Part shown: positions 1-64,000 of the stretch, one piece after another
Numbering within the stretch: the first letter of the stretch is position 1
Layout: each line of letters begins with the position of its first letter
Assembly: GCA_965370555.1 (NCBI GenBank)
Contig: CBDUVB010000004.1
Span: forward strand, 15,269 to 79,268
Source: an uncultured bacterium
Lineage (GTDB): Bacteria; Bipolaricaulota; Bipolaricaulia; UBA7950; UBA9294
Direction: 5' to 3'
Length of the DNA stretch: 64,000 nucleotides
Made by a program: the position numbers and the translations under genes
Notes under the pieces: model-generated
What the model was told of the DNA's origin: nothing
The model's database searches: none
What the model saw: the letters and a program-made list of their open reading frames with translations, nothing else

Positions 1-1141
1 CGGATTGGCTCTTAGGGAGGATCATGCGTGAGTAGACAGGCTGTGGGAACGCAGGCATCGGGTACGGTTCGCCCTCATGCTGAACAGAGAGGGTGATACC
101 GAGTGGAACGTCCTCTACCTTCCCGATAGCGACGATTGCCCCTGCTTCCGCTTGAGGGATCCGCTTCTGTTTAGTCCCATCGAAAGCGTACAGGTCGCGG
201 ACCTCCACCTTATGATGCCCCTCGGGGAGAATATAGCACGTGTCTCCTTCCTTCAGCGTCCCTTGAAGGACACGAACGTAGGTAAGACGACCGAGGTAAG
301 GATCGCTTGATAGGTTGAAGACAACTGCTTTGCAGGGAGCGCCACTCACTTCGTCAGAGACGGGGACGAGGTTCGCAAAGGCCTCCATCAGCCGATCGAT
401 CCCTTTGTCCTCGCTGGCAGCACCCCATAGGATAGGGATCATCGCTCCGGCAGCGATCCCTTTGGACATCGCGGTGGCAAGCTCAGCGGTGGTGATCTCC
501 TCCTCCTCGAGGAACTTCATCATCAGTTCGTCATCGAGGGTGGAGACCTCTTCCAGCAGGAAACCTCGCCACTCCGCAACCGCAGCCTCCAGTTCGGACG
601 GGATCTCCCTCTTCGATTTATCGGCGAAGTAGAAGGCACGATTCGCCAGCAGGTCCACCACTCCGACAAACTTCCCTCCCTCCCGTATCGGAAGGTCCAA
701 CGGGACAAATTTCCCGTCGAAGGACTCGCGTAGTGAGCCGATAAGTGCCGTGAAATCGACGCCTTCCTTGTCGAGATGGTTGACGAACACAACGGTCGGA
801 CGGTGTGCAGCACCTGTGAGCTCCCACGCCCGTTCCGTCATGACCTCGATCCCCTTCTCTCCGTTGATCACAATCAGGGAGAGATCGCTGACAGGAACAG
901 CTTTATACATCTCCTCGACGAACTCGTCCCCGCCCGGTGTATCGAGTAGCATTACCGGCGTTCCTTTTATCGTGAACGCCCCAAACCCCATATCGATCGA
1001 ATAACCACGCTCCTTCTCCTCCTGAGATGCGTCGAGCGTGATTTGTTCCTTGATACCGCCCTTCCTCAATAGCGAAGTGGCTAGGGTTGTTTTACCGGAA
1101 CCGGAATGCCCCACCAAGCAGATGTTCCTCGCTTGCCCCAT
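1..1141 (-). CDS. EF-G-like translational GTPase, N-terminal ~380 aa (3' end lies beyond the window start)
   Basis: Not in the ORF track because it runs off the window. Manual reverse translation from the ATG (complement of 1139-1141) gives MGQARNICLVGHSGSGKTTLATSLL...DTPGGDEF...VFVNHLDKEG, i.e. G1 (GHSGSGKT), G3 (DTPG) and G4 (NHLD) motifs. An EF-G domain II-like segment follows (LGRLTYVRVLQGTLKEGD). Confidence 0.85.
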   Translation of the reverse strand, partial: MGQARNICLVGHSGSGKTTLATSLLRKGGIKEQITLDASQEEKERGYSIDMGFGAFTIKGTPVMLLDTPGGDEFVEEMYKAVPVSDLSLIVINGEKGIEVMTERAWELTGAAHRPTVVFVNHLDKEGVDFTALIGSLRESFDGKFVPLDLPIREGGKFVGVVDLLANRAFYFADKSKREIPSELEAAVAEWRGFLLEEVSTLDDELMMKFLEEEEITTAELATAMSKGIAAGAMIPILWGAASEDKGIDRLMEAFANLVPVSDEVSGAPCKAVVFNLSSDPYLGRLTYVRVLQGTLKEGDTCYILPEGHHKVEVRDLYAFDGTKQKRIPQAEAGAIVAIGKVEDVPLGITLSVQHEGEPYPMPAFPQPVYSRMILPKSQS

Positions 1142-1247
1142 TGATGATCCCTCCTACGTATGGTTAATAAAGAACTCTCGCGCAGTATACCCATCGTGGC
1201 TGATATTGACAAGATGCTCTAGCGAAAGGCGCTCGCCCCAATGCAGA

Positions 1248-1305
1248 GGGGGAGAGGGGGAGAGGGGGCGGGGGGGGGGCCGGGGGGGCCGCGGGGATGC
1301 GGGGA
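1248..1305 (+). repeat. G-rich tract in the divergent intergenic region, with G5, G5, G5, G10, G7, G4 and G4 runs
   Basis: Read directly: gagggggagagggggagagggggcggggggggggccgggggggccgcggggatgcgggg. The G10 homopolymer is at 1270-1279 and the G7 at 1282-1288. It lies between the EF-G-like start (1141, minus) and the iorA start (1458, plus). Confidence 0.9.
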
Positions 1306-1457
1306 CGCAAAGAAGGTGCGACTCTCCGCGTCCTGTTTCAAGCCCTGGTTGCGCGGCTTTTTCCTGCCGCGTATCCTTTCTACTGGGTTCGTTTCACACA
1401 GGTCTACGAGGAATCCATTCACGCTCCCTTTTCACGATCGACAACCAGGAGGTAACG

Positions 1458-3086
1458 ATGCGAAGTAGAGTGCTTCTGGGAGATGAGGCCCTGGCCCAGG
1501 GGGCAATCGATGCCGGAATCTCCGGCGCCTATGCTTATCCAGGGACCCCTTCCACAGAGATCACTGAGTACATCCAGAGAAGCGAACCCGGACGGAACGG
1601 GAGGATCCACTGCCGTTGGTCGACAAACGAGAAGACCGCGTTGGAGGCAGCGCTCGGGATGAGCTACGCCGGGAAGCGCGCGATGGCGAGCATGAAACAT
1701 GTGGGATTGAATGTCGCTGCCGATCCGTTCATCAACGCGGCGATCGCCGGAGCGAACGGCGGGTTGATCGTGAGCGTCGCCGATGATCCGTCGATGCACT
1801 CCTCGCAGAACGAGCAGGATTCCCGCTTTTACGCCGAGTTTGCCCTCATCCCCTGCATCGAGCCGTCGACCCAACAGGAGGCCTACCAGGCCCCGGAGTA
1901 CGCTTTCGACCTCTCCGAACGCTATCGCGTCCCGGTCATGATCCGGTTGACGACCCGCCTTGCCCACTCGCGAACGGTCGTGAGGCTCGCCTCTCCGAGG
2001 CTCGCCTCTCCTCGCAAACAGAACACAATCTCCCTCCCGCGCGACCCGCGGAAGTACATCCTCCTCCCGGTGAACGCGCGGGTAAACTATCTCGATCTGG
2101 TGAACCGTCAGCCGCAGCTCCTGGCGGAGAGCGAGAAGAGCCCATTCAACACGTACACCGATCGGTCAAACCGGTCGTTGGGGATCATCGCGTGCGGGAT
2201 AGCCTACAATTACGTGATGGAGGTCTACGACGGAGCGTGCCCGCACCCGCTCCTCAAGATCTCCCAGTACCCGGTCCCAGTGAAACAGATCGAACGTCTC
2301 CTTGAAGGGTGCGAGCGAATCCTGATCCTCGAAGAAGGGTACCCCTTCCTCGAGGCGAAACTCCGTGGACTCCCCGGGCGAACGACCCCGGAGATCCGCG
2401 GGCGGATGGACGAGACTCTCCCCCGTACCGGTGAACTCACCCCGGGGATCGTTGCTGCAGCATTAGGATTGGAACAAGGCGAGAGCTTACCCCCCTCCTC
2501 AATTCCAGCCCCGCGCCCTCCGGCCCTCTGCATTGGCTGCCCGCATACCGATACCTATCGTGCGTTGAACGCAGCGATGGAGGGGCACGAGTCAGGGCGC
2601 GTCTTCTCCGATATCGGCTGTTACACCCTGGGTGCTCTTCCCCCACTCGAAGCTGTCCATACCTGTATCGAGATGGGCGCTTCGATCACCATGGCCAAGG
2701 GAGCGTCCAACGCCGGTGTGAGGCCGGTGATCGCGGTGATCGGTGATTCCACCTTCACTCATTCCGGGATGACCGGACTCCTCGACTGCGTGGTGGAAGG
2801 GACTCCAATTACGGTGCTCATCCTTGACAACCTCACTATCGCAATGACCGGGGGGCAGGATTCGAACGCCACAAACAGACTCGCTGCGATCTGTCATGGT
2901 CTGGGAGTCTCGCCCGAGCATACGCAGACAATCGTCCCTCTCCCTGTGGAACATGAGAAGAACGTCGCCATCCTCGCCAAAGAGATCGCCTATGATGGCC
3001 CATCGGTGATCATCGCAGAACGAGAGTGCGTCCAGACGGCGCGCAAACACTCGAAACAGAGTGCTACAGAGGGAGGTACACGATGA
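1458..3086 (+). CDS. iorA: Indolepyruvate:ferredoxin oxidoreductase, alpha subunit
   Basis: In-frame ATG at 1458 inside track ORF 1038..3086, preceded by aggagg. MRSRVLLGDEALAQGAIDAGISGAYAYPGTPSTEITEYIQ is a typical IorA N-terminus. A CIGCPH motif and a TPP-type GDSTFTHSG motif are present. The upstream 140 codons are low-complexity G/R-rich sequence spanning the G tract. Confidence 0.9.
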   Translation: MRSRVLLGDEALAQGAIDAGISGAYAYPGTPSTEITEYIQRSEPGRNGRIHCRWSTNEKTALEAALGMSYAGKRAMASMKHVGLNVAADPFINAAIAGANGGLIVSVADDPSMHSSQNEQDSRFYAEFALIPCIEPSTQQEAYQAPEYAFDLSERYRVPVMIRLTTRLAHSRTVVRLASPRLASPRKQNTISLPRDPRKYILLPVNARVNYLDLVNRQPQLLAESEKSPFNTYTDRSNRSLGIIACGIAYNYVMEVYDGACPHPLLKISQYPVPVKQIERLLEGCERILILEEGYPFLEAKLRGLPGRTTPEIRGRMDETLPRTGELTPGIVAAALGLEQGESLPPSSIPAPRPPALCIGCPHTDTYRALNAAMEGHESGRVFSDIGCYTLGALPPLEAVHTCIEMGASITMAKGASNAGVRPVIAVIGDSTFTHSGMTGLLDCVVEGTPITVLILDNLTIAMTGGQDSNATNRLAAICHGLGVSPEHTQTIVPLPVEHEKNVAILAKEIAYDGPSVIIAERECVQTARKHSKQSATEGGTR

Positions 3087-3670
3087 AGAAAGACATCATC
3101 CTCGCCGGAGTCGGCGGCCAGGGACTCCTCTCGATCGCTGCGGTGATCGCGCAAGCGACTCACGCCCTCAACATCAACATGAAACAAGCTGAAGTACACG
3201 GGATGGCGCAGCGCGGTGGTGTTGTTCAAGCTCATGTCCGCCTCTCGGATCGACCGATCCACTCCGATCTCATTCGAGAAGGGACCGCCGATCTCATCCT
3301 CGCCACCGAACCGATGGAGGCACTGCGCTACCTTCCGTTTCTTACACCAGCAGGGATGATCGTTGCAAACTCCGTTCCATTCAAGAATATCGAGTCTTAC
3401 CCCGAAGAGAAGGCACTACGCGCAGAGATTGAGGCACTCCCACACCATATGCTGCTCGATGCCGTTGCTCTTGCTAAAGATGCCGGTTCGATCCGCTGTG
3501 CGAACATGGTCGTCTTAGGAGCGGGAGCGCCCTTCCTCGGCATCCCCGCAGAAGCGCTGAGAGAAGCGATCGCCCATGTCTTCCACGGGAAGGCTTCAGA
3601 GGTAATAGAGACGAACCGCAGAGGATTCGACCTGGGCCTCAAACGGGGGGTAACAGGATTGAATGATTGA
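3083..3670 (+). CDS. iorB: Indolepyruvate:ferredoxin oxidoreductase, beta subunit
   Basis: MKKDIILAGVGGQGLLSIAAVIAQA...EVHGMAQRGGVV is the hallmark of IorB/2-oxoacid oxidoreductase gamma-type proteins. ATGA start/stop overlap with iorA (3083-3086). Confidence 0.9.
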   Translation: MKKDIILAGVGGQGLLSIAAVIAQATHALNINMKQAEVHGMAQRGGVVQAHVRLSDRPIHSDLIREGTADLILATEPMEALRYLPFLTPAGMIVANSVPFKNIESYPEEKALRAEIEALPHHMLLDAVALAKDAGSIRCANMVVLGAGAPFLGIPAEALREAIAHVFHGKASEVIETNRRGFDLGLKRGVTGLND

Positions 3671-3712
3671 GCGAGTGAATGATTGAGTGATTGAACCTCT
3701 TGAGCGAGTGAT
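3657..3712 (+). repeat. 8-nt-period tandem repeat element, copy 1 (gattgaat gattgagc gagtgaat gattgagt gattgaac plus a degenerate tail)
   Basis: Five contiguous 8-mers of consensus GATTGA(A/G)T at 3657-3696. The iorB stop codon (3668-3670) lies inside the repeat. Related copies are at 24333-24372 and 27713-27760 in the same orientation relative to the upstream gene. Confidence 0.85.
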
Positions 3713-3759
3713 AACGAGTTCCCCGCGTCTCCGTGTCTCCCTTTCTCCTCCCGGGCGCT

Positions 3760-4077
3760 CTACGCCGCTTTCCCTCCGTGACGATAGGGTCGGCTTTCGT
3801 TGTAGGCCATCTTCGCCGAGAGTGCTCCCTCTATATCGAGCCCGGTCCCACCGGCGAAATCAAGGAGGCGAATGATCACATCGACGAGTTCTTCCTCCAT
3901 CTTGGAGAAGCCGGGGATCTTCTCGCTTTCGGGGTTCCCGTCCCGGTAGGCTTCCATCGCCTCGGCAAGTTCCGTCACCATCAGCATCAACACCTCGCCG
4001 GTCGGGCGAGGCGACTCCCACCATCCGTGCTCGATTGCGGTCCGATGCACTGTCTCCTGAATTTCTGAGATTTTCAT
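3760..4077 (-). CDS. MazG-like nucleotide pyrophosphohydrolase domain protein
   Basis: Internal ATG at 4077 with an upstream aaggag. MKISEIQETVHRTAIEHGWWE...LMLMVTELAEAMEAYR...EELVDVIIRLLD matches the all-alpha MazG/NTP-PPase pattern (E-x2-E and EE-x2-D). Confidence 0.75.
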   Translation of the reverse strand: MKISEIQETVHRTAIEHGWWESPRPTGEVLMLMVTELAEAMEAYRDGNPESEKIPGFSKMEEELVDVIIRLLDFAGGTGLDIEGALSAKMAYNESRPYRHGGKAA

Positions 4078-4220
4078 TCTAAATATTGACACTCCTTTCT
4101 CGATTCGACTCTGGGAGAGAGTAGCGCCCCACACCGCGCACGACAAGGATCGGGTTTGCCAACCCGCGAGCGATGCGATAGGCTCTTTACACAAGACTGA
4201 AGCTCCAATGGAGGGAGACA

Positions 4221-5129
4221 ATGCAATTCAGAAAATGGTCTATTGTTCTTGTTCTTGGGTTTTCCCTTTCCGCGCTTTGCGGAGGAGTGCTATTCGCGGA
4301 TGACGCTCTCCCGAACGCACCTCTGCACATCGGGATCTTCGCCGATCTCCACGCGCACGACACCGACTCACCCAACGAAAAGAAGGTGATGATCGACTAC
4401 AAGGAGCGCCTGGAGGCATGCGTAGAGGCAATGAACGCCTGGCCGGCCGATCTTGTGATCCAACTCGGGGACTTCGTCAACGGGAAGTTCGTCATGGGAG
4501 CAGAACTGGGCGATCCGGCGCGGATCACGGGAATCCTCGAAGAGACCGAGGCGATCTACACACAAGTGAATGCACCTCGCTATTACGTCCTTGGGAATCA
4601 CGACGTTTACGACCTCTCCAAGGAAGAATTCCTCGACAGGGTAGGAGCCTCTTCCCTTTACCTGAGCTTCGATGCGGGAGGCTATCACATCGTGATCCTC
4701 GACGCTCAGTACAACAAGAAAGGAGAAGATCTCGGCCACATCGGGTGGAGCGTACAGGGGAACATCCCGCAGGATGAACTCGACTGGCTACGTGACGACC
4801 TCGCTGCAACCAGCAAACCAACAATCGTCTGCGTGCACCAGCCCCTCGATGTCGACTTCGACATGCTCTCCGGCGGTCCGGAGATCTTCAATAACGAAGC
4901 GGTGAAAACGGTCCTTGAAGAATCCGGGGTGGTCATCGCCGTCTTCCAGGGGCACGACCATGAGAACAACTACACCCTGATCAACGGGATCCACTACCTC
5001 ACCTTCGAAGCACTCGTCAACGAGGAGGAGAGGGCGCCATCGTGGGCGTACGTCACCCTCGACCCGGCAGCACGAACGATCACGATAACGGGAGAAGGTG
5101 AACAAGCGGATTGGGAGCTGCAGTACTAA
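4221..5129 (+). CDS. Secreted calcineurin-like metallophosphoesterase
   Basis: N-terminal signal peptide (MQFRKWSIVLVLGFSLSALCGG). Motifs DLH, GDFVNG, GNHD, VHQP and GHDHEN are present. Confidence 0.85.
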   Translation: MQFRKWSIVLVLGFSLSALCGGVLFADDALPNAPLHIGIFADLHAHDTDSPNEKKVMIDYKERLEACVEAMNAWPADLVIQLGDFVNGKFVMGAELGDPARITGILEETEAIYTQVNAPRYYVLGNHDVYDLSKEEFLDRVGASSLYLSFDAGGYHIVILDAQYNKKGEDLGHIGWSVQGNIPQDELDWLRDDLAATSKPTIVCVHQPLDVDFDMLSGGPEIFNNEAVKTVLEESGVVIAVFQGHDHENNYTLINGIHYLTFEALVNEEERAPSWAYVTLDPAARTITITGEGEQADWELQY

Positions 5130-5145
5130 GAACAAGGAGGAGAAG

Positions 5146-5436
5146 ATGATCGTCGATTTCTCCATCGCGCCGGTGGGGACGGGAGAGAGCCTGAGCGCCT
5201 ACGTCGCTGAGGTGTTCAAGATCATCGAGAAGAGCGGCCTTCCCTACGAGCATCATTCGATGGGGACGAACATCGAGGGCGATTGGGATGAGGTGATGGC
5301 CGTGATCAAGACCTGCCGCGATAGGATGCTAGAGCAGGCAAACCGTGTCTCAATCTCGATCAAGATCGACGACCGCGTAGGCGTCACCGACGGCATCGCC
5401 CGCAAGGTAGCCTCGGCCAAGACGAAGATGTCTTGA
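5146..5436 (+). CDS. MTH1187/YkoF-family (DUF77) thiamine-binding-like protein
   Basis: ATG at 5146 preceded by aggagg. MIVDFSIAPVGTGESLSAYVAEV...HSMGTNIEGDWDEVM is the typical family signature. Confidence 0.8.
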   Translation: MIVDFSIAPVGTGESLSAYVAEVFKIIEKSGLPYEHHSMGTNIEGDWDEVMAVIKTCRDRMLEQANRVSISIKIDDRVGVTDGIARKVASAKTKMS

Positions 5437-5568
5437 CGCTTCGATGAAGATCCACGTCGGCTGTTGCGATCGAAGCTACCTCCGACCAGCAAGGAGATCC
5501 TGAAAAGCGGAAGAGAGCCCCCTTGAGACCGGGCACGCTGATCCCGATCATTGCTCCGACACACCGCT

Positions 5569-7173
5569 TTAGATAAGCAACACATCCCCGGCAATGTTCA
5601 CCGCGTGATCGCCGATCCGTTCGAGGTTGCGCAGCACCTCAACATACAGGATCCCAACAGAGGGATCACAGACCCCTTCCTCAACACGCTCGATGTGACT
5701 CTCCTTGTAGCGAATCTCGAGATGGTCGATCTCCCGTTCCAACTCGAGCACCTCCTCCGCCGAGGAATGATCCTCCCCCTCAAGTGCCTGCAGGGAAAGA
5801 CGATAGAGGCGTAGCGCCTTATCGAACATGTCTGAAAGGTCACGCCGCGCCGCGTGTGAGAAGGTCACCTTCCGATCGAGAGCCACTTCGGCTCGCTCGG
5901 CGATGTTCACCGCGTGATCACCGACCCGCTCTATATCACCGGTGACATGCTGTAAAACATGCAACCGCTTCGCATCGCGGAGGGAGAGCTTTCCAAGATC
6001 GATCTGGTCGAGAAAGTCTCCGATTGTTCGCCACAGTACATCCACCACCTCCTCGGTCTCGATCACAGTCGCAACGTGCGTGCGGTCACCGGAGAGGAGC
6101 GCGTCGCGACAGGCAGAGAGCATAACGCTCGTCATCTCTCCCATCCGCAACACTTCGTTTCGTGCCTGCGTGACCGCGATCGCTGGTGCGTTTAAAAACT
6201 CGTCGCCGAGGTACCGCGGTGCGGTATCGACCTGTACTTCTCTCCCGGGGACAACCTTTTTTGCTAACCAGACGAGTCCTCCTACACACGGCAACAAAAG
6301 GAGTGTCACCGTTACGTTGAAGAAGGTGTGAGCGTTTGCGATCTGGCGGGTGAGGCTCCCCGCTGTCCGCGCAACCAGGTCAGCGTAGTGGGGGACAAAG
6401 GGAAGTAAAACCGCCACTCCGAGGACGTTCACCAGTACCTGCGCGACCGCCAACCGCCGCGAGGAGAGAGACGAGCCGACCGAGGCGATCATCCCGGTGA
6501 CCGTGGTCCCGATGTTCGCTCCCAGGATGAGACTGATCGCTGCAGGGAGGGTGAGGAGCCCCGCACTCCCCATGGCGATCACCATCGCGGTCATCGCTGA
6601 GGAGCTCTGAATAATCGCTGTCACCCCCGCTCCGACCAATACACCGAGGAAGACATTCGTGCCACAGGAGTGCAGGAGGTGGAGGACAGTGGGAGATTCG
6701 GAAAGCCCGCGCAGGCCACCTGAAATGATGCTCATCCCTAAGAAGAGGATTCCAAACCCAAGGATGATGCGGCCAACATCACCGGTCCTCTTCCCGCGGA
6801 AGATCTCTGCCAGGATGAACCCGACAGCGATCACCGGAAGGTAGTAATGCCCAATCTTGAACGCGATGATTTGGGCGGTAAGGGTCGTTCCAATCTCCGA
6901 GCCGAGCATCACCCCCACCCCTTGCGAGAGGGTGAGCACTCCGGCGTTGATGAGCCCGATCAGAAGGACCATTGTCATGCTGCTCGATTGTAGGATTCCG
7001 GAAGTGAGCGCCCCAACGATCGCCCCGCGGTAGGCCCTCCCGGTGAGCCGTTCGAGAAGCTCGCGCATCCGTTCACCGATCGCGCGCTTGAGCGCATCGC
7101 TCAAGATCCGCAATCCATACAGAAAGAGTGCCAATCCACCCGCTGTGGAAAAAATCACATTAAAGACTGACAT
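5569..7173 (-). CDS. Na/Pi cotransporter family protein with C-terminal PhoU-like repeats
   Basis: Multi-TM N-terminal half (ALTSGILQSSSMT..., IIQSSSAMTAMV) and two PhoU-type repeats (ERVGDHAVNIAE, ERIGDHAVNIAG). I prefer the ATG at 7173 because gaggagg lies 4-5 nt upstream. The track start is 7194. Confidence 0.9.
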   Translation of the reverse strand: MSVFNVIFSTAGGLALFLYGLRILSDALKRAIGERMRELLERLTGRAYRGAIVGALTSGILQSSSMTMVLLIGLINAGVLTLSQGVGVMLGSEIGTTLTAQIIAFKIGHYYLPVIAVGFILAEIFRGKRTGDVGRIILGFGILFLGMSIISGGLRGLSESPTVLHLLHSCGTNVFLGVLVGAGVTAIIQSSSAMTAMVIAMGSAGLLTLPAAISLILGANIGTTVTGMIASVGSSLSSRRLAVAQVLVNVLGVAVLLPFVPHYADLVARTAGSLTRQIANAHTFFNVTVTLLLLPCVGGLVWLAKKVVPGREVQVDTAPRYLGDEFLNAPAIAVTQARNEVLRMGEMTSVMLSACRDALLSGDRTHVATVIETEEVVDVLWRTIGDFLDQIDLGKLSLRDAKRLHVLQHVTGDIERVGDHAVNIAERAEVALDRKVTFSHAARRDLSDMFDKALRLYRLSLQALEGEDHSSAEEVLELEREIDHLEIRYKESHIERVEEGVCDPSVGILYVEVLRNLERIGDHAVNIAGDVLLI

Positions 7174-7310
7174 ACCCCTCCTCGACAATACCATTCCCGC
7201 GAATAAAGATTTTCAAGAAAGTATATACTTCCGCTCTAATAATGCAAAGTACTCCGTGAAGGAGAGAAGCCGGATTTGCGATTTTCGATCGCTTCTTGGA
7301 AGATGAAGGC

Positions 7311-8324
7311 ATGGATTACAGATGGATCAGAGAACTCCCGAAGTTCGACCTGCACGTCCACCTCGATGGTTCGATGCGCCCAAGCACGGTGAGGGAGCTC
7401 GTGCGCGCGCTTCCAGAGGATAGAAAGCTTGCCACAACGCTCGATATCGAGCGAGCGCTCTTTCCGCCACAGAGATGTACGCTTGAGGAGTACTTGAAGG
7501 CCTTCGAGATCACCGTCGCCGTGCTACAGAGTAAAGCTGCGCTCGAACGAGCGGCCTACGAGCTGTGCGAGGACGCAGCTAAAGAGAACGTCATCTACAT
7601 GGAGATCCGCTTCGCTCCGCTACTTCACCTGCGAGACAGACTAGAGCCGCAGCAAGTGGTCGAGGCAGTCCTTGCTGGAATGCATCGGGCAGAGAGCACT
7701 TATCCGATCCGTACTGGGTTGATCCTCTGCGGGATGAAGCAGGAACCGCCCGCCCGTTCGATCCAGACAGCGCAACTCGCCGCAGAGTACTTGGAGAAAG
7801 GGGTGGTCGGGTTCGATCTCGCTGGTCCGGAGAACGGATTCCCGCCGTCACTTCACCGCGAGGCGATCGAGATCGCCAAGCAGGCGGGGCTCCACGTGAC
7901 GATCCATGCTGGTGAGGGCTGCTGCCCCGAGCAGATCAAGGAAGCGATCGATCTTGGCGCCGAGCGGATCGGCCACGGTGTATACCTCTACCAGGACGAA
8001 GCGACCGAACGTGTTGTTGTGGAAAAGGGAATCCCACTCGAAATTTGCCCGACGAGCAACCTGCAGATCTCAGGGCTGATGAACTCCTACGCCGAGCACC
8101 CGCTGAAACGCTACCTCGACCGTGGTATCCGCGTGACCATAAACACTGACAACCGATTGATGTCGCGGATCGACGTCACCCATGAATTCGAAAAGATCAT
8201 CGAAACCTTCTCCCTATCGCGAGACCAGGTCAAGAGAATCCTCCTGAACAGCGCCAACGCCGCGTTCGCACCGGAAGAGGTAAGGAATTCACTTCGCACA
8301 GAAGTGGAAGAAGCCTTCTCCTAA
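7311..8324 (+). CDS. add: Adenosine deaminase
   Basis: LPKFDLHVHLDGS, TIHAGE and NTDN motifs. First ATG at 7311; the track start at 7296 is a TTG. Confidence 0.9.
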   Translation: MDYRWIRELPKFDLHVHLDGSMRPSTVRELVRALPEDRKLATTLDIERALFPPQRCTLEEYLKAFEITVAVLQSKAALERAAYELCEDAAKENVIYMEIRFAPLLHLRDRLEPQQVVEAVLAGMHRAESTYPIRTGLILCGMKQEPPARSIQTAQLAAEYLEKGVVGFDLAGPENGFPPSLHREAIEIAKQAGLHVTIHAGEGCCPEQIKEAIDLGAERIGHGVYLYQDEATERVVVEKGIPLEICPTSNLQISGLMNSYAEHPLKRYLDRGIRVTINTDNRLMSRIDVTHEFEKIIETFSLSRDQVKRILLNSANAAFAPEEVRNSLRTEVEEAFS

Positions 8325-8509
8325 CCTGGTTAAACAAGTCTCCAAAGTGAGAACTCAGAGTACGTGGTGAATTCTTTCTGACCTCCGGTCTTGCTTCGCA
8401 ACCGGCATCCGTTCCGTGCGAACCAAAATTAGAAGTCACTACCCACTCCTGCCTGCAGCAGGCAGGCGAAACAACAAGGAACCCGTTTTCTTGAAGGCAA
8501 TACTCGTGC

Positions 8510-8539
8510 TTGCAAAGGGATGCACGCTAGTGGTATAAT
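8510..8539 (+). promoter_or_regulatory. Sigma70-like promoter for the DUF5320 gene (TTGCAA-18 nt-TATAAT with TGg extension)
   Basis: ttgcaa at 8510-8515 and tataat at 8534-8539. aaggagg follows, then the ATG at 8578. Confidence 0.5.
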
Positions 8540-8577
8540 GTGCATATGCAAATAAAAAGCCACCAAAAAGGAGGCCT

Positions 8578-8928
8578 ATGATGCCAAGAGGAGATCGAAC
8601 AGGACCCGGAGGAATGGGACCGATGACCGGACGTGGTGCGGGTTACTGCAGTGGAAGTTCCGTGCCGGGATTCATGAACAGTTGGGGCGGACGTGGGGGA
8701 GGATATGGACGCGGTTTCGGCCTTGGCCAAGGCCGCGGAATGGGACGTGGTTTTGGTTGGTATCAAGGCAGCGCACCGATGTATGCACCTCCAGCCTACG
8801 GTAGCATTCCCACAGTTGACCCGCAGGTTCAGGCGAGCATGTTGCGTACTCAAGCCGAGGACCTCAAAGCACAGCTCAGCTCAATTGAACGTGAGATCGA
8901 GAAGCTAGGATCTTCCAAGGAAGATTAA
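8578..8928 (+). CDS. DUF5320-like glycine/arginine-rich protein with C-terminal coiled coil
   Basis: MMPRGDRTGPGGMGPMTGRGAGYC... matches, from memory, the N-terminus characteristic of DUF5320 proteins. The C-terminus is a short coiled coil (AEDLKAQLSSIEREIEKL). Confidence 0.7.
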   Translation: MMPRGDRTGPGGMGPMTGRGAGYCSGSSVPGFMNSWGGRGGGYGRGFGLGQGRGMGRGFGWYQGSAPMYAPPAYGSIPTVDPQVQASMLRTQAEDLKAQLSSIEREIEKLGSSKED

Positions 8929-8937
8929 CTCGAGATT

Positions 8938-8968
8938 CCTTGTGGTCTTGCCACAGGGTTTCCTTATT
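8938..8968 (+). terminator. Hairpin (ccttgtgg-tcttg-ccacaggg) plus T-rich tail, likely terminator of the DUF5320 gene; member of a repeated hairpin family
   Basis: 8-bp stem including one G-U pair, 5-nt loop, followed by tttccttatt. Starts 10 nt after the stop codon. A near-identical ~38-nt element lies inverted at 24271-24308. Confidence 0.55.
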
Positions 8969-9042
8969 CGGACGTGCTCCCGCTTTTCACGCGAAAAAGC
9001 GGGGACACGATCGTTATTTTCCCTCTATCGCTTAATGGGGTG

Positions 9043-9399
9043 CTAACTACCGCACCCGCACCCACCACCCGAGGAGGGTGTGGAATCTCCGGGGTCCTTC
9101 ACGCGGTAGCTGATGCTCGTGGTGGTGTTCGCCCCACGGCTATCGGTGACGGTGAGGGAGATCGTGTACGTTTCAACTGCCGTAAAGATGAACCGAACGG
9201 TTACAGCTTCTGAAGTCGACAGCCCTCCAAGATCTCATTTATAACGGATGATCTCCCTATCCGAATCGCGGGAAGTGACTCCGAGGAAGGTCATTTCCTG
9301 TCCGACTATCCCCGAGGAAGGGACGACACGGATAGCAGCGATCCTCGCTACGAAAGCAGCCACCTCTGTAACGGTATGAGGGAATCTTATATTCAGGCT
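9043..9399 (-). pseudogene. PKD-domain gene remnant with an in-frame TGA where the conserved Trp is expected
   Basis: Manual translation gives ...VAAFVARIAAIRVVPSSGIVGQEMTFLGVTSRDSDREIIRYK*DLGGLSTSEAVTVRFIFTAVETYTISLTVTDSRGANTTTSISYRVKD. This fits the PKD consensus (x-Y-x-W-DFGDG ... Y-T-V-x-L-T-V-T-D). The stop (complement of 9235-9237) sits at the W position. No credible start codon or signal peptide upstream. Confidence 0.5.
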
Positions 9400-9426
9400 C
9401 TATCCAGCTTTTGCAAGCTATGCCGC

Positions 9427-10671
9427 TCAAGGGGACGGATGATGCGATCCTCTCTTCTCTGGAAACTCCCCTGCCTTCTGCAGGGCGAGCTTGGAAGTTA
9501 GCGGTCCGATCAGTTCGTGGATGACCGTGGCCCCGATTATCACACTCACCAGGATGTCGCTCACCGGGGCAAGGGCGGGGTTCTGCTTCATGACAAGTGC
9601 GAGCCCGATGACGATCCCACCTTGCGGTAGGAGTCCCCAGCCGGTGTAGCGACGCACCGCATCTGAAGAGTGGGCGAGGGTGGCTCCGGCATATGCTCCT
9701 CCGAGCTTCCCCACTGTTCGGAAGGCAACAAATACCAGGACTAACGGTAGGAACCGCAGCAGAATCTGGAAATCGAGGTACATCCCGCTGATGGTGAAGA
9801 AGAGGACGAAGACGAGTGGTTCAAAGTAGTCCTCGATCACCCGGAAGATTCTGTCGCGTTCGCGCCCGAAGTTGACCACGGTGACCCCCACGCTCATCGT
9901 GGCGAGGAGCTGATCGAGATCGAGGAAACTGGCGATCCCGTAGCATAGCGTGAGGACGGCAAGGATGAGAACGATGAACAGTCCTTCCGATTCCGACCGG
10001 ATGAGATGGGAGACAAAATGGAATGTCAGGCCGAAGAATATGCCGAGGAGGATCGAATAAGCAATCCCAAGGAGGGGAGAGGTGAGTGACGAAGCGTGCA
10101 AAGCAGAGTGGCTCATGAAGATCGTTGCCAGCGCCACCGCGACGCTGAAGTTGATGATCCCGAGGGCATCATCGAGGGCGGCGACACCCATGATGCTGAA
10201 CGAGACCGGGCCCTTTGCCTTGTACTGGTGGATGACGGCGAGTGTCGCCGAGGGGTCGGTCGGCGAGGCGAGTGCCCCGAGGAGGAGAGCGAATGGGACG
10301 TACGTGGCGAGGAAACTGGGTCCTTCGAGGTGGATGATGAACGGGAGGGTGGCCAGGGTTCCCAGGGTGACGGCGAGCGCGGCAAGCTGTGCCTCTCCAA
10401 GGGCGATGAACGCGATCCCCTTCCCCAGCTCGCGTAAGGGAGCCAGAGCGAGCGTCCCTCCAACAGAGAAGGTGAGGATCGCAAGGGCGATGTTCGTGAT
10501 CGGTTCGGTCGCCTCGACGAACGGTATGGGAATGATGTGAAAGACCGCTGGATTTAGGAGGACGCCAGCAAGGATATAGCCGGTGACGCGTGGGAAGCCC
10601 AGCTTCTCGACCAGCTCCCCGAGGGTGAATCCTCCAGCAAGCAAGATCCCAAGAATGAGCAATGTGTTCAT
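9427..10671 (-). CDS. Cation:proton antiporter (CPA2/Kef-type Na+/H+ exchanger family)
   Basis: Polytopic membrane protein. The N-terminus LLAGGFTLGELVEKLGFPRVTGYILAGVLLNP is typical of the Na_H_Exchanger family. Confidence 0.9.
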   Translation of the reverse strand: MNTLLILGILLAGGFTLGELVEKLGFPRVTGYILAGVLLNPAVFHIIPIPFVEATEPITNIALAILTFSVGGTLALAPLRELGKGIAFIALGEAQLAALAVTLGTLATLPFIIHLEGPSFLATYVPFALLLGALASPTDPSATLAVIHQYKAKGPVSFSIMGVAALDDALGIINFSVAVALATIFMSHSALHASSLTSPLLGIAYSILLGIFFGLTFHFVSHLIRSESEGLFIVLILAVLTLCYGIASFLDLDQLLATMSVGVTVVNFGRERDRIFRVIEDYFEPLVFVLFFTISGMYLDFQILLRFLPLVLVFVAFRTVGKLGGAYAGATLAHSSDAVRRYTGWGLLPQGGIVIGLALVMKQNPALAPVSDILVSVIIGATVIHELIGPLTSKLALQKAGEFPEKRGSHHPSP

Positions 10672-10909
10672 GTTCTTCCTTCATTACTGGGACGGGTAGC
10701 AATCCGTTCCATTTGAGATCGCTTGAGTGTAAGGCCTTTCAAGGGTCTTGGCAACAGGTGCTTCGGCACACGTGTCTTGACACAGGTGCCTCGGCAGCAG
10801 GGATCGCATCGCACATGATAGATTTGACATAGCATCCATCTCATGATATCCTGAAGGTTAAGCCGCGAAAAGCGCGGTAAAAATTAAAAAGGCTCTAAAA
10901 GGAGGGCTA

Positions 10910-11824
10910 ATGTCCAAGAAAACACTGGGTACGTTCGTATCGGTTATGGGGGTCTTGCTTCTCATAAGCGTTCTCTCATGGTCACAGACGATCGTGATCA
11001 ACGAGGTGGCGTGGGCCGGGACCGCAGCGAACTCTGCTGATGAATGGATCGAGCTTTATAATTCTTCGGAGGAAGCGGTCGACCTCACCGGGTGGACGCT
11101 CACCTTCGGAAAGTTCACGATCGACCTTGGTGCCGGGTTGGAGACGCTCCTCGAACCGGGTGTGTACTTCCTGCTCGAACGGACCGACGATACGACGGTC
11201 TCCGATATCGATGCCGACCTGATCTACACAGGGGGACTCATCAACGATGGAATGCTGATCGAACTCCTCGATCCGATGGGAGAGGTAGTCGACACGGCTA
11301 ACGCAGGACAGGAGACTGAATGGGCGGGCGGAAGTGATAAGAGCGGTGATCTGCCGTATGCCACGATGGAGCGGATCGATCCGCTGGCAGCGGATACCCC
11401 GGACAACTGGCGCTCGAATGAAGGTACACTCACCTGTGGACACGATGTGGAAGGGAACACACTGAACGGAACACCGAAGGCAAAGAATGCGGCAACGATT
11501 GTCTTTGAGACGGTTCCTGTTGTGGCAGTGCTCTCTCCGGTAGAGGATGGAGAGGTGGTAAGCGGGACTTTCATCATCACCTGGACGGCGACTGATCCCG
11601 ATGGTCCTTCAGATCAGCTACTGCTGATCGATATCCTGCTCTCTGCGGACGGTGGTGAGAGCTGGGAAATGATCGTAGAGGGGCTGGTCGGGGGTTCCTA
11701 CGCCTGGGACACGACCACGCTTCCTAACGGGGATACATACCAATTGAAGGTGATCGCAATGGATACCGGTGGGAACGTCGGTGAAGGAATCAGCCCCCTC
11801 TTCTCTATTGCGAACCCGGGTTAA
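10910..11824 (+). CDS. Secreted lamin-tail-domain (LTD) protein with C-terminal Ig/Fn3-like domain
   Basis: Signal peptide, then IVINEVAWAGTAANSADEWIELYNSSEEAVDLTGWTL (LTD signature). C-terminal beta-rich segment (TWTATDPDG...YQLKVIAMDTGGN). Confidence 0.8.
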   Translation: MSKKTLGTFVSVMGVLLLISVLSWSQTIVINEVAWAGTAANSADEWIELYNSSEEAVDLTGWTLTFGKFTIDLGAGLETLLEPGVYFLLERTDDTTVSDIDADLIYTGGLINDGMLIELLDPMGEVVDTANAGQETEWAGGSDKSGDLPYATMERIDPLAADTPDNWRSNEGTLTCGHDVEGNTLNGTPKAKNAATIVFETVPVVAVLSPVEDGEVVSGTFIITWTATDPDGPSDQLLLIDILLSADGGESWEMIVEGLVGGSYAWDTTTLPNGDTYQLKVIAMDTGGNVGEGISPLFSIANPG

Positions 11825-12705
11825 GGGTGCGGGGAGATAGCGACACCACATAGCCGCTTGATCTCGTCCATGTGAGCGAGGGCCTCTTCCTTCCCGGCTT
11901 GCACGGCCTCGGGGAGGTGTTCGAAGGCGAGCATCGTGATCCATTCGACATCAGGATGGAGGAGGAGGAAACGTCCGTCGAGGCGGTCCCGCGCTTGCGC
12001 GAGTTGAAGGGCGGTGAGGTGCTGCGACGTGATTCGTTGAGATTGGAATAAGACATCCAGGCTGGTCTTCACGCTTCGCGTCAACGGAGCGCTGGTGTCT
12101 ACTGCGATAAGGATCTCAGCCCCGAGGTCGATCGCTACGTTCGCCGGGATCTTATCGATCACCCCTCCATCGATTAGGTAACGGCCCTCGTGGAGGATGG
12201 GGGAGAAGATCCCCGGGACCGCAGCGCTCGCTGCCATCGCCAGATAGAGTTTCCCCTCGGTCAGAACAGCCCGCTCCCCGCTCTCCAGGTCGGCCGCCAC
12301 CGTGGCGAACGGGATCTGGAGGTCGGAGAAACTCTTGTTGGCAGTCAACAGGGAGAAGAACTGGCACATGCGGGCAAGGTTCTCCGGGGCGGTCCCATCC
12401 TGGCGCCAGCTTGCACCACGCACATACTCAACCATCCCCCGTCCGATGGCGCGTTGCACCTCACGCAACGTGCTATCCGAGACCTGTAACAGACTGTTCA
12501 GGTCCAGGCAGTTGAGGATACGTTCTAACTTGCGAAGGTCCATCCCGAGCGCCTTGACCGCGCCCATCCCGGCTCCCATGCTCGTCCCGGTGATAATGTC
12601 GATCGGGATCCCGTTCTCTTCCAGGGCGAGGAGGACCCCCAGGTGAGCAAAGCCGCGTGCGCCACCTCCACCAAGAGCGATACCGACCTTTCGCTGTTTG
12701 AACAA
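11821..12705 (-). CDS. Patatin-like phospholipase
   Basis: GGGGARG oxyanion motif, GTSMG nucleophile elbow and DGG motif. TTG start with aaggggggg 6 nt upstream. Confidence 0.9.
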   Translation of the reverse strand: MFKQRKVGIALGGGGARGFAHLGVLLALEENGIPIDIITGTSMGAGMGAVKALGMDLRKLERILNCLDLNSLLQVSDSTLREVQRAIGRGMVEYVRGASWRQDGTAPENLARMCQFFSLLTANKSFSDLQIPFATVAADLESGERAVLTEGKLYLAMAASAAVPGIFSPILHEGRYLIDGGVIDKIPANVAIDLGAEILIAVDTSAPLTRSVKTSLDVLFQSQRITSQHLTALQLAQARDRLDGRFLLLHPDVEWITMLAFEHLPEAVQAGKEEALAHMDEIKRLCGVAISPHP

Positions 12706-12767
12706 ATAAAACCCCCCTTTGCTCGATCATAGTCGGGCAAAGGGGGTGAAACAAGGTCTGTTCTTAT

Positions 12768-14387
12768 CTAGTAAGGCATGCCACCCGGCATCTGTGGCAT
12801 CGCCGGTGTCTCGTCTTTCTCCTTCACCTCGGCGACGAGCGCGTCTGTGGTGAGGAGCATCCCCGAGATGGAGATCGCGTTCTGCAGAGCGGCACGGGTG
12901 ACCTTCATCGGGTCGACGATCCCGGCATCGAACATGTCGCGGTAGCTCTCGGAGATGACATCGAACCCAACCCCGGGCTTCTCCGCCTTGACGCGTTCGA
13001 CCACGATCGCTCCCTCGAACCCGGCGTTGTTGGCCAGCTGTCGCAGGGGGGCCTCCAGCGCCTTGCGGAGGATGTTGAGTCCGACTGCTTCGTCGTTCTT
13101 GAGTTTCAGGCTGTCGAGTGAGCTGGCTCCGTTCACCAGGGCCACGCCCCCTCCGGGGAGGATCCCCTCGTCGACGGCCGCCTTGGTCGCTTCGAGCGCG
13201 TCCTCCATCCGATGTTTCTTCTCGGAGAGCTCGGTCTCGGTCGGTGCACCGACCTTGATTACGGCGACTCCGCCGGCGAGCTTCGCCTTGCGCTCCTCCA
13301 ACTTCTCACGATCGTAGTCGGAGTCGGTCGTGTCGATCTGGGCCTCGATCTGCTCGATCCGTCCCTTGATCGCCTCGGTCGAACCGCCTCCCCCGACGAG
13401 GGTCGTGTTGTCGCTGTCCACCTTCACCCGCTCGGCGTGTCCGAGTATATCAAGGGTGGTGTCTTTGAGCTGCATCCCTGCATCCTCGGCGATCACACTC
13501 CCACCGGTGAGGACCGCGAGGTCTTCGAGCATCGCCTTGCGTCGATCCCCAAACCCAGGGGCCTTAACGGCGCAACTGGTGAGCGTTCCCTTCAACTTGT
13601 TGAGGACTAGGGTCGTCAACGCCTCGCCGGTGACGTCCTTGGCAATAATGAGGATCGGTTTACCGCTCTGGGCTACCTTCTCCAGGAGAGGGACGAGGTC
13701 GGCCGCGTTCTTCAGCTCCTGATCGGTGATCAGGATGTGCGGGTTCTCCATCATGACTTCCATCTTCTTGGGATCGGTCACGAAGTACGGTGAGATGTAC
13801 TCGCGGTCGAACTGCATCCCCTCGACGACCTCGTAGTAGGTCTGGATCGTGTCGGAATCCTCGACCGTGATCACTCCGTCCTCACCAACTGCTTCCATCG
13901 CATCGGCAATGATCGCGCCGATCGCCTCATCGTTGGCGGAGATCGTCGCCACCTGGGCCGTCTCCTCCTTGGTCTTGAGGGCGCGGCTCTGCTTGCCCAG
14001 CGACTCGACGAGCTTCTCCGACCCCTTCTCCAGCCCTCGCTTCAACTCCATCGGGTTCGCCCCGGCAGCGAGGTTCTTGAACCCCTCTTCGATCATAGCA
14101 TGGGCAAGGATCGTCGCGGTGGTCGTCCCATCGCCAGCGATGTCGTTCGTCTTGGAGGCGACCTCCTTGACGAGCTGGGCGCCCATGTTCTCGAACGAAT
14201 CCTTGTACTCCTGCTCCTGCGCGATCGTCACCCCATCATTGGTGATGTCCGGGCTGCCGAACTTCTTGTCGATGATCACGTTGCGACCGCGGGGCCCGAG
14301 CGTAATACGAACAGCATCCGCCAGCTTGTCGATTCCCGCCTTCATGTGGCGACGGGCTTCCTCACCGAAAATGACTTCTTTGGCCAT
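12768..14387 (-). CDS. groL: Chaperonin GroEL (Cpn60)
   Basis: [15 protein letters not shown]...[12 protein letters not shown]...; methionine/glycine-rich C-terminal tail (PGGMPY). Confidence 0.98.
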
Positions 14388-14410
14388 AGCAAAATCCCCC
14401 TTATCCTTAA

Positions 14411-14680
14411 TTACTCGATGATCGCTAGTACGTCAGTCTCTTTGACCAGGAGGAGTTTATCTCCCTCCACTTCGATCTCGGTGCCGGCGAAACTGGAGAC
14501 GAGGATCTCGTTTCCCTTTTTCACCGTGAACTTCTCATCGGTTCCTACGGCGAGCACCTTCGCCCGTACCACCTTATCGTTCTTCGCGCTCTCCGGGAGG
14601 ACGATCCCTCCTGAAGTTGTCCGACTCTCTTCCTCGATCTTCTTCGCCAGGATCCTTTTGCCCAATGGCTTGATCTTCAT
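14411..14680 (-). CDS. groS: Co-chaperonin GroES (Cpn10)
   Basis: [33 protein letters not shown]...; lies immediately upstream of groL. Confidence 0.97.
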
Positions 14681-14707
14681 TGTCCTATCTCCCTCCTTAC
14701 GTTATTT

Positions 14708-14734
14708 TTAGCACTCTCATGTGCGGCTTGCTAA
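14708..14734. promoter_or_regulatory. CIRCE-like HrcA operator (TTAGCACTC-N9-GCTTGCTAA)
   Basis: The left arm matches the CIRCE consensus TTAGCACTC-N9-GAGTGCTAA perfectly. The right arm matches 7 of 9 positions. It lies 28 nt upstream of the groES start. Confidence 0.75.
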
Positions 14735-14737
14735 AGT

Positions 14738-14766
14738 ATTCTAACCGGTACCCCCTTCCTCGTCAA
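14738..14766 (-). promoter_or_regulatory. Sigma70-like promoter of groES-groEL (TTGACG-17 nt-TAGAAT)
   Basis: Reverse complement of 14761-14766 is ttgacg and of 14738-14743 is tagaat. CIRCE lies directly downstream, as in classical HrcA-controlled operons. Confidence 0.5.
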
Positions 14767-14809
14767 GGCGAAGGTTGCTCCACCGTGATAATGGCGCTAC
14801 CGTCTGGGT

Positions 14810-15277
14810 ATGCCATCCGGGCGGACGCACTTGAAAATCGAGATGATCGGGCTTCTGATAGGCGCCATTGCCGTTGCCGTTCTCGTTGTGGAGGGGAGGA
14901 TCGACGCCTGGCTCGGAGGGATCTTCCTCAGTGCCTACCTCTTTTCGAGCCTCTTCCTGAGCCCCGATCTCGATCTCCACAACAGCCGGGCGACGAGACG
15001 TTGGGGGATCGCTCGTGCCTTGTGGCTCCCCTACTCATGGGTCTTCCGCCATCGTGCCGTCTCGCACCACCTCTTATTCGGCCCATTGACGCGGATCGCC
15101 TATCTGGGGGGGATTCTCCTTCTCATCCTATGGGGGATTGGTTCTCTTACAGGGAGATCCCTACGCCCGGCACTCCCACCGTGGCCGCTCTTCCTCGCGG
15201 CCCTCTGCGGGCTCTACCTGCCCAATCAGATACACATCGTCGTCGATCGATTGGTATCGTTCCGTTGGCACCGCTAG
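14810..15277 (+). CDS. DUF2227-like membrane metal-binding protein
   Basis: The MPSGRTH N-terminus is characteristic of COG2389/DUF2227, as I recall. Several TM helices and an SHHLLFGPLT motif. Preferred over the overlapping Arg/Pro-rich ORF 14680..15309. Confidence 0.6.
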   Translation: MPSGRTHLKIEMIGLLIGAIAVAVLVVEGRIDAWLGGIFLSAYLFSSLFLSPDLDLHNSRATRRWGIARALWLPYSWVFRHRAVSHHLLFGPLTRIAYLGGILLLILWGIGSLTGRSLRPALPPWPLFLAALCGLYLPNQIHIVVDRLVSFRWHR

Positions 15278-15308
15278 GATGTTGTGAGGCATTCCCCCTC
15301 CCTCTATA

Positions 15309-15692
15309 ATGGGAAGTATGAAGGAATGGACCCTCTATTTGATATCGGTCGTCGCGCTCCTCGGATTGGTTCTCCTCTATCAGGTGGCAGGCCCCTACTA
15401 TGAAGTAGGGATCGCCTCCTGGTATGGACCGGGGTTCGATGGAAACTACACTGCAAACGGCGAAGTCTACGACATGAACGGGATCAGCGCAGCTCACAAG
15501 ACTCTCCCCTTCGGCACAATTGTCAGGGTGGTCGAGTTTTCGACGGGGAAGAGCATAATAGTGCGCATCAATGACCGAGGCCCGTTCATCGAAGGGCGGA
15601 TCATCGACCTCTCCAAGGGAGCGGCGAGGGAGTTGGGGATCATCGATAAGGGGATCACCAAGGTAGGATTGCGGATCATCCGCTGGCCCTAA
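15309..15692 (+). CDS. rlpA: RlpA-like septal ring lytic transglycosylase (DPBB domain) with N-terminal anchor
   Basis: GIASWYGPGFDGNYTANGEVYDMNGISAAHKTLPFGTIVRV...VRINDRGPF is the RlpA/DPBB_1 signature. Confidence 0.85.
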   Translation: MGSMKEWTLYLISVVALLGLVLLYQVAGPYYEVGIASWYGPGFDGNYTANGEVYDMNGISAAHKTLPFGTIVRVVEFSTGKSIIVRINDRGPFIEGRIIDLSKGAARELGIIDKGITKVGLRIIRWP

Positions 15693-16040
15693 AGGCCATT
15701 AACTCCGCGCCTCTTAGGCTCTTCGCTGTGTCGAGTGGGTCACGGTTTCCAACTTTAGTCATTCAGTGACCCGACAAGGACATTTCTTTCTCTCGCCAAG
15801 ACACCAGGATCACCGGTCTTCGTCCAGCCCTACCTCTACTTGTCTTCCGCTCTTCTTTGCGCCTTTGCGAGATACAGTCTTTTTTCTCTCGCCCGTTCGC
15901 TACACTCACTCAAGACGCAAAGGTGTCGCGACACCAAGATCGCCAAGGGATAGTGGTTTTCACTCTTCGTGTCTCCGTGTCCCCGAGTCTCCCCTTCCTG
16001 CTCTTCGGCGAGAGACTCATCTCGTGAATCGTTCTCTGGG

Positions 16041-16244
16041 TTACCTTAGCCGTGAGGAACCACAACAAAAATGCCCTAATGCCCCAAAATCACCGAAACT
16101 AACGATCAGAAAGGGGTGATGAAAGAGAACCTCCAGGAGGTGGAGTAGCAGTATGGCTTTTTCGAGCATCTCTGTGCGGAAACCAGTGGCCTCCGCATCG
16201 GAAAGCAGCCTTTCCTTCGAGATCCTCACAGCACTTCCTCCCAA
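16041..16244 (-). pseudogene. AbiEii-type nucleotidyltransferase toxin, N-terminal remnant only (67 codons)
   Basis: ISKERLLSDAEATGFRTEMLEKAILLLHLLEVLFHHPFL resembles the typical AbiEii N-terminus. The ORF overlaps the AbiEi stop by 19 nt, as in intact pairs. It terminates after about 67 aa, whereas intact toxins are roughly 250-300 aa. No NTase core motifs follow in any frame. Confidence 0.6.
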
Positions 16245-17071
16245 CTACGCTCCAGGATTGCCAGAGGAACTACTAGGTTCCACTCTGGGATCAGACGCCC
16301 TGATCCTCTGGTGGTGCGTATCATATAGTGTGGACTCCGTGGCCGATGGGCGCGTAAAGCCGCCAGGTGATCATCCTCGACCACGAACCTATCCCGATGT
16401 TCCTCCAAGAAAAATCCGACCTTGCCGACAGTAGTTGCATTCTCCAGGAGCAGAGCGTACTTCACAACCGCATCCAAATCGAAGAACTCCACTGCCTCTA
16501 GCGATCGCCATATCTCTTCCCATCCTCCCCCCAGCTCCGGTCGGTCGAGGACATCCACCAGTGTCCGTTCCAGGCTGGTGACCCGAACGGGCACTCCGAG
16601 CCGCTCATGTATCTCTACGCTGAAAAATCCCTTCCCCTTCTCCTGAAGCTGCTTAGGCAATCGGACACCACGGAACTCATTCGCGCGGAACGTAGCAGCA
16701 CGCGTTGCACGCCTAGTCAGGTAGAGGTACAGACTACTAGAGGAGTAAGCCTTGCCATAGAATTGCAAGGCAGTATGGTACCCAAGCACTGCATCATCGG
16801 CCATCTTAGCTGCTAGCAGGTAGGGGTCAACTTGGCAAGATGCTGGATTAGAACCTGCTGGGACTATCACGTACAATCCACGACGCGCCCGCAACAAACG
16901 CCCCTTCTTCGTATGATATCGAAGGAGCGACTCCGTCGTTCTTTTACTACCAGGCCTCTGTAGCTGGAGAAATGCTGCGAACTCGCTTGTAGAAAAGACT
17001 GGATTTCTCTCGAAGAACCCATGAACGTCCACTTTACTCACCTTCTTGACATCAAGTAGCACAACCCGCAA
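16226..17071 (-). CDS. Type IV toxin-antitoxin system AbiEi-family antitoxin
   Basis: N-terminal wHTH-like region (VFSTSEFAAF...SLLRYHTKKGRLLRARRGLY). C-terminal domain has LGYHTALQFYG and ERTLVDVLDRPELGGGWEE, typical of AbiEi. The start codon is uncertain (TTG at 17071, with alternative GTGs downstream). Confidence 0.8.
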   Translation of the reverse strand: MRVVLLDVKKVSKVDVHGFFERNPVFSTSEFAAFLQLQRPGSKRTTESLLRYHTKKGRLLRARRGLYVIVPAGSNPASCQVDPYLLAAKMADDAVLGYHTALQFYGKAYSSSSLYLYLTRRATRAATFRANEFRGVRLPKQLQEKGKGFFSVEIHERLGVPVRVTSLERTLVDVLDRPELGGGWEEIWRSLEAVEFFDLDAVVKYALLLENATTVGKVGFFLEEHRDRFVVEDDHLAALRAHRPRSPHYMIRTTRGSGRLIPEWNLVVPLAILERSWEEVL

Positions 17072-17637
17072 GATTGTTACGTATTGTGCTGGCCTTTGTC
17101 AAGTAAACGGGGCCACGTTCTGTCACCGCGTTGGCAGATTGACTAATCGCAGTGGACAGCAATGCGCGTATTCCGATTGACCCGAACCGAGCAGAAGAGT
17201 TTGTCCCACCATGGGTGCGTCGCCCCGTGATTTGCCACAAAGTTCAAACCGATGAGTTAAGCATTAGGTCCCCGTAATTCCAGAATGAAGAACCGTGGGG
17301 GCGGCGTAAAAAACACCAAGAATAAAGACCTGACACCGGCGCCCTTGCCTGGTGCTGGAAAGGGTTTTTGTGTATCCATATTCCCCCTTATCACTCACCC
17401 TCCCGGCGCTCTAGCAAAGCTGGGCCGGGAAGATAGTAGGCTCCGCACCGCTCCCCTTTTAGTTGAAGATAGCCTTCATCTACAAGTCGTTTAAGTTCGT
17501 TTTTTGCCGCGTTGTGGATCACAAGACCAGGCAGTAGGATCGGCCAGGTACTTGACATCCTCGAGGCAGCTTCTATAATGAACTTGACCTCTACTTATAG
17601 TTTGGGTCCTACAAAGGCTTCGACCGCTGGGCCAATA

Positions 17638-17886
17638 CTAACCAGCGGTCAAACACTTCAGCCTACACTCCCAATGGTTACCACCTTGGTCCTGAGCGGA
17701 TCTTTTGGACCGCGGGTTGATCCATGGCAGAGAAAGGCAGAAACACCAAAAATAAAGATCAGGCCCCAATTCTCCTGCATCTTTCAGGGCCCCTGACACC
17801 TCAGGTCTAAAGCGAAATGCCATCACTACCACCAAGATCCCTGCAAGCACAAACACTACTGACAGAATCACCTGTACAAACATCAC
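17638..17886 (-). CDS. Hypothetical small protein with one N-terminal TM helix (tentative)
   Basis: MMFVQVILSVVFVLAGILVVVMAF then a polar tail. Starts 30 nt downstream of the 413-aa ORF on the same strand. No clear RBS. Confidence 0.3.
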   Translation of the reverse strand: MMFVQVILSVVFVLAGILVVVMAFRFRPEVSGALKDAGELGPDLYFWCFCLSLPWINPRSKRSAQDQGGNHWECRLKCLTAG

Positions 17887-17916
17887 GAAGTCCCCAACAT
17901 CGAAACCGAAACCCGT

Positions 17917-19158
17917 TCAACACCCTCCTTTCGATACTCGATTAGTCCCATGTCTCGACACCTTCTTCTGCAGAGTTCGGAAGAGGCGGCGAATTGGGAA
18001 GGCCTCCATTAGCAGGCCTCGCTGCTTGGCACCATGAAGATAGGCGACCGGAGATGTATCCAGCGCATCTGCAATCGCGTTCCTCTCACGGATCGCATGT
18101 TTCGTTATTTCCAAGACAAGCGGAGCTCCGATCCCAACTGCTTTCCACCATACTGGGATCTCGGAGGCAAAGGCCATCCCTCCAATCGCCTCAACGAATG
18201 GACTCGACTCGGTCTTGAGCACCACATCGACCTTATTGAACACTGCTTTGAGTCTGCGGCGCCTGAGCTTGGATGCCAACTCGTGCCGTTGGATATCCAT
18301 GTCGTGCATGAATCGCCGCAGGCATCTGAGTACTGCGGCCTCATCGCTTGCGGAAGCTACTTCAAGCGCCAACTCATCAATCAGCAGGCGGAAACGTGCG
18401 TAGCGTTCCCAATGGCGTTCTTTGAATCGGACGATGTCCTCAATGCGCGTGTCATGCGCAGGCATCGGAAACGCGTTCGATAGAACGAGCCCAAGCACAG
18501 GGGCGCTACTCGTCTGTGCCGAAGACGAGTACAGCAGTTGTCCGATAGCCATAGCGTCCGTGCTCGGCACGTAACGTTCTGCCTCGAAGGCACTGTAGTC
18601 ACGAGCCAATAGCCCCCAATGAAGCGCATTTCGAAGAACGGCGTGGCGCCTTGCTTCATCAACGGAAACGTTGAGCCGTTTGGCAAGTCTTGTTTGCACT
18701 TTCCCGTGGAGACCCAGGTCGGCTACCTCCTCCAAATGCTTCCGGACCGCTTCTTCAAGAGTGATCCCTTCCTCTGTCGCTTTGACCTGCGATTGGAGGA
18801 TGGTAACACTGTCCGCTAGCCAAGCCCGAATCGCTTCTCCGGTAGGGCTTGTCTGAATCGCCTTGGCCAGGGGAGTCTCCATCAGAGCGGCGCGCTCCCT
18901 GTCACGTTCTGTCTGTGCATCTAGGATCGGTGGCACGAAGAGGCAGTCTGGCTTCAGTGGAGAGAGCAACCCCTCTCGAATGAGGAATGCAATGTCAGGG
19001 ACAAGCAAGCAGAGCGCATCAACCCAGCGCTCATCCGCAAAGAGCGCTAAGCCATCCCAGTACAGGAGGCCCTGTCGAAGCCACAGCCCTGACGGAATGG
19101 TCATGAATGGAAAGTGCAAAAGCTGTTGGCTTGTCAAATCGACGTATAACTTGCTCAT
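17917..19158 (-). CDS. Hypothetical 413-aa protein, no domain recognised (cargo of repeat module A)
   Basis: Long uninterrupted ORF. ATGA overlap with the upstream 120-aa ORF. Composition looks mostly helical, with one moderately hydrophobic segment near the C-terminus (AIGGMAFASEIPVWWKAVGIGAPLVL). Confidence 0.7.
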   Translation of the reverse strand: MSKLYVDLTSQQLLHFPFMTIPSGLWLRQGLLYWDGLALFADERWVDALCLLVPDIAFLIREGLLSPLKPDCLFVPPILDAQTERDRERAALMETPLAKAIQTSPTGEAIRAWLADSVTILQSQVKATEEGITLEEAVRKHLEEVADLGLHGKVQTRLAKRLNVSVDEARRHAVLRNALHWGLLARDYSAFEAERYVPSTDAMAIGQLLYSSSAQTSSAPVLGLVLSNAFPMPAHDTRIEDIVRFKERHWERYARFRLLIDELALEVASASDEAAVLRCLRRFMHDMDIQRHELASKLRRRRLKAVFNKVDVVLKTESSPFVEAIGGMAFASEIPVWWKAVGIGAPLVLEITKHAIRERNAIADALDTSPVAYLHGAKQRGLLMEAFPIRRLFRTLQKKVSRHGTNRVSKGGC

Positions 19159-19517
19159 CCTTCCTTAGACACTTCCTTGGGCGGGTGGATGTAGGACGGC
19201 CAGTTGGGGGGCTTGGGTTGGCCGGGTTTCCATTCGGGAAAACGTAGGAAGTTGCCGTGTTCGTCTGCGGACAGACCGGGGGGCGGGTCGAGGAGGGTCT
19301 TGTACGATTCGCCCAAGTAGATGGCGTGTTGGAACGCATCGTAGATGCCAAGGATTTGAAGCTTGGTGCGGTATTCGCCGTAGTGACAAAGCTCTTTCTC
19401 TCCGGGGAAGCGCAGGAGTAGGTCTTCCACTGCAACATCAAAACATGTCCTCGGGCGAACATTTCTCTCCGGAGCCTCAACCTCTCTTGTAATGACCTGT
19501 TCTGTTCTCACCCTCAC
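19155..19517 (-). CDS. Duplicated 120-aa leader protein, copy A
   Basis: Residues 22-106 are identical to copy B (22805..23164). GTG start with aaagga upstream. Its stop overlaps the ATG of the 413-aa ORF (ATGA). Confidence 0.65.
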   Translation of the reverse strand: MRVRTEQVITREVEAPERNVRPRTCFDVAVEDLLLRFPGEKELCHYGEYRTKLQILGIYDAFQHAIYLGESYKTLLDPPPGLSADEHGNFLRFPEWKPGQPKPPNWPSYIHPPKEVSKEG

Positions 19518-19639
19518 AGTCCCGTCCTTTCTATCCGATACATAGGCCGCCTATTCACCGTATTTCCTCACCCTCACCCGTTTACTCATTCATTGTACAA
19601 GATTCTCACCCGCGGTGTGAAGCCGGATCAATGCTGACA
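19198..19639 (-). repeat. Direct repeat copy A (442 bp: promoter, 5' UTR and most of the 120-aa ORF)
   Basis: 19198-19455 is identical to 22845-23102 (258 bp, offset 3647). The remainder to 19639 matches 23103-23277 with scattered mismatches and a ~9-nt indel. The repeat ends 1 nt from the helicase stop codon (19641-19643). Confidence 0.9.
19592..19621 (-). promoter_or_regulatory. Sigma70-like promoter inside repeat A (TTCACA-18 nt-TACAAT)
   Basis: Reverse complement of 19616-19621 is ttcaca and of 19592-19597 is tacaat. The same sequence occurs in repeat B. Confidence 0.45.
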
Positions 19640-19640
19640 G

Positions 19641-22600
19641 CTAATCTTGAGTTTTGAATCTGGAACCTTGAATCACCTTGCGGCCCCTCTCCGTGAGCCG
19701 GTACTTCTGCTTGCTGCTGCGGGGTTTGTCAAGAATTGTCATCTCGATAAGTCCCGCTTCAATAGCAGGTTGAAGATAGCGGTCCCCGAAGTTCGCTTGA
19801 CCTTTCAGTCCAAGCGCAGTTTGGGACTGAGAGCGGGTCATTGTGTTAGTTCCCAATACCTCCAAGAGACGACGCACTTCACCTGCAACTTCACCCGTGA
19901 CTTCACCTACGACTTCTTTCGTGACTTGTGGGGTATCGGGCAAGGCGGCGGGCAGAGTCCCATCGGCAATGCTGTCAAGCTTGCGACGACGAGATCGAAT
20001 TGCGCTCGGTTGCCTCCCAAGGATTTCAGCAATAGTTGAGATGGGCACTTTCTCCTTAAGTAATTGGAGAAGCTCCTGCTCCTCATGCTCAGTCCATCTT
20101 GAATAGGCATTAGGGTACTTTTCCTTGATGCGCGCCAATTTTTGATGATACACCGAGTGTTCGAATTCTGTATCTTTGCGTGCGTTGGCGGGTGCTACAT
20201 AGCTCTGGCTTGGCGGTTGAGCCTTTTGTTCATCGGTGGTTCTCGAAGAGCTAGGGCGAGATCGAATGTGCTTCCTGGGACGATACCCGCATAGGTTGCA
20301 CTCGCGCCATGGTCCGTATTCCCCTGACATCTTGATAAGGACACCGGTTTCACACCTCGGACATTTCTCAAGAAGTGTCTCCTCCAGCACATCAATCTGG
20401 TTGACTTGTTTATCGTTTACTAGCTCACGAATGAATTCGGAAGTGTGGGTTTGATCAGAGATAAGAAAAGCCTCTCGCCGAGCTCGCGTTAAGGCCACAT
20501 AGAAAAGCCTTCTCTCCTCGGCATTGGGGAATGATTCGCTGTGCGAGAGCATGAGCTCAATAACTGGATCTTCTGAGATCTCGGAAGGCAACCCGTATCC
20601 ACGTGAGTCGGAGATCACGTCATCGATAATTACATAGTCGGCCTCCAACCCTTTACTCTTATGGATTGTTCTGAATGCGAACCTCAGAAAAGGGAACCGT
20701 GCTTGTAAACGTGCTATCAGGGCTCTTTTCGCTTTGCTATGCGTGTGGTTGTACCTGCCTAGCACAAAGACAGAAGCGGGGGTACCCATGGCATGCTCGG
20801 CGATCATCTCAACAGCTCTAACAAGCGGGGCTTCCCCGCCTTTTTCGTCCTTGCTTGCAAGCAGGAGATGCACTGATTTCTTGCCAGCCGGACGCTTGCA
20901 GGTAAGCCTTTTCCTGATCTGGTATGGATTTTTCAACACGAACTTTGAGCTAAGTTCCTCGATGTTAGGCCCGAAGCGAAAAGTCTCAGGTAGAACGGCC
21001 TGCTTATGAAAACCGAAGTCGTCGTCGAAATGCGTCATAACGCTTACATCAGCGCCAGCAAATCGATAGATTGATTGCCAATCGTCACCCACGCAAAAGA
21101 GTCGTGGTTGATCTGCGTTGTCAAGAATTGCCTTCAGGAAGCGTACCTTAGCAGGGGAGACATCCTGAAACTCGTCAACAAGGACATATCGGCAACACAG
21201 CGAGACTCGCCCGCTGTCCAGCACCTGCTTTCCGCCGTGAATCATGTCGTGGAAGTCGATCTCATTACAGCACCGCAGTTCTGTCTCATACACCTCAAGG
21301 ATTCTGGCGAAGATCTGAAGGATGGCCTGTGCTCGGTGCGATTGTGCGGCTGGAGCAGTGAAGAGCTCGGCCAGCTCATGTGCGCCTTCTTTGTAGAGAT
21401 TCAGGAAAGTGGCAAACAGGTTCGCTAAGCGCGTCACGCGACCACTTTTGTTGAACCTAGTCAGCATCTCACTGCGGCTCCTCGGTTTGAACTCCACACC
21501 CAGCTTGTTCAACTTCTCCGCTAGATTCGGTTCAAGGACACCTTCCTTTGCTTCCCACGAGTAGGATTCAATGAGCTTTGTTCCATGTTCACGATGCAGT
21601 AGCCGCTTCCAGGACATGCCGTCCTTGTAATCCTCTGCATCCCGCCCCTGGAGAAAGCCAGGGTTGCCTTGTCGATCAATCCCGAAGTGTTCAATGTAGA
21701 TTCCGTAATCGAGTAGGTAAAAGTCTGGTTTATACTGCTGGCGACCTGGAGCTGTTGTTTTGCGTTCGTATTTTCTTTCATATTCATACCTAATACCTTG
21801 AGAGAACAAGAAATTTGCGATACGAACCTCTTCGAAGCTCCGAAGTTTCTTGCCTTCTAGAAGAGCACGCGGCTCATGTGCTCGGATGTACTCCCAGTAC
21901 TCCTTCTTCGAACGGCAATCGAGCCATAACTTCGCAGGCGAAAGGTCATTAAGCAGGAAGTTGAACAGTTCTTGCTCGGCAGGATCCGCAAGCATCTCTC
22001 GGATCAACCCCTCGATGAACTGCACGAGAGCTTTGTTATCCTCTGCAAGCTTTGAAGCTGACAACCTCTCAGTCCCAACTTCGGCCATGAGAGAGCGACC
22101 GAAGCTGTGAAACGTGTATACCTCAACCCCTAGACCTCGGAGTCCTTCTCGCATCTCGCCAGCAACGTCTCTGCCAAACGATAACACAAGAAGGTCCTCG
22201 GAAGTGGCTGTTCCGGAGAGCACGAGGGACCGCGCCTTGGCGAGGAGTGTTGTTGTCTTGCCCGTCCCCGCGCCCGCAATCACAAGCGTACGGTCCTCGT
22301 CATGCAGAATGGCTCTTTCCTGTTCCTCGGTCAGAGGATAGTTCATAAGAGACTGGAGCAGCTCTCCGTGCTCTACGCGTTTTCGCTCTACGAACTCATA
22401 ATTCCGGTCATCGATCTCCGGGCGAGCATCGACAATTCGGCTGAGAAACATGGCAGAAAGTGCGGCCTCGCCTTCCGGCAACCCAAGGATTGCCTTCTCA
22501 AGTAGCTCCTTTCCAATGATGTTCTTTGAGGTTTTCAACCAGTCCCGATGCTCACTGTTTCTGAAGTAGTCATTCTTGGAAAGGAGGTTATCAAAGACCT

Positions 22601-22808
22601 GATTGGCCTCGCGAACCTGTGGCAGTAACCCCAGGAATAGTTCTGCTGCATGCTCACGATGAACCGCAACTTCCAGGATGTCCATACACAACCTGTGAAG
22701 CACTCTATTCCGCGCGGCCGTGGTGTTTGTAGCGATCCAGATGTTACGGGAAAGATAGAGAAGCAATAACACTGCAGCGAGCACACCTAATGCAATGCCC
22801 ATGATCAA
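19641..22808 (-). CDS. Membrane-anchored UvrD/helicase IV-like SF1 helicase with PD-(D/E)xK-like insert, Zn-ribbon, Myb/SANT-like HTH and Fic-C-terminal-type wHTH
   Basis: TM helix at aa 3-24. Walker A AGAGTGKTT (aa 178-186), DEFQD (545-549), VGDDWQSIYRFAGA (573-586) and VALTRAR (771-777). Insert ANFLFSQGIRYEYE...YKPDFYLLDYGIYIEHFG (aa 330-376). CPRC-x19-CNLC (816-840). WTEHEEQELL...ISTIAEILGRQPSAIRSRRRKL (905-944). YLQPAIEAGLIEMTILDKPRSSKQKYRLTERG (1011-1042). The track start is TTG at 22808; the first ATG is at 22802. Confidence 0.85.
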   Translation of the reverse strand: MIMGIALGVLAAVLLLLYLSRNIWIATNTTAARNRVLHRLCMDILEVAVHREHAAELFLGLLPQVREANQVFDNLLSKNDYFRNSEHRDWLKTSKNIIGKELLEKAILGLPEGEAALSAMFLSRIVDARPEIDDRNYEFVERKRVEHGELLQSLMNYPLTEEQERAILHDEDRTLVIAGAGTGKTTTLLAKARSLVLSGTATSEDLLVLSFGRDVAGEMREGLRGLGVEVYTFHSFGRSLMAEVGTERLSASKLAEDNKALVQFIEGLIREMLADPAEQELFNFLLNDLSPAKLWLDCRSKKEYWEYIRAHEPRALLEGKKLRSFEEVRIANFLFSQGIRYEYERKYERKTTAPGRQQYKPDFYLLDYGIYIEHFGIDRQGNPGFLQGRDAEDYKDGMSWKRLLHREHGTKLIESYSWEAKEGVLEPNLAEKLNKLGVEFKPRSRSEMLTRFNKSGRVTRLANLFATFLNLYKEGAHELAELFTAPAAQSHRAQAILQIFARILEVYETELRCCNEIDFHDMIHGGKQVLDSGRVSLCCRYVLVDEFQDVSPAKVRFLKAILDNADQPRLFCVGDDWQSIYRFAGADVSVMTHFDDDFGFHKQAVLPETFRFGPNIEELSSKFVLKNPYQIRKRLTCKRPAGKKSVHLLLASKDEKGGEAPLVRAVEMIAEHAMGTPASVFVLGRYNHTHSKAKRALIARLQARFPFLRFAFRTIHKSKGLEADYVIIDDVISDSRGYGLPSEISEDPVIELMLSHSESFPNAEERRLFYVALTRARREAFLISDQTHTSEFIRELVNDKQVNQIDVLEETLLEKCPRCETGVLIKMSGEYGPWRECNLCGYRPRKHIRSRPSSSRTTDEQKAQPPSQSYVAPANARKDTEFEHSVYHQKLARIKEKYPNAYSRWTEHEEQELLQLLKEKVPISTIAEILGRQPSAIRSRRRKLDSIADGTLPAALPDTPQVTKEVVGEVTGEVAGEVRRLLEVLGTNTMTRSQSQTALGLKGQANFGDRYLQPAIEAGLIEMTILDKPRSSKQKYRLTERGRKVIQGSRFKTQD

Positions 22809-23164
22809 TGTTCTGCTACCTCCTTAGGGGAATAGACATGGGGAGGCCAGTTGGGGGGCTTGGGTTGGCCGGGTTTCCATTCGGGAAAACGTAGGAAGTT
22901 GCCGTGTTCGTCTGCGGACAGACCGGGGGGCGGGTCGAGGAGGGTCTTGTACGATTCGCCCAAGTAGATGGCGTGTTGGAACGCATCGTAGATGCCAAGG
23001 ATTTGAAGCTTGGTGCGGTATTCGCCGTAGTGACAAAGCTCTTTCTCTCCGGGGAAGCGCAGGAGTAGGTCTTCCACTGCAACATCAAAACATGTCCTCG
23101 GGTAAACGTTTCGCTCCGAGGCCTCAACCTCTCTTGTAATGACCTGTTGCGATCCCACCCTCAC
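22805..23164 (-). CDS. Duplicated 119-aa leader protein, copy B
   Basis: Same protein as 19155..19517 apart from 5 substitutions in the first 21 aa and a divergent last ~13 aa. The stop TGA (22805-22807) lies 2 nt before the helicase ATG (22800-22802). Confidence 0.65.
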   Translation of the reverse strand: MRVGSQQVITREVEASERNVYPRTCFDVAVEDLLLRFPGEKELCHYGEYRTKLQILGIYDAFQHAIYLGESYKTLLDPPPGLSADEHGNFLRFPEWKPGQPKPPNWPPHVYSPKEVAEH

Positions 23165-23277
23165 AGTCCCATCCTTTCTATCCGATACATAGACCGCCTA
23201 TTCGCTCACCCTCACCCGTTTACTCATTCATTGTACAAGATTCTCACCTGCGGTGTGAAGCCGGATCGATGCTGACA
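22845..23277 (-). repeat. Direct repeat copy B (433 bp)
   Basis: See copy A. 22845-23102 is identical to 19198-19455. Confidence 0.9.
23230..23259 (-). promoter_or_regulatory. Sigma70-like promoter inside repeat B (TTCACA-18 nt-TACAAT)
   Basis: Reverse complement of 23254-23259 is ttcaca and of 23230-23235 is tacaat. Confidence 0.45.
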
Positions 23278-23527
23278 TCTCCTTGACTGACAATAACTTG
23301 CATTGTGCTTTACATAATGGAGCAAAAGTCGTGCGTTCACGTGGTTTTGGGGGATGATTCCCTTGTCCCATGGTCCTGACAAGGTGAGATAGGCTGTTTT
23401 CGGGCTCGCTTCATCCCTCACAGGAACATCATTCGCTGTTCACGGGAACTTCATAAGTGTGGCGTATAGTTACGGTGTGCGAGCAGAGTATCGCACCTCC
23501 TTACAGGCAAGAAAAGTTTGCAAGCAA

Positions 23528-23560
23528 GCGCAAGGCCCCGAAAGGGGCCTTGCGCTTTTA
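23528..23560 (+). terminator. Strong GC hairpin with GNRA-type loop and T tract (intrinsic-terminator-like), no assigned gene
   Basis: gcgcaaggcccc-gaaa-ggggccttgcgc is a 12-bp perfect stem, followed by tttta. Confidence 0.5.
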
Positions 23561-23770
23561 ACACCTTTGTATCCCCACCAGTAGGACACCACGCCACAGT
23601 AGTTGCACGAGTTTTCACGATTGCGACCGCGCTTGTCCAGGACGTGTAAGTAACAGATGTCACATTCCTTGGAGTCTCGTACCCTAGGCATCATCTCGTT
23701 GCGTCTATAACTTAGTGGGTGAAAAGCATCTTCTCGTATGTCTTTCTGAGAACAGAAGAGGAGGTTCACG

Positions 23771-24061
23771 ATGTGCACGGAATGGTGCTATATTCGGTTG
23801 GTCACTTGCGTTGCCCTGATTCTGATGTTCATGGGTTCAGCAAGGGAATTTGCTCAGGAGAAAGCCACAATTGTGCCTCGCATGTCAGAGGAACATGTCT
23901 CTCAGATGTGGGGAAGCCCTCATCGAATTGTTACCTCAGGCGCGGGAGGTGGAGGAGATAGTCTGAAGGAAAACAGTTACGTTTGGATCTACTACAATCC
24001 TTATCGGGTAGTGTTTTACAAAAACGGTGCCGTCACGTATTGCGTTAAATCGGAAGGATAG
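23771..24061 (+). CDS. Small secreted protein, possibly a BamE/SmpA_OmlA-like fold
   Basis: Strong RBS (agaggagg) 6 nt upstream of the ATG. Hydrophobic signal-like N-terminus. MSEEHVSQMWGSPHRI...WIYYNPYRVVFYKNGAVT resembles the BamE-like pattern. Weak call. Confidence 0.5.
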   Translation: MCTEWCYIRLVTCVALILMFMGSAREFAQEKATIVPRMSEEHVSQMWGSPHRIVTSGAGGGGDSLKENSYVWIYYNPYRVVFYKNGAVTYCVKSEG

Positions 24062-24137
24062 GCCCCTCAGATTCTCCAGCTTCTTCCCTTACTGTTTTGA
24101 CGCCTCATGCGCCTGGCCCTGCCTTCGGAGGAATAAA

Positions 24138-24226
24138 GAAATCCCTTGAAATTGACTATCCCCGTAGCAAGACTACGGGGTATTCCGCCAATTTCATTTT
24201 GACCTGAAGGTCAAAACCAGGATTTC
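24138..24226. other. Predicted nested multi-stem element (three helices plus an internal hairpin)
   Basis: gaaatcc (24138-44) pairs with ggatttc (24220-26). gaaattg (24148-54) pairs with caatttc (24189-95) and encloses the hairpin ccccgtag-caaga-ctacgggg (24160-80). ttgacc-tgaa-ggtcaa lies at 24199-24214. Confidence 0.35.
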
Positions 24227-24270
24227 ATTATTTCACCTCACCCCGACCCTCTCCTATCAAGGAGAGGGGT

Positions 24271-24300
24271 ATAAGGAAACCCTGTGGCAAGACCACAGGG
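24271..24300 (-). terminator. Hairpin plus T-rich tail on the minus strand, likely terminator of the ACD-DRTGG operon; copy of the 8938-8968 element
   Basis: The minus strand reads ccctgtgg-tcttg-ccacaggg-tttccttat. It lies ~80 nt downstream of the DRTGG gene stop. Confidence 0.5.
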
Positions 24301-24332
24301 AATCTCAAGTTGAATGATCTGGAGATTGGGAG

Positions 24333-24372
24333 GTTCAATCATTCAATCACTCACTCGCTCAATCACTCAATC
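24333..24372 (-). repeat. 8-nt-period tandem repeat element, copy 2
   Basis: The minus strand reads gattgagt gattgagc gagtgagt gattgaat gattgaac. It begins 8 nt after the stop of the 24380..25423 gene. Confidence 0.85.
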
Positions 24373-24379
24373 CTGTTCC

Positions 24380-25423
24380 CTACAGCGCCTCAACCGCTGC
24401 TAGATCGACGTTCTCTTTGACTAACCGAGTGATGATCTCGATCTTCTTGTCGTCATCCTTGGTCAACAGTGGTTCCAACTTGTCTACCTGCATTGCCGTG
24501 GCGTAAGTGTCGGTCGGGACAAGTAGGACGGGGATCTTCAGCTCACTCGCTTTGGCGGTGACGTTCGCTGGTGGGACGATGTTGTTCGTGAGGACGATGC
24601 ACGAGGTTCCACCGGCTTCCAGCGCAGCGATGATCATGTCGCTTCGATCTCCGCTCGTGATGATCAGCTTGTCAGGCTTAGCGAATATCGGCTCGGCCTG
24701 AGCAGCACTAACCGACATCGCCCCAACGAAGACGTTGCGAATCAAGCGGTTCAACCCGTCTTCCCCGGCGATCACCCGCGCAAAGAGCTTCTCCGCCAGG
24801 TAGCTCACTGAGAGGGTGGTCAACTCCTTCTCGTACGGGATGACCCCAAGAACGTTCACCCCGAGGGACTCGATCTCCGGGAGGTAGGTCTCCTTGAAGT
24901 CGTCGATCTTGATGACCTTGTTGATGATCACTCCGCCGACGTGTGCCTCATCGGACCCGACAAACCGCTTCAAAAAGGCGAGATCATCGGCGATGTCATT
25001 CTTAGATCCTCCGGTGATGATGAGGACCTGGTGCCCGGTCGCCTGAGAGAGGGTGAGCGGATCGAGGTGCACGGACGCCCCATAGGAGAGGTCCTTTCCG
25101 CACTCGATGAACAGCGCTTCCTTGTTCTTCTCCATCTCCGCTATCACCTGTTTCATCTCGTGGGTGATCGACTCCTCGTCGTACATGTAGCGGAGCTTGG
25201 AGTGGTCGAACCCGATCGAGATCCTCTCCGGCTCTTCACCGAGATCGAACAGGTTCACCATCAGGGCCGCGTCGTAATCCCACAGTCGCTTCTTCCGATA
25301 CAAGAACCGATCCCCCAACGGTTTTATGTAGCCGAACTTCTTGTTGAGTGCCCTTCCTATACCGATCAACACGCTCGTCTTTCCAGCACTTTCCCGCGTT
25401 GAGGCAACGATTAGCGAGCCCAT
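24380..25423 (-). CDS. Stand-alone phosphotransacetylase N-terminal-like protein (P-loop/CobQ-like plus DRTGG domain)
   Basis: MGSLIVASTRESAGKTSVLIGIG (P-loop-like), then a ...IITSGDRSDMIIAALEAGGTSCIVLTNN (DRTGG-type) segment. No Pta catalytic (PTA_PTB) domain. The ATG at 25423 lies 1 nt after the ACD stop, with ggaggtggag upstream. Confidence 0.75.
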   Translation of the reverse strand: MGSLIVASTRESAGKTSVLIGIGRALNKKFGYIKPLGDRFLYRKKRLWDYDAALMVNLFDLGEEPERISIGFDHSKLRYMYDEESITHEMKQVIAEMEKNKEALFIECGKDLSYGASVHLDPLTLSQATGHQVLIITGGSKNDIADDLAFLKRFVGSDEAHVGGVIINKVIKIDDFKETYLPEIESLGVNVLGVIPYEKELTTLSVSYLAEKLFARVIAGEDGLNRLIRNVFVGAMSVSAAQAEPIFAKPDKLIITSGDRSDMIIAALEAGGTSCIVLTNNIVPPANVTAKASELKIPVLLVPTDTYATAMQVDKLEPLLTKDDDKKIEIITRLVKENVDLAAVEAL

Positions 25424-25424
25424 A

Positions 25425-27548
25425 TCACTCCACCTCCCTCTGGTCCTTAAACAGAATTCTGACATCCACTGCCTTCACCCCGTCCCCGTGATCATAGACG
25501 ACCAGAGGGTTAATCTCGATATCGGTGATGTCGCGACAGCGGTCGATCAGGTTACTCAACCTGATCACTACCTCGACGATGCCGTCGATATCCTTGCGCT
25601 TCTCCCCGCGTACACCTAAGAGGAGCGGGTAGGAACGAATGTCGGCAACCATTGCGTGCGCCTCTTTGTGGCCGATCGGGGCGGCGCGGAAGGCGACGTC
25701 CTTCATCACCTCCACGTATATCCCGCCGAGGCCGAACATCACAATAGGACCGAACGACCCGTCTTGACGTGCGCCGATGATCGTTTCCACACCGGGACGC
25801 ACCATCTCCATAACCTCAATCCCCTCGATCAGCGCATCCTTCCTGTAAGCGCGGCAACTTCGCATGATCGCCTGGTAGGCGTCGATCACTTCCCCCTCAT
25901 TCAACAGGTCGAGGGCAACTCCACCGGCGTCACTCTTGTGGATGATATCCTTGGAGACGACCTTCATCACCACGGGGTAGCCGATCTTCTCCGCAGCCTG
26001 CACCGCTTCGTCGAGATCGTGCGCGATGATCGACTGCGGCATAGAAAGGCCGAGGATCTTCGCCATATGCTGCGCTTCGTCAGCGAGGAGGAATCGGCGG
26101 TCGTCGTGGCGGGCCCGTTCGAGGAGCGTCTCTACCGCAGCGACATCGATCTCAATCTCTTCATCCTTCTCCACAGGCGCGTTCAGGCGCTCCCAGGACC
26201 GGTAGAGAACACCCAAGCAGGAGACGGCATCGTAAATATCGGAGAAGACAGGAATCCCTTCGTTCCGCAGCTTACGGATGATTGCCTCAACCTTAGCCCC
26301 GCCGAAGAGGGAGAAGACGATCGGCTTCTTCCCACGATAGCGCGCGTATTCCTTCTTCAGAAGCCGGGCGAACTCCTCTGTATCGAAGAGAGCGGTCTCG
26401 CAGTAGAGGGCGAGTGTAGCGTGCATCTCATCACTCGCGAGCGCCGCTTCTATGGCGTCCTCGTAGTCCTGCACCGTGGCCTGCCCGGTCAGGTCGACCG
26501 GATTTTTCGATGAGCCGAAGTCCGGCATTACCCCGGAGAACGTCTCTTTCAGCCTCTTCTGGTCGTCGTAGAGGGCAACCCCGTACTTCTCACAGGCATC
26601 GGTCGCCATCACCCCGATCCCACCGCCATTCGTAATGATGACGGCCTCTTTCCCGCTAGGAAGAGGAGAATCGGCGAGGAAGCGCGCCCAGTTGAACGCC
26701 TCTTGCACGCTCTCCGCACGTAAGACGCCGCATTGGCGCATCACGCTATCGAAGATCTCGTCTGCTCCGGCGAGCGATCCGGTGTGCGATGCAGCGGCCA
26801 TCGCCCCACGTTTCGACCGGCCGGACTTAATGACGATCACGTGCTTCTCCCGCGTCACCTTCGTCAGCGTATCCACGAGGCGATCACCACCCTTCACCCC
26901 CTCGATGTAGAGGAGGATTACCTGGGTCACCTCGTCATGGGCCAAGTACTCCAACAGGTCAGACTCGTCGATATCGGACTTGTTCCCCACCGAGACGAGC
27001 GCGGAGAGGCCGAGCGATTCAGCTGCGGTCTTCCCGATCATCGCAATTCCCAATGCCCCGCTCTGGGTGACGATCGCCACGTGCCCGGGGAGGATACCGC
27101 CTGGCCCAAAGGTCGCATCGAGCGAGACTGCCGCGGAGTAGATCCCGAAGATGTTCGGCCCGAGGACCCGCATCCCGTGCTCGCGGGCGTAGCGGACGAT
27201 CTGCTTCTCTTCCTCAGGCTTTCCTACCTCGGAGAAGCCTGAGGTGATAATCGCTAGGTACTTCACGCCCTTCTCTGCACAATCTTTCACGGCATCGAAG
27301 ACGTGTTTCGCCGGGATGGCGATCACCGCTAGATCGACCTCACTAGGGATACGGGAGAGGTCGGGATAGATCTCGTTTCCCAACACTTCGTCCCCCTTCG
27401 GATTCACGGGGTAGATCTCCCCCTGATACCCACAAGAGACGATGTTCTCCACGATTCGATAGCCGATCTTGGTCTTATTCTGCGAAGCCCCGATCACAGC
27501 GACCGACCGTGGCTCGAACAGATAGTCAATATCAGACTTCGTTCTCAT
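25425..27548 (-). CDS. Acetyl-CoA synthetase (ADP-forming), fused alpha-beta type (acetate--CoA ligase, ACD)
   Basis: N-terminal CoA-binding domain (PRSVAVIGASQNKTKIGY), succinyl-CoA-synthetase-like ligase domain (HTGSLAG phospho-His loop) and a C-terminal ATP-grasp domain. 707 aa. Confidence 0.9.
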   Translation of the reverse strand: MRTKSDIDYLFEPRSVAVIGASQNKTKIGYRIVENIVSCGYQGEIYPVNPKGDEVLGNEIYPDLSRIPSEVDLAVIAIPAKHVFDAVKDCAEKGVKYLAIITSGFSEVGKPEEEKQIVRYAREHGMRVLGPNIFGIYSAAVSLDATFGPGGILPGHVAIVTQSGALGIAMIGKTAAESLGLSALVSVGNKSDIDESDLLEYLAHDEVTQVILLYIEGVKGGDRLVDTLTKVTREKHVIVIKSGRSKRGAMAAASHTGSLAGADEIFDSVMRQCGVLRAESVQEAFNWARFLADSPLPSGKEAVIITNGGGIGVMATDACEKYGVALYDDQKRLKETFSGVMPDFGSSKNPVDLTGQATVQDYEDAIEAALASDEMHATLALYCETALFDTEEFARLLKKEYARYRGKKPIVFSLFGGAKVEAIIRKLRNEGIPVFSDIYDAVSCLGVLYRSWERLNAPVEKDEEIEIDVAAVETLLERARHDDRRFLLADEAQHMAKILGLSMPQSIIAHDLDEAVQAAEKIGYPVVMKVVSKDIIHKSDAGGVALDLLNEGEVIDAYQAIMRSCRAYRKDALIEGIEVMEMVRPGVETIIGARQDGSFGPIVMFGLGGIYVEVMKDVAFRAAPIGHKEAHAMVADIRSYPLLLGVRGEKRKDIDGIVEVVIRLSNLIDRCRDITDIEINPLVVYDHGDGVKAVDVRILFKDQREVE

Positions 27549-27630
27549 CGCACCACCTAACAGCTTGTTGTGTAAATCTTCAGCGCCAGTCTACAAATCC
27601 AAATCCTATTCTCTATCATCTTACCGCCTC

Positions 27631-27670
27631 GGGGGGTGTAGTATGTGGAGAAGGATTTACTACACCCCCC
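27631..27670. other. 12-bp GC-rich hairpin between the CoA-transferase-GNAT gene and ACD
   Basis: ggggggtgtagt-(16 nt)-actacacccccc. Confidence 0.6.
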
Positions 27671-27712
27671 AGGGGCGCTGAAGCATTGAGAGATCGGAAG
27701 ATTGGGAGCTTC

Positions 27713-27760
27713 CCTCAATCACTCAATCATTCAATCATTCACTCACTCAATCATTCACCC
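27713..27760 (-). repeat. 8-nt-period tandem repeat element, copy 3 (six units)
   Basis: The minus strand reads gggtgaat gattgagt gagtgaat gattgaat gattgagt gattgagg. It begins ~10 nt after the stop of 27771..29660. Confidence 0.85.
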
Positions 27761-27770
27761 TAAGTATCGC

Positions 27771-29660
27771 TCAGAACAGCATCCTCAATTCATAGGCGCC
27801 CGCCTCCCGCCTCTTCTCGATCGCAAACCCGCCCTTCTCGAACAGGTGGAGCATCGGCTGGTTGTCCACAAGGACTTCGGCGGAGAAACCGAGCAACCCC
27901 TTTCGTTTCGCCAGGTATGTCAAATAGGTGAGGAGCGCTGTCCCCACCCCTTGGTTCTGATAATCGTCGCGCACCACGAGGGCGACCTCTGCCGTGTGTG
28001 ATGCCTCATCGATTCCGTACTGTCCCACTCCGATCACAATCGATCGCTCCTCCTGCTCGATCACCGCTAGGATGACCATCTCCTGTGTGTAGTCGATGAC
28101 AACGAACTCCTGCAGACGCTCGTGCGGCATGTCCTTCCGCGTGGAGATGAACCGGCGGTAGATCGATTGATCAGAGAGGGAGTAGAAGAAATCCTTGAGC
28201 AGTGGCTCGTCGCTGAACCGTACCGGTCGCAGTAGGATCTCCATACCCCCCGTCGTTGTACGGTAGGTCTCCAGCGATTCGGGGTACTGCCCGTGCTCTC
28301 CGGGGATATAGGCTTGATCTTTGTAGATCAGGTTGAGTTTCTTTGCCTCACGCAGGAGCCACGGCTTGAACTTGGGGTGAGCAATCCCGATCAGCTCCAT
28401 CGCCCGCTCTCGCATGTTCTTCCCGTGGAGGTACGCGATCCCGTACTCGGTCACCACGTAATGAACGTCGCCGCGGGTGAGGGTCACGCCTGCCCCCTCG
28501 CTCAGCGTGGGAACGATACGAGAGATCTCACCGTTCTTTGCCGTCGATTGAATGACGAGGATCGATTTGCCGTGAGGAGCCATCACCGCCCCCCTCATAA
28601 AGTCGGCCTGCCCACCGATACCGCTGTAGAAGGTGCTCCCAATTGACTCAGCCGTTGCCTGTCCGGTCAGATCGATCTCGAGCGCGGTATTGATCGCGGT
28701 CATCTTCGAGTTCTGTGCGATGACCATAGGACTGTTCGTGTACTCGACCGGACGGAACTCGATCGCCGGGTTATCGGAGAGGTACTCGTAAGTCTCACGC
28801 TTCCCCATACAGAAGGTTGCCACGGTCTTGTTACGATCGATCGCCTTCTTCGTATTGTCTATAACGCCCTCTTTCATCAGCTCAACGATCCCATCACTCA
28901 CAAGCTCGGTGTGCACTCCGAGGTGTCTCTTTCCTTTCAGATTCTTGAGAATTGCATTCGGAATCTTTCCATATCCCACCTGAATGGTCGCCCCGTCCTC
29001 TACCAATCGGGCAACGTACTTGCCGATCTGATGAGATATCTCATCGGGGACTTCCATCTCATACTCAAGGAGCGGTTCATCGTGAGGAAAGATGTAGTTC
29101 ACATCGCTGATGTGGATGAAGCTGTCTCCGTGTATTCGCGGCATCTGTTCGTTCACCTGGCAGATGACGAGCTTGGCGCTGTCAACAGCGGCACGAACGA
29201 TATCCACACTGATCCCCAGGCTCATGTAACCGAAGCGATCCGGGGGAGAGGTTTGAACCAACGCGATATCGATCGGAACGACACCACTGTAGAAGAGGTC
29301 TGGAACCTGAGCGAGGAAGATCGCTGTGTAGTCGGCCAACCCCTGGTTGACCGCATCGCGCGTTTGGCCGCTGATGAAGAAGGAATCGAGGCGAAAGTTG
29401 CGTTTGACCTCCTCGCGCATGTACGGGGAGACGCCGAGCGTCCACAGGTGGAGCACCTCCGCGTCGAAGAACGCCTTGGGGTGAGCCTCCACGAAGCGCA
29501 CCATCTCATCCACGAGGTACTGTGGCTTCCCGCAGCCAGTCCCGATGAAAATCCGATCCCCGCGATGAATCTTGGAGAAGGCGACTTCAGGAGAAGCGAA
29601 CTTCTCTGGGTACACTTCCTTCAGGCGCGTCAGGGTCGTCTCTATACTGCTATCCCTCAT
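27771..29660 (-). CDS. Acetyl-CoA hydrolase/transferase family protein fused to a C-terminal GNAT acetyltransferase domain
   Basis: The N-terminal ~450 aa are typical of AcetylCoA_hydro/4-hydroxybutyrate CoA-transferase (GDRIFIGTGCGKPQ...). The C-terminal ~150 aa form a GNAT fold (VRDDYQNQGVGTALLTYL). Confidence 0.85.
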   Translation of the reverse strand: MRDSSIETTLTRLKEVYPEKFASPEVAFSKIHRGDRIFIGTGCGKPQYLVDEMVRFVEAHPKAFFDAEVLHLWTLGVSPYMREEVKRNFRLDSFFISGQTRDAVNQGLADYTAIFLAQVPDLFYSGVVPIDIALVQTSPPDRFGYMSLGISVDIVRAAVDSAKLVICQVNEQMPRIHGDSFIHISDVNYIFPHDEPLLEYEMEVPDEISHQIGKYVARLVEDGATIQVGYGKIPNAILKNLKGKRHLGVHTELVSDGIVELMKEGVIDNTKKAIDRNKTVATFCMGKRETYEYLSDNPAIEFRPVEYTNSPMVIAQNSKMTAINTALEIDLTGQATAESIGSTFYSGIGGQADFMRGAVMAPHGKSILVIQSTAKNGEISRIVPTLSEGAGVTLTRGDVHYVVTEYGIAYLHGKNMRERAMELIGIAHPKFKPWLLREAKKLNLIYKDQAYIPGEHGQYPESLETYRTTTGGMEILLRPVRFSDEPLLKDFFYSLSDQSIYRRFISTRKDMPHERLQEFVVIDYTQEMVILAVIEQEERSIVIGVGQYGIDEASHTAEVALVVRDDYQNQGVGTALLTYLTYLAKRKGLLGFSAEVLVDNQPMLHLFEKGGFAIEKRREAGAYELRMLF

Positions 29661-30013
29661 CCTTCCCCTTCCTCACAAAACGACCGTGGCAAGGGAAGCT
29701 CCCTCTTCACTCGGCCTCTGTCGCGATGGTCGACCCCCGCCTTGTGATTCCATAGACGGGCCCCCATTCTGCGGCAATCTCGCTCCGAACGCAACCATTT
29801 CACAGGCAGCCGGTCACCGCTCCGAGCACTACCCGCGCCGCCATTGATACCGGATGAGTACAGGCTCTTTGGCTGATAGAGGAAAAGGTACGGTTCATCA
29901 CTTTGCCTCCCCGTCCCTCCCCCTATTATGTCGCGCTCCCAACTCCCTACAAAAAACGCCCCGTCTTGTGCTATAGTGGATTATCACTTCCATCATCGAC
30001 AAAAGGAGTCTTC

Positions 30014-30682
30014 GTGAAACGTATCTTCTACATCCTCGCGATCCTCATCTTGCTTACTCTCCCCGCTTACGGAGAGGCCTCCCTATCGGGAAGCGGAGAC
30101 TTCTCCGGAAGAGCAATCCTCTCGTTCTTGGGAACGAGCGTCACTGCAACATTAACCGCGGAGATCTCCCTATCCGGAACGTTAACCGATTGCGGGGAGG
30201 CGATCCCGTTCACCGCCAGCGGGACGATCGGTGGGACTGCAACCGGTAACAGTGAAACCCTCGCCGGCATAGCCTGGGCGACTCTCACTGCTCGCGGCAC
30301 CCTCCAGACAGGAGAAGCGATAGATATCCGCGGGGGATTCACCATAGATAGCAACGACCTCTCCCCCATTAGTACGACTGCAGGAACGGGAACCGGAAGC
30401 CTATACCTCGTGATTCGCACGCGCGGAATGATGCTCAAACTCACGGGACAGATCGAAGGGTCGGCAAGCGGGAGCTTCGTCATCCCGGAGGATCCACACA
30501 CAATGGAAGTTGCAGGCTCAGGAACGATGCGCTTCGAAGCCACCTCCCTCACCCCTCCCAAGGAGGATGTTTCCTCCGATCTCGAAGAGGAGGAAGACCC
30601 ACTCCCGTGGGATCTCTCCACGTGGCCAGAGGAGATGTCATCGCGCCTCTTGCACCTGCTTGAGGAGCATCCCCCTGAATAA
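30014..30682 (+). CDS. Secreted hypothetical protein (Gly/Thr/Ser-rich, acidic C-terminus)
   Basis: GTG at 30014 with aaggag 7 nt upstream gives VKRIFYILAILILLTLPAYG, a signal peptide. The remainder has no recognised domain. Confidence 0.6.
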   Translation: MKRIFYILAILILLTLPAYGEASLSGSGDFSGRAILSFLGTSVTATLTAEISLSGTLTDCGEAIPFTASGTIGGTATGNSETLAGIAWATLTARGTLQTGEAIDIRGGFTIDSNDLSPISTTAGTGTGSLYLVIRTRGMMLKLTGQIEGSASGSFVIPEDPHTMEVAGSGTMRFEATSLTPPKEDVSSDLEEEEDPLPWDLSTWPEEMSSRLLHLLEEHPPE

Positions 30683-30925
30683 CGCTCCTCGGACAAGTTG
30701 CCTGTCGTTGGTTCCCCACTCTTTCACTGCGTGCAATCTCCATGCAAAGCCCACCCTTGCGGTAGAGCAGTGATACATCAGAGAGCCGGAACTTTTCTTG
30801 AGTTCCTGGATTCCTAATGATCTCAAAGGGTTGTGCGCTAGTTACTAGAAGCGGATAGAATCCCGACAGTCGTTGTCGCGATGTGAGCGACAGCGTGCAC
30901 ATTTTGTGGAACGAGGGAGTGAGTT

Positions 30926-32077
30926 ATGCGAATCTTGGTGCTTGGCGCGGGGATGATGGGACGGGCGATCGCCTACGATCTTACGCGTCGCGTGGGGATC
31001 GATGAGATCATCCTTGCCGATCGCGATCGTACGCTGGCGGAGGAGGTCACCGATTGGCTACGCGATCGACGGGTGACGCCCCGCCATCTCGACGTGAGCG
31101 CACCGCGAGCGGTGCGTGAAACAATGAAGGGATGCACCGTCGCTGTGAGTGCTGTTCCGTACTTCTTCAACCTATCTCTGGCAAAGGCAGCTATAGAGAG
31201 CAAGACCCACTTTTGCGATCTCGGGGGGAACAACCGTGTCGTCGCCGGCGAGCTTGCGCTCGATAGTATGGCAAAGGGAAAAGGGGTGACGGTGATCCCC
31301 GACTGCGGCCTCGCCCCAGGTCTCGTCAATATCCTCACCGCGGCGGCGATCGAGGACCTCGAAACGGTGGATCGGGTGACGATCCGTGTCGGTGGACTCC
31401 CGCAGCATCCGCACCCACCGCTCGATTACCAGATAGTCTTCTCCCCCCACGGCTTGGTGAACGAGTACATGGAGCCGGCTACGATCCTCCGCAACGGGGA
31501 GATCATCGAGGTCCCTTCCCTCACCGGCCACGAGGAGATCTCCTTTCCCGCCCCATACGAGCACCTCGAAGCGTTCCACACCTCTGGCGGAAGCTCGACC
31601 CTTCCGCAGACCATGCACGATCGAGTGCAGAACCTCGACTACAAAACGATCCGCTATCCCGGGCATATGGAGAAGGCGAGCGCGATGGCTGAGCTGGGCT
31701 TCTTCGACACCGTTCCAAGGTCGATCGACGGAATCGACGTCGTCCCACGCGAGCTCGCGGTGCACCTACTAGCCGAGAAGCTGTCGTACGATGAGCCGGA
31801 TGTCGTCGTCCTGCGCGTGAACACATTCGGTACATTCGAAGGGCGCCCGCGCGAGGTACGCTACCAGATGATTGACCTCTACGACGAAGAGACCGGCCTT
31901 TCCGCGATGATGCGCACGACCGGTTTCCCCATCGCGCAGATTGCGTACATGCTCGCGACCGAGCACATCTCTCAGCGTGGCTCCCTCCCACAAGAGGTTT
32001 GCGTCCCCTCACAACCCTTCCTCGCTGGGCTGCAAGAGAGGGGCCTGGCAATCGAAAAGACGGTGCATGAGGGATGA
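30926..32077 (+). CDS. Saccharopine dehydrogenase family NAD(P)-binding protein
   Basis: MRILVLGAGMMGRAIAYDL Rossmann N-terminus. Overall length and pattern are typical of the Sacchrp_dh N and C domains. Confidence 0.8.
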   Translation: MRILVLGAGMMGRAIAYDLTRRVGIDEIILADRDRTLAEEVTDWLRDRRVTPRHLDVSAPRAVRETMKGCTVAVSAVPYFFNLSLAKAAIESKTHFCDLGGNNRVVAGELALDSMAKGKGVTVIPDCGLAPGLVNILTAAAIEDLETVDRVTIRVGGLPQHPHPPLDYQIVFSPHGLVNEYMEPATILRNGEIIEVPSLTGHEEISFPAPYEHLEAFHTSGGSSTLPQTMHDRVQNLDYKTIRYPGHMEKASAMAELGFFDTVPRSIDGIDVVPRELAVHLLAEKLSYDEPDVVVLRVNTFGTFEGRPREVRYQMIDLYDEETGLSAMMRTTGFPIAQIAYMLATEHISQRGSLPQEVCVPSQPFLAGLQERGLAIEKTVHEG

Positions 32078-32733
32078 AACCGCTCATCGGATTTGACATG
32101 GACGGAGTCATCATCGACTCCGAGGATTTCAGCGAAGCCAACTGGATTGCCACTGCATTCATGAATACCTTAGCCGAATTCGGGATCCCCAAGAGTGAGG
32201 AGAATGCCCGCAGCCTCTACGTCAAGAACATGCGTGAGAACTCCGCAGCCTTCTGCCAGAGGTTTGGAATCGACGTTCCGCACCTTTTGTGGGAGCGCCG
32301 TGAAGCGCACTATGTCGCGGAGAAGTTTGCCGCACTGGAGGCGGGACAGATCCACCTCTACCAGGATGTCTCCGCCCTCGAGGGGCTCAGTCGCAACTAT
32401 TCCTTGGGCCTGGTCAGCAACTCTCCACAAACCGTGGTCGATCGCGTCATCGCCCACTTCTCGTTGGAGGGGCTATTCCGCGTGTGGATCGGCCGCGGGA
32501 GCGCCCTCGCGGACCTACATCGCGCCAAGCCAGCCCCGGATATGTTGAACGAAATGAAGACCCTTATAGGAACGGATCAAGGCTACTACGTAGGGGACCA
32601 GCCCGACGACGCCGAGGCCGCCCGCGCTGCATCGCTCTACCCGATCACTCTGCGCCGCAGTGATGGAAAGTGCGACATTACCAGCCTTCTCGAGTTAGAA
32701 GCCTTCTTGGAACATCGTGAAGAGCATCAGTAA
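32074..32733 (+). CDS. HAD-IA family hydrolase (phosphatase)
   Basis: FDMDGVIIDSE motif I, VSNS motif II and GDQPDD motif IV. ATGA overlap with the upstream gene. Confidence 0.8.
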   Translation: MKPLIGFDMDGVIIDSEDFSEANWIATAFMNTLAEFGIPKSEENARSLYVKNMRENSAAFCQRFGIDVPHLLWERREAHYVAEKFAALEAGQIHLYQDVSALEGLSRNYSLGLVSNSPQTVVDRVIAHFSLEGLFRVWIGRGSALADLHRAKPAPDMLNEMKTLIGTDQGYYVGDQPDDAEAARAASLYPITLRRSDGKCDITSLLELEAFLEHREEHQ

Positions 32734-32882
32734 TCAAAGAATTGGCTGTGAACACCGATGAACCTGCCAAAGGCCGTCTTGTGTAATCCCCGCAAAGACA
32801 GCGCCCCCGTTATTCAGAACGCCTCCCGAAACGTAGTATATACCTACGTTCACCCCAATATCCCCTATCCTCCTGGCAAACC

Positions 32883-33668
32883 TTAATCCGAAAAGAGAAT
32901 CGGCCCAAGCTCAGAGAGGTCGCGGATGACGTAAGTGGGATGGATCCCTTTCCGGATCATCTCTTCTCGGGTCGACACGCCCGTCAGAACGAGAACGGAA
33001 TCTACTCCGATGTTCTGTGCGCCAACGATATCGGTTTCGAGATGATCGCCAACCATCAGACAATCCAGTCCGATATGCATTCCTCGTAGTGACAAGGCCT
33101 TCTCCACCGCCCACCTGTCGGGCTTCCCGCAGTATTGCTCGGGCTCAAAGCCCATCCCGCGAAAGGCGCCGACGATCGCTCCGGCAGCTGGGTAGACCCT
33201 TTCCTCTCTCGGATAGACCGCATCAGTGTTCGTGGCGATGAACCTAGCACCATTACGAAGTGCAAAAAGCCCCTGGGCAAGCTTGTCGTAGGTAAGCTCC
33301 ATGTCTACCCCGACAACAACGAACTGCGCCTCTTCCGCCGTGACCAAGCGATGCCCTGCCGCCTGTAACGCTCTTGGGAGGTCTCCCGAGTTAAGCACGA
33401 ATATCGACGCATTCTGCTGTAGTGATGATACGTATTCCACTGTTATAGTTACTGAACTGATTACTTCGTCGTTACTTGCATCGAAGCCGAGCGTGCGAAG
33501 TCGCTGGGCTAGAGCGGTCGCGGACTGATTCCCATTGTTTGAAAGGAACAACAGATCAGCCCGGCTCTTGAGGTGATTGATAGTCTCTACCGCAGACGGG
33601 ATAGAAGATCGCCCACGGTAGAGCGTGCCATCCAGATCGAAAACGAGCTTAGAGTATCTGCTCTTCAT
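32883..33668 (-). CDS. HAD-IIA family hydrolase (NagD-like sugar phosphatase)
   Basis: The ATG at 33668 gives MKSRYSKLVFDLDGTLYRG..., with later LSNN and GDHLETDI motifs. Confidence 0.8.
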   Translation of the reverse strand: MKSRYSKLVFDLDGTLYRGRSSIPSAVETINHLKSRADLLFLSNNGNQSATALAQRLRTLGFDASNDEVISSVTITVEYVSSLQQNASIFVLNSGDLPRALQAAGHRLVTAEEAQFVVVGVDMELTYDKLAQGLFALRNGARFIATNTDAVYPREERVYPAAGAIVGAFRGMGFEPEQYCGKPDRWAVEKALSLRGMHIGLDCLMVGDHLETDIVGAQNIGVDSVLVLTGVSTREEMIRKGIHPTYVIRDLSELGPILFSD

Positions 33669-33682
33669 TACGGGATTGCGCC

Positions 33683-34669
33683 CTAGATCGCCGAGGAGCC
33701 GGAGTCGACTCGATTCAAGAGGTTGGCAGGACGCTTCCCGGTGAAAACATCCAAGATTGTCTCCGCGCACATGCGGTCCATGTGTTCCATCGCCTCGTAG
33801 GTATACGCCCCAATATGGGGAATCGCGAAGACGTTACTAAGCCCTAAGAGCAAACTCTCCTGAGGTGGTTCTGTAGAGAAGACGTCTAGCGCCGCAGCGG
33901 CAATCCGGTGAGCTGCCAGATGGTCATAGAGGGCTACCTCATCGATGAGATCCCCACGCGCAGCGTTGATCAAATACGCAGATTCCCTCATCAAACCAAG
34001 CTCGCGAGCACCAATCATGTGCCGGGTCTGCTCCATCAAGGGGACATGCAACGTAACGATATCTGAGTTCTCAAGAAGCTCCTCCAACGCAACGTAGCGT
34101 ACGGCGTAGTTCGCAATCAAGTCAGCCTGTTGCACTACGTCAAAGGCAATAATCCTACTGCCAAATCCATGGATCCGCTTGATAACTTCGGTGCCAATCC
34201 GCCCTGTTCCAACGACGCCAACCGTCATTGCACCAAGCTCATGCCCCATGAAGCGATTCCACTCACCGACTCGCGTTGAGTTGTTCGCTTCGCAGATACC
34301 GCGCAACAACGCTAGCATCATTCCAACGGTCAGATCCGCTACCGCTTCGGTATTTGTACCAGGGGCATTGGCAACCATGATCCCCAAGGACTTTGCGGCG
34401 TCGAGGTCGATGTTGTCGACCCCGACACCGTGTTTCATAATCATGCGCAATCTCTTCGATGCAGCCAGTACCTGAGCCGTAATCGGTTCCGCACCGGAGA
34501 TGATCACATCCGGATCTTCGCGGGAGACAATCCGCGCCATTTTCGCCGCATCGAGAGGTCGTTCCTCCGGACTGACGCGCAAGACCTCGAAGCCCGCCTT
34601 GGTAAGGATCTTCTCTCCCACGGGGACAACTTGCGCGAAAGAACGGGAACTTACTAAAGCTATACGCAT
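33683..34669 (-). CDS. D-isomer-specific 2-hydroxyacid dehydrogenase (SerA/GhrB-like)
   Basis: GVVGTGRIGTEV NAD-binding motif and the catalytic region ...NAARG...PHIG. ATG at 34669. Confidence 0.85.
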   Translation of the reverse strand: MRIALVSSRSFAQVVPVGEKILTKAGFEVLRVSPEERPLDAAKMARIVSREDPDVIISGAEPITAQVLAASKRLRMIMKHGVGVDNIDLDAAKSLGIMVANAPGTNTEAVADLTVGMMLALLRGICEANNSTRVGEWNRFMGHELGAMTVGVVGTGRIGTEVIKRIHGFGSRIIAFDVVQQADLIANYAVRYVALEELLENSDIVTLHVPLMEQTRHMIGARELGLMRESAYLINAARGDLIDEVALYDHLAAHRIAAAALDVFSTEPPQESLLLGLSNVFAIPHIGAYTYEAMEHMDRMCAETILDVFTGKRPANLLNRVDSGSSAI

Positions 34670-34688
34670 AGAAACATTCCTTTTCCCG

Positions 34689-35573
34689 TTAGAATGAGAC
34701 ACCCATCGCCTTGAACTCGGCGATCGCCTTGTTCACCAGTTTCTCTTCTGGGAACACAAAGGGAAGCCGGGGGTGCCCGGCATTGACCCCTCGCGCACGG
34801 AGGATCGCTTGGATCATCGGCAAAGTTGGGGCGTAATGCATGATGTCCCGCATCAAGGACACCTTGGCCTGAAGAAGCCGAGCTTTTTCAATATCCCCGG
34901 CTTTGACTGTGTTGAACAGTTCAACCACCGGCTCGGGGATTGCGTTTGCCAGACCCGATACCGAAGCGTGTGCCCCCATTGCAACCGCTGGGAATATCAA
35001 CGCTTCGGTCCCAACTACAGGGATGAAGTCCTCCTTCTTGACCTTCCATAGGTAGTTGTAGAAGACCATGATGTCGAAGCTGGAATCCTTCACACCACGG
35101 ACACCGATCTGGGCAAGGCGATTGAGGAAGTCGGCCGATATGGACACCCCGGTTGCCTGCGGATTATTGTAGACGAAGACAGGGATAGAGACCGCACCGA
35201 CCAGTTCTTTGAAGTGGCGTTCTACCTCCGGTTCCTTGAACCCGTAGTAGATGGGCGGCACAGCGGCTACAGCGATGGCACCGGCCTTCTCCGCATGTTG
35301 GGCAAGCTCCACCACCGAACAAGTCGAAGCACCTCCGACATGCAAGATAACCGGAACACGCCCGGCCACCTCATCGATGACGACTTCGGCCACCCTCTTT
35401 CGCTCATCGACACTCATCAACGGACCAGAACCGTAGGTCCCACATGGGTAGAAACCTTGGACCTTGTCCACAAGGAACGACACGATCTCACGTTGTGCTC
35501 TCTCATCGAAATTGCCCTGTTTGTCAAACGCTGTTAGCAGGGGAGGAATGATCCCCGAGATTTTCTTATCCAT
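34689..35573 (-). CDS. DapA/NAL-family class I aldolase (dihydrodipicolinate synthase family; candidate 2-keto-3-deoxy-sugar-acid aldolase)
   Basis: The GIIPPLLTAF...GTYGSG...SVDERKRV pattern and the Schiff-base lysine region (GVKDSS) are typical of the DHDPS/KDG-aldolase family. Confidence 0.8.
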   Translation of the reverse strand: MDKKISGIIPPLLTAFDKQGNFDERAQREIVSFLVDKVQGFYPCGTYGSGPLMSVDERKRVAEVVIDEVAGRVPVILHVGGASTCSVVELAQHAEKAGAIAVAAVPPIYYGFKEPEVERHFKELVGAVSIPVFVYNNPQATGVSISADFLNRLAQIGVRGVKDSSFDIMVFYNYLWKVKKEDFIPVVGTEALIFPAVAMGAHASVSGLANAIPEPVVELFNTVKAGDIEKARLLQAKVSLMRDIMHYAPTLPMIQAILRARGVNAGHPRLPFVFPEEKLVNKAIAEFKAMGVSF

Positions 35574-35679
35574 AATCTAAAAGCTCCTTTCTTCGAAAGA
35601 TTTTCTTTGTGTGCATCCAGTCAACCGCTACACTTCCCTTACTCTTTGCTTCTGTTCTTACCCCCTTCCGTATCGTTAT

Positions 35680-37212
35680 CTATGCATCCACATGGGCCAG
35701 ATCCTCAAAGATTGGCACAAGGGCCGAGTAAGCCGCTTTGAATACCGGGTAGAGTTTCTCATAACGCTCGTGTGCTTCAGGATTGGGATCCTGAGTGCTC
35801 ACGATCTGTACCATCTTCTCTGCTGCCTTGAAGTCCTTGAACAAGCCTACGCCAACGCCTCCTGCAATCGCCGCCCCTAGAGAGGTCGCTTCTTGCAACA
35901 ACCGGGGCCGCAGGATTCGTTTGTTGTACACATCGGCCATGATCTGCCTCCAAAGATCGCTTTGTGCGCCACCGCCGATTACGCGCATCTCATCGACCCG
36001 TGCCCCTTGACTCTCCAGCGCGTCCAGAATCATCCTTTGATTGAGCACAACGCCTTCAAGGACGGCCCGTGTCAAATGCTCCCTCTTGTGGTTGGGTGTT
36101 AGCCCCAGGAAAACGCCGCGAGCGTTGGGATTGTTGTAGGGGCACCGCTCTCCACGAATGTAAGGAAGGTAGAGAAGTTTGTCCGCCCCAGGAGTTACTC
36201 CTGCGGCCTTTATACCCATCATGTCGTAGATGTTTACGTTTAGATCTTCGACCATCGCCTTTTCACTCGACCACACCGCGTCGCGGAAACATTGGTAGGA
36301 ATAGCCCCCGTTATTGGACGCGCCAACCGGCATGAATAGATCGGGATCCAGATGGAAGAACGTAAAGGTGCGCATCTGGGGATCGTACACCGGTTCGGCG
36401 GCTGCAATCCCGATCCACGCCGCCGATCCGAAGTAGTTGTAGGCACTCCCTTCTCGTACAACACCTGAACCGACCGCTGCACACGGCCCGTCGCCCCCGC
36501 CAATTACCACCGGAATGCCTGGGATGAGGCCGACTTCTTCGGCGGCTTTTTTCGTGACTTCTCCCGCCACATAGGTGGAAGGATGAGGATCCGGCAGAAT
36601 CTCTACCGGGATCTGGGAGGCTCTGAGCAAGTGTTCGGACCACTCCCGCTTCTTCAAATCAAACAGGTTCATCCCGGAAGCGTCAGACAGGTCGGTCACG
36701 AACGCTCCTGTGAGCTTGGCCGTGATGAAATCCTTTACGTGGAGGAACTTGTATGTCTTCTTAAAGACCTCGGGCTCGTTGTCCTTCACCCACATGATCT
36801 TTGCCGCAGAGTACATCGCGAGCAGTTGATGACCCGTGATCTTGTATCCCTCTTCCATCCCGACTTGATCCACCAGTCGTTGCGCTTGCTCAACGCTTCG
36901 GCTATCGGCCCAGATGATACACGGCCGTAGTGGATTGGCGTTCTTGTCCACGGGAAGGCAAGCCATCATGTGTCCGCTAAACGAGACGCACGCAATGTCC
37001 TTCGGCAAGATGTTGGCCTCGGCGAGGACTCCCTTGGTCGACGAGCAGACCGCCTCCCACCAGTCATTTGGATTCTGTTCCACGCAGTTATGCCCGAAGT
37101 AATTGGTTGGGTACTCGTTGTAGCTGCTAGCCAAAAGATTTCCTTCCGTGTCAAAAAGGGTCGCCTTGTTCCCGGTGGTTCCAAGATCGTGAGACAAAAT
37201 AACCTTGCTCAT
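35680..37212 (-). CDS. FGGY-family carbohydrate kinase (xylulokinase-like)
   Basis: LSHDLGTTGNKATLFD N-terminus and a C-terminal GGGAQSDLWRQIMADV motif. Confidence 0.85.
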   Translation of the reverse strand: MSKVILSHDLGTTGNKATLFDTEGNLLASSYNEYPTNYFGHNCVEQNPNDWWEAVCSSTKGVLAEANILPKDIACVSFSGHMMACLPVDKNANPLRPCIIWADSRSVEQAQRLVDQVGMEEGYKITGHQLLAMYSAAKIMWVKDNEPEVFKKTYKFLHVKDFITAKLTGAFVTDLSDASGMNLFDLKKREWSEHLLRASQIPVEILPDPHPSTYVAGEVTKKAAEEVGLIPGIPVVIGGGDGPCAAVGSGVVREGSAYNYFGSAAWIGIAAAEPVYDPQMRTFTFFHLDPDLFMPVGASNNGGYSYQCFRDAVWSSEKAMVEDLNVNIYDMMGIKAAGVTPGADKLLYLPYIRGERCPYNNPNARGVFLGLTPNHKREHLTRAVLEGVVLNQRMILDALESQGARVDEMRVIGGGAQSDLWRQIMADVYNKRILRPRLLQEATSLGAAIAGGVGVGLFKDFKAAEKMVQIVSTQDPNPEAHERYEKLYPVFKAAYSALVPIFEDLAHVDA

Positions 37213-37235
37213 TTTGACATTGCCTCCTTGCTTTC

Positions 37236-39158
37236 CTAGTCCTGTTTTGTGCTAGTTTTCAATTGGGAGAGCCATCCGATATCGAGCTCTTCCAGCTTTT
37301 CTTGCGACGGCCAGCCGGTTGTTTGATCCCAGTCCCTCATTCGGTAGTAGGCCTGCCTTGCTTCCTCGACCTCCTGCCTTGACATCTTGACCCCCTGATT
37401 CGGGCCGGAGGTGATTGGTTCGTATACCCGATCCGGCAGCCGGTCCTGCTCGGGGCCGATGCCCTCACGCAGATTGAATACGCGCTGCAGATTGAGCCGT
37501 CGCTCCCCCACCTTCATGAGCTCCCACAAACTCACCTCCCATCCTGTAATAGCACGGATCAAGTCGACCATTTCCGCAAAGGAGTAATAACGACAGGGGG
37601 CAAAGGCAAACTTACACAAACAGACGCTGTCCATGAAGCTGAACACTTGCTGGAGATAACAGAGCATCCGTACTTTCTCTGGTCCCAAATCTGTCGCCTC
37701 ACGACGCTTCCAAACGCCAAGTGTTGCCACCCGCTCCATAAACAGCTCTGGCGCATCGGCATCAAAATCCGTGTCGTGTTCCACCGCGAGGTCATCGGGC
37801 CCTGTCGGGGACAGAGCATAGGATAGGCCGAGCATCGCTTTGGTCCGCGGATCATGCAATGGCAGCTCAAGTCCCTTGACGTGCATCGCATAAGGCTCTG
37901 AGGCCTTTCCTAGCTTCTGTGCGGCTCGTTTGGTGCCCTCCGCTAGCAATGCGCCTACCCCACGCCTGTACGCAATCTGCTCGATCAAATCCAGGATTAC
38001 ACTCGCATTGCCAAACGTCAGGTCCATGCCGTCGGTATCTTTCTTCGTTAGCACTCCGTTCTCGAAGCACTCCATCGCGAAAGCGATTGTGACTCCAGTT
38101 GACGTATAGTCTAGGCCATATCGGGTGCATGACTCACTTGTCTTAATGAGCACCTCAAGGTTGTCGATGTTGCACCCATTCCCAAACGCCATCATCACTT
38201 CAAGCTCAGGAGCACCATAAGCCGGGTCAACGTCAAGCTCTTCTACGTTCTTGAGAACACGTCTGCACGCGGCGGGGCAGCTATAGCAGGGGACCCGTTT
38301 GTCAAAGTAGGTCTCGTGGATGTGCTCGCCCGAAACCTTCGCTGCACCTTCGAAGTGCGTGGTTCGCATGTTGCGCGATGATGTAAGGCCGGCATTGTTA
38401 AGAAACCCTAAAAAGCTTGCGGTGCCGGCATCGTAGACAGCTTTATTGACGAAGTTTTCTTGGAAGTGCTGCTCGAATCGATTCGCAAGAAGCTGGAGCC
38501 GGCTCGAATCGGCAACGTCGATCGAGCCAGAACCCCGAACCACGACGGCTTTGAGGTTCTTCGATCCCATAACCGCACCCATCCCGGTGCGAGCGTTCAT
38601 GTACATCCCGCCGCTTACAACGGAGGCGTAACGAACCAGGTTTTCCCCTGCTGGGCCGATGCAGGCCACTCTGGTCTCGGGATCCCCAAGTTCTGTTCTG
38701 ATCACTCGGGTTGTTTCTCCCGTATCCATCCCCCAGAGCTTCGAAGCATCCTTAATCTCCGCCTGGCCATCACGGATTGAGATATAGACTGGGCGATCGG
38801 CCTTCCCCTGAATGACAATCGCATCGAACCCCGAGAACTTCAGCTCCGGACCCCAGTATCCCTCTGCAAGAGCCTCTCCTGTACCGCCTGTCAGTGGTGA
38901 CTTCGCTATAACAGCATACTTGACAAACCCGGGTGCCTGGGCACCGGTGACAGCACTGGCAGCGAATACCAGTACATTCCCCGGAGAAAGTGCATCGCTG
39001 CCTGGCTCGATCTCCTTGAGGAGGTAGTAAGCACCAAGACAGCTTCCGCCCCAATAGCGGCGGTAGAAGTTCTTATCGCTTTCTTCGGGAGTCTCAATCC
39101 AAATCTTTCCCGTTGATAGATTCACACGCAGGATCTTCCCTCGATATCCGTTCGGCAT
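37236..39158 (-). CDS. Aldehyde:ferredoxin oxidoreductase family (tungstopterin) enzyme, copy 1
   Basis: GKILRVNLSTGKI N-terminus. Cys motifs for the 4Fe-4S cluster (CYSCPAAC). 640 aa, typical AOR N and C domains. Confidence 0.9.
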   Translation of the reverse strand: MPNGYRGKILRVNLSTGKIWIETPEESDKNFYRRYWGGSCLGAYYLLKEIEPGSDALSPGNVLVFAASAVTGAQAPGFVKYAVIAKSPLTGGTGEALAEGYWGPELKFSGFDAIVIQGKADRPVYISIRDGQAEIKDASKLWGMDTGETTRVIRTELGDPETRVACIGPAGENLVRYASVVSGGMYMNARTGMGAVMGSKNLKAVVVRGSGSIDVADSSRLQLLANRFEQHFQENFVNKAVYDAGTASFLGFLNNAGLTSSRNMRTTHFEGAAKVSGEHIHETYFDKRVPCYSCPAACRRVLKNVEELDVDPAYGAPELEVMMAFGNGCNIDNLEVLIKTSESCTRYGLDYTSTGVTIAFAMECFENGVLTKKDTDGMDLTFGNASVILDLIEQIAYRRGVGALLAEGTKRAAQKLGKASEPYAMHVKGLELPLHDPRTKAMLGLSYALSPTGPDDLAVEHDTDFDADAPELFMERVATLGVWKRREATDLGPEKVRMLCYLQQVFSFMDSVCLCKFAFAPCRYYSFAEMVDLIRAITGWEVSLWELMKVGERRLNLQRVFNLREGIGPEQDRLPDRVYEPITSGPNQGVKMSRQEVEEARQAYYRMRDWDQTTGWPSQEKLEELDIGWLSQLKTSTKQD

Positions 39159-39193
39159 TGATTCCTCCTTCTACTCGATCAACGTGTACCAAC

Positions 39194-40186
39194 CTACGCT
39201 CTTCTTCTGCCTATTTGAGGAATCACGATAGCTAGTATGATGAGGCCTCTCACAACATCCTGCCAGTATGTATTTAGGTTCATCAGACTCATTGCATTGT
39301 TTATCACCCCGAGAACCAAGACACCGATTAACGTCCCCACCATGGTCCCTTCTCCTCCAGAGAGCTTTGTCCCTCCAAGGATTGGCGCTGCGATTATCGT
39401 CAATAAGAACGCCGGTCCTACCGACGGGTCCCCAGAATCAAGACGCGAGCTGATAACCACGCCACCCAAACCCGCCAAAAGGCCGCATAGAGCGTAAGCA
39501 GCGATACGAATACGATCCGTATTGATCCCGCATAGCCGCGCAGCGCGAGCGTTGGCGCCAACTGCATAAATCTTCCGCCCAAGGGAGGTCCGGTTCTGCA
39601 TGATCTGCAGAATCACAAAGACAACCACCATGATGATCGCAGGGGTGGGTATTGACCCGAGGTGTCCACGACCAAAGACCCTCCATGCTTTGGGCAAGAG
39701 TGAGATAGGGTATCCCCCCGTAACCAAGAAACTGGCGCCGGTAAGTGCACTCATCGTCGCGAGTGTCGCAATGAAGAAAGGTACACGTATCTTTGCCACC
39801 AGTGTCCCATTGACCAAACCGACAAACGCTCCAACACCGAGCACCAGCAAGAACGTCCACGGCGCATCTACTCCTCGTTTCAGCAAAAATGCGGCTACAA
39901 CGCCGCAGAACCCGGCGTTCGCCCCCACGGAAAGGTCTATTTCGCCCAAGGTAAGAACGAGCGTCATCCCCGCAGCAAGCAGGGCATAAATGGAGGTCTG
40001 CCTGACAACATTTATCAAATTATGAAAAGTAAAGAAGTGTTCTGTAAGGAACGCGAATATCACGGCCATGCCCAGTAAGGCAATCAGCGGTTTCTGGTTC
40101 TGCCAGAAATGCAGCCCGGCTCTTTGAAACCCTGATAGCACGATTTGGCTAACTGGAGAACTACTTTTGCTTTCCTCTGCTGACAT
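39194..40186 (-). CDS. Sugar ABC transporter permease (CUT2/RbsC-like)
   Basis: Polytopic membrane protein, BPD_transp_2-like. The ATG at 40186 lies 4 nt after the ATPase stop. Confidence 0.85.
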   Translation of the reverse strand: MSAEESKSSSPVSQIVLSGFQRAGLHFWQNQKPLIALLGMAVIFAFLTEHFFTFHNLINVVRQTSIYALLAAGMTLVLTLGEIDLSVGANAGFCGVVAAFLLKRGVDAPWTFLLVLGVGAFVGLVNGTLVAKIRVPFFIATLATMSALTGASFLVTGGYPISLLPKAWRVFGRGHLGSIPTPAIIMVVVFVILQIMQNRTSLGRKIYAVGANARAARLCGINTDRIRIAAYALCGLLAGLGGVVISSRLDSGDPSVGPAFLLTIIAAPILGGTKLSGGEGTMVGTLIGVLVLGVINNAMSLMNLNTYWQDVVRGLIILAIVIPQIGRRRA

Positions 40187-40190
40187 GTTC

Positions 40191-41711
40191 TTAAAACTCC
40201 CCCTTATGCAGCCCTGCACTGTAGTATAGAATCCCTTCTTGAGTTGCCTCCTCGCGGGAAAGCTCATGGACGATCCGTCCTTCGTGCATGACCATAATCC
40301 GGTCGCACATGCCGAGCACCTCTGGTAGTTCAGACGAAATCATAATGACACAACGACCCTCCTCAGCAATCCCGTTTATCAGATGGTAGATCTCCTGTTT
40401 CGCGCCGATATCGATCCCCACCGTGGGCTCATCGAGAATTAGGACCTTGGCGTGCATCAACAACCAACGGGCAAACACGACCTTCTGCTGGTTTCCTCCG
40501 CTTAGATTTACCACAATCTGGTTGATACTTGGAGTCTTGATTTGCAAGAGCTCTTGAAATTTCTTCGCTTCTGCTTTTTCCCGACTCCAATCGATAAACG
40601 ACCAATGCGACATATTCTTAAGATTGGCAAGAGAGATGTTCTCCTTAACAGATTTTACTAGAAGTAGGCCATCCAATTTGCGGTCTGAAGGAATGAAGCC
40701 GATACCGTGTCGAATCGCAACAGTTGGCGAGGTGACCCTAATTGGCTTTCCGTCAAGCACCATCTCTCCACGATCGACTTGCATGACGCCAAAGATCGCG
40801 TTCGCTACAGCGGTCCTTCCCGCACCAACCAATCCTGACAGGCCGACAATTTCTCCCTTCCTGACGGAAAAGGAGACGTCGTCAATGACGCCCTTCTTCG
40901 TCAGGCCGGAAACGGAGAACATCTCCTCTCCCGGCGGTTTCGATCGCACGGGAAACACACGCTTCAGTTCTCGCCCGACCATCCATTGAACCAACTTGTC
41001 CTCGGTTGCATTCTGTACCGGTATCGTGGCGATGACCTTGCCGTCACGCAAGACAGTAACTCGGTCGGCAATCGAATAGATCTCTTCCAACCGGTGCGAA
41101 ATATAGAGCGTTGTGACTCCGTGAGTTTTGAGGGAACGAACAATCTCGAACAGGTGTTCCACTTCTTGTTCTGTAAAAACCGTCGTCGGTTCATCCATAA
41201 TGAGAAGCTTTGCGTTCATCGAGACCGCGCGTGCGAGTTCGACGAGCCGCCGCTGAGAAATACTCAGATCTCGTACCAACGACGAGGCTTTAAACGTAGC
41301 TCCCACCTTATCCAGCCACATCTGCGCTTCCCGATACATCCGCTTGCGGGCAATGAGCCATTTGATGGCGTGCCGTGGCTGCCGGCCCAAAAAAATGTTC
41401 TCCGCTGCGCTAAAAGGGAGTGCCAACTCCGACTCTTGGTGAATGATGCTGATCCCTAACTTCTGAGCACTATGCGGATCCGAATGGGTGATCTTCTTGC
41501 CTTCATACTCGATAGTTCCGGCATCGGTACGAAGCACACCGCCCAGAATCTTGATGAAGGTGGACTTCCCCGCACCATTTTCCCCAACAATGGCATGAAC
41601 CTCGCTTCGGCGAAGCTCAAAGTCAACTTTGTCCAGTGCCAACACGCCTGGAAACCGTTTTGTGACATCGGTCACTCTAAGCAGGACAAGCCTTTTTCTT
41701 TCGTCTGTCAT
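40191..41711 (-). CDS. Sugar ABC transporter ATP-binding protein (tandem ABC domains, RbsA-like)
   Basis: GENGAGKST Walker A, LSGGNQQKV signature, 506 aa. Confidence 0.9.
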   Translation of the reverse strand: MTDERKRLVLLRVTDVTKRFPGVLALDKVDFELRRSEVHAIVGENGAGKSTFIKILGGVLRTDAGTIEYEGKKITHSDPHSAQKLGISIIHQESELALPFSAAENIFLGRQPRHAIKWLIARKRMYREAQMWLDKVGATFKASSLVRDLSISQRRLVELARAVSMNAKLLIMDEPTTVFTEQEVEHLFEIVRSLKTHGVTTLYISHRLEEIYSIADRVTVLRDGKVIATIPVQNATEDKLVQWMVGRELKRVFPVRSKPPGEEMFSVSGLTKKGVIDDVSFSVRKGEIVGLSGLVGAGRTAVANAIFGVMQVDRGEMVLDGKPIRVTSPTVAIRHGIGFIPSDRKLDGLLLVKSVKENISLANLKNMSHWSFIDWSREKAEAKKFQELLQIKTPSINQIVVNLSGGNQQKVVFARWLLMHAKVLILDEPTVGIDIGAKQEIYHLINGIAEEGRCVIMISSELPEVLGMCDRIMVMHEGRIVHELSREEATQEGILYYSAGLHKGEF

Positions 41712-41813
41712 GGTTACAAGAATCGGAATCTAGTCGGCATTCCTTCACTGAAGCAGGACCGCATTCTCGATCTTGCCTGCCCTTATAAGGGCAGGCAAGA
41801 TCGTCCTACCCTA

Positions 41814-42803
41814 CTACTCTCCCAGCTCGCAAACCTCGCACACTGGAGGAGTTCCAACAACTTCGTCCACGTTGTGCCGCTCTGCCAACCGGCACGGGGC
41901 CCAGATTCTTAGCGGAACCTCCTCGCCCCAAACCGACTTGATCGCCTGTACCAGCATGCACTTGGTGATCAAATAGGGATACTGAGCGACGTCACACATG
42001 TACGCCGGATGCTCGGCATCCTTGAGAGTCCCAATCCCATCCGGATCGCAGTCGAACCCACATGCAACCATATCGGTTGCGCCAAACTTGGCCTCGCAGG
42101 CAGCCAACGCTCCGAGTGACGTGGGATCGTTGATCCCAAACGTGCAGTCCACCCGATCGTACTGGGCAAGGATATCCTCCATCTTCTCCATGGCGTCAAG
42201 CTTATTTGCGACAGTGTCACGCCACACGAAGATCGCATCAGGGACAAACTCCCTCACTCCCTCCTGAAACCCGGGCATGCGTAGGTTCGGGATGGGATAC
42301 CGTGTGGCTTGGAGGAGTGCTATGACAGGGACCCGCCCGACCACGTGCTCCTGCAACCATTTCCCGGCATACACACCGGCAAGCCGGGCACCGACGTAGT
42401 TATCGCTGCCGACGAAGCAGACTTCACCGGCATTGTGCCCGGCACCGCTGACGGTAGGAATACCGAGCTCGGCGGCCTCAGCAATTATGGCCCCGAGGGT
42501 CCCCGGCACACAGGGATCGACGCAGAGCGCATCCACTTTGTGAACGTAGATGAGCTCCTCGATCATGTCGACCTGTTTGGTCGAGCTCTGGTCTGGATCC
42601 TTGATGATGATGTTGACACCAAGGTCTGCGGCTGCCTGCTTGTACCCTTCCACGATCTGAACGTAGTACGGGTGCCGCAGCGTATTGATGACACAACCGA
42701 TCGTCATCTCCGAAACGGGTTTCTTCTCCGCCAGTACAGCACCACCGATCAGTAACAGCAAACAGAGGGTTATTGTTAACCCAACGAATATACGCTTTGC
42801 CAT
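41814..42803 (-). CDS. Sugar ABC transporter substrate-binding protein (Peripla_BP_4-like)
   Basis: Signal/anchor sequence followed by the type I periplasmic binding fold pattern. Confidence 0.8.
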   Translation of the reverse strand: MAKRIFVGLTITLCLLLLIGGAVLAEKKPVSEMTIGCVINTLRHPYYVQIVEGYKQAAADLGVNIIIKDPDQSSTKQVDMIEELIYVHKVDALCVDPCVPGTLGAIIAEAAELGIPTVSGAGHNAGEVCFVGSDNYVGARLAGVYAGKWLQEHVVGRVPVIALLQATRYPIPNLRMPGFQEGVREFVPDAIFVWRDTVANKLDAMEKMEDILAQYDRVDCTFGINDPTSLGALAACEAKFGATDMVACGFDCDPDGIGTLKDAEHPAYMCDVAQYPYLITKCMLVQAIKSVWGEEVPLRIWAPCRLAERHNVDEVVGTPPVCEVCELGE

Positions 42804-42938
42804 TTGTCTCGCCTCCTTACTAAATTTCTATTTCTTCTCCTCGAACGTGTTTCCAACTTCTATACTTCCTCGTCAGTACTCACCTCCCTTGGGCCTCCAA
42901 CCCGGGTTTTCTGTGGAGAGGCTTAAGCTTTTTAAGTT

Positions 42939-44879
42939 TCACGGCGTTGACACATAAGCGGCAAGCCCCAGTTTTTCGAGTCTTTCCCTAGTTGGAGTAC
43001 CATCTTCGCTCCACCCTCGCTCATCGTAGTAATCATCCAGAAGCCTTTCCACATCTTCTTTGGTCAACGTTGTAGTTTCATAGTAATCCTGCATCTCGAT
43101 GCGGCCCTCTGGAGATTCCATAGGCCTAAACCACAAGTCAGGCACCTTGTCCTCTTTTCGCGTGAATCCTTCCTTGACGTTGACCATCTTCGCCAGGTTG
43201 CTGATACGCTCACCGTGCTCGATCAACTCTCCTGCAGACAGACTCTCTCCACTGGCAGCGTTGTACAGTCTCGTCATGTCGTCACCAAAGACGAGCCCTT
43301 GGTAGGTGTATATCGTGCACAGCCCCAATGCGTTCTTGACCCGCATCATGTCCTCCATATGGCTGGTGTAACGGCCAACATTGAACTTCCCGGTGTACGG
43401 TGCTGCGGTAAAGATTCGTTCGACCACCTCTTTGGCGATCCCCCATCGCTCAACTTGCTCACGGATCTCCTCGATACTCTTGTTACGGCTGTTTGTCCGT
43501 GTGTGTGAACCCCCATGATGTGGCCGTGGCCGGGTGAAGAAGGTCATCATGAGGGGATGGAGATTGGAAGGTCGAGCGTCGTAGATGAAGTCCACACCCT
43601 TGCAGATTCCGGCATACCAATACTCCTGCGGATCAAGGCCAAGCTCTTGCTTAAGGCGTATCCACCCATCGGCGAGGATCTCCCCGAAACCCTCTCGATT
43701 TACGGTCATTTCATAGAGTTTCAAGTAGGTCGGGTATTCGCGTTTGAGCTCCAGGCCACCCGTATCCGCCTTACTTAACCGGCCAAGCTCGTACATTCGC
43801 GTAACGAAATCGATCAGTCGGGTCGTCGTATAAAAGTCGATACCGGTGCGAGAGTTGGCATCCGCCACAAAGTGGATCATCTTCCTGTGATCTTCCACAC
43901 CCAAAAGCATCCCTGACGTGGCGCTCTTGCTGAACGGAGATCCGAAGCCGATTTCGCCGTCATATTCGCCACCTTTGGTCTTCCACCTGAGACGGCAACC
44001 AAGGAGGCAAGAATTGCAGGGGATAACGTCTTCTACGGTCTCCATACGAGTCTTTTCCCCGTACAGTTCATCCCAACGGTCCTTCGGCCAGATCCCCGGG
44101 TATTGAGTGTGCTTAAAGGTATCCCACCCCGCTGCCAAACCGAGCTCGATCCAGTGTTCCCGCTTGGGCCATTGGAGGACATGGTTGCGAAGGGCTTCAC
44201 TAACTTTCATGAACTCGGCCGGCTGCGCGACCCCGACATCTCCTGTGCCGTTCGCAACGATGGCTTTCAGATTCTTTGAGCCCATCACTGCTCCCAGCCC
44301 GCCCCGTCCTAGTGAGTTCGTCTTGTCAACGATGGTCAAGGCGTGACGCACCAAGTTCTCTCCGGCCGTTCCGATCACGAGTGTGCCCGTCTCCGGGCCC
44401 TCTCGGCGGACGAGGTCGTTTGCGACCCCCTCAATCCCGTGTCCCCAGAAACCTCGAGCGTCAACGATATCTGCTCCACCATCTCGGATTCGCAGATAAA
44501 CCGGGTGAGACGCCTTTCCCGTGATAAGCAAGTGGTGACAGCCGGCGCGCTTGAGGGCAATACCCAGGTACCGCCCTCCTGCTGTACATGCACCGACATA
44601 ATGCTTCCCGTCCTCCGACGCGACCGTAGGAAACTTCGTGATCACGGTCGTCTTTGGCGTACCCGGAGTGAGAGTTCCTACAAAAACGCCGGGGTTGATA
44701 CTGATGAGATTCTCCGGAGAGAGTGGATCGATATGGGCCTGTAAGTGGTCTGTTACCAACTTCCAGCCAACACCTGAACCTCCTAGAAAGGCACTATCGA
44801 TTCTTTCTTCAACTGGCTTCCTTTCAACCTCTCCGCTCGATAAATCTACATGCAAGATCCAACTGTTCGGACTAGACAC
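42939..44879 (-). CDS. Aldehyde:ferredoxin oxidoreductase family (tungstopterin) enzyme, copy 2
   Basis: ILHVDLSSGEVERKPV N-terminus, CNSCLLGC cluster motif, 646 aa. Paralogous to 37236..39158. Confidence 0.88.
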   Translation of the reverse strand: MSSPNSWILHVDLSSGEVERKPVEERIDSAFLGGSGVGWKLVTDHLQAHIDPLSPENLISINPGVFVGTLTPGTPKTTVITKFPTVASEDGKHYVGACTAGGRYLGIALKRAGCHHLLITGKASHPVYLRIRDGGADIVDARGFWGHGIEGVANDLVRREGPETGTLVIGTAGENLVRHALTIVDKTNSLGRGGLGAVMGSKNLKAIVANGTGDVGVAQPAEFMKVSEALRNHVLQWPKREHWIELGLAAGWDTFKHTQYPGIWPKDRWDELYGEKTRMETVEDVIPCNSCLLGCRLRWKTKGGEYDGEIGFGSPFSKSATSGMLLGVEDHRKMIHFVADANSRTGIDFYTTTRLIDFVTRMYELGRLSKADTGGLELKREYPTYLKLYEMTVNREGFGEILADGWIRLKQELGLDPQEYWYAGICKGVDFIYDARPSNLHPLMMTFFTRPRPHHGGSHTRTNSRNKSIEEIREQVERWGIAKEVVERIFTAAPYTGKFNVGRYTSHMEDMMRVKNALGLCTIYTYQGLVFGDDMTRLYNAASGESLSAGELIEHGERISNLAKMVNVKEGFTRKEDKVPDLWFRPMESPEGRIEMQDYYETTTLTKEDVERLLDDYYDERGWSEDGTPTRERLEKLGLAAYVSTP

Positions 44880-44894
44880 GGCGATTCTCCTTTC

Positions 44895-45191
44895 TCATAG
44901 ATGCACAAGGATTTTGAACCCTTTCGTATCGCGCTCGTATGTGATCGCCCCGTATTGACATGCCTTGGCGCAGGCAGGATCTCCACCGCAGAGGTCACAC
45001 CCGATGGGGCAGATCATTGGTGCTGCATGTCCAGTGTGCACATCCCGCTCCATAACAATCATGGACTTCGCCGGGTTAAACAGGCTGTACTTCGCAAACG
45101 AACAGGCCAGTTGACAACTTCGGCAACCGCGACAGTTCAAGGGTTCAACCACTAAACCCCCCGTGGATTCTTGCAAACATCCCTCTAGCAT
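44895..45191 (-). CDS. 4Fe-4S dicluster ferredoxin-like protein
   Basis: CRGCRSCQLAC and CDLCGGDPACAKAC cysteine motifs. Lies immediately upstream of AOR copy 2. Confidence 0.8.
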   Translation of the reverse strand: MLEGCLQESTGGLVVEPLNCRGCRSCQLACSFAKYSLFNPAKSMIVMERDVHTGHAAPMICPIGCDLCGGDPACAKACQYGAITYERDTKGFKILVHL

Positions 45192-45255
45192 TAAACCACC
45201 TCTTCTCTTGATTTGGACAACCTATCTTTTTGCTTCTGGCTGATAGCACCTTACC

Positions 45256-46704
45256 CTAAGCCACGTTGAAGACGGGCCGAGGATCGGCAAAGAACCTAGG
45301 AAGTACCAGAATATCGGGGTGCTTCTTTCCGACAGTGTCAAGTGCAATCTCGAACGCCCGGTCAAAATCTTTTGCCGGCGTGAGCCCATGCTCACGAATC
45401 AATCCCGGTACAACGTCCCCAGCTATGATCGACTTGCGTGTCAGCTTCCAGTGGTGAGCTGCATCTCCGCACATGAAGATGCTGTGCTTGGGGCTAAACG
45501 CATAGTGATACTTGTACGCATGCAGGTACTCCGGATGGTGCCAGAAGTAGTCCGAGTGCGAAAAGAACTCCTCAAGGTCGTAGCACTCTCTGAAAAGTCT
45601 AAGTGCCTCGTGATCGGCCGGTCTGTGTTTGGAGATAATCCCTTTGCACTGTGACAACGATATAAGGACACCTCCTTCTCGCAGCAGCGGCTTGTCCCGC
45701 GCCATCCGCAAGACTTGGGACGACACGCCAAGAGTACCTGGATTATCGCTTGTGTCGTATGAAAGGTCGTGAGGAACCCCAGACACGACGATATCGAACT
45801 GAGGAATCTGAACCAGGAAACACTTGTCGGCATCTGGATACTCCCTTTTCTCCAACTCCGGGACGTGTCCACAATAGAAGGCTACGGCTTGATGGTCAGG
45901 TCCCAGGAGGGCGTCGACATAGAAGACTTTCTTTCCGATCTCTTGTTCAACCTTCCTGTGAACAGCAAGTTTATGCTTTCGGTAGATGTTGCGCTCGGGC
46001 AGGTATTCGGCGTTTAATACTGCTTTCGTCTTGTAGACCGAATGGCTATGCAATGAGTCGAGGGAGCGAGCCCCAGCAAGACCGATCGAAACACCTTGGC
46101 CAGCGTATCCTCCAAATCCCAGTGGGAAGATCGTGCCAACGTAGATTACCTGGTCGGCTTCGACGAGCACCTGATCGTACTCGACCTGATCGCCGAGGTC
46201 TGTTGCACCGAGATATACATTGCCCTCGGTACAGTCGTGATTGCGGATCCTGCTCTTCCCGCCGTCGAACGGGCAGAATCTCTTGTATAAGTCCTCGCCC
46301 AGGTGGGCTCGCAATTCCAGTGGGGTCATCTTGCGGTGTCCACCGATTGCACAAACCAACGAGATGTCCTCTTCGTTTACCCCTGTTTCTCGTAGCTGCT
46401 CAAGGACTATAGGGATGACATACTTAATTGGTTCGGGTTTCTTGAAACCGTCATCAAACGCAATGACTACTTTGTCTCCCCGTTTCACCAAGGCAGGAAG
46501 AGGCTCCATTCCAATTGGATTGGCCAGCGCATCGCGCACCGCCTGCTGCGGATTCGGGTGTACAGCGATCTCCGGGAATGCCGGGGTACCGTATTCAAGA
46601 ACCATCGCGTCACTTGGTACCGAGATATCCATCCAGGCAGTGCTGTATTGCATCCGAACCGTTTTAAAACCAGTCATATCACCAACCTTTCTAAGTTCTC
46701 CCAT
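45256..46704 (-). CDS. LarA-like (DUF2088, lactate racemase N-terminal domain) protein
   Basis: NPIGMEPLPALVKRGDKVVIAFDD...VCAIGGHRKMT resembles the LarA N-terminal domain including the His108-equivalent. The start could instead be the ATG at 46677. Confidence 0.75.
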   Translation of the reverse strand: MGELRKVGDMTGFKTVRMQYSTAWMDISVPSDAMVLEYGTPAFPEIAVHPNPQQAVRDALANPIGMEPLPALVKRGDKVVIAFDDGFKKPEPIKYVIPIVLEQLRETGVNEEDISLVCAIGGHRKMTPLELRAHLGEDLYKRFCPFDGGKSRIRNHDCTEGNVYLGATDLGDQVEYDQVLVEADQVIYVGTIFPLGFGGYAGQGVSIGLAGARSLDSLHSHSVYKTKAVLNAEYLPERNIYRKHKLAVHRKVEQEIGKKVFYVDALLGPDHQAVAFYCGHVPELEKREYPDADKCFLVQIPQFDIVVSGVPHDLSYDTSDNPGTLGVSSQVLRMARDKPLLREGGVLISLSQCKGIISKHRPADHEALRLFRECYDLEEFFSHSDYFWHHPEYLHAYKYHYAFSPKHSIFMCGDAAHHWKLTRKSIIAGDVVPGLIREHGLTPAKDFDRAFEIALDTVGKKHPDILVLPRFFADPRPVFNVA

Positions 46705-46784
46705 CCCAGTAACCCAGTCCCCATCTCCCGCACACCCAGAGACAATTCTCTACCCGGATGTCTCTTCCGAAGTGCTCCTCGCTG

Positions 46785-47153
46785 CTAGCGTCGCACAATC
46801 TCCAGTACGTTCCCTTCCGGATCCTTGAAGTATCCTATCTTCCAGCCGTTGCTCGTTTCTCTAACACCTTCGAGGGAAACCCCTTTTTGATTCAGATCAG
46901 TTTCGATCTCCTCAAAATCCTCTACGATCAACCCGATGTGACTGAATCCTGCATCATTCAGCTCTCGCGTTGGTCGAGATTCTTTGGTGGGAAGAATCTC
47001 AATTTCCCCACCCTCGTCAGCCGCCAGAAAGTAGATTGGTGGCCGGCCTTCCTTCTCGAGGGTCCTAACAACGGAAAACCCCAGCGTATTGCGATACCAA
47101 TCCGCTAAGGCCTTCGTATCATAAGCATAGACACCAAAGTGCTCGAGCTTCAT
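46785..47153 (-). CDS. VOC/glyoxalase family protein
   Basis: MKLEHFGVYAYD...FSHIGLIVEDFE...GYFKDPEGNVLEI pattern. Confidence 0.8.
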   Translation of the reverse strand: MKLEHFGVYAYDTKALADWYRNTLGFSVVRTLEKEGRPPIYFLAADEGGEIEILPTKESRPTRELNDAGFSHIGLIVEDFEEIETDLNQKGVSLEGVRETSNGWKIGYFKDPEGNVLEIVRR

Positions 47154-47160
47154 TGCCCAA

Positions 47161-47919
47161 TCACCCCTCTACATCCGCGAAGCCTGTGACCATCATTCCT
47201 TCTGCATCGGGCAGAAGAAGAGGAATCGCATAAGATCGAAGAAGTTTCTTGCCGAGAAGGGGCGCAAGGTTTGCGTCCTCCACGAGATAGAACTTCCGAC
47301 CTGCTTTGAGGAAAGCTTTGTGAACGGGGAACTGTGGGTCCAGGCCCTTGGCTTCGCCGATGTTCTCAATTCCCATCAGGTCGACACACACCCCTTTCAG
47401 GCTAAAGTCTTCCATCAGGTAGCGCGCGGCATCGACTGAGAAGCTCGGTTGTTGGTTGAGATACCGCTCCGGGTCGGTTTTCCGATACTGAGAGTATCCG
47501 GTACACACAAATAAAAAATCGCTTTGCTTAAGTGCAGCTGAATGAGGTTCGAGCTCTTCTACGAGGATCCGCTCCATGTCTCCCTTAGGAATCTCAAGGA
47601 GCATGGGTCGTTCGGAGATGAAGTCAGTGATTTCGAATGCTCCCATCTTGAATCCATCTGGGTCAACGTGGAAGTTCACATCCATGTGGGTTCCCGAATG
47701 CACAAACATGTGTACAAAACTCGTGTTGTTATACGACCCCCACCTCACCTCTTCAGGTCCTGCGTCTTGTGGCTTTCCGGCCATGCGTGATCGAGGGATT
47801 ACGCGCGGCGGATCTATCGGCCCTGGCATCTTGATTTGGTCTGGTTCCAGCAAGTATGAGAACTGAACTATCATCCCTTCCACCTCCGTAAAGATATCTT
47901 TTTGCTTCTTTTGTCTCAT
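47161..47919 (-). CDS. Cyclase family protein (kynurenine formamidase-like metal hydrolase)
   Basis: HSGTHMDVNFH motif and overall size. Confidence 0.75.
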   Translation of the reverse strand: MRQKKQKDIFTEVEGMIVQFSYLLEPDQIKMPGPIDPPRVIPRSRMAGKPQDAGPEEVRWGSYNNTSFVHMFVHSGTHMDVNFHVDPDGFKMGAFEITDFISERPMLLEIPKGDMERILVEELEPHSAALKQSDFLFVCTGYSQYRKTDPERYLNQQPSFSVDAARYLMEDFSLKGVCVDLMGIENIGEAKGLDPQFPVHKAFLKAGRKFYLVEDANLAPLLGKKLLRSYAIPLLLPDAEGMMVTGFADVEG

Positions 47920-47927
47920 TATCTTGC

Positions 47928-48278
47928 CTATTCAGGCTCGCTAAATTCCTCAATGGCCTCCATCACCAATTTCAAGTGTGATTGAGCGGGACCGCCGTCC
48001 ATGAGCACTGCTACGAAGGCTGCTTCCAAGATCTCTTCTGGCGTTGCTCCAAAGGAGAAAGCCGCTTGAGTATGGTAGGCGATACATTGCGTGCATCGCT
48101 TAGACAATCCGATGGCAAGCCCGATCAATGCCTTTTGCTTTTGAGAGAGTGCGCCCTCCTGACGAGCGACACCGGAAAAGTCTCGCCAAGCTCCAATGTA
48201 CTCGGCATACTTACCTTCAGCCAATGTGCTGTTAGTCTCCTGCATCTCCTCAAGCAGTTTTCGTAGCTCGGTTCCCAT
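47928..48278 (-). CDS. Carboxymuconolactone decarboxylase/AhpD-like family protein
   Basis: CTQCIAYH (CxxC-x2-H) motif in a ~115-aa all-alpha protein. Confidence 0.8.
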   Translation of the reverse strand: MGTELRKLLEEMQETNSTLAEGKYAEYIGAWRDFSGVARQEGALSQKQKALIGLAIGLSKRCTQCIAYHTQAAFSFGATPEEILEAAFVAVLMDGGPAQSHLKLVMEAIEEFSEPE

Positions 48279-48312
48279 ATGCGCTCCTTTCGCCCATGAT
48301 CAGCCAAACATA

Positions 48313-48329
48313 TCATTACATTGTAATGA
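48313..48329. promoter_or_regulatory. Perfect 17-bp palindrome TCATTACA-T-TGTAATGA, candidate operator
   Basis: Read directly. It lies in the predicted 5' UTR of the minus-strand operon starting at 48278 and upstream of the divergent DeoC pair. The related motif cattacattgt occurs at 59607-59617. Confidence 0.5.
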
Positions 48330-48350
48330 CAGCTTTACAATATCCGCACC

Positions 48351-48380
48351 ATTATACATCACCTCTTTGGGTGCCGTCAA
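48351..48380 (-). promoter_or_regulatory. Sigma70-like promoter of the 48278->32883 minus-strand gene string (TTGACG-18 nt-TATAAT)
   Basis: Reverse complement of 48375-48380 is ttgacg and of 48351-48356 is tataat. Confidence 0.5.
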
Positions 48381-48766
48381 GTCTTTGTGAGTAAATCGCT
48401 CGCGCGAAGGCAAGAACAAGCCCCTTCTCAAGCATCCCTTCTCGTAGGAGGAAAAAGAACAAAAGAACCTTCCCCACGTGCAATGCCCCGCCAAAGCATA
48501 TAGCTCAAGCCGCAGGGCGAAGAATTGGTTTTTGCATGTCTCCCTCTATTTGCTAGGCCCACTTGAAACGCTACGAGCCATCTAGTAATATTGTTAAGCT
48601 ATTATGCTAAGGTAAGGAGGTGAAGGGTAGGGTTCTGGGAAAACACATGGTTTTAAAATGACCAGAAACGCCAAGAAGCTACCTGGACAAGAAATCCCAA
48701 GTTTGAGTAAGCGTAGCCATCAAGGGAACACGAAAAACACTCTGACGAATAAAAAAAGGAGGAGTT

Positions 48767-49462
48767 ATGGCTCAAATCGAATCGATGAAGCCAGAACAAA
48801 TGGCTAAGGTCATCATCTCGTCCCTTATCGAGGCTAACGTGACCGCCGCTGACATCACCAAATTCGTTAACGAAGTAAAGCCTTACGGTTTTGCATCGCT
48901 GGCTGTGGATCTACCCTTTATTGACATTACCGTGGAATTGTTAAAGGATGTGTCTACCCGCGTGACGACCGTAGCGTCCTACCCCTTGGGGGGGATGACC
49001 AAAGACGTCAAGGTAAAGCAAGTCGAGTATGCGCGCGACCACGGAGCCTACGATATCGATGTCTCCATGAACTACCTTGCCATTAAGTCCGGTGATTTCG
49101 GGACAGTTGAGGAGGAGGTCCGGCAGATTATGAACGCTGCTAGCGATCTCAAGATCGTCATGATTCCTCAGGTCACCGTTCTCACCAATGACGAGAAGGC
49201 GAAGACGTGCGAGGCACTATTGAAAGGAGGCTGTAAAAATATCAAAACCGCTTCCGGTTTTGGCTGGAAGACAGAAGTGGAGGACGTCGTTTTTATCAAG
49301 CGGCTGTTCGGTGACGATATCCACATCGAAGTCTCGGGTGGGATTCGCACCCACCAAGACGCCATCGCTATGTTGAATGCTGGAGCTGAGCGAATCCATA
49401 CGAGCACCGCATTCCAGGTCATGGGGATGGATAAGACCTTGGCTTATCAAAAAAAGGAGTGA
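48767..49462 (+). CDS. DeoC/LacD-family aldolase paralogue, divergent group II (pair A)
   Basis: TIM-barrel DeoC-like pattern. IKTASGFGW keeps the Schiff-base Lys. IEVSGGIR has Glu where canonical DERA has its second Lys. Confidence 0.75.
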   Translation: MAQIESMKPEQMAKVIISSLIEANVTAADITKFVNEVKPYGFASLAVDLPFIDITVELLKDVSTRVTTVASYPLGGMTKDVKVKQVEYARDHGAYDIDVSMNYLAIKSGDFGTVEEEVRQIMNAASDLKIVMIPQVTVLTNDEKAKTCEALLKGGCKNIKTASGFGWKTEVEDVVFIKRLFGDDIHIEVSGGIRTHQDAIAMLNAGAERIHTSTAFQVMGMDKTLAYQKKE

Positions 49463-49467
49463 ACGCC

Positions 49468-50154
49468 ATGACGATCGATCGAAAAACCTTTGCCAAGACC
49501 ATTGACCATACCTACCTCAAGATTCACCGCAGTGACGCGGAAATCAAGCGTATTTGTTTCGAGGCAGAGAAGTACGGGTTCGCCTCTGTGGCAATCTTCC
49601 CTGTTGCGGTTCCCTTGGCTGCCTCGCTCCTAAAGGATACGGGCGTTGCTGTCTGTGCCGCCCTTGGATTCCACTTGGGTGCCTACCCTCCTGAAATAAA
49701 GGCATTTGAAACCGAAGATGCTATCGCAAAAGGGGCAACCGAGGTCGACTTAGTGATGAACGTAGCCGCGGCGAAAGCAAAAGACTGGGATCTGCTGAAA
49801 AGGGAATTTGAGCTGTTCCGGAAGGCAGCCGGGGACAAGATCGCCAAGATCATCCTAGAAACGTGCTTGCTTACCGATGATGAAAAGATCAAAGCGTGTG
49901 AACTCGCAAAAGAGATCGGCTTGGATTTCGTGAAAACGTCCACCGGCTACAAGAAAGGAGCGACCATTCCGGATGTCAAGCTCATGCATGAAACAGTAGC
50001 CCCTCAACTTAAGGTTAAGGCTGCCGGCGGCATAAGAACGTTGGAGGATGCCTTGGCAATGATCGAAGCAGGGGCTTCGCGCCTTGGCACCAGCGCGGGC
50101 GTCGCTCTAGTCAAAGCCTATGAAAAGAAGTTCGAGTCAGCGTTGAGCCAATAA
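49468..50154 (+). CDS. deoC: Deoxyribose-phosphate aldolase, canonical type (pair A)
   Basis: [24 protein letters not shown] and VKAAGGIR motifs. The ATG at 49468 has aaaaaggag upstream. The track start GTG at 49459 overlaps the upstream stop. Confidence 0.85.
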   Translation: MTIDRKTFAKTIDHTYLKIHRSDAEIKRICFEAEKYGFASVAIFPVAVPLAASLLKDTGVAVCAALGFHLGAYPPEIKAFETEDAIAKGATEVDLVMNVAAAKAKDWDLLKREFELFRKAAGDKIAKIILETCLLTDDEKIKACELAKEIGLDFVKTSTGYKKGATIPDVKLMHETVAPQLKVKAAGGIRTLEDALAMIEAGASRLGTSAGVALVKAYEKKFESALSQ

Positions 50155-50393
50155 TAACCGCTAGAACTATCTTCCCTGCCTTGGCTTGAGTTATCCAGCA
50201 CGCTGCTGTTGCGAGTACGGATGTCCACCTCGCACGGACATCGCAGAGCAGGCTCTCGCTCTCTAATGGATACCCTTCGCTCAATGCCGCCAACTCAGAG
50301 CTTGCAAGGGACATCCATAGGTCGCGTTACTACCTGGGTCTCAAATGAGGAGGCGGAGGAGTCCGACATGAAGGGGATAGCACTTCTCTTCTG

Positions 50394-51107
50394 TCACTTC
50401 TTCCGCAAAGAGGAGTGATAGATCGCCACACCAGCATCAGTCCCTATTCTACTCGCTCCGACCTTGATCATGGCCAAAGCATCCCCGTACGTACGAATTC
50501 CTCCCTGGGCCTTTACGCTCAATTGTGGCCCAGCAACTTCTTTCATCAAGCATATATCCTTACTCGAAGCTTGTCCTACACTCTGCGGATCAGTTGAGAC
50601 GATGCGGAAGCCAGTCGAATTTACTACAAAATCCATACCGACATCTCGAGCAAGCTGACAAGTGAGCTTCTTTTCTTCCTCGGTCAAATACATGCTTTCC
50701 AAGATCACTTTTGCAACGAGGGCCCCTGCGACATCACGAAACGACCGCATCTCGTGTTCTACTTCCTTCCATTGCCCGGCTCGGATTGCAGCCGAGTTGA
50801 GAACCATCTCCAGTTCGCCAACCCCCTGCTCTTTTGCCAGCGAAGCTTCACTAAGCTTAACCTCCAGCACCTGACCGCCAAATGGGAAACCAATCACGCT
50901 TGATGCCTTCACAGAGGAACCTGATAAGCAATCAACGGCTAGCGGCACGTTAATGGAGTGGACGACCACTGCAGCAAAGCCGTAGGTGTGTGCTTCCAGA
51001 CAAAGCTTCTCAACGTCAGCATAGCTCAGCTCCTTGCGAAGATCGGTGTGATCGATCTTTCCCACCAGTTCCTGCTTTGCCCTCCCTGAGTCAATCGTGT
51101 TTCTCAC
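50394..51107 (-). CDS. DeoC-family paralogue, canonical-like fold but Schiff-base Lys replaced (DFVVNSTGF) (pair B)
   Basis: IDHTDLR, ELEMVLNS (Asp to Glu), DFVVNSTGF (Lys to Val) and VKAQGGIR. GTGA overlap with the upstream gene. Confidence 0.75.
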   Translation of the reverse strand: MRNTIDSGRAKQELVGKIDHTDLRKELSYADVEKLCLEAHTYGFAAVVVHSINVPLAVDCLSGSSVKASSVIGFPFGGQVLEVKLSEASLAKEQGVGELEMVLNSAAIRAGQWKEVEHEMRSFRDVAGALVAKVILESMYLTEEEKKLTCQLARDVGMDFVVNSTGFRIVSTDPQSVGQASSKDICLMKEVAGPQLSVKAQGGIRTYGDALAMIKVGASRIGTDAGVAIYHSSLRKK

Positions 51108-51784
51108 AGGCGTTCCTCCATCGCGTGGTCAAGTATCTCGAAGACCCGGCTTGTATGAATTCTCCTCCCTCCTGCTTCAATCATGCGAATCGTTTCATCG
51201 TAGGTTCTGACACCGCCCGACACATCTACTTGAAACGCATCGCCAAAGTTTCTGCGGATGAAAAGCACATCTTCGATCGGCGTATTCCACCCATATCCAG
51301 AAGACGTCTTAATCGCTTTAACCCCACAGTTTGCAAAGACCTCAAGGGTACGCATCTTCTCGCCGTTGGTAAGAATAGCTGTCTCAGGGATAGGGACCAG
51401 CCGGATATCATCAGCTGCTGCATCCACCATGGCGCGGGTGTCCTTTTCCAGCGCCTTGAAATCCCCGGACTTGATCGCCGCAAAATGTGCACCCACATCA
51501 ATTTCTACAGCCCCCGCGGTGATAGCATAACGGATAGCAGCAACCTTTGTCTCGGTGGACTTGTTGCCAAGTGGATAAGCCGCTGCGGTTCCCACGCCAA
51601 TGCCGACTGACCCCAAAATATCAGCCGCCATGGCAATCCGCACTTGGTCGACAAACACGCCCGCAATGGGAGGATACCCAATCACTCGCTGCAGGAATGA
51701 GATAACCTCTGAGTCCGAAGCAGCAGGCATAAAGATCGCCCCCATCAGGCGTTGAGCAAGCTCTTCAACGGCAACATAGTTCAT
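51104..51784 (-). CDS. DeoC/LacD-family aldolase paralogue, group II (pair B)
   Basis: AIKTSSGYGW, VDVSGGVR, RIHTS. Confidence 0.75.
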   Translation of the reverse strand: MNYVAVEELAQRLMGAIFMPAASDSEVISFLQRVIGYPPIAGVFVDQVRIAMAADILGSVGIGVGTAAAYPLGNKSTETKVAAIRYAITAGAVEIDVGAHFAAIKSGDFKALEKDTRAMVDAAADDIRLVPIPETAILTNGEKMRTLEVFANCGVKAIKTSSGYGWNTPIEDVLFIRRNFGDAFQVDVSGGVRTYDETIRMIEAGGRRIHTSRVFEILDHAMEERL

Positions 51785-51800
51785 GAAGCTTCCTCCACCA

Positions 51801-53306
51801 TCACAACGACAAAGAGAGAAGTCTCTCCTTGGAGAAGTCAGCCTTATTAAGCGTTCCGGTTACTTTCCCATCACGCATGACAACAATTCTATCACACATT
51901 CGTATAGTTGCCTCGATGTCCGATGAAACCAAGATAACGCCGCTGTCTTTGCCACAAAACGCACGAAGTATGGCATGGACCTCGAATTTAGCTCCGACGT
52001 CAATCCCCGCGGTTGGTTCATCAGCAATCAGCACCTTCGGATTGGTCAAGAGCCATTTTGCGAGACATACTTTTTGCTGGTTTCCTCCGCTCAAAGTAGC
52101 CACACGCTGCTTGGTAGACCTAGTCACTACATTCAGCTTCCTGCTCCAAAACGTGCCTTCTTTCTCAATGACTCCATGTTGCAGCATCCCCCTTCTTATG
52201 AAACGACTAAGAACGGCGGACACGATGTTCTGCTCAATGGTCATATCAAGGAACAGGCCTTGTTCACGTCTGTCCTGGGGAAGATACCCAATACCCAACC
52301 TCATAGCATCCCTAAGACCTCTAATTCGAATTGGAGTCCCTTCCAAGTTGAGCTCACCTCTTTGCGGGGTTTCCAGACCGAATAGGCACCTGGCCACCTC
52401 TTTTACACCGGACCCAAGCAAACCGAAAAAGCCCAGTATTTCTCCTCGATGAAGCTGGAAACTCACGTCAGAGAAGGAGCTATACACAGTCATAGAACGA
52501 ACATCTAGAAGGCTTCCGCTTTCATCGTTGACGGAGGGGGGCATCGTTTCTCGTTCCTCGAAGTGATCTAACTGTTCCTGTCCCACCTGCAACCTGATGA
52601 TCTGGTCCCGAGAGGTAGTCTCGGTTTTGTAGGTTCCTACATACCTCCCGTCCCGAAGAACGGTGATGCGGTCAGAGATCTCGAATACTTCATCGAGCCG
52701 ATGCGTGATGTAGATAATTGTCGTGCCAGCATCACGCAGCTTTCTCAGAAGCCGGAACAGCTCCTGGACTTCCTTCGCGGGCAATGTAGAGGTGGGCTCG
52801 TCCAGGATGAGAATCTTAGCTTCCTGACGAAGCGCTTTCGCGATCTCAACAATTTGTTTTTGCGCCACGTTCAGATTCTCCACCATCGTGCCAGGATCCG
52901 CGGCTACCCTAAGCACTTCCAGCAGTTCTTTGCTTCGCTGATTCATCGTTCGGTAATCGATTAATCCTAGTCTAGAGGTTGGTTCACTGCCGGCAAAGAC
53001 GTTTTCACTCAGTGTCAGATCGTTTGCCAGACTGAACTCTTGGTAGACCATGTGAATCCCAGCCGACATTGCGTCAGCGTAACTACTGAAGGAAATTGGA
53101 TGGCCTTCAATATGAATCTCGCCTTGTCTTAGAACATAGTTCCCGGTGAGCAGCTTCATCAGCGTACTCTTGCCCGCACCGTTTTCACCAACAATAGCAT
53201 GGATCTCACCAGGATCGATGGAAAAGGAGACATGATCGAGAGCGCGCACTCCCGGGAAGCCTTTTGTCACATCCACGAACCGGATAATCTCACTCGGCGC
53301 AACCAT
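51801..53306 (-). CDS. Sugar ABC transporter ATP-binding protein (tandem ABC domains)
   Basis: GENGAGKST and LSGGNQQKV motifs. I prefer the ATG at 53306 (ggtgagga upstream). It overlaps the PfkB stop by 17 nt. Confidence 0.9.
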   Translation of the reverse strand: MVAPSEIIRFVDVTKGFPGVRALDHVSFSIDPGEIHAIVGENGAGKSTLMKLLTGNYVLRQGEIHIEGHPISFSSYADAMSAGIHMVYQEFSLANDLTLSENVFAGSEPTSRLGLIDYRTMNQRSKELLEVLRVAADPGTMVENLNVAQKQIVEIAKALRQEAKILILDEPTSTLPAKEVQELFRLLRKLRDAGTTIIYITHRLDEVFEISDRITVLRDGRYVGTYKTETTSRDQIIRLQVGQEQLDHFEERETMPPSVNDESGSLLDVRSMTVYSSFSDVSFQLHRGEILGFFGLLGSGVKEVARCLFGLETPQRGELNLEGTPIRIRGLRDAMRLGIGYLPQDRREQGLFLDMTIEQNIVSAVLSRFIRRGMLQHGVIEKEGTFWSRKLNVVTRSTKQRVATLSGGNQQKVCLAKWLLTNPKVLIADEPTAGIDVGAKFEVHAILRAFCGKDSGVILVSSDIEATIRMCDRIVVMRDGKVTGTLNKADFSKERLLSLSL

Positions 53307-54294
53307 GTTGATCCTCACCTGATTGTCCAGTGCTCATTAGTCTCTCTATTGAAGAAAGCGATGCTTCCCCGAAGTTCTCCGGGCTTGTGCAGCACAGTGC
53401 CCCACAGGCATTCGCAAAACGCGCGATCCTCGTTTCCGACCAGCCATTGATGTACCCGAACGCAAAGCCAGCGTGGAATGCATCGCCAGCACCAGTTGTA
53501 TCCACCACCTTGACCTTAAAGCCGGGGACCATTATCTCAGAGCGCTCGTTACGGATCAGGCAGCCATCCGGCCCCAGCGTGACCGCAACAAGGCAAGGCC
53601 CGGCTCCAAGGAATCGACCGGCAATCGCGCTTGGATCCGAGAGCTCTGTGTATTCTTCCATTGCAATGTACGAACCCGACAGCGCGTCGCACAATCGAAC
53701 CACTTCCCCCACTTGCTCTTTGGTCCCAAACCCCCCGGTCCCTGGACAAGCGGCGGAATCGAAATCGAGAATCACCTGCACCCCATTCTGTTTTGCGATA
53801 GTAGCCGCAGCCAAGACACTATCGAGCGGAAATTGACTCACCTCGACCAGAAGGAAGCTTGCCTTCGATATGGGGGCAGCAAAGCAACTAGTAACTTGCT
53901 CGGGAGTGATCCGAACCGTATCTCCCAAATCGCAGTAACCAGTGCGTTCACCAGAAGGGTCTGTGAGAACCCAGCAGTAAGAGGATATTCCCTCAGTCAG
54001 TACTCTCACATGGCTTGTCATTACGTGCACCTTCTTGAGGGCCTTAAGGAGGGCGTTCCCAATCTCATCATCTCCCAACACCCCCAACCATGCAACTCTC
54101 AAGCCTAGTCGGGCAAGCTGGGCAAGGGAGTCCACAGTAACCCCACCTGGTCGGACGGTCATCTTGCTGATCGATCCCTTCTCGCCCGGGCCCAGGATTC
54201 TTGGGACACGAGCCATGTAGGCCATTACACAATTTCCTAAACCCACAACTTCGCTCTTCCCACAATCTTTGCTTTCGACCCTCTCAGATACCAT
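53290..54294 (-). CDS. PfkB-family carbohydrate kinase (ribokinase-like)
   Basis: DTTGAGDAF motif and the N-terminal VVGLGN...GGVTVDS pattern. Confidence 0.85.
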   Translation of the reverse strand: MVSERVESKDCGKSEVVGLGNCVMAYMARVPRILGPGEKGSISKMTVRPGGVTVDSLAQLARLGLRVAWLGVLGDDEIGNALLKALKKVHVMTSHVRVLTEGISSYCWVLTDPSGERTGYCDLGDTVRITPEQVTSCFAAPISKASFLLVEVSQFPLDSVLAAATIAKQNGVQVILDFDSAACPGTGGFGTKEQVGEVVRLCDALSGSYIAMEEYTELSDPSAIAGRFLGAGPCLVAVTLGPDGCLIRNERSEIMVPGFKVKVVDTTGAGDAFHAGFAFGYINGWSETRIARFANACGALCCTSPENFGEASLSSIERLMSTGQSGEDQHGCAE

Positions 54295-54382
54295 CCTTAT
54301 TTACAACTCCTTCATTTGTGCACGACACAAAATCTCTGTCACATGCCTCACCAGCTAAGTCTTGGGCCTATCGAAAATCAAC

Positions 54383-55033
54383 TCAGGGTTCCTGCCATGA
54401 GACGCTGTCTTCGTAGAAACGCTCAGCTGCGCGGCGAGCCCGTCGATCTGCGCAGATTTCTTGCACCACCTCTAATTTGACAGCCCCAAAGTGCGCTCCC
54501 GCTTTCCAGGCTGCGTATAGGTCATGTGTATTTCGGATGCTCGCCACCACAACCCGAATTGAAAGGTCGTGTATTCTCGTTAGATCAACGACATCTCGCA
54601 CAACCTGTTCAGCATCTCCTCCACAATCCCGTATGCGGGCCAAATAAGGAGCGACAAAGCTCGCTCCAGCCCGAGCAGCTAGTAACGCTTCGTTAGCTGA
54701 GAAGACAGCCGTCGCTGCGGTTCGAATTTGATCTTTTGAAAGGATGTAGATTGCTCGAATCCCGGCTTCAGTAGCGGGTATCTTTACAATGACCCGAGCT
54801 GGGTTGATCGCAGAGAAAGTCCGGGCTTCTTTGAGGATCTCCGATGTGCTCAAACTAGCTACCTGGACAAAAACGGGGTCTGGAATTATGTTGAGAACCT
54901 GTTTTAGCATCGCCTCAGTCCTAACACGTTTTTTCGCCACAACAGAAGGATTGCTGGCCACACCGCTGAAGACCCCAAAAGTGTAACCCTCTCGTATCTC
55001 TTCAATATCCGCTGAGATAAGGAGCAGCTTCAT
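54383..55033 (-). CDS. Fructose-6-phosphate aldolase/transaldolase type 3B family protein
   Basis: Collinear with E. coli FsaA as I recall it: GVASNPSVV, VIVKIPATEAG (Schiff-base Lys), FVAPYLARI. 216 aa. Confidence 0.85.
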   Translation of the reverse strand: MKLLLISADIEEIREGYTFGVFSGVASNPSVVAKKRVRTEAMLKQVLNIIPDPVFVQVASLSTSEILKEARTFSAINPARVIVKIPATEAGIRAIYILSKDQIRTAATAVFSANEALLAARAGASFVAPYLARIRDCGGDAEQVVRDVVDLTRIHDLSIRVVVASIRNTHDLYAAWKAGAHFGAVKLEVVQEICADRRARRAAERFYEDSVSWQEP

Positions 55034-55072
55034 CTCCCCTCCTCATGACGATCCGTAGACTGGACCAAGGAG

Positions 55073-55846
55073 CTAGGCCGATTCCGCAAGGACGTCCCCT
55101 TCTTTGAACGAGCGGAGGAAGTCTGCCACTCTGACCACAGCTTCCTTGACTAGCCGTTCCCCCTTCTGCGAGGTCGCGAGCGTCGGATCCCCTATAACTC
55201 CAGAACGGCTGTACTTTGAGAACTTCCTCGGAATCGAAATTTTGGGCGGCGTAACAATGTCAAGCCAGCTAAACTTCGATCTGGGGAAACTAATCTCTTT
55301 AACAGCCTTTTCAATTCTCATGCCCTCAAAATTAAGAAATAGAGCGATAGACGTTTCGAACTCACCCGCGTGTGACATGCCACCTGGAAACTCTGACTCT
55401 CGGATCTCCTCAGCAACGTCTGAAATCAGATCGTAGTAACTCGTTGCCGCACAGAGTGCTTCGGTACGCTCGGCAAGCATGTGTGCGGCGGCGGAAAGCG
55501 CCGGTTTGTTCCAGCCATGGCCGTTCAAAAGCACTACCCTGCAAAATCCTGTCTTGACAAGGCTTTCACATACATCAAGTAAATAGTGTGTTAAAGTTAT
55601 CAGCTTTACAGAGACCGTTCCAGGAAACATGAGCTCTTTTTCGTTGTATCCAAAACTTACCGTCGGAGCCACAATATCCCCCGTAACTTCAGTCGCCTGT
55701 GTAGCAATATATTCAACGATAAGACTATCGGTTCCAACAGGGAGATGAGGACCATGCTGTTCAATTGACCCCACCGGGACAACCATTATTGCATTTCTTC
55801 TAAGTGCCGCTTCGACATCTTGCGATGTCAGAGCAACCAATCTCAT
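55073..55846 (-). CDS. Creatininase-family amidohydrolase
   Basis: VPVGSIEQHGPHLPVGTD and HAGEFETS motifs. The ATG at 55846 has ggaaggagg upstream. Confidence 0.85.
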   Translation of the reverse strand: MRLVALTSQDVEAALRRNAIMVVPVGSIEQHGPHLPVGTDSLIVEYIATQATEVTGDIVAPTVSFGYNEKELMFPGTVSVKLITLTHYLLDVCESLVKTGFCRVVLLNGHGWNKPALSAAAHMLAERTEALCAATSYYDLISDVAEEIRESEFPGGMSHAGEFETSIALFLNFEGMRIEKAVKEISFPRSKFSWLDIVTPPKISIPRKFSKYSRSGVIGDPTLATSQKGERLVKEAVVRVADFLRSFKEGDVLAESA

Positions 55847-55956
55847 GAAACCTCCTTCCAAGATTCGGTTTCTAAGAACAATCTAGCAGTTCTCTGGCGG
55901 TGGTGGAGGCTGGCTAAAAGCCAGTCTCCACCACCGTGACCATACACTCAGTTACG

Positions 55957-56952
55957 TTACTCCGTCCCTCCAAGGTATCCTTCTATATTCTCTTGCGTGA
56001 CAACCATGCAACCGGGATCAATGTACACAGGAGTTGGAGCAACACCCAATGTATCCCAATCTTCATCGGGGTTGTGAAGCCAAGAACTGTGCACAGCATT
56101 GTATGCTGCTACTACTGCCCAAAAGCCCATGTTGTAAACGTTCTGCACAACCAAAGCATCAATTGTCCCTTCTTTAAGTAACTGAAGGGCTGGTGATGTT
56201 GCATCCATCGACACACCAGCGATTCTATCCACGGTGCCTGTTTCTACAAGGGCTGCACCAATTGCGATAGCAGCAGTAGCATGAGCACCGTATATTCCTA
56301 CAAGATTAGGATGTGATGCGATCAACTGCATCAACTGTGTCTGTCCCAACTGCGCTTGGCCCTCGTCGTTAATGCGCGCGATTACCTCAAGGTCGGGGTA
56401 TTTCTCCTCGACTTGCTTTGTAAAACCATTAGCGCGAAGTTCAAGATTGCCCCCACCAGGCACATACTCTATGACGACCTCACCCGAGATCTCTCCCGTT
56501 TTTCTAAGGACAGCTTCCGCCAACGCGTCTGCAGCCATTCTCCCAAGTTTCTCCTGATCAGATCCAATAAAGCAAAATCTTTTGCTTTCAGGACTGTCAG
56601 CATCTGTAATAACTACGGCAATCCCCCTCTCAACAGCCTGATTGTGAACGTACAAGACTCCCTCTGGAGTCGCTGCTGCAGCTCCTGAAGTAATTATGGC
56701 ATCTGGGCCCAAAGCAATCACGTACTCAATAGATTTTACCACCCCTTCGGCTGTGTAATCAAGTGAACCTGTGACTTTGATATCCACTCCCAGCCATTCT
56801 CCAGCATCTTTCGCCCCTTTGATCTCAGGCTTCCAGTAGTCATGCTCCGGCCAGACGAAAACGAGATAGTACGTTTCGCTTGCGAAAGCCCAACCCCCAA
56901 ACAACGCTAATAGACATGCAAAAGCTGTTAGATAAAGCGCAATTTTTTTCAT
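55957..56952 (-). CDS. Sugar ABC transporter substrate-binding protein
   Basis: The ATG at 56952 gives MKKIALYLTAFACLLALFGGWAFA, a signal peptide. Periplasmic binding protein type I pattern. Confidence 0.8.
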   Translation of the reverse strand: MKKIALYLTAFACLLALFGGWAFASETYYLVFVWPEHDYWKPEIKGAKDAGEWLGVDIKVTGSLDYTAEGVVKSIEYVIALGPDAIITSGAAAATPEGVLYVHNQAVERGIAVVITDADSPESKRFCFIGSDQEKLGRMAADALAEAVLRKTGEISGEVVIEYVPGGGNLELRANGFTKQVEEKYPDLEVIARINDEGQAQLGQTQLMQLIASHPNLVGIYGAHATAAIAIGAALVETGTVDRIAGVSMDATSPALQLLKEGTIDALVVQNVYNMGFWAVVAAYNAVHSSWLHNPDEDWDTLGVAPTPVYIDPGCMVVTQENIEGYLGGTE

Positions 56953-57073
56953 GCTACTTCCTCCTTTCGTAAAAGAAAATCTCACTTACGCCTCCCTACT
57001 TGCGACAATCATTCTTGATCTGCAATCACCTCCTTCCTCATGTTTGTAATTCTCCACCTATATACCCCCAGCC

Positions 57074-58120
57074 TTATCTCGCCATGGCCTCTCGGCGTTT
57101 GGACAAAATCTTGTCTACTACAACAGCAAGAAGTAGGAACGAACCAAGAACCACTTTCTGCCACACAACGGATACGCCTAACAGAATCAACGCATTATTC
57201 ACTAGACCCATGAAGAGCACGCCAAGACTTGCCCCAAGAATGGTCCCTCTACCTCCGTCTAAACTGACACCGCCGATCAGCGCTCCAGCAATCACTCGAA
57301 ATTCGGTTCCTACTCCATAGTTAGGCTGAACCGAACTAAGCCGACTTGCCATGAGGACCCCGGCCAACGCAGCCAGCGAGCCTGAGATGACCATTGAAAC
57401 GAAGCGGACGCGGTTTACCGCGATTCCAGAGAACCTGGCTGCATTCTCATTCGAGCCAACAAAGTAGAGCTGATGAAAGAAACGAACCTTCTTCATCAAG
57501 AAACTGAACACAGCAAGTATGACTAACATAATAACAATGGGAACTGGTATGGGCCCAAGCGTACCGCGGCCAAGAATACTGAAGACCTTAGGGAAGCCGG
57601 TAACTGGTACTCCCCTCGTAATAACAAAGGCTAAACCTCTGGCCACGTTGAACATGCCAAGGGTGACAATGATCGCCTTTATACCCAGCTTGGTCACAAA
57701 GAAACCATTAGCGCAACCAACTACGCCACCGGAACCAATTGCAAGAAGCACCGCCAAGAATGGATTCATACCTGCTCGAATGAGGGTCCCCACTACAGCT
57801 GCCCCTAGCCCAAGCACAGAGCCCACAGAGATATCCAAGCCTCCCAGAATGAGGCCCATCGTCACGCCCACCACGATGATTGCGTCAAGAGAGATCCCAA
57901 CAAAGAGGGCTCTCAGATTCATGGAGGTAAGGAAAAACGGGCTCACCAAAGAGAGGCTAATAAATGCCAGCGCGATAACCAAGATGATCGCGGACTCCCT
58001 CATTCTCACTACACGAGTGAAAGAAGTCTTCAACGACGTAGCGCCAGACGCAGCTTTTTCTTTCCACCTGTTAGAAGCAGATTTCTTTGGCATGCTGCCA
58101 TTGCCGGACTGATCCTCCAA
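57074..58120 (-). CDS. Sugar ABC transporter permease (CUT2)
   Basis: Polytopic membrane protein. TTG start at 58120 supported by aaggagg 6 nt upstream. Confidence 0.85.
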   Translation of the reverse strand: MEDQSGNGSMPKKSASNRWKEKAASGATSLKTSFTRVVRMRESAIILVIALAFISLSLVSPFFLTSMNLRALFVGISLDAIIVVGVTMGLILGGLDISVGSVLGLGAAVVGTLIRAGMNPFLAVLLAIGSGGVVGCANGFFVTKLGIKAIIVTLGMFNVARGLAFVITRGVPVTGFPKVFSILGRGTLGPIPVPIVIMLVILAVFSFLMKKVRFFHQLYFVGSNENAARFSGIAVNRVRFVSMVISGSLAALAGVLMASRLSSVQPNYGVGTEFRVIAGALIGGVSLDGGRGTILGASLGVLFMGLVNNALILLGVSVVWQKVVLGSFLLLAVVVDKILSKRREAMAR

Positions 58121-58149
58121 GCTTTACCTCCTTATGTTGCTGTCTCCGT

Positions 58150-58833
58150 CTACAGATTTGAGATCAAGCACGATAACTTCGCGGCTGGGATCCCGATGAG
58201 TCCTGCTCCATGTCGAATAAGGGCTTCGATATCCGCGCCCAATTCGCCTGCGCAAACGGCTTTCAATAAAACAGAGTCACCCAACATCCTCCTCAACAGC
58301 GCAACCTCCTCTGTAGAAGGTCCTTGCTCGCTTAGGAATCCCGTCGATGTGCTGATATAGTCCACTTGCAGATCCATCGCTAACTTGCACAGGGCCTTCT
58401 TTTCTTCATTAGTTAGATGATCAATCTCCAAGACGAGTCCCGATACTTTCCCCCGGCAGACACTGACGAATCGCTCGATCTCTTCACCTATAAGCTTGTA
58501 ATCGCCCTCAGCAAGCACGTCCGCGTTCAGGACCATCTCCGCCGCATTGGCCCCCCTCTCGAAGGCTTCTTCTGCCTCCAGTATCTTCGCCTCAATCGGC
58601 CACGCGCCAAATGGATAACCAATCAAAGCCGTTACACAGATACTCGCTCCCCTAAGTTGAGTGAGTACACGGGGTATGAGCTGAGGGGCCACACTGATGC
58701 CCGCTAACTCGTGCAGAGTAATCTCCTGGCAGTACCGCTCGAGTTCTGCGTATGAATTTCCCATTCCACTGACTATGACATCGGTGCGGCTACACCATTC
58801 GCGTCTGCTAGAGTGCATCACATCGAATCCCAT
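58150..58833 (-). CDS. Degenerate DeoC-family paralogue lacking the Schiff-base Lys (DYISTSTGF) (pair C)
   Basis: AAEMVLNA (Asp to Glu), DYISTSTGF (Lys to Ser), and LLKAVCAGEL in place of VKAxGGIR. Start uncertain (ATG at 58833, 58818 or 58764); the first two overlap the upstream gene. Confidence 0.65.
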   Translation of the reverse strand: MGFDVMHSSRREWCSRTDVIVSGMGNSYAELERYCQEITLHELAGISVAPQLIPRVLTQLRGASICVTALIGYPFGAWPIEAKILEAEEAFERGANAAEMVLNADVLAEGDYKLIGEEIERFVSVCRGKVSGLVLEIDHLTNEEKKALCKLAMDLQVDYISTSTGFLSEQGPSTEEVALLRRMLGDSVLLKAVCAGELGADIEALIRHGAGLIGIPAAKLSCLISNL

Positions 58834-59509
58834 CCAATGCCAGCAGTTGGGAAGAGTCCCCGGAGTGGATACGATCCGCTCCGGCACTTAGCATAGCCGT
58901 GGCCTGTTCAGGTGTTCGGATGCCGCCCCCTGCCTCAATGCTAAGTACCTCCCCGAACTCTTTCTTGAGCAGAGCGACGGCGGCGACGGTTGTATTCCAA
59001 CCATACCCCCACGAGGTACAGATTGGTTTCCCACCACCTCTTACAATCGCTTCGCACACCCTAATCTTCTCCTCATCATCCAGGATGGCTGTTTGAGGGA
59101 CGAACACAAGTCGGATTGCTTTTGCAGCCTCTCCAATAAGTACCTTTACCTCTTCTTCAACTGATCGGTAGTCATGCGACTTCACCGCGCTGTAGTTGAG
59201 GCCAACATCCATCTCATCAACTCCCATTTCAATCGCTTCTTTGATGTGAACGACCTTGATCCTTGTTGTCATGGTTCCGAATGGATGTGCTGTTGGTACC
59301 CCAAGAGATATTGCACTTCTTTCGAGTAACTCTCGTGCCAATGGAACCCGCGTAAGATCGACAAACACGGCAGCAAAAGGATATTCTTTTGCCCATAGGA
59401 TAAATCTACGGAGTTTCTCCTTAGTTATACCCGGGCTTATGAAAGCCAGCACCAGTTTATCAACAAACCTATAAATTAGTAACGCCTCCACATTCCGTTC
59501 ATGCCACAT
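58808..59509 (-). CDS. DeoC/LacD-family paralogue, group II, Lys replaced by Cys (PICTSWGYGW) (pair C)
   Basis: Collinear with 48767..49462 and 51104..51784, but reads ICTSWG instead of IKTxSG. IEAGGGIR and RIHSG also present. Confidence 0.7.
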   Translation of the reverse strand: MWHERNVEALLIYRFVDKLVLAFISPGITKEKLRRFILWAKEYPFAAVFVDLTRVPLARELLERSAISLGVPTAHPFGTMTTRIKVVHIKEAIEMGVDEMDVGLNYSAVKSHDYRSVEEEVKVLIGEAAKAIRLVFVPQTAILDDEEKIRVCEAIVRGGGKPICTSWGYGWNTTVAAVALLKKEFGEVLSIEAGGGIRTPEQATAMLSAGADRIHSGDSSQLLALDGIRCDAL

Positions 59510-59712
59510 GAATTGGTCTCACCTAGCTACCATCTTACCAGCGCAAACGTTAAATTGCCATCCAGTAATGCTATAATGATGGACTAACAACATTATATAT
59601 TATTCCCATTACATTGTCAAGCAATCTGCCCCCGAAGACTTGTCCACCTGGAGTAAGAGAAACCAGTAGGATAGACGAGCAAGAAGACGATCATGGGATT
59701 AACGATGCAGAA

Positions 59713-60030
59713 AAGGCAGCCGGGGACAAGATCGCCAAGATCATCCTAGAAACGTGCTTGCTTACCGATGATGAAAAGATCAAAGCGTGTGAACTCGCAA
59801 AAGAGATCGGCTTGGATTTCGTGAAAACGTCCACCGGCTACAAGAAAGGAGCGACCATTCCGGATGTCAAGCTCATGCATGAAACAGTAGCCCCTCAACT
59901 TAAGGTTAAGGCTGCCGGCGGCATAAGAACGTTGGAGGATGCCTTGGCAATGATCGAAGCAGGGGCTTCGCGCCTTGGCACCAGCGCGGGCGTCGCATTG
60001 ATAGAGACCTACGACAGGCGATTTGGCTAA
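59713..60030 (+). pseudogene. 3'-half copy of deoC (duplicate of 49822..50105 plus divergent tail)
   Basis: 59713-59996 is identical to 49822-50105 (284 bp). The N-terminal 33 codons of ORF 59614..60030 are unrelated to DeoC, and the barrel's first half (IDHT, EVD motifs) is missing. Confidence 0.8.
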
Positions 60031-60036
60031 GGAGCC

Positions 60037-60690
60037 TTATTCTGCGTCTTCCAGCACTGAGTAAGGGGTCGACGTATGGATGAAGTTTGTCCCCAGTTCC
60101 AACAACTCAGCGGCCTGTGCCGTGGTCCGGATGCCACCCGAGGCTTCGATCGATAGATCGTTCCCAAACTCTCTTCTCAGAAGGGTGATATCCTCCGGCC
60201 TGCACAGGCTGCCATGCCCGTTGGTTTTCACTGCGGTAACCCCCCCTTCTAAGATGACGTGGCAGACCTTCAATTTTTCTTCGTTGGTCAGAACGTACAA
60301 CTGAGGAATCACGATCACGTCGAGATTATCGCCCGCTGCCTCGACCATGCGCTTTATCTCATCCAAGACAGTGGAGAAATCGCCTGACTTTATCGCATTA
60401 AAATTAAGTGCCGGATTGATCTCGTCTGCACCTACTTTGATGGCGAACGCTATTTGATCAAGCCGTGTTTCTAGGGTCATTCCCCCAAGGGGATAAGAAA
60501 CGGGAGCGGTGAGCAATACCTCAGTTCCCTCGAAGAGCTCTTTGGCAAGCTCGAGATAGGGTGCATCAACGGCGTAAGCGACAAACGGATATTGCTTCGC
60601 CCGTTCGATGGCCTGCCTGACCTCGTTTTCCGTCAAGTCTGTTCGCTGAATGCCCGTCTTGATCGTCCGTGCTAGAGCCTGTTTCTTCAT
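60037..60690 (-). CDS. DeoC/LacD-family aldolase paralogue, group II (pair D)
   Basis: AVKTNGHGS, IEASGGIR and FIHTS motifs. Strong RBS aaaggagaagga. Confidence 0.75.
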   Translation of the reverse strand: MKKQALARTIKTGIQRTDLTENEVRQAIERAKQYPFVAYAVDAPYLELAKELFEGTEVLLTAPVSYPLGGMTLETRLDQIAFAIKVGADEINPALNFNAIKSGDFSTVLDEIKRMVEAAGDNLDVIVIPQLYVLTNEEKLKVCHVILEGGVTAVKTNGHGSLCRPEDITLLRREFGNDLSIEASGGIRTTAQAAELLELGTNFIHTSTPYSVLEDAE

Positions 60691-60721
60691 TCCTTCTCCT
60701 TTGGTCAGATGCCGCTCGTCC

Positions 60722-61396
60722 TTACTCTCTTAAGCCTTCGATAATGGCAATCCCCGCACTGGTGCCAAGCCTGGTTGCCCCTGCCTCGATCATGGCGAGT
60801 GCGTCTTTCGTATTTCGTATGCCACCCGATGCTTTGACGCCCATCTCTCCCCCAACTGTTTGTCTCATGAGCTTGATGTCTTCAACAGTTGCGCCCTTCT
60901 CGCCAAATCCAGTTGAGGTTTTCACGAAGTCTATCCCTGCCTCTTTGGCAATCTGACAAGCGATTATCTTCTCTTCGTCGGTGAGCACACAGGTTTCCAG
61001 GATCACCTTGGTTACGATATCACCCGCTGTTTCCTTGATCGCTCGCATCTCGTCCTTGACTAGGCCATAATTGCCGGCTTTGAACATCCCGACATTCATG
61101 ACAAAATCGATCTCTTCGGCTCCCTTTTTTATCGCGTCCTTGGTTTCGAAGACCTTCCCCTCGATCGTAAACGCGCCGGTGGGGAAACCAATGGCAGCAT
61201 CGACTTTGACCGTTGATCCCTTCAATAGCTTGACAGCAAGCGGTATGTTGACCGGATGGATGGCCAATGAAGCGAATCCATACTTAGTGGCTTCCAAGCA
61301 GAGCCTTCGTATATCGCCATACGACGCATCCACATGTAGCTCCGTGTGATCAATCATGTTCGCTAAGGTATTCTTGTCAAGCTCTCTTACTTCCAT
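60722..61396 (-). CDS. deoC: Deoxyribose-phosphate aldolase, canonical type (pair D)
   Basis: [24 protein letters not shown] and VKASGGIR. Confidence 0.85.
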   Translation of the reverse strand: MEVRELDKNTLANMIDHTELHVDASYGDIRRLCLEATKYGFASLAIHPVNIPLAVKLLKGSTVKVDAAIGFPTGAFTIEGKVFETKDAIKKGAEEIDFVMNVGMFKAGNYGLVKDEMRAIKETAGDIVTKVILETCVLTDEEKIIACQIAKEAGIDFVKTSTGFGEKGATVEDIKLMRQTVGGEMGVKASGGIRNTKDALAMIEAGATRLGTSAGIAIIEGLRE

Positions 61397-61459
61397 GTTA
61401 ACTCCTTCTGAAAAGCTCTACAGTCCGCGCCTCACTATCCGATGGGGATGTGGCCCAAT

Positions 61460-62479
61460 CTATTGTCCGATCTCTTCCTCCGGTGGCTTTTTCGCAGCAG
61501 ATTGTTGCACCCTTCTGCCACCACTCCCTCGCGCAGCTCCGAGACGGACGTTGACTACAACAGCGATTAGGATGACTGCCCCCAACACTCCGTTTTGCAG
61601 GTACGGATTCGTGCGCATCAACACTAACCCATTCCTGATTACAGCCAAAATAAATGAGCCAAGAAATGCGCCAAAGATGCTGCCGATACCCCCCGATAGG
61701 GCTGTCCCACCGATAACCGAAGCGGCTATCGCCTCCAGCTCATATCCTGCTCCTTGCACCGGGGCTACCATGCGCAGGAAGCAGAGCGATATGATCCCTG
61801 CAAAGCCCGCGGCAAAGGAGGTCAGGAAGTAGTTGATAATCTTAATCCGATCGGTATTGATCCCAGATAGTTTGGCTGCCTGTATATTCCCCCCTGTCGC
61901 ATAGACCTTGTAACCAAAAGTCGTTTTGCTGAGAAGGACCCAACTGAGCCCTACCACAACGAGAAGCCACACGATAGGAACCGGTATTGTTCCGAATAGG
62001 GTCCCGCCCCCCATGACTTCACCGATCAGACCCCGATCTCCAAGGATCCGTGGTCGCCCCGCTGAACTGATAAGGACCAAGCTCCTGACAACCATCATCG
62101 TGCCAAGCGTCGCAATGAATGACGGGATCTTAGCTTTGGTAACAAGAAACCCGTTCATCAATCCAATGATTCCCGCCATAACCAGGGCAAGCAGAAATGC
62201 CAACGTGGGGGCGATGCCACTCTCCATCATTACGACAGACACAATAGCCGTGAAGGCGAAGGTGGACCCGATTGAGAGATCGAACTCCCCTGAGATAATA
62301 AGAAATGTAACCGCCATTGCCATGATCCCAAGGACAGAGCTTTGGCGAAGTACATTCGTCAAGTTCCTAGCGGTAAAGAAAGTGCTAGTATAGAAACCGA
62401 AGAACAACATGATTAAGATCAACGCCAGCAGCACTCCGGCTTCGCGCATCCTGAACAACCTTCTCAACAGCCTCTTCAT
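61460..62479 (-). CDS. Sugar ABC transporter permease (CUT2)
   Basis: Polytopic membrane protein with the BPD_transp_2 pattern. Confidence 0.85.
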   Translation of the reverse strand: MKRLLRRLFRMREAGVLLALILIMLFFGFYTSTFFTARNLTNVLRQSSVLGIMAMAVTFLIISGEFDLSIGSTFAFTAIVSVVMMESGIAPTLAFLLALVMAGIIGLMNGFLVTKAKIPSFIATLGTMMVVRSLVLISSAGRPRILGDRGLIGEVMGGGTLFGTIPVPIVWLLVVVGLSWVLLSKTTFGYKVYATGGNIQAAKLSGINTDRIKIINYFLTSFAAGFAGIISLCFLRMVAPVQGAGYELEAIAASVIGGTALSGGIGSIFGAFLGSFILAVIRNGLVLMRTNPYLQNGVLGAVILIAVVVNVRLGAARGSGGRRVQQSAAKKPPEEEIGQ

Positions 62480-62681
62480 ATTAGCTTAATCCTCCTAGCG
62501 GGTTTTATGCGCCGTAATGCCCTTCCTCCACATTTGTTCAAGGACTCGATTAGCTCAAAGCCGAGTCATCCAACCTAGTACGATTTAGATTGGTCAACAC
62601 GCACAACACACCCTACAACAAATTGTCACGTCTCTGCTCGACGATCAAGTCCCCGGGATCATCCGATCTGGGCGCACCTAC

Positions 62682-64000
62682 CTAGTTCGTCGTCATTACG
62701 TCTACAGCCTCGCCAAGGCACAGATCGTTACCCACTCGCTCATACCTGTTTATCATCTTCACGATGTTAGCTACTGTCATCTGGTCATTGCGTAACTCTC
62801 GAACAAGTTCGCCGTGGGAGATGAGCAGGATTCGGTCGGCCACCTGCACCAGTTCTTCGAAATCGAGAGAGACGTATATGATCGAAATCCCCGCGAGAGC
62901 CAAATCCAAGATGCGGCGTCGGATCTCCGCCTTGACACCAACATCGATCCCCCGGGTTGGCTCATCGAGTAACAGTATTTCGGGCCCCGCCGAAAGCCAG
63001 CGCCCAAAGAGCACCTTCTGTTGATTGCCGCCACTCAGATTAAAGACCTTGCTATGAATGGTCGGAACGTCAATCCGTAGGTCCTCAACGTATTTGTCAG
63101 CCACCTTTGAATATTCTCTATTATTGATAAGCATAAAATGCCGTAATCGATCAATGATGACCGAAGCGATATTTGAACGAACACTATGCATGTAGTAAAG
63201 AGCTTCATTTCGCGATTCACTCAGCAAACCCATCCCCATCCGGATCGCATTCGCAGGCCTTCGCACTGTGACCCTCTCTCCTCGAACGAAAACCTCTCCT
63301 GAATCGGGTGGCTCAACACCAAACAGGCACTGCAGGAGTTCCGTTCTACCAGCCCCACGAAGCCCAGCAAGCCCGAGGATCTCCCCCTCATGTAGCTCAA
63401 ATGACACGTCTTTTAACCCATACTTTGCTTGCATCAGGCTTTGAACCTTGAGAACGACTTTGCTCGTATCCACCACCCGATCCTCTTGTCTGACAACCGT
63501 CCGCACCTCTCTGCCAATGATCCGCTCGGTGAGGAGGTCGAGAGGAATGTTGTGGAGATTATTCTCCAGAGTATCGATATACTCTCCATTTCTGAGCACT
63601 GTAATCCGATCGCAAATGCTGATTACCTCCCCCAAGCGATGGCTGACGAACATGAAGGTTGTCCCAGCTTGTTGAAGCTTCCTGATGACGCCAAAGAGGG
63701 TTTCCACTTCATCATCCGACAGAGAAGAGGTGGCCTCATCCAGAATGACAAGCTTCACGTCCTGAGCAAAGGCTTTCGCGATCAACACCAACTGATGTTC
63801 GGCAGGGGAACAGAAACCAGCAACTCGTTCTGGATCCAGGTTGACCCCAAGTCTGTGTAGGATCTGGACTGCTTCACGATTCATCAGCTTTCGATCGATG
63901 AATATTCCTCGACGGGGAGGGGAGGGGTCAAGGAAAATGTTCTCTGCCACTGTCAAGTTTAAGCAGACAGGCACCTCTTGGTGGACGATTCGTATCCCGA
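62682..64000 (-). CDS. Sugar ABC transporter ATP-binding protein (5' end beyond the window)
   Basis: The reading frame stays open upstream of the track start. Reverse translation of 63975-64000 gives GIRIVHQEV, continuing into PVCLNLTVAENIFL. LSGGNQQKV signature in the second domain. Confidence 0.85.
   Translation of the reverse strand, partial: GIRIVHQEVPVCLNLTVAENIFLDPSPPRRGIFIDRKLMNREAVQILHRLGVNLDPERVAGFCSPAEHQLVLIAKAFAQDVKLVILDEATSSLSDDEVETLFGVIRKLQQAGTTFMFVSHRLGEVISICDRITVLRNGEYIDTLENNLHNIPLDLLTERIIGREVRTVVRQEDRVVDTSKVVLKVQSLMQAKYGLKDVSFELHEGEILGLAGLRGAGRTELLQCLFGVEPPDSGEVFVRGERVTVRRPANAIRMGMGLLSESRNEALYYMHSVRSNIASVIIDRLRHFMLINNREYSKVADKYVEDLRIDVPTIHSKVFNLSGGNQQKVLFGRWLSAGPEILLLDEPTRGIDVGVKAEIRRRILDLALAGISIIYVSLDFEELVQVADRILLISHGELVRELRNDQMTVANIVKMINRYERVGNDLCLGEAVDVMTTN

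Follow-up and report, generated by a model that had tools for sequence, protein, structure and literature searches.

A repeated promoter/leader and type IIG tail element at the head of unrelated genes in a putative bacterial defence island

Genes and repeats of the locus

The window analysed here is a stretch of 64,000 nt, positions 15,269–79,268 of the forward strand of contig CBDUVB010000004.1 (GCA_965370555.1), and all positions below follow window numbering. The region 15.7–24.4 kb, flanked by housekeeping genes, reads as a small defence island of gene cassettes, each with a composite junction element at its head; an earlier note on this DNA had likewise taken it for a defence island. Of the AbiE pair that the note regarded as decayed, the AbiEi antitoxin-type gene (16226–17071, minus strand; PADLOC 1.5e-109) is intact and AbiEii was not found. 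The region is AT-richer than its surroundings only to a weak degree, with a GC content of 0.50–0.56 against 0.56–0.62 in the immediate flanks, and the window's right third lies at 0.48–0.53.

The duplication of a promoter and a 119-aa open reading frame (ORF), first seen in the earlier note, is real and consists of two direct repeats of ~0.48 kb on the minus strand, 3,647 nt apart. Both copies contain the promoter TTCACA-18-TACAAT (23259–23230 in repeat B and 19621–19592 in repeat A, minus strand) and an intact leader ORF (120 aa in A and 119 aa in B) whose stop codon meets the start of an unrelated gene. In the 64-kb window, a 20-mer around the promoter has exactly two occurrences, where 0.01 would be expected. 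The repeats align as two blocks, 19171–19470/22818–23117 (95% identity, spacing 3,647 nt) and 19561–19642/23199–23280 (94% identity, spacing 3,638 nt). End-to-end alignment reveals a 258-nt tract of 100% identity (19198–19455 = 22845–23102, minus strand), with a 5′ flank at ~90% identity (163 matches, 18 mismatches and a 9-nt indel), while the adjoining final ~45 nt are only 58% identical. By our own calculation, a 258-nt identical run at ~6% divergence would arise by chance with a probability of about 1e-7, and the tract is interpreted as the product of recent recombination or gene conversion between the two heads.

Repeat B begins with a stretch termed Part 1 (23053–23280, minus strand), comprising the promoter (−35 at 23259–23254, −10 at 23235–23230), an operator-like inverted repeat TTCACACC-GCA-GGTGAGAA (23259–23241), a purine-rich leader, a GTG start at 23164 and ~37 codons. 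It continues into Part 2 (22805–23049), which corresponds to the 3′-terminal ~75 codons of a type IIG/DrmMI-like methyltransferase gene and encodes YGEYRTK...PEWKPGQPKPPNWP...PKEVAEH*. Leader ORF B (119 aa, 22805–23164, minus strand) is a chimera of both parts, and an identical protein is encoded on an independent ENA contig (L004). Repeat A has the same layout on the same strand: Part 1 (19406–19642; −35 at 19621–19616, −10 at 19597–19592), inverted repeat TTCACACC-GCG-GGTGAGAA (19621–19603), leader, GTG start at 19517 and ~37 codons, followed by a type IIG tail remnant (19155–19402) with the C-terminus ...PKEVSKEG*. Leader ORF A (120 aa) spans 19155–19517 on the minus strand.

The first cargo, behind repeat B, is a 1,055-aa helicase IV/UvrD-like protein (19641–22808, minus strand), with its Shine–Dalgarno sequence AAGGAGGT lying within the final codons of Part 2. 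Its start had been placed 2 nt past the small-ORF stop; the first ATG is indeed there, whereas a TTG start overlaps the stop. Domain searches bear out the earlier domain calls as a UvrD/helicase IV-like domain, a weak Phage_endo_I-type nuclease insert, a Myb/HTH domain and a Fic-like_C winged helix-turn-helix (wHTH), and add an N-terminal hydrophobic segment and a zinc ribbon. Residues 1–850 form an ancestral core and residues 851–1055 a lineage-specific, 205-aa C-terminal extension that occurs only in the window helicase. The gene is intact in the independent assembly L004 (99.7% protein identity, on a contig with 99.9% DNA identity).

The second cargo begins with a 413-aa DUF6236-like protein (17917–19158, minus strand; weak DUF6236 match), reached from Part 2 of repeat A via the Shine–Dalgarno sequence AAGGAAGG and an ATGA overlap that the ORF coordinates confirm. 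The family is rare, with 5 clusters at 90% identity in 5.8 billion sequences, and the AlphaFold model of the protein is unusable (pLDDT 41.5). An 82-aa ORF with one hydrophobic helix follows (17638–17886, minus strand). In three related contigs (L135, L136 and L138), DUF6236 is followed by a 130-aa membrane protein with several hydrophobic stretches (judged by eye), of which the 82-aa ORF is probably a truncated or frameshifted form.

Composition of the repeated element

BLAST comparison of the repeat with 134 loci yields two blocks of matches, at repeat positions ~14–255 and ~259/277–493. Parts 1 and 2 are thus separable, and the repeat is composite.

Part 1 has the appearance of a sigma-70-type promoter, with the imperfect inverted repeat TTCACACC-N3-GGTGAGAA lying across it, and continues with a purine-rich leader of ~100 nt and the start of the upstream ORF. 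Across the 16 copies compared, little or no variation occurs in the promoter hexamers and the spacer GAGAAT. Within the ORF portion of Part 1, variation at codon positions 1/2/3 is 0.096/0.087/0.129, against 0.083 in the non-coding leader, which shows neither a codon-position signature nor constraint at the protein level. The Part 1 peptide bears a vague resemblance to the proximal tail of the parent enzymes (hhalign probability 0.3).

Part 2 derives from a type IIG enzyme gene. It matches the extreme C-terminus of 1,350–1,441-aa proteins (P0041, P0051, P0090, P0100 and P0118); the three that were domain-scanned (P0041, P0051 and P0100) contain Eco57I/N6_Mtase/MmeI_Mtase domains, and P0041 and P0051 also match the PADLOC DrmMI and type IIG models. 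Across 80 genome loci the stretch is mostly the end of frames of 1,300–1,470 aa, and nucleotide similarity between the repeat and a full-length parent (L088) has a sharp onset at YGEYRTK. No full-length type IIG parent is present in the 64-kb window. The final codons of Part 2, P-K-E-V, read CCnAAGGAgGT and would carry the ribosome-binding site of the gene formerly 3′ of the type IIG enzyme; of 53 tails, 29 have SD-like pentamers within their final 40 nt, compared with a background of 16%.

A third component of the junction may lie upstream. The 3′ end of the helicase gene, encoding the Fic-like_C wHTH (aa 958–1055; 19641–19937, minus strand), has a counterpart in L117, where an SLFN_AlbA_2-HATPase_c_4-Fic-like_C gene lies before the leader, and the last 38 residues of the helicase are 87% identical to the protein encoded there. 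In L120 and L132, too, sequence preceding the leader matches this 3′ end, which is therefore taken to belong to the junction module, and the comparison indicates that the C-terminus of the helicase is a junction fusion.

Cargo turnover and the role of the repeat

In agreement with the swappable cargo proposed earlier, the same promoter/leader stands before unrelated, exchangeable genes, including many other defence genes in related strains. Part 1 alone heads at least 10 different cargos in related metagenome contigs: besides the helicase and DUF6236 genes of this window, these include PLD-SNF2 with a type IIG enzyme, DUF3644 with type III mod/res, Mrr_cat with the AAA_13 protein of PADLOC candidate PDC-S06, YhcG/DUF1016, an N6_N4 methyltransferase, DuOB with DUF488, and two transmembrane proteins. 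At least five arrangements lie behind one FAD-oxidoreductase flank that is 94–98% identical between contigs. Several head variants occupy a single hypervariable hotspot, and both the variety of cargo behind one head and the turnover of cassettes at strain level are shown. Each cargo appears to keep its own tail end, as suggested by the 58% identity at the ends of A and B, by the retention of GAGGTAACAGAACATTGATCA before the start of an Acetothermia helicase homologue (80% identical), by L141, where the tail precedes the helicase, and by L138, where the tail end precedes DUF6236.

Orphan type IIG tails in other phyla, cut at differing points, precede EcsC, OLD/AAA_15, SIR2_2, GmrSD, KAP, PLD, DarT and DUF4062 genes. 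Two of them share a cargo family with full-length parents (L047 with L041/52/53/54, and L062 with L049), and in L035 the order is full-length parent, orphan tail and new cargo. Because metagenome contigs are short, some of these orphans may be assembly-truncated or frameshifted parents; orphan 1 of L007 is one such case.

On balance the comparative evidence leads us to favour, with some reserve, a reading in which promoter/leader plus type IIG tail form the heads of recombining, coupled defence cassettes. Transcription would initiate at the conserved promoter, and ribosomes would start at the conserved GTG, translate on through the remnant and terminate on or beside the start codon of the cargo (ATGA, TGATG or TTGA overlaps), such that a cargo otherwise lacking a promoter would be both transcribed and translationally coupled. 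The leader ORF does abut its cargo, as originally noted, with its stop coinciding with the cargo's start codon at a higher frequency than expected of random junctions: the stop overlaps or lies ≤3 nt from the start in 7 of 12 distinct cassettes, which by our binomial estimate is marginal (P about 0.05–0.07) if junctions keep the 3′ end of the former upstream gene. Homology for recombination would come from Part 1, from the type IIG tail and from the 3′ end encoding Fic-like_C that lies before Part 1, and we infer that homologous recombination at these conserved stretches causes cassettes to be stacked, exchanged and lost. The 119/120-aa proteins would then be by-products, with no dedicated sensor among them.

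A tentative alternative, compatible with this cassette reading, is that the head is chiefly a shared regulatory device and recombination is secondary. A repressor bound at the inverted repeat over the −35 box would allow all cassettes to be switched on together, for example on infection; promoter activity and repressor binding are both predicted from the motifs. In 16 copies, even those divergent elsewhere, neither the spacer nor the inverted repeat varies. The Fic-like_C wHTH domain, whose coding sequence lies immediately before the head, is a candidate for this repressor: repeat A, L117, L120 and L132 each have a gene ending in this domain directly before the head, and remnants of such genes are found in L001, L002 and L119. 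Precedent exists in RptR, which controls the promoter of an R-M/DarTG island (PMC12255303). However, repeat B has no upstream wHTH gene, a simple operator does not need a long conserved leader and ORF, and a search of the leader for RNA structure or covariation found none.

The earlier note had proposed that the 119/120-aa protein is a functional adaptor or sensor shared by two two-gene defence modules, one for each effector. We regard this as unlikely. In its favour, both leader ORFs are intact and cargo-coupled, close homologues occur as short ORFs in other metagenomes, and Part 2 retains every invariant residue of the tail family in both window ORFs; dN/dS between orphan copies of Part 2 is 0.37, not 1, and a function for the peptide may therefore exist. 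The tail of the full-length enzymes could conceivably dock a downstream partner. Against this, the C-terminal two thirds of the protein are homologous to a type IIG/Eco57I-type C-terminus and are therefore a gene remnant, and the N-terminal third is a DNA element free of codon-position constraint. The ORF behind the conserved start ranges overall from 16 to 137 codons (16, 41, 47, 59, 63 or 105 in other cassettes) and is once interrupted by an in-frame stop. Complete multi-gene R-M systems that require no adaptor, such as type III and SNF2/type IIG systems, lie behind the same head, and an adaptor role is thus not supported; nor does it sit well with the differing cut points of orphan tails in other phyla. 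The small ORF matched no Pfam, PADLOC or NCBIfam family, and its AlphaFold model consists of two helices and ~50 residues of coil (pLDDT 61, pTM 0.31). Linkage of the small ORF to helicase-like or 413-aa-like genes was absent from the 80 genome loci and variable in close metagenomic relatives. The repeat is probably a recombination and expression ‘cassette head’ and not a shared sensor or adaptor protein.

It is similarly improbable that the repeats are inert debris, left by a recent segmental duplication with pseudogene fragments in a decaying island and playing no part in expression or exchange. The missing parent enzyme and AbiEii, the frameshift of the 82-aa ORF relative to its homologues and the stop inside the leader ORF of one cassette would suit such decay, but the head is better conserved than the adjoining cargo (83% against 70%; between window and JGI contigs the head is 82–87% identical and the DUF6236 gene 70%), at least 16 copies, before at least 10 cargos, have unchanged promoter hexamers, stop/start coupling recurs and the helicase is intact and near-identical on L004. 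An integron-like, site-specific system, with a hypothetical recombinase that recognises sites close to the head's 5′ edge and to position ~255, is very improbable: the copies have a common 5′ boundary and Part 1 breakpoints cluster at about 152 and 254–265 before at least five different cargos (BLAST of 134 loci), but these breakpoints differ at the nucleotide level, no integrase or recombinase was found among the genes examined in the island or beside the arrays; transposases are limited to rve and IS110, close to the Acetothermia helicase; a search for inverted repeats and attC-like hairpins was negative (z = −0.29); and the leader motif was not found in viral contigs. The breakpoint clustering is not obviously predicted by simple homologous recombination and weighs against the cassette reading.

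Comparison with known systems

Part 2 is homologous to the C-terminal tails of type IIG R-M enzymes and of DISARM DrmMI, which has an SNF2 partner (DrmD-like). In L117, and for a more distant relative in L035, an SNF2 helicase precedes the full enzyme, whereas the window holds only ~75–115 codons, without methyltransferase, nuclease or TRD domains.

Polymorphic toxin systems, such as CDI (cdiA-CT/cdiI) and Rhs, contain orphan C-terminal/immunity modules (Zhang et al. 2012, PMC3482391). As in those modules, the conserved 3′ fragment of a large gene is repeated downstream, each copy with a different variable module; exchange is proposed to occur by recombination inside the conserved stretch; a full gene may be followed by a displaced orphan (here L035); and some type IIG parents bear variable in-frame C-terminal extensions beyond the tail. 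Here, however, the product of the large gene is an intracellular type IIG R-M enzyme, unlike the secreted toxins of those systems; in place of a toxin tip with its immunity gene, the variable part usually consists of a separate defence gene or a whole system; and the fragment, in this lineage, has a promoter/leader joined to it, in a window that lacks the full-length parent.

Putative mobile promoters are defined by upstream sequences that are ≥80% identical over ≥50 nt (Matus-Garcia, Nijveen & van Passel 2012; PMC3575422). The head fits this operational definition and lies before unrelated genes within and between genomes. It differs in being much longer (~240–490 nt), in having a leader ORF that is predicted to be translated and ends on the cargo start, and in being limited to defence cargos arrayed at a hotspot.

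Integron gene cassettes are associated with attC sites, the Pc promoter and translational coupling via ORF-11 at attI. The arrays described here likewise consist of cassettes that can be exchanged and mostly serve a single function; a common platform upstream would provide for their expression, and a short upstream ORF would aid translation. In contrast to integrons, no integrase or attC sites were found, every cassette comes with a promoter copy of its own, and exchange appears to be homology-based.

A defence-island hotspot is known from the E. coli immigration control region, and as an example of a system embedded in an R-M locus, DarTG2 lies inside a type I R-M system with an RptR-controlled promoter (PMC12707154, PMC12255303). 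The island resembles these in having variable defence content between conserved anchors, in the physical and transcriptional ties between accessory defence genes and an R-M gene, and in the conserved, predicted operator of its promoter. In contrast to such hotspots, the anchor is not a flanking core gene but an internal, repeated head, composed of a promoter/leader and the relic end of an R-M gene, that is copied between cassettes.

Architecture of the duplicated head

In the minus-strand region at 17.6–23.3 kb, the open reading frames (ORFs), the way they overlap the genes that follow and the domain architecture of the helicase agree with the earlier note. A repeat search returned direct-repeat blocks at 19171–19470 and 22818–23117 and at 19561–19642 and 23199–23280, all on the minus strand, which align as a single unit of ~0.48 kb with three zones. 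The 5′ zone is ~90% identical between repeat A (in front of a 413-aa DUF6236-like gene) and repeat B (in front of the 1,055-aa helicase gene), with a 9-nt indel (163 matches and 18 mismatches over the aligned leader positions), and its 82-nt promoter block is 94% identical. The central zone of 258 nt is 100% identical (19198–19455 and 22845–23102), while the final ~45 nt, adjoining the cargo, form the most divergent zone at only 58% identity. The predicted promoter TTCACA-18-TACAAT is present in both repeats, and the 20-mer surrounding it occurs at these two sites only in the window (0.01 expected). We interpret the 258-nt identical tract as the trace of a putative recent exchange between the two heads of this genome. 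The arrangement is not an assembly artefact, since repeat B, the helicase gene and the beginning of repeat A are all present, with 99.9% identity, on the independent ENA contig L004. The region had also been thought to be AT-richer than its flanks; its GC content is not distinctive at the scale of the window. Immediately past the DRTGG gene, at 24280–24300 (−), a strong candidate terminator hairpin has nine pairs (six of them G–C) and then a T run; it is taken to mark the border between the island and the housekeeping genes.

When repeat A was compared with all of the collected loci by BLAST, the head split into two blocks. Part 1 (repeat positions ~14–255) comprises the promoter, a ~100-nt leader, a GTG start and ~37 codons, and Part 2 (~259/277–493) is the tail; nucleotide similarity to the full-length type IIG parent in L088 (79.5%) begins abruptly at the YGEYRTK codons, and many JGI contigs have Part 1 without Part 2. 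Across 16 distinct copies of Part 1 the −35 and −10 hexamers and the spacer motif GAGAAT are invariant or nearly so, and the −35 sits inside an imperfect inverted repeat, TTCACACC-N3-GGTGAGAA, read from the alignment of these copies. The head of the window is 82–87% identical to those of the JGI contigs, where it stands in front of other cargos, compared with only 70% for the adjoining DUF6236 gene. A GGTGAG/GTGAGG motif occurs three times in the head (CGGGTGAGAAT, GAGGGTGAGGAAA and CTGTGAGGGTG; for example at 19540–19612 (−)), is conserved in most copies and could provide candidate direct-repeat binding sites. Part 1 may itself descend from the type IIG tail as an older fragment. The tblastn alignments of the parents run on into it, but a profile–profile comparison with the proximal tail was not significant (probability 0.3, E = 0.19), and the nucleotide similarity to a parent ends at YGEYRTK.

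Several other identities for the leader were rejected. A structured RNA or riboswitch found no match in Rfam across the window, RNAalifold on the 16 copies gave a covariation term of only −1.6 kcal/mol, and the single-sequence fold at 19490–19590 was no better than that of shuffled sequences (z = −0.29). The leader motif had no match in 2.9 million viral contigs, by which a phage or satellite origin was rejected, and the window holds no tRNA or tmRNA integration site. A diversity-generating retroelement was dismissed, with no reverse-transcriptase domain among the scanned island ORFs and a core that is 100% identical rather than differing at adenines.

Neither small ORF matched any family in Pfam, NCBIfam or PADLOC, so neither carries an N6-adenine methyltransferase domain (Eco57I/N6_Mtase). 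In an exhaustive HMMER search, their residues ~40–117 matched the extreme C-terminus of proteins of 1,350–1,441 aa (P0041, P0051, P0090, P0100 and P0118), three of which (P0041, P0051 and P0100) were scanned and have Eco57I, N6_Mtase or MmeI_Mtase domains; P0041 and P0051 also match the PADLOC DrmMI and type IIG models. The small ORFs share the conserved tail YGEYRTK...PYQT.LDPPPGPP...PEWKPGQPKP.NWP, aligned to the last ~80 residues of the parents. Across 80 reference-genome loci the motif, which reads FPIVKRKDE..YGEYRTK..PYQT.LDPPPGPP..PEWKPGQPKP.NWP.HIHPP, usually ends a frame of 1,300–1,470 aa. When four full-length parents were compared with the window by tblastn, only their last ~110 residues (~1257–1380) were found, twice, and no full-length enzyme of this kind (>900 aa). 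Each small ORF is therefore, over its distal two thirds, a relic of a type IIG-like restriction–modification (R-M) gene, derived from the 3′ end of that gene; at 119 and 120 aa, and lacking the nuclease and target-recognition regions, the ORFs are not themselves type IIG or DrmMI enzymes. The last codons of the tail encode a Shine–Dalgarno sequence (…PKEV, read from CCnAAGGAgGT), and Shine–Dalgarno-like pentamers lie within the final 40 nt of 29 of the 53 distinct tails, compared with a background of 16%. Between orphan copies, Part 2 has a dN/dS of 0.37, which may represent mostly inherited purifying selection with some relaxation, and may leave a residual role for the peptide.

Cargo genes and cassette turnover

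Most of the JGI contigs that bear Part 1 are variants of a single locus downstream of an FAD-oxidoreductase gene; this flank is 94–98% identical between contigs, and the cassette content differs contig by contig. The window has the helicase behind repeat B and the DUF6236 gene behind repeat A, and elsewhere Part 1 is followed by DuOB with DUF488 and a YhcG-type nuclease, by a 323-aa or a 238-aa transmembrane protein, by a PLD-SNF2 helicase (in L117 succeeded by a complete 1,313-aa type IIG enzyme), by an Mrr_cat nuclease with an AAA_13 ATPase (PADLOC candidate PDC-S06), by YhcG/DUF1016 nucleases or by an N6_N4 methyltransferase. The first ~100–135 nt of Part 1 alone precede DUF3644 with type III mod and res in two contigs (L113 114–9251 and L132 109–7763), where short type IIG tail ends (repeat positions ~393–493) lie behind the type III operon. 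With a leader piece before and a tail end behind, the two junction pieces are thus able to enclose a system other than type IIG. The DUF6236 gene follows a tail end in L138 and L001, and in L135 a type IIG gene truncated by the contig start lies 1.8 kb upstream of it; the order DUF6236–130-aa protein–helicase in L138 is the reverse of that in the window, and L141 pairs the tail with the helicase. Because each cargo retains its own tail end in these varied contexts, the cassettes are rearranged units of tail end plus cargo. A DUF3800 protein (PADLOC candidate PDC-M04A, E = 2.7e-98) with a small ORF comes after the helicase in Acetothermia contigs (L139 3108–4315; L140 3534–4244) and after the type IIG enzyme in L135 (2508–3651), and looks like another travelling cassette.

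Orphan tails, separated from the body of the enzyme, extend well beyond these relatives. Some 14 such fragments were found in reference genomes of several phyla, with cut points that vary and often fall at FPIVKRK or GEYRTK; together with repeats A and B of the window, tails joined to a variable module were recorded in L007, L010, L017, L020, L029, L035–L038, L047, L062 and L072. The genes that follow, often with a stop/start overlap, encode EcsC, OLD/AAA_15, SIR2_2, GmrSD, KAP NTPase, PLD, DarT and DUF4062 proteins, and two orphans share a cargo family with full-length parents elsewhere. The order in L035 is SNF2 helicase, full enzyme, orphan tail and new cargo. Genes downstream of full-length parents are themselves very diverse (55 of 65 clusters are singletons). 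None of the 80 reference-genome loci links a tail homologue to the helicase or the 413-aa gene, counter to the conserved linkage implied by the earlier note, and L011 shares only the winged-helix (wHTH) domain. Some parents carry in-frame extensions of 120–415 aa past the tail (P0083, of 1,758 aa, P0123 and P0124; loci L008, L015, L018, L022, L024, L033, L039 and L050); P0083 has an HxHxDH-like motif, HWHTDHYRG, and a subgroup with extensions of ~160–210 aa is always followed by a conserved ~660–700-aa protein of unknown family.

The helicase provides a further view of the cassette junction. Its nearest named homologue, an 849-aa protein at 80% identity in a Candidatus Acetothermia metagenome-assembled genome, keeps GAGGTAACAGAACATTGATCA(TG) before its start; the remaining tail is replaced, and rve and IS110 transposases lie nearby. 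The source organism of the window is probably a relative of Acetothermia/Bipolaricaulota. Close homologues (785–868 aa, 52–80% identical) do not have the 205-aa C-terminal extension (aa 851–1055; 19641–20258 (−); a Myb/HTH_23-like domain and a Fic-like_C wHTH), which is found in the window helicase only and looks like a recent in-frame fusion made at the cassette junction. The last 98 residues of the helicase are 49% identical, and the last 38 residues 87% identical, to the C-terminus of an SLFN_AlbA_2-HATPase_c_4-Fic-like_C protein in L117, where the gene for this protein precedes the leader. In L120 and L132, too, Part 1 is preceded by this wHTH-coding 3′ end, and in L001, L002 and L119 by remnants of it; this co-occurrence indicates that the wHTH-coding gene end and the leader travel together, an association compatible with a DNA-binding domain carried with its own putative operator. 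The helicase matches the GajB models of Gabija (E = 4e-36), but no GajA-like gene (OLD-type ATPase/TOPRIM nuclease) is adjacent, and the match is generic UvrD similarity. Against NCBIfam PRK11054 (DNA helicase IV, HelD) it scores 360.6 bits, below the equivalog cut-off of 543; it is related to HelD, but adds an N-terminal hydrophobic segment, a nuclease-like insert and the HTH/wHTH extensions.

The remaining genes of the island are less readily placed. For the 413-aa protein a PDB sequence search gave no match, an AlphaFold model built on a five-sequence alignment has a pLDDT of 41.5, and a literature search found no mention of DUF6236. The similarity of the 82-aa ORF (17638–17886 (−)) is confined to the first ~45 residues of a 130-aa protein encoded after DUF6236 in three other contigs (L135 5521–5913 and L138 1292–1684 among them), a protein in which several hydrophobic stretches can be made out by eye. 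Compared with the L001 copy, the 82-aa ORF has a frameshift, and it may be degraded. Just downstream of this ORF, at 17552–17579 on the plus strand, lies a perfect sigma-70 consensus (TTGACA-16-TATAAT, 12/12), a predicted promoter oriented antisense into the DUF6236 module. A 55-aa ORF at 17391–17558 (−) (…ELKRLVDEGYLQLKGERCGAYYLPGP…), which resembles the end of a winged-helix regulator and has no Pfam match, is possibly another relic of a cassette boundary. AbiEi is present in full length (PADLOC E = 1.5e-109) within 15700–17071 (−); AbiEii was not found in a limited search; the space where it would be expected is only ~530 nt, with a 67-aa ORF that has no family match.

Function of the head and rival explanations

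The leader ORF bears few marks of a conserved protein. Variability at codon positions 1, 2 and 3 of Part 1 is 0.096, 0.087 and 0.129, against 0.083 for the non-coding leader, giving almost no coding signature in these alignments; in one cassette type codon 18 is an in-frame stop, and from the common GTG the ORF runs to 16, 41, 45, 47, 59, 63, 105 or 119/120 codons depending on the cassette. AlphaFold predicts two helices and ~50 residues of coil for the 119-aa product (pLDDT 61, pTM 0.31). In 7 of 12 distinct cassettes the stop codon of the leader ORF overlaps the cargo start (ATGA, TGATG or TTGA) or is no more than 3 nt away. Together with the Shine–Dalgarno sequence of the tail this is read as putative translational coupling inherited from operons of a type IIG gene and its downstream gene. 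On this reading the leader ORF would be translated by ribosomes, but its product is probably beside the point.

The best-supported explanation is that the repeated element is a cassette head that would give exchangeable defence genes transcription, translation initiation and homology for recombination. Its promoter would drive transcription of the cargo, the leader ORF with the Shine–Dalgarno sequence of the tail would supply translation initiation, and the conserved stretches would serve as homology for recombination between cassettes. All of the evidence is comparative, most of the relatives being short metagenome contigs, and promoter activity, coupling and the mechanism of recombination at the heads are putative. 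A pure regulon element, a reading that draws on the near-invariant promoter and the inverted repeat around its −35, can coexist with the cassette head. Inert debris is a rival explanation. A site-specific cassette system is likewise a rival; its integron/attC form was rejected, with neither an IntI tyrosine-recombinase integrase nor any other recombinase domain among the ORFs examined in the island (15.7–24.4 kb) and its flanks or among the called genes and examined ORFs of related arrays, no inverted repeats of at least 30 nt in 15–26 kb, a leader that folds no better than shuffled sequences, and no covariation. The shared adaptor or sensor protein proposed in the earlier note is not supported, given the codon-position data, the in-frame stop, the variable ORF length and the poor AlphaFold model; its modular system of swappable effectors survives in spirit, as the same head precedes many different cargos, but without the adaptor.

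A broader form of the cassette-head explanation is tentative, and we consider it rather unlikely to be correct in full. It would make the type IIG/DrmMI-like tail a dedicated exchange point for defence genes across phyla, joined here to a shared promoter and leader, with orphan units of tail and cargo as a silent or semi-silent reservoir that could be re-attached to a full enzyme or stacked in arrays by homologous recombination. Effectors would then be shuffled without an integrase, in a manner analogous to polymorphic toxins, with the last codons of the tail as ribosome-binding site and a common operator as one switch for all cassettes.

Significance and comparison with known systems

Apart from the general notion of hotspots with conserved sequence on either side, the ways in which defence islands gain, lose and reshuffle their genes are, to our knowledge, still largely unexplained. 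The locus studied here and its relatives suggest a concrete model, open to testing by sequence analysis, in which type IIG tails, Fic-like_C 3′ ends and the shared promoter and leader would act as recombination handles and as an expression platform serving defence genes that lack a promoter. The head is useful for searching as well, as the genes immediately behind the leader or behind orphan tails show a strong enrichment in known and candidate defence functions; uncharacterized cargos in this position are therefore good candidates for new defence genes, among them DUF6236 with its small membrane protein, the 323-aa and 238-aa transmembrane proteins, and DuOB with DUF488. For annotation, the locus is a caution that a short, intact, duplicated ORF beside defence genes can be a recombination scar and not a component of a system.

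Full-text literature searches found no description of cassettes anchored on a type IIG tail, or of this leader. The resemblance to integron arrays is functional, with neither an integrase nor attC sites found in the stretches examined. The logic resembles that of the orphan modules of polymorphic toxin systems (PMC3482391), in which a variable module is likewise attached to a piece from the conserved portion of a large gene, downstream of the full gene or apart from it; here, in contrast, the parents are intracellular DNA methyltransferases, and the cargos are R-M, nuclease, helicase, SIR2, DarT and other genes rather than a secreted toxin with its immunity gene. Under the published definition of putative mobile promoters, non-homologous genes share 50 nt or more of upstream sequence at an identity of 80% or higher (PMC3575422). 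The leader falls within this definition, at ~90% identity between repeats A and B and 82–87% to copies before other cargos. Finally, the locus recalls defence genes that are embedded in R-M systems and share a regulated promoter with them (PMC12255303), as well as hotspots such as the immigration control region of enteric bacteria (PMC12707154).

Follow-up and report, generated by a model that had tools for sequence, protein, structure and literature searches.

A helicase IV-like protein with a nuclease-fold insert and a two-piece chimeric C-terminal tail in a low-GC island of defence-type genes

In this study, we characterise a helicase gene within a 64,000-nucleotide stretch of bacterial DNA (hereafter the window) and relate its product, the query, to a large and apparently unstudied protein family. 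Sequence comparison indicates that the gene is a three-part chimera, of which the last 200 aa alone are lineage-specific and recently gained. An earlier note on this DNA had described an unusual domain fusion. For the C-terminal 200 aa, which are indeed atypical, this description holds, whereas the transmembrane (TM) helix, motor, nuclease insert and zinc ribbon represent the standard build of the family. The atypical additions are a recent chimeric gain, and not an old, designed architecture. We are highly confident in the architecture and origin of the gene as described here; for the explanation as a whole, a helicase IV-like family member with a two-piece chimeric tail and a likely role in restriction, our confidence is moderate.

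Results

Gene organisation

The helicase open reading frame (ORF) at 19641-22808 is real; it lies on the minus strand, a point left unstated in the earlier note, encodes 1053-1055 aa and is preceded by a ribosome-binding site (AAGGAGG) 10 nt upstream of its TTG start. Residues are numbered from the ATG at 22802. Reading of the translation together with profile searches recovered every feature that the earlier note had listed for this ORF. The gene and its flanks are laid out as follows.

19641..22808, minus strand: whole helicase ORF, ending in TAG (19641-19643) and coding for 1055 aa if read from TTG 22808, 1053 aa if read from ATG 22802
22737..22802, minus strand: hydrophobic helix at the N-terminus (aa 1-22), predicted to act as a signal-anchor (hydropathy, AlphaFold model, conservation)
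22338..22730, minus strand: all-helical N-terminal region (aa 25-155) without Pfam match, its last part aligning with E. coli HelD 174-215
21957..22337, minus strand: SF1A motor, first part (aa 156-282), with Walker A GAGTGKT at 177-183
21423..21956, minus strand: endonuclease I/Vsr-like PD-(D/E)xK domain (aa 283-460) in the 1B region, with invariant E325, D360, E371 and H372, and F373 at the K67 position
20403..21422, minus strand: SF1A motor, remainder (aa 461-800), with DEFQD 543-547, GDDWQSIYRF 572-581 and VALTRAR 769-775; 35% identity to E. coli HelD 351-675
20283..20372, minus strand: C4 zinc ribbon (aa 811-840; C814, C817, C835, C838), situated where more distant members have Topo I-type ribbons (PF01396)
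19956..20249, minus strand: segment B (aa 852-949), a lineage-specific extension with a Myb/GcrA-like three-helix HTH core at ~aa 900-945
19641..19955, minus strand: segment C (aa 950-1053 plus stop), a (GEVx)n linker and a Fic-like_C winged helix (aa 975-1037), with a 12-nt repeat at 19876-19927; 85% identity to the tails of HATPase_c_4 proteins
22818..23280, minus strand: upstream direct repeat copy (DR-U), with a promoter-like element (TTCACA-N18-TACAAT), a leader that contains the palindrome ATAGGCGGTCTAT, and an ORF of 119 aa at 22805-23164
19171..19642, minus strand: downstream direct repeat copy (DR-D), starting at the helicase stop codon, with a 120-aa ORF (19155-19517) overlapping the DUF6236 gene at its start

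Motor, membrane helix and family

By its motifs, the protein is a member of the SF1A UvrD/Rep/PcrA superfamily, with Walker A, motif II (DExx), motif III (GDxxQ) and motif VI (VALTRA) all intact; the stretches that had been read as such are AGAGTGKTT (176-184), DEFQD (543-547), VGDDWQSIYRFAGA (571-584) and VALTRAR (769-775). The UvrD-helicase (PF00580; E 2.6e-40, 139.3 bits) and UvrD_C (PF13361; E 1.5e-11, 44.8 bits) profiles both match above their cut-offs, and the top structural neighbours of the motor in Foldseek are UvrD, PcrA and Rep (E 1e-15 to 1e-18). The proposed TM helix is likewise supported, both by hydropathy, the N-terminal segment being the sole strongly hydrophobic stretch of the protein (Kyte-Doolittle 19-residue mean 2.07), and by an AlphaFold model that places a helix at residues 2-24. 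It is conserved in homologues P0002-P0012 and in 43 of the 120 best homologues, and the Arg residues that follow it imply a cytoplasmic motor. The zinc ribbon is present, but with a spacing of CPRC-x17-CNLC and not the x19 counted previously; in a profile search PF01396 was not significant at this ribbon, and distant family members have one to three copies of it each.

We found 1065 homologues at E ≤ 1e-10. All of the best 120 align across the insert, and in nearly all of these Y-x-PDF and IEH[FW]G lie at a fixed distance from Walker A. An alignment of 67 sequences showed S322, E324, E325, Y357, P359, D360, F361, Y369, E371 and H372 to be invariant, and C814, C817, C835 and C838 to be near-invariant. 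The query has the features that mark the insert family, namely an insert of ~175 aa some ~100 aa past Walker A with S-x-E-E, Y-x-PDF and Y-I-E-H, and C4 zinc ribbon(s) at the C-terminal side of motif VI. These comparisons indicate that a helicase IV-like SF1A motor with a nuclease-fold insert and a C4 ribbon, joined in one sub-branch by the TM helix, is the build of a large family. Its distribution is patchy over bacteria and archaea, and its members are labelled in databases merely as "UvrD-helicase domain-containing" or "DNA helicase-4". Our literature search found no biochemical or genetic data for any family member, and nothing specific on a characterised helicase IV with a nuclease insert.

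The nuclease-fold insert

The insert, which has the motif YKPDFYL...IYIEHFG at residues 357-374, had been likened to the restriction-endonuclease fold of Vsr and other PD-(D/E)xK proteins, and this likeness is borne out. Alignment with T7 endonuclease I by hhalign extends over 108 columns (93% probability, E 3e-7), the same enzyme is the only match of the insert in a profile search of the PDB, and a PHROG family of Holliday-junction resolvases matches at 6.5e-8. Its structure, assessed from monomer models, was predicted by AF2 with a pLDDT of 91.8, and the best Foldseek neighbours, all weak (E ≥ 0.009), are I-Bth0305I, Vsr, NGO0050 and the R2 restriction-like endonuclease. The Pfam model Phage_endo_I (PF05367) scored 21.2 bits (E 2.4e-4) on the isolated insert, below its gathering cut-off of 29.1 bits.

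Whether the acidic and lysine residues of the insert superimpose on nuclease active sites, as the earlier note had asked, was answered in the profile alignment positively for the three acids and negatively for the lysine. Catalytic E20, D55 and E65 of T7 endonuclease I align with E325, D360 and E371, which are invariant across the family, but the position of K67 is always occupied by Phe, Trp or Leu (F373 in the query). Since the canonical catalytic lysine is absent family-wide, nuclease activity is not assured. In T7 endonuclease I, substitution K67A abolishes activity and leaves DNA binding intact; in view of this behaviour, and of the replaced K67 equivalent, the insert may by analogy bind branched DNA without cutting it.

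The chimeric tail

Over residues 1-851, the query shares 81% identity with an Acetothermia protein of 849 aa, and DNA homology to the Acetothermia locus stops at ~20260. The HTH of segment B is of a kind that also terminates other helicases, RecQ and UvrD. Its match to Myb_DNA-bind_6 (E 2.5e-4) falls just short of the cut-off, and a PHROG family described as D5-like transcriptional regulator matches the helicase protein at E 8.5e-9. In segment C, the (GEVx) linker and the C-terminal tail YLQPAIEAGLIEMTILDKPRSSKQKYRLTERG pointed out previously are both present, the linker being coded by the 12-nt tandem repeat at 19876-19927. Residues 975-1037 match Fic-like_C (PF21247) at E 6e-22, with 77.7 bits against a cut-off of 27, and the Fic protein structure 4rgl matches residues 966-1045 (E 2.9e-8). 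Along its length, the segment is 81-85% identical to the tails of HATPase_c_4/Fic-like_C proteins P0121-P0123. Together, the profile match and the homologues confirm the statement of the earlier note that this winged helix-turn-helix is common to Fic and AlbA_2-type proteins, the latter being AlbA_2/HATPase_c_4 proteins. Segment C was modelled without an alignment and with low model confidence. In the literature, we found nothing specific on the Fic-like_C tail. The protein is not a Fic/DOC AMPylating enzyme, having no Fido domain (PF02661) and only the tail in common with Fic proteins such as P0150 and P0156. AlbA_2 and HATPase_c_4 parts were likewise not found within the window, the tail alone having been captured.

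The breakpoint between segments B and C lies at 19956/19957. Segment C was captured along with ~200 bp of the downstream flank of its donor, and the DNA of locus L008 matches at 83.7% from 19934 through the helicase stop codon to 19435. Contigs from the same metagenomes match the gene up to 19956 and then read ...VYVTF, like the parental genes.

Flanks and genomic context

The gene is bracketed by 465-bp direct repeats, and the stop codon of the 119-aa ORF (22805-22807) directly precedes the helicase TTG start at 22808. A 13-bp DNA palindrome is the sole obvious symmetry in the purine-rich leader. There was no plasmid match to the 120-aa repeat ORF by tblastn and no Rfam match in 15500-24500 at E ≤ 1; a scan of the whole window found no tRNA and thus no tRNA-linked integration site. 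No RNA sequencing runs holding the helicase gene were listed.

The helicase gene is situated in a low-GC island of defence-type genes, its neighbours in the window being AbiEi, DUF6236 and small ORFs whose family elsewhere adjoins defence genes. Close relatives have as neighbours a type III Res gene (identified as such from its translated sequence), DUF4268, a DUF3800 gene, an AAA_21 ATPase, IS110 and an integrase. The view that the setting is accessory and defence-like, not core, is supported. Neighbours of 14 insert-family loci match type I RM, Olokun, IetA and PDC-S02, whereas for those of 9 E. coli-type helD loci we obtained no more than seven model matches (ZorB/MotB-type, mad2, RtcR, PDC-M43B), which we judged unspecific; this comparison is small, with crude ORF calling and raw matches without statistics. 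Some family members adjoin ordinary genes, e.g. photolyase or alaS, and for this reason a repair role fits part of the family.

Discussion

From these comparisons, we regard the steps by which the tail was gained as established. In a marine-sediment lineage, probably Acetothermia/Bipolaricaulota, two pieces that together make up 200 aa were added to the gene. One is a Myb/GcrA-like HTH of the kind that ends RecQ and UvrD helicases. The other, the (GEVx)n linker with the Fic-like_C winged helix, is that of a COG2865/Schlafen-type (AlbA_2-HATPase_c_4) gene and arrived with the downstream promoter and leader of that donor gene, via recombination at 19956/19957.

A fusion of this kind invites the suspicion that an assembler joined a helicase gene to unrelated repeated sequence, all the more so as the sequence beside the join, a tandem repeat and a multi-copy element, is of a kind on which assemblers frequently fail, and as Logan contigs break at the join. 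We nevertheless reject an assembly chimera as extremely improbable, because independent contigs span both the A/B (~20260) and B/C (19956) junctions: X1 contig 5 is identical to 19927-20115, and the X4 contig from a separate study, 97% identical, covers 19923-20997 and crosses both. A real tail could still be a neutral by-product of island rearrangement, with an HTH and Fic-like_C part that add nothing or are being lost, and a helicase that works like its 850-aa relatives. Close relatives, without exception, stop just past the zinc ribbon, the 34 residues between ribbon and segment B are predicted to be disordered, the tail module with its flank is highly repeated and often recombines in these communities (depth 10-100 times that of its flanks), and other tail chimeras exist, e.g. 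P0180 and P0124. Even so, we think this unlikely. The reading frame is open across all 200 aa, the chimera occurs in two studies at 97% identity, the differences from the 97%-identical contig within segment B are 7 synonymous against 2 non-synonymous with none in the HTH core, the HTH is modelled with confidence (pLDDT ~82) even when no alignment is supplied, and segment C is still 85% identical to intact relatives.

As to function, the protein might serve in DNA repair or recombination, much as E. coli helicase IV has an accessory role in the RecF pathway; it would then be a helicase of HelD type whose built-in junction- or flap-recognising domain lets it act on stalled forks or recombination intermediates, its island location being incidental. 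Its closest named relative is DNA helicase IV (NF008276, 360.6 bits; 35% identity over the motor), T7 endonuclease I is annotated as a junction resolvase, and there are family members with a photolyase or housekeeping gene next to them and a faint Helicase_IV_N match. Set against this are the patchy distribution in bacteria and archaea, neighbours that vary and are rich in mobile elements and defence genes in contrast to the fixed E. coli helD neighbourhood, the low-GC island around the query gene, and a membrane anchor that would be odd in a replication-fork enzyme; we consider a repair role somewhat doubtful. A role in defence is plausible. The sensor-effector role suggested in the earlier note is an inference from context, and restriction of invading DNA, phage or plasmid, seems to us the most likely role, albeit at a little short of an even chance. 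The working mechanism that we infer for restriction is that the protein, tethered to the cytoplasmic membrane through a single N-terminal helix in the sub-branch of the query, would move 3'->5' on DNA at the membrane, driven by ATP, and would bring the structure-specific, nuclease-like domain embedded in it to DNA that is forked, branched or entering the cell. Added DNA affinity, targeting or self-regulation may come from the zinc ribbon, HTH and winged helix.

Comparison with known systems puts this architecture into context. The query resembles E. coli HelD (b0962) in its SF1A motor, in which no motif is lacking (34-35% identity over residues 134-258 and 458-796 of the query), and in a 2B domain that is short or absent, and the helicase IV model is its best NCBIfam match. 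Yet HelD has only residues 303-350 where the query has 259-457 (48 aa against ~200) and is thus without the insert, which is contrary to the earlier suggestion that the insert resembles the equivalent region of helicase IV-type proteins; nor does HelD have the TM helix, zinc ribbon, HTH or winged helix, all four of which the query has. Moreover, the query falls outside the helicase IV equivalog NF008276, its 360.6 bits coming in two stretches against a cut-off of 543, and a profile search gave no match to Helicase_IV_N (PF12462). With T7 endonuclease I (gene 3, PF05367) the insert shares the S-x-x-E, Y-x-PDF and (I/V)-E motifs, and its fold neighbours are Vsr-like nucleases; it differs in having Phe, Trp or Leu for K67 and an invariant His following the Glu, and in being embedded in a helicase where the phage enzyme is a free, domain-swapped dimer. 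The insert is related to that family but stays below its profile cut-off, with 21.2 bits against 29.1, and its tetrad (E20/D55/E65/K67) is incomplete at K67.

The helicase of Hhe is of the Upf1-like SF1B type and its Vsr-like domain is terminal, whereas the query motor is SF1A and its nuclease-like domain internal. The two are alike in joining an SF1 helicase and a nuclease-like domain in one polypeptide, Hhe being a single gene with helicase and nuclease domains (PMC11482910), and in their comparable islands, but Hhe acts against phage while the query is known from sequence. The PADLOC matches of the helicase protein are generic ones of the UvrD core to GajB and RTasHel models, and none of the best 25 of 56 is an Hhe model. 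Gabija GajB shares the UvrD-type core, and its PADLOC models match up to E 4e-36, but these matches are limited to motor segments and PDB GajB chains match weakly (E 5e-4 to 1.5e-3). Membership in Gabija was rejected because no GajA (OLD/TOPRIM) partner was found among the eight neighbouring ORFs scanned. To COG2865/bacterial Schlafen-type proteins (AlbA_2, HATPase_c_4 and Fic-like_C), the query is linked by its last 104 aa including the tetrapeptide-repeat linker (81-85% identity) and by the downstream DNA flank common to both genes.

These findings delimit a large, poorly labelled family of often membrane-anchored proteins with a junction-resolvase-like domain inside the motor, a combination that invites direct tests of a new helicase-nuclease mechanism. 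They also provide an unusually clean case of a defence-island gene gaining modules: the two breakpoints have been located (one of them to the base), the type of gene that served as donor is known, and the parental forms still occur in the same samples. Should the family prove antiviral, it would add a single-gene system of wide phyletic range; should the shared tail and operator work in concert, they would illustrate how regulation travels with a domain.

A bolder proposal, which we consider improbable, is that insert-bearing helicase IV-like proteins may constitute a new, widespread class of single-protein immune effectors, membrane-tethered SF1A motors with a re-wired endonuclease-I-like module (E-D-E-H, no lysine) by which foreign DNA, entering or branched, would be caught at the envelope. 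Separately, the same proposal would make the 3' unit of tetrapeptide repeat, Fic-like_C winged helix and promoter/operator a mobile regulatory cassette moved between defence genes by repeat recombination, the captured winged helix binding the palindrome ATAGGCGGCCTAT just downstream and controlling the next gene. As to the ORF in the repeats, a suspected likeness to the C-terminal end of a large methyltransferase found no support; the 31 relatives of this ORF are all small (66-204 aa), one of them (P0412) having PF04313 and the other 30 no Pfam domain.

The open reading frame and its domains

A single long open reading frame on the minus strand of the window, at 19641-22808, encodes the helicase. 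The TTG at 22808 is preceded, at a distance of 10 nt, by an AAGGAGG ribosome-binding site; two codons after the TTG comes an ATG, from which we number the residues. All features that the earlier note had quoted were found in the translation, with the correction that the zinc ribbon is spaced CPRC-x17-CNLC rather than x19. Pfam assigned the following parts.

Residues 157-596: UvrD-helicase (E 2.6e-40)
Residues 712-782: UvrD_C
Residues 975-1037: Fic-like_C (PF21247; E 6e-22, far over the cut-off)

The last of these bears out the proposed C-terminal winged helix of Fic type, as does the match of residues 966-1045 to 4rgl, the structure of a Fic protein. A 12-nt tandem repeat (19876-19927) codes for the (GEVx) linker. 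Our full-length structure model (pLDDT 81.5 overall, above 90 across residues 30-840) has a helix at residues 2-24, then a long helical N-terminal region, and a motor that resembles UvrD, PcrA and Rep. The protein combines an N-terminal hydrophobic helix, an SF1A motor, an insert with three conserved acids, a C4 zinc ribbon, a helix-turn-helix (HTH) and a winged helix, and its tail is of chimeric origin.

A nuclease-like insert in the motor

Assignment of the insert (aa 283-460) to the endonuclease I/Vsr fold is sound, and the nuclease-fold likeness previously suspected holds up. A profile of 30 insert sequences aligned with T7 endonuclease I (93% probability, E 3e-7, 108 columns), pairing E20, D55 and E65 of the T7 enzyme with E325, D360 and E371; in a PDB search with this profile, T7 endonuclease I was the sole match. 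Among PHROG families, the isolated insert matched ones annotated as Holliday junction resolvase (6.5e-8), endonuclease and homing endonuclease. Its AlphaFold model was confident (pLDDT 91.8); Foldseek placed it nearest to the I-Bth0305I catalytic domain (probability 0.99), Vsr (0.90), NGO0050 and the R2 restriction-like endonuclease, at weak E-values throughout (at least 0.009).

K67 of T7 endonuclease I pairs with F373, a position held by Phe, Trp or Leu across the whole family. The substitution K67A in the T7 enzyme abolishes cleavage and leaves junction binding intact. Catalysis by the insert is in question: the invariance of the three acids and a neighbouring His argues for chemistry, while the missing canonical lysine counsels caution. 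Nor did we retain the insert as a bona fide Phage_endo_I member, since its match to that Pfam model (E 2.4e-4) falls under the cut-off and the lysine is absent.

A family distinct from E. coli HelD

In a search space of 5.8 billion proteins, 1065 relatives passed E<=1e-10; most are 830-1030 aa long, several are called 'DNA helicase-4' by their sources, and most have C-terminal Topo I-type zinc ribbons (PF01396). The alignment covers the insert, ~175 aa, in all of the 120 best homologues, and in nearly all of these Y-x-PDF and IEH[F/W]G lie ~178 residues past Walker A. Ten residues are invariant in a 67-sequence alignment (S322, E324, E325, Y357, P359, D360, F361, Y369, E371 and H372), and all four zinc-ribbon cysteines are near-invariant. 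The unusual fusion claimed in the earlier note thus does not extend to the core, which is a member of a large family and not a one-off. This family is an existing and so far uncharacterised one; our literature searches on insert-bearing helicases found no paper describing it. In data with one genome per species its distribution is patchy: carriers belong to Binatia, Latescibacterota, Limnohabitans, Myxococcota, Vicinamibacterales, Lachnospiraceae, Mesorhizobium, Thermoplasmata, Haloglomus and Woesearchaeota. Culturable carriers include Limnohabitans sp. Jir72, Pseudomarimonas arenosa and Mesorhizobium.

The best named match of the helicase is DNA helicase IV, whose model it hits with 360.6 bits, short of the cut-off of 543. 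E. coli HelD is 34-35% identical on either side of the insert, but has only 48 residues where the helicase has about 200; E. coli helicase IV therefore lacks the insert, against the resemblance suggested in the earlier note. We rejected an E. coli HelD equivalog, since neither the score nor the N-terminal domain nor the architecture fits; a Fic enzyme and a Gabija component were rejected too. The protein can be likened to a helicase IV-type motor with a junction-resolvase-type module, and its resemblance to single-gene helicase-nuclease defence proteins such as Hhe is one of logic only.

A chimeric tail

Among the additions earlier called atypical, the N-terminal helix and the ribbon proved to be shared: a strongly hydrophobic N-terminal segment occurs in 43 of the 120 best homologues, including all full-length close relatives (P0002-P0012). 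The 200-aa tail does deserve the term, being absent from the other 119 best homologues and a lineage-specific addition. Close relatives (52-81% identity) end directly past the zinc ribbon, at ~850 aa, and DNA homology to the locus of an Acetothermia relative (L002) stops at ~20260, six codons ahead of the stop of the L002 gene.

The first part of the tail, segment B (aa 852-949), is of the Myb/GcrA/HTH_23-like Pfam class and, modelled with no alignment, still gave a confident fold (pLDDT about 82). By exhaustive HMMER search its domain occurs in 987 proteins at E<=0.001, commonly as tandem arrays or as the C-terminal end of RecQ and UvrD-type helicases; P0265, P0350 and P0370 are cases in point, and P0370 consists of UvrD, zinc ribbon and HTH. 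Between the strain of the window and that of a cold-seep contig, segment B carries 7 synonymous and 2 non-synonymous differences, with none in the HTH core, a small sample that is consistent with purifying selection. A functionally neutral tail, on any view of what the core does, strikes us as rather improbable.

The second part, segment C (aa 950-1053), shares 81-85% identity with the tails of HATPase_c_4 plus Fic-like_C proteins, through the final ...SRFKTQD. At locus L008 a gene of this kind comes after an AlbA_2 ORF, and the DNA there is 83.7% identical to window positions 19934 to 19435, a stretch that includes the stop codon and extends ~200 bp past the end of the helicase gene. Among contigs from metagenomes holding the window sequence, several match to 19956 and then read ...VYVTF, as in the parental gene, which places the breakpoint at 19956/19957. 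Read depth in the same metagenomes is 10-100x that of the flanks over 19470-19740 and over the 12-nt repeat, so the tail module is multi-copy in these communities. No further pieces of a HATPase_c_4 gene remain in the window. The tail is a recent chimera. We rejected an assembly artefact as the source of the fusion because a cold-seep contig from a separate study (97% identity across 19923-20997) spans both junctions.

Other rearrangements of the same pieces were seen. P0180 joins a different N-terminus to a HATPase_c_4 fragment with GEV repeats, P0124 has the repeat plus Fic-like_C unit twice in tandem, and at L008 (699-2226) the AlbA_2 and HATPase_c_4 parts lie on two overlapping ORFs. The DNA that encodes the tetrapeptide repeats may be prone to recombination as a hot spot.

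Neighbourhoods of relatives and possible role

Genes beside close relatives include a type III restriction Res gene (identified by inspection of its translated sequence) with DUF4268, then DUF488 and a nucleotidyltransferase; others are a DUF3800 gene, an AAA_21 ATPase, an IS110 transposase and an integrase. Of the distant members of the family, one lies in an apparent integrated element and adjoins STAND/TIR proteins, one adjoins Cas1-Cas2 and a DUF4276/AAA_21 pair, and one adjoins a photolyase. In a crude controlled comparison, with ORFs called mechanically and matches compared as raw counts, 132 neighbours of 14 insert-family loci matched 143 PADLOC models (E<=1e-8), among them type I RM sets, OloA/OloB, IetA and PDC-S02, whereas 81 neighbours of 9 E. 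coli-type helD loci matched 7 (ZorB/MotB-type, mad2, RtcR and PDC-M43B), which we judged unspecific.

Restriction of invading DNA is the most likely role of the helicase, a tentative reading to which we give somewhat less than an even chance. Its main rival, that the helicase acts in repair or recombination, we hold to be unlikely, if far from negligible. The protein would be anchored N-out/C-in, because Arg residues come after the N-terminal helix, and would translocate 3'->5' as other SF1A enzymes do. The 1B region of UvrD-type motors, in which the insert is placed, lies near the junction of duplex and single strand; the motor may present the insert to forked or branched DNA, and the three C-terminal modules (ribbon, HTH and winged helix) could add DNA contacts or regulation. 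The insert-bearing family merits experimental work, and the capture of a domain mapped here neatly illustrates modular evolution, but these findings overturn no expectation.

The island and its direct repeats

The gene lies in an island of lower G+C (0.49-0.54 across ~15.7-24.4 kb, 15700-24400, against 0.56-0.62 in the flanks), with groEL and rlpA on one side and acetyl-CoA metabolism genes on the other, and with no tRNA or integrase gene at either edge.

22818-23280: direct repeat, upstream copy, bracketing the helicase gene
22805-23164, minus: 119-aa ORF, stop codon (22805-22807) directly before helicase TTG 22808
19171-19642: direct repeat, downstream copy, beginning exactly at the helicase stop codon
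19155-19517, minus: 120-aa ORF, overlapping ATG 19158 of the DUF6236 gene
17917-19158, minus: DUF6236 protein gene (413 aa), start overlapping the stop of the 120-aa ORF
16226-17071, minus: AbiEi antitoxin-type gene (PADLOC E 1.5e-109)

The DUF6236 protein has a weak PADLOC match to SspA (E 0.0055). No AbiEii nucleotidyltransferase was recognisable downstream of the AbiEi gene, where the ORFs lay outside the profile scan; a 67-aa ORF is all that comes before the rlpA side of the island.

The direct repeats (~465 bp, 94-95% identity, with a 260-bp perfect core) look like the footprint of a duplication or single-crossover insertion. Each contains a TTCACA-N18-TACAAT that resembles a promoter, a purine-rich leader that includes a 13-bp palindrome, and the 119- or 120-aa ORF. 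Relatives of this ORF are small proteins (n=31), 30 of them without a Pfam domain; in P0412, the first ~58 residues are joined to an HSDR_N domain (PF04313). They sit among large genes of defence type, past DUF499 or methyltransferase-plus-UvrD genes and ahead of very large unknown genes or GmrSD.

The promoter-like sequence, leader and palindrome (ATAGGCGGCCTAT), with a ribosome-binding site and GTG start, form a conserved element of ~130-226 nt at 19510-19642 and 23150-23280 of the window, at 2222-2350 of L008, twice in L102, and in L103-L108. It heads different genes on several marine-sediment contigs, at times two per contig, had no match in Rfam, and could be a shared promoter/operator cassette. 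A Fic-like_C tail lies directly 5' of it in 4 of 7 metagenome loci and in L008. At the island edge (24150-24353) are two REP-like hairpins, ccctgtggtcttgccacaggg and ccccgtagtcttgctacgggg, and the 44-nt stretch 24310-24353 is found again in L103, L105 and L107, where it precedes the leader element by ~110 nt. Adjoining groEL, a patatin-like phospholipase gene (RssA-type, E 8e-36; 11821-12705, minus) encodes a protein that faintly resembles anti-phage and CBASS phospholipase models.

Follow-up and report, generated by a model that had tools for sequence, protein, structure and literature searches.

DERA is among the most studied and engineered of the aldolases and is used in the production of statin side chains and nucleoside analogues. 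LsrF, LacD and FbaB (PF01791) have the class I aldolase fold, and in the lsr operon such a protein is encoded together with an FGGY kinase, a small alpha+beta protein and an ABC importer of the ribose type; no heterotypic pairing is known for LsrF. GatY/GatZ and KbaY/KbaZ are class II systems in which a tagatose-bisphosphate aldolase has a non-catalytic paralogous partner. DERAs are reported to be dimers or tetramers with well conserved catalytic residues (PMC8403123), of which K201 was reported to be critical to activity (PMC6244999, PMC8403123). The AdoMetDC/prozyme heteromer of T. brucei consists of an enzyme and its catalytically dead paralogue (PMC5201418). No paper describing pairs of group I and group II DeoC proteins, the subject of this work, was found in the literature. 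On balance, sequence evidence makes it probable that the two members of each such pair are subunits of a single sugar-phosphate aldolase, a class I TIM-barrel enzyme of the DERA family; the physical heteromer, the aldolase chemistry and the substrate class are all inferred.

The window analysed was a stretch of 64,000 nt from an uncultured bacterium (GCA_965370555.1 CBDUVB010000004.1:15269-79268), with positions counted from its first letter. Four pairs of unlike, adjacent DeoC/DERA-family genes (A, B, C and D) were located within a 13-kb part of a sugar-catabolism island, as follows.

48767..49462, + strand: A2, group II DeoC-family barrel (TIGR00126 145 bits, residue signature, AF2 model)
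49459..50154, + strand: A1, group I partner, canonical DERA type (TIGR00126 247 bits)
50394..51107, - strand: B1, group I variant without the Schiff-base Lys and with an 8-residue insertion (residue alignment, orthologues)
51104..51784, - strand: B2, group II (TIGR00126, residue signature, junction)
58150..58833, - strand: C1, degenerate group I partner (residue alignment; start uncertain)
58808..59509, - strand: C2, group II variant with Cys at the Schiff-base Lys position (residue alignment)
59592..59620, - strand: sigma-70-like promoter match, perfect TTGACA-17-TATAAT, upstream of C2 (consensus scan only)
59614..60030, + strand: ninth DeoC copy, truncated (identity to A1)
60037..60690, - strand: D2, group II of D type, downstream of D1 (TIGR00126, residue signature)
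60722..61396, - strand: D1, group I partner, canonical DERA type (TIGR00126 271 bits)

All eight intact ORFs were present where the initial annotation had placed them; the truncated ninth copy had been missed. Within this copy, 284 nt (59713-59996, + strand) were 100 % identical to 49822-50105, i.e. to the 3' half of A1, and it is either what remains of a gene or an artefact of the assembly.

The genes within pairs were tightly coupled, by 4-nt overlaps or by spacers of no more than 31 nt with SD sequences, which supports the two-subunit reading. Pair A has either a GTGA overlap or, with A1 starting at ATG 49468, a 5-nt gap, and this ATG, 9 nt after AAGGAG, is the more likely predicted start. 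B2 and B1 share a 4-nt GTGA overlap with GGAGGA 6 nt upstream, and pair D, in which the gene order is group I then group II, has a 31-nt spacer containing AAGGAG. These three junctions, including the inverted order of pair D, were as previously annotated. The overlap claimed for pair C was only one of the options, an overlap or a 43-nt gap, because the start of C1 is ambiguous (58887, 58833 or 58764).

Between pairs C and B, the genes from 51801 to 58120 (- strand; Pfam and NCBIfam) share the orientation of the pairs, and their order recurs in another locus, L029. The predicted promoter at 59592..59620 (- strand) is likely to be the start of an operon spanning C2 to B1. These genes, and two upstream of pair D identified by the similarity of their translations to annotated neighbours, were the following.

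51801-53318, - strand: ABC ATPase
53290-54294, - strand: PfkB kinase
54383-55033, - strand: TAL/FSA-type aldolase
55073-55861, - strand: creatininase-family gene
55957-56985, - strand: binding protein
57074-58120, - strand: permease
61460-62479, - strand: ABC permease, BPD_transp_2-like, upstream of pair D
62682-63974, - strand: ABC ATPase, ABC_tran-like, upstream of pair D

Each pair had been described as lying beside a sugar ABC transporter, which is correct for B, C and D but not for A; pair A adjoins pair B only, with another ABC system ~6 kb away. Divergent from pair A is a conserved accessory block (32883..48278, - strand; Pfam and NCBIfam), which also flanks pairs in loci L001, L004-L006 and L020. 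Its genes, all on the - strand, are listed by start.

47928: CMD
47161: cyclase
46785: glyoxalase
45256: LarA-like
42939: AFOR
41814: binding protein
40191: ATPase
39194: permease
37236: AFOR
35680: FGGY kinase
34689: DHDPS-like
33683: 2-hydroxyacid dehydrogenase
32883: HAD

All eight proteins matched the deoC model TIGR00126 (cut-off 117.3 bits), with scores of 247 (A1), 271 (D1), 194 (B1) and 112 bits (C1; 111.7) in group I and 145 (A2), 116 (B2; 115.6), 123 (C2) and 127 bits (D2) in group II, so that only B2 and C1 were slightly under the cut-off. The Pfam DeoC gathering score was exceeded by A1, D1 and B1 only. The NCBIfam models for LsrF, LacD and FbaB gave no match to the window proteins, and no homology to GatZ or the class II aldolases was found in group I or II proteins, whose Pfam and NCBIfam matches were to DeoC only. 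Group II, which matches only DeoC/TIGR00126 and does so near threshold, is no recognised independent family. The division into two sequence classes with one member of each per locus was upheld: class-specific HMMs split group I cleanly from group II, identities were 27–56 % within and 21–33 % between classes, and all four pairs were heterotypic. Each class forms cross-phylum groups, and B2 falls with its counterpart from L020 in clade IIb (100 % NJ bootstrap). An AF2 model of A2 (pLDDT 92.8, pTM 0.89) was compared with the PDB using Foldseek, and the top 40+ matches were all DERAs (TM 0.84–0.93); group II is therefore predicted, from the modelling of A2, to have the DERA (alpha/beta)8 fold.

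Residue signatures were read at the E. coli DERA positions D16/Y49/D102/K137/K167/K201/G236, K167 being the Schiff-base Lys. Among the window proteins, the full D102/K167/K201 set was found only in A1 (D/F/D/K/K/K/G) and D1, both with the GGIR phosphate loop, and the group I motifs IDHT, FVKTSTG and VKAxGGIR given in the initial annotation apply to these two proteins and not to B1 and C1. B1 carries D102E and K167V (FVVNSTG), whilst C1 carries D102E, K137G and K167S (YISTSTG and LKAVCAGE) and has lost GGIR. The group II signatures were I/D/D/V/K/E/H for A2, M/D/D/V/K/D/H for B2 and K/D/N/I/K/E/H for D2, which has N102 and the motif KT-NGHG. C2, reading ICTSWGYGW, deviates from the motif IKTxSGxGW ascribed to group II. 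The Schiff-base Lys was accordingly present in A1, D1, A2, B2 and D2, and replaced in B1 (V), C1 (S) and C2 (C). The site changes in group II were K201 to Glu/Asp, K137 to Val/Ile, position 49 to Asp, G236 to His and E141 to Gln, with the GG(I/V)R phosphate-binding loop kept. Position 201 was E or D in all four window group II proteins and ~100 relatives, and M in the II' relatives. The newly conserved residues are Asp, His and Gln, and the invariant residues specific to group II lie at the C-terminal ends of beta-strands 2, 5, 6, 7 and 8, i.e. on the catalytic face. Since K201 is critical in DERA and is replaced in group II, these proteins cannot be ordinary DERAs, and as they do not carry the K201/Asp102 set they should not be filed as bona fide DERAs. 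Neither partner of pair C has Lys at position 167, which rules out Schiff-base aldolase chemistry as such for this pair.

The pairing was surveyed in 24 non-redundant genome/contig pairs, where a same-strand DeoC partner lay beside every group II ORF, and in an independent metagenome census. The census comprised 73 distinct II/II' ORFs, 10 of them at contig ends and 63 with room to judge, and all 63 had a same-strand DeoC-family neighbour. The neighbourhood survey proposed in the initial annotation found the partner in every metagenomic case with room and at all genome loci examined. That annotation had also named a finding that would count against it, namely that group II was an independent family not usually adjacent to DERA-like genes; the opposite was found, with DeoC-only matches and universal adjacency. 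The hosts included Bipolaricaulota, Aerophobetes, NC10, Firmicutes, Actinobacteria and Proteobacteria, and the pair was accompanied by different transport and kinase genes in different lineages: ABC with FGGY/PfkB in Bipolaricaulota, a Gat-type PTS with SDR in Enterocloster and Anaerotruncus, an Rbs-like ABC with mutarotase and PfkB in Christensenella, FGGY in a MAG of Solirubrobacteraceae and a further type of ABC system in one of Acetobacteraceae. The pair thus travels as a unit through differing gene contexts. Co-divergence of the partners (Mantel r = 0.79) is confounded by shared vertical inheritance.

Two independent natural fusions put both barrels in one protein. In P0250 (two contigs), a II'-like N-domain precedes a canonical group I C-domain, an order that matches the gene order of pairs with II' followed by I. 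P0253 (three contigs, with an FGGY kinase alongside) joins a K167+/M201 N-domain to a K167-less/K201+ C-domain. P0251 is another protein with two DeoC domains. AF2 prediction of the fusion from a single sequence gave a pLDDT of 40.7. The core idea of the initial annotation, an obligate partnership of two unlike DeoC-type barrels that is not described in the literature, is supported by the universal adjacency and these fusions.

K167 of group II was kept in 62 of 62 census pairs, and the sole exception seen anywhere in group II was the separate C-type (C2 and relatives), which has Cys. The group I partner was degenerate at D102/K167/K201 in 11 of the 62, with K167 changed to E, V, G or A, and all 11 were partners of D-type group II. 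Degeneration is asymmetric, with the partner, not group II, repeatedly losing K167. Orthologues of B1 (P0122, 82 % identity; P0123, 60 %) kept E102, V167 and the same pairing. C1 was 97 % identical to its L029 orthologue with a dN/dS of 0.16, compared with 0.21 for C2 and 0.06–0.08 for A1 (against L007 and L008); over all tested members the range was 0.06–0.21, and both partners are under purifying selection. P0257, 43 % identical to C2, also has the Cys, and its gene shows translational coupling to both a TAL/FSA gene and a degenerate DeoC.

A somewhat unlikely alternative is that the partners are independent enzymes of one pathway, acting in consecutive or parallel steps without a stable complex and linked for co-regulation, for example a canonical DERA beside an enzyme specialised for a related sugar phosphate, be it an aldolase, an isomerase or an epimerase. 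Adjacency, translational coupling and fusion are also known among enzymes that catalyse successive steps. K167 and the phosphate loop are present in both partners of pairs A and D and of all II' pairs; both partners of A and D look competent, and two independent enzymes would fit them equally well. The conserved, remodelled active site of group II and the triplets II-II-I (L003) and I-II'-degenerate (L026) are also in keeping with independence. However, the partners without Lys and Asp102 (B1, C1 and the 11 in the census) cannot be Schiff-base aldolases and yet are kept intact and constrained, and the lack of any partnerless group II gene among those with room on both sides is unusually strict for sequential enzymes.

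The initial annotation had cited GatY/GatZ as a precedent, which implies that catalysis lies with the group I DERA and that group II is a paralogue serving as chaperone or regulator. These roles are improbable, although A1 and D1 are fully canonical and group II lacks both K137 and K201, the latter critical in DERA: in group II, K167 and the phosphate loop are conserved along with new polar active-site residues, it is the group I partner that has repeatedly lost K167 (B1, C1 and 11 of 62), and B-type pairs retain no canonical DERA site. It is highly improbable that the genes have no particular tie to one another and are just redundant products of tandem duplication or paralogues in decay, the pattern being a by-product of local sugar-island amplification: the ninth copy, 100 % identical to A1, does indicate recent recombination or duplication at the locus and C1 is strongly degenerate, but the classes share only 21–33 % identity and are each cross-phylum, dN/dS was low in all tested members, C1 included, and heterotypic pairing was universal in other genomes.

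In the favoured two-subunit reading, group II keeps K167 while the partner often loses it, so that group II would be the constant, probably catalytic, subunit with a rebuilt active site, the reverse of the roles that the GatY/GatZ precedent implies. Two points weigh against this reading: pair C has no Lys at position 167 in either partner, and a Glu at position 201 should make the pKa of K167 higher rather than lower. The canonical DERA partner of pairs A and D could add a second active site or allow two related cleavages in one complex, whilst in pairs B and C the partner may be a lysine-less structural or substrate-binding subunit. The substrates would be (deoxy)sugars imported by the adjoining ribose-type ABC systems and phosphorylated by the adjoining PfkB or FGGY kinases, and the aldehyde product might be oxidised by the neighbouring aldehyde:ferredoxin oxidoreductases. 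A more far-reaching version, which we regard as rather unlikely, is that of a widespread and so far unrecognised class of heteromeric class I aldolases in which catalysis has moved to a K201-less Lys-Glu/Asp-His barrel and the canonical barrel has become a scaffold, pair C, with its Cys at the Schiff-base position and its link to a TAL/FSA gene, being a derived type. The K201-less barrel may then cleave non-deoxy or otherwise substituted sugar phosphates, e.g. yielding glycolaldehyde-type donors for the AFORs, and pair C could use chemistry without a Schiff base or play an accessory role beside an enzyme of the transaldolase family.

Recognition of a conserved two-gene form would establish a new functional subfamily, in which one barrel has a re-wired active site and the partner is frequently lysine-less. 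All these proteins are named "deoxyribose-phosphate aldolase" in databases, and hundreds of such automatic annotations would be corrected, including some in cultured human-gut Firmicutes (Enterocloster, Anaerotruncus and Christensenella). The two-gene form would offer new donor or acceptor chemistry to biocatalysis, and would provide a clean example from nature of how subunits specialise and pseudoenzymes evolve in a TIM-barrel family. The closest relative of the window's organism is a Bipolaricaulota MAG. The four pairs, three ABC importers and two AFORs suggest that this organism has a large, uncharacterised module for fermenting sugars by way of aldehydes to acids.

Compared with known systems, the overall operon logic is similar to that of lsr, including a SnoaL-like gene in L001 and L004, whereas the window proteins, unlike LsrF, LacD and FbaB, are DERA-size barrels (about 220–230 aa) matching the deoC model only. 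AdoMetDC/prozyme illustrates the same general principle, a paralogue without catalytic residues retained as obligate partner, but its fold and chemistry are unrelated and the roles proposed here are read from sequence only. In GatY/GatZ and KbaY/KbaZ an aldolase gene likewise adjoins a divergent paralogue missing part of the catalytic apparatus; the parallel is one of analogy only, since those are unrelated, metal-dependent class II enzymes, and here the divergent group II keeps the nucleophile Lys while the canonical-looking partner degenerates. With DERA itself the pairs share fold and family (TM 0.88–0.93 between the A2 model and DERA structures) and a catabolic setting by sugar kinases that resembles deoK-type deoxyribose operons. 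They differ in that a second, divergent barrel without K201 and K137 is always co-encoded, that the DERA-like partner lacks K167 in many pairs, and that four pairs occur in 13 kb. Such unlike pairing, present at all related loci examined across several phyla and at times as one fused gene, suggests that this well-studied enzyme has an as yet undescribed form with two subunits.

Eight intact DeoC-family ORFs of 217–245 aa were found in this region, as the initial annotation had proposed, and all eight matched the NCBIfam deoC model TIGR00126; among them, only A1, D1 and B1 exceeded the gathering score of the Pfam DeoC model. The division of these proteins into two sequence classes, the DERA-like group I and the divergent group II, was borne out by alignment with E. 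coli DERA and by class-specific HMMs, and each of the four loci (pairs A–D) was heterotypic, with one member of each class. In the E. coli DERA sequence used as reference, D102, K167 (the Schiff-base Lys) and K201 (the second catalytic Lys) aligned at the expected places. Pfam and NCBIfam contain no separate model for the group II proteins, B1 or C1. Membership of LsrF or LacD was ruled out, deoC being the only model matched.

DeoC-family ORFs, classed by class-specific HMMs and alignment, with the residues at D16/Y49/D102/K137/K167/K201/G236 of E. coli DERA
48767–49462, plus strand: A2, group II, I-D-D-V-K-E-H
49459–50154, plus strand: A1, group I, D-x-D-K-K-K-G (canonical)
50394–51107, minus strand: B1, group I, D-H-E-K-V-K-G (without the Schiff-base Lys)
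51104–51784, minus strand: B2, group II, M-D-D-V-K-D-H
58150–58887 (longest of three candidate starts), minus strand: C1, group I, D-A-E-G-S-K-G (without the Schiff-base Lys; GGIR phosphate loop gone)
58808–59509, minus strand: C2, group II, V-D-D-V-C-E-H (Cys at 167)
60037–60690, minus strand: D2, group II of the D type, K-D-N-I-K-E-H
60722–61396, minus strand: D1, group I, D-x-D-K-K-K-G (canonical)

The tight or overlapping junctions described initially were upheld for pairs A, B and D. The genes of pair A overlap at GTGA or, more probably, A1 begins at ATG 49468, 9 nt past AAGGAG; in pair B a good Shine–Dalgarno (SD) sequence accompanies the GTGA overlap, and pair D, in which group I precedes group II, has a 31-nt spacer with an SD. 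For pair C the junction is ambiguous and depends on which of three candidate starts C1 uses (GTG 58887, ATG 58833 or ATG 58764, minus strand), none of them with a clear SD. In the near-identical contig L029 the gene caller picked the shortest form of C1 (204 aa), from which β-strand 1 of the barrel would be missing.

The Schiff-base Lys is retained throughout group II except in C2, K201 is always replaced and K137 is lost as well. K201 is critical for DERA activity according to reviews (PMC6244999, PMC8403123). Group II has gained an invariant Asp at the end of strand 2, a Gln after strand 5 and a His in strand 8, which map to the C-terminal strand ends, the catalytic face, in an AF2 model of A2 (pLDDT 92.8). 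The best PDB matches of this model were DERAs only (TM 0.88–0.93, 32–34% identity), and PDB sequence and fold searches revealed no K201-less structure of type II or II′ (a second such family, described below). The eight proteins are DeoC superfamily members by sequence and fold. Judged by their residues, group II, B1 and C1 lack catalytic features that define DERA, and the EC 4.1.2.4 annotation should not be applied to them.

Homologues of A2 formed about 90 clusters, nearly all metagenomic and either without a name or called ‘deoxyribose-phosphate aldolase’. The nearest genome was a Candidatus Bipolaricaulota MAG (90% identity); other hosts were MAGs labelled Thermotogae, Aerophobetes and NC10, Enterocloster and Lachnospiraceae. 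At every one of these genome or contig loci the group II ORF was flanked by a same-strand group I ORF. The larger K201-less family II′ (116 clusters, signature D-E/S-D-K-K-M-A) was present in the cultured Firmicutes Enterocloster, Anaerotruncus, Christensenella and Tepidanaerobacter and in MAGs assigned to Actinobacteria, Proteobacteria, Chloroflexota and NC10, and adjoined a canonical DeoC gene in every examined locus. The contexts of the II′ pairs varied, comprising a Gat-type PTS with an SDR, an Rbs-like ABC system with a mutarotase and a PfkB kinase, an FGGY kinase, and another ABC type. An independent metagenome census of 68 loci, whose overlap lengths are overstated since they were taken from the longest ORFs, gave 73 distinct II/II′ ORFs, 10 of them at contig ends. 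The group I/group II co-occurrence that the initial annotation had suggested surveying was seen in all loci examined, with an adjacent same-strand DeoC-family partner for 63/63 census ORFs that had room on both sides. Exhaustive profile searching yielded only about 20 clusters (50% identity) that outscored ordinary DERAs, so that the family of group II proper is small.

Two-domain DeoC proteins also emerged from this exhaustive search. P0250 (466 aa, on two contigs, L023/L024 8001–9401) has an N-domain closest to II′, with K167 present and H at 201, and a canonical group I C-domain, joined by a linker of only about 10 residues; the order matches that of the II′-then-I gene pairs. P0253 (476 aa, on three contigs, L030 7001–8431, L031 and L032) carries K167 and M201 in its N-domain and Glu at 167 with K201 in its C-domain, and neighbours an FGGY kinase and a DUF7973 protein. 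P0251 combines a canonical with a degenerate domain. As Rosetta-stone evidence, these fusions indicate joint action of the two barrels. AF2 of P0250 with single-sequence input only was uninformative (pLDDT 40.7, pTM 0.30); in local MAFFT alignments all single-domain homologues aligned to its C-domain, leaving the N-domain without MSA rows. The P0250 gene lies near sulfatases, a TauE exporter, a LarA-like gene and TIM, and P0251 (1288 aa) has a large N-terminal membrane-associated region ahead of its two DeoC domains. Many proteins of 430–560 aa (for example P0259, P0262, P0267 and P0270 among the profile-search matches) carry a canonical C-terminal DeoC domain behind an uncharacterised N-terminal region of ~200–280 aa.

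In the census, K167 was present in the group II member of 62/62 pairs, whereas the partner was degenerate in 11/62 (with E, V, G or A in place of K167, in various combinations), and the conserved element is therefore group II. All 11 degenerate partners accompanied D-type group II. Orthologues of B1 at 82% and 60% identity retained E102 and V167 and kept their overlapping pairing with a gene of the group II clade IIb. The Cys of C2 was retained in a 43%-identical relative, which is translationally coupled to an upstream TAL/FSA gene and a downstream degenerate DeoC gene. Purifying selection was evident, with dN/dS of 0.16 for C1 and 0.21 for C2 (compared with a close relative whose operon has the same gene order) and of 0.06–0.10 for pairs A and D. 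Neighbour-joining bootstrap support was 99.5% for II′, 100% for IIb, 91% for the group II clade IIc and 94% for the Lys-less B1 clade, and 2–4% for a single origin of II and II′; the derived residues common to both (the SYPLGGM loop, Q85, S108, an acid at 49 and loss of K201) suggest one origin. A mirror-tree test gave a Mantel r of 0.79 (0/5000 permutations as high), which was dropped as evidence of interaction, shared vertical inheritance of the locus accounting for it.

From 32.9 kb to the end of the window nearly all genes lie on the minus strand, pair A being the main exception.

Gene order around the pairs, from Pfam and NCBIfam matches
Before pair A: HAD, 2-hydroxyacid dehydrogenase, DHDPS-like aldolase, FGGY (XylB-like) kinase (35680–37212), aldehyde:ferredoxin oxidoreductase (AFOR; 37236–39158, minus strand), permease, ATPase
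Continuing up to pair A: binding protein (41814–42803), AFOR (42939–44879, minus strand), LarA-like nickel-pincer hydroxyacid isomerase (45256–46704, minus strand), glyoxalase, cyclase, CMD
After pair A (itself on the plus strand): B1–B2, ATPase, PfkB kinase (53290–54294), TAL/FSA-family (fructose-6-phosphate-aldolase-like) gene (54383–55033, minus strand), creatininase-family gene (55073–55861, minus strand), binding protein (55957–56985), permease, C1–C2
After C1–C2: A1 fragment (59614–60030, plus strand), D2–D1, permease, ATPase

The accessory block preceding pair A also flanks pairs in other Bipolaricaulota-type contigs (L001, L004–L006 and L020). A perfect sigma-70-type match (TTGACA-17-TATAAT) at 59592–59620 (minus strand), just upstream of C2, suggests that C2 through B1 form one transcription unit of ~9.1 kb, whose 10 genes begin and end with a DeoC pair. 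The A1 fragment, a truncated ninth DeoC copy on the strand opposite to pairs C and D, contains a 284-nt direct repeat (59713–59996 = 49822–50105, 100% identical) of the 3′ half of A1, and represents either a remnant of recombination or an artefact of metagenome assembly.

Neighbour matches that might name the substrates lie below curated cut-offs, and an Rfam scan of the whole window found no riboswitches. The sub-threshold NCBIfam matches were a ribokinase/IolC-like PfkB kinase, an IolN-like creatininase-family protein and a RhaS/LsrB-like binding protein; the FGGY kinase was narrowly above the XylB cut-off. The creatininase-family protein, encoded within the sugar operon, scored 93 bits (cut-off 245) against IolN (3-dehydro-scyllo-inosose hydrolase), a hint that the ring of a cyclitol or lactam-like substrate is opened. 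The recurring order of importer or PTS, sugar kinase, DeoC pair and AFOR fits a pathway in which a phosphorylated (deoxy)sugar would be cleaved to triose phosphate and an aldehyde, the latter then being oxidised.

On balance, each pair is probably a two-subunit DERA-family enzyme. Group II would be the constant subunit, its active site rebuilt as Lys-Glu/Asp-His but still able to bind a phosphate ester; in pairs A and D group I would supply a second, canonical DERA site, and in pairs B and C a Lys-less structural or binding subunit. The residue patterns, the adjacency seen in all contexts, the fusions and the purifying selection are observed, and from them the physical association of the partners, the catalytic competence of group II and the class of substrate are inferred. 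That the two proteins are instead separate enzymes of one pathway is the main alternative, possible but less probable: it accounts for pairs A and D equally, but does not explain why Lys-less partners are retained or why group II genes do not occur alone. An arrangement like GatY/GatZ, the precedent invoked in the initial annotation, fits poorly and is unlikely, the implied roles being reversed, with group II conserved and the group I partner degenerating. Plain redundancy also fits poorly and is highly improbable.

No Schiff-base model accounts for pair C, in which both proteins lack Lys at position 167 and of which a TAL/FSA gene is a constant neighbour. The TAL/FSA gene accompanied this Cys-type pair in 3/3 loci where it was seen (the window, L022 1070–1768 and L029 4847–5497), and shares a 4-nt overlap with the C2 homologue of L022. 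Instead of being an aldolase itself, the pair may be accessory to the TAL/FSA enzyme.

Searches of the open-access literature and a reading of DERA reviews turned up no description of paired or heteromeric DeoC proteins; the pairing will surprise aldolase specialists, although it does not amount to a new category of system, and the two-subunit reading is directly testable in cultured gut Firmicutes. On a Christensenella-type contig (L026 6242–8319), a canonical group I gene, a II′ gene and a degenerate DeoC-like ORF (210 aa, signature N-F-C-K-L-E) form an array of three; upstream of it lie genes for a DeoR regulator, an Rbs-like ABC system, a mutarotase-like protein and a PfkB kinase, and the layout resembles a deoxyribose-utilisation operon.
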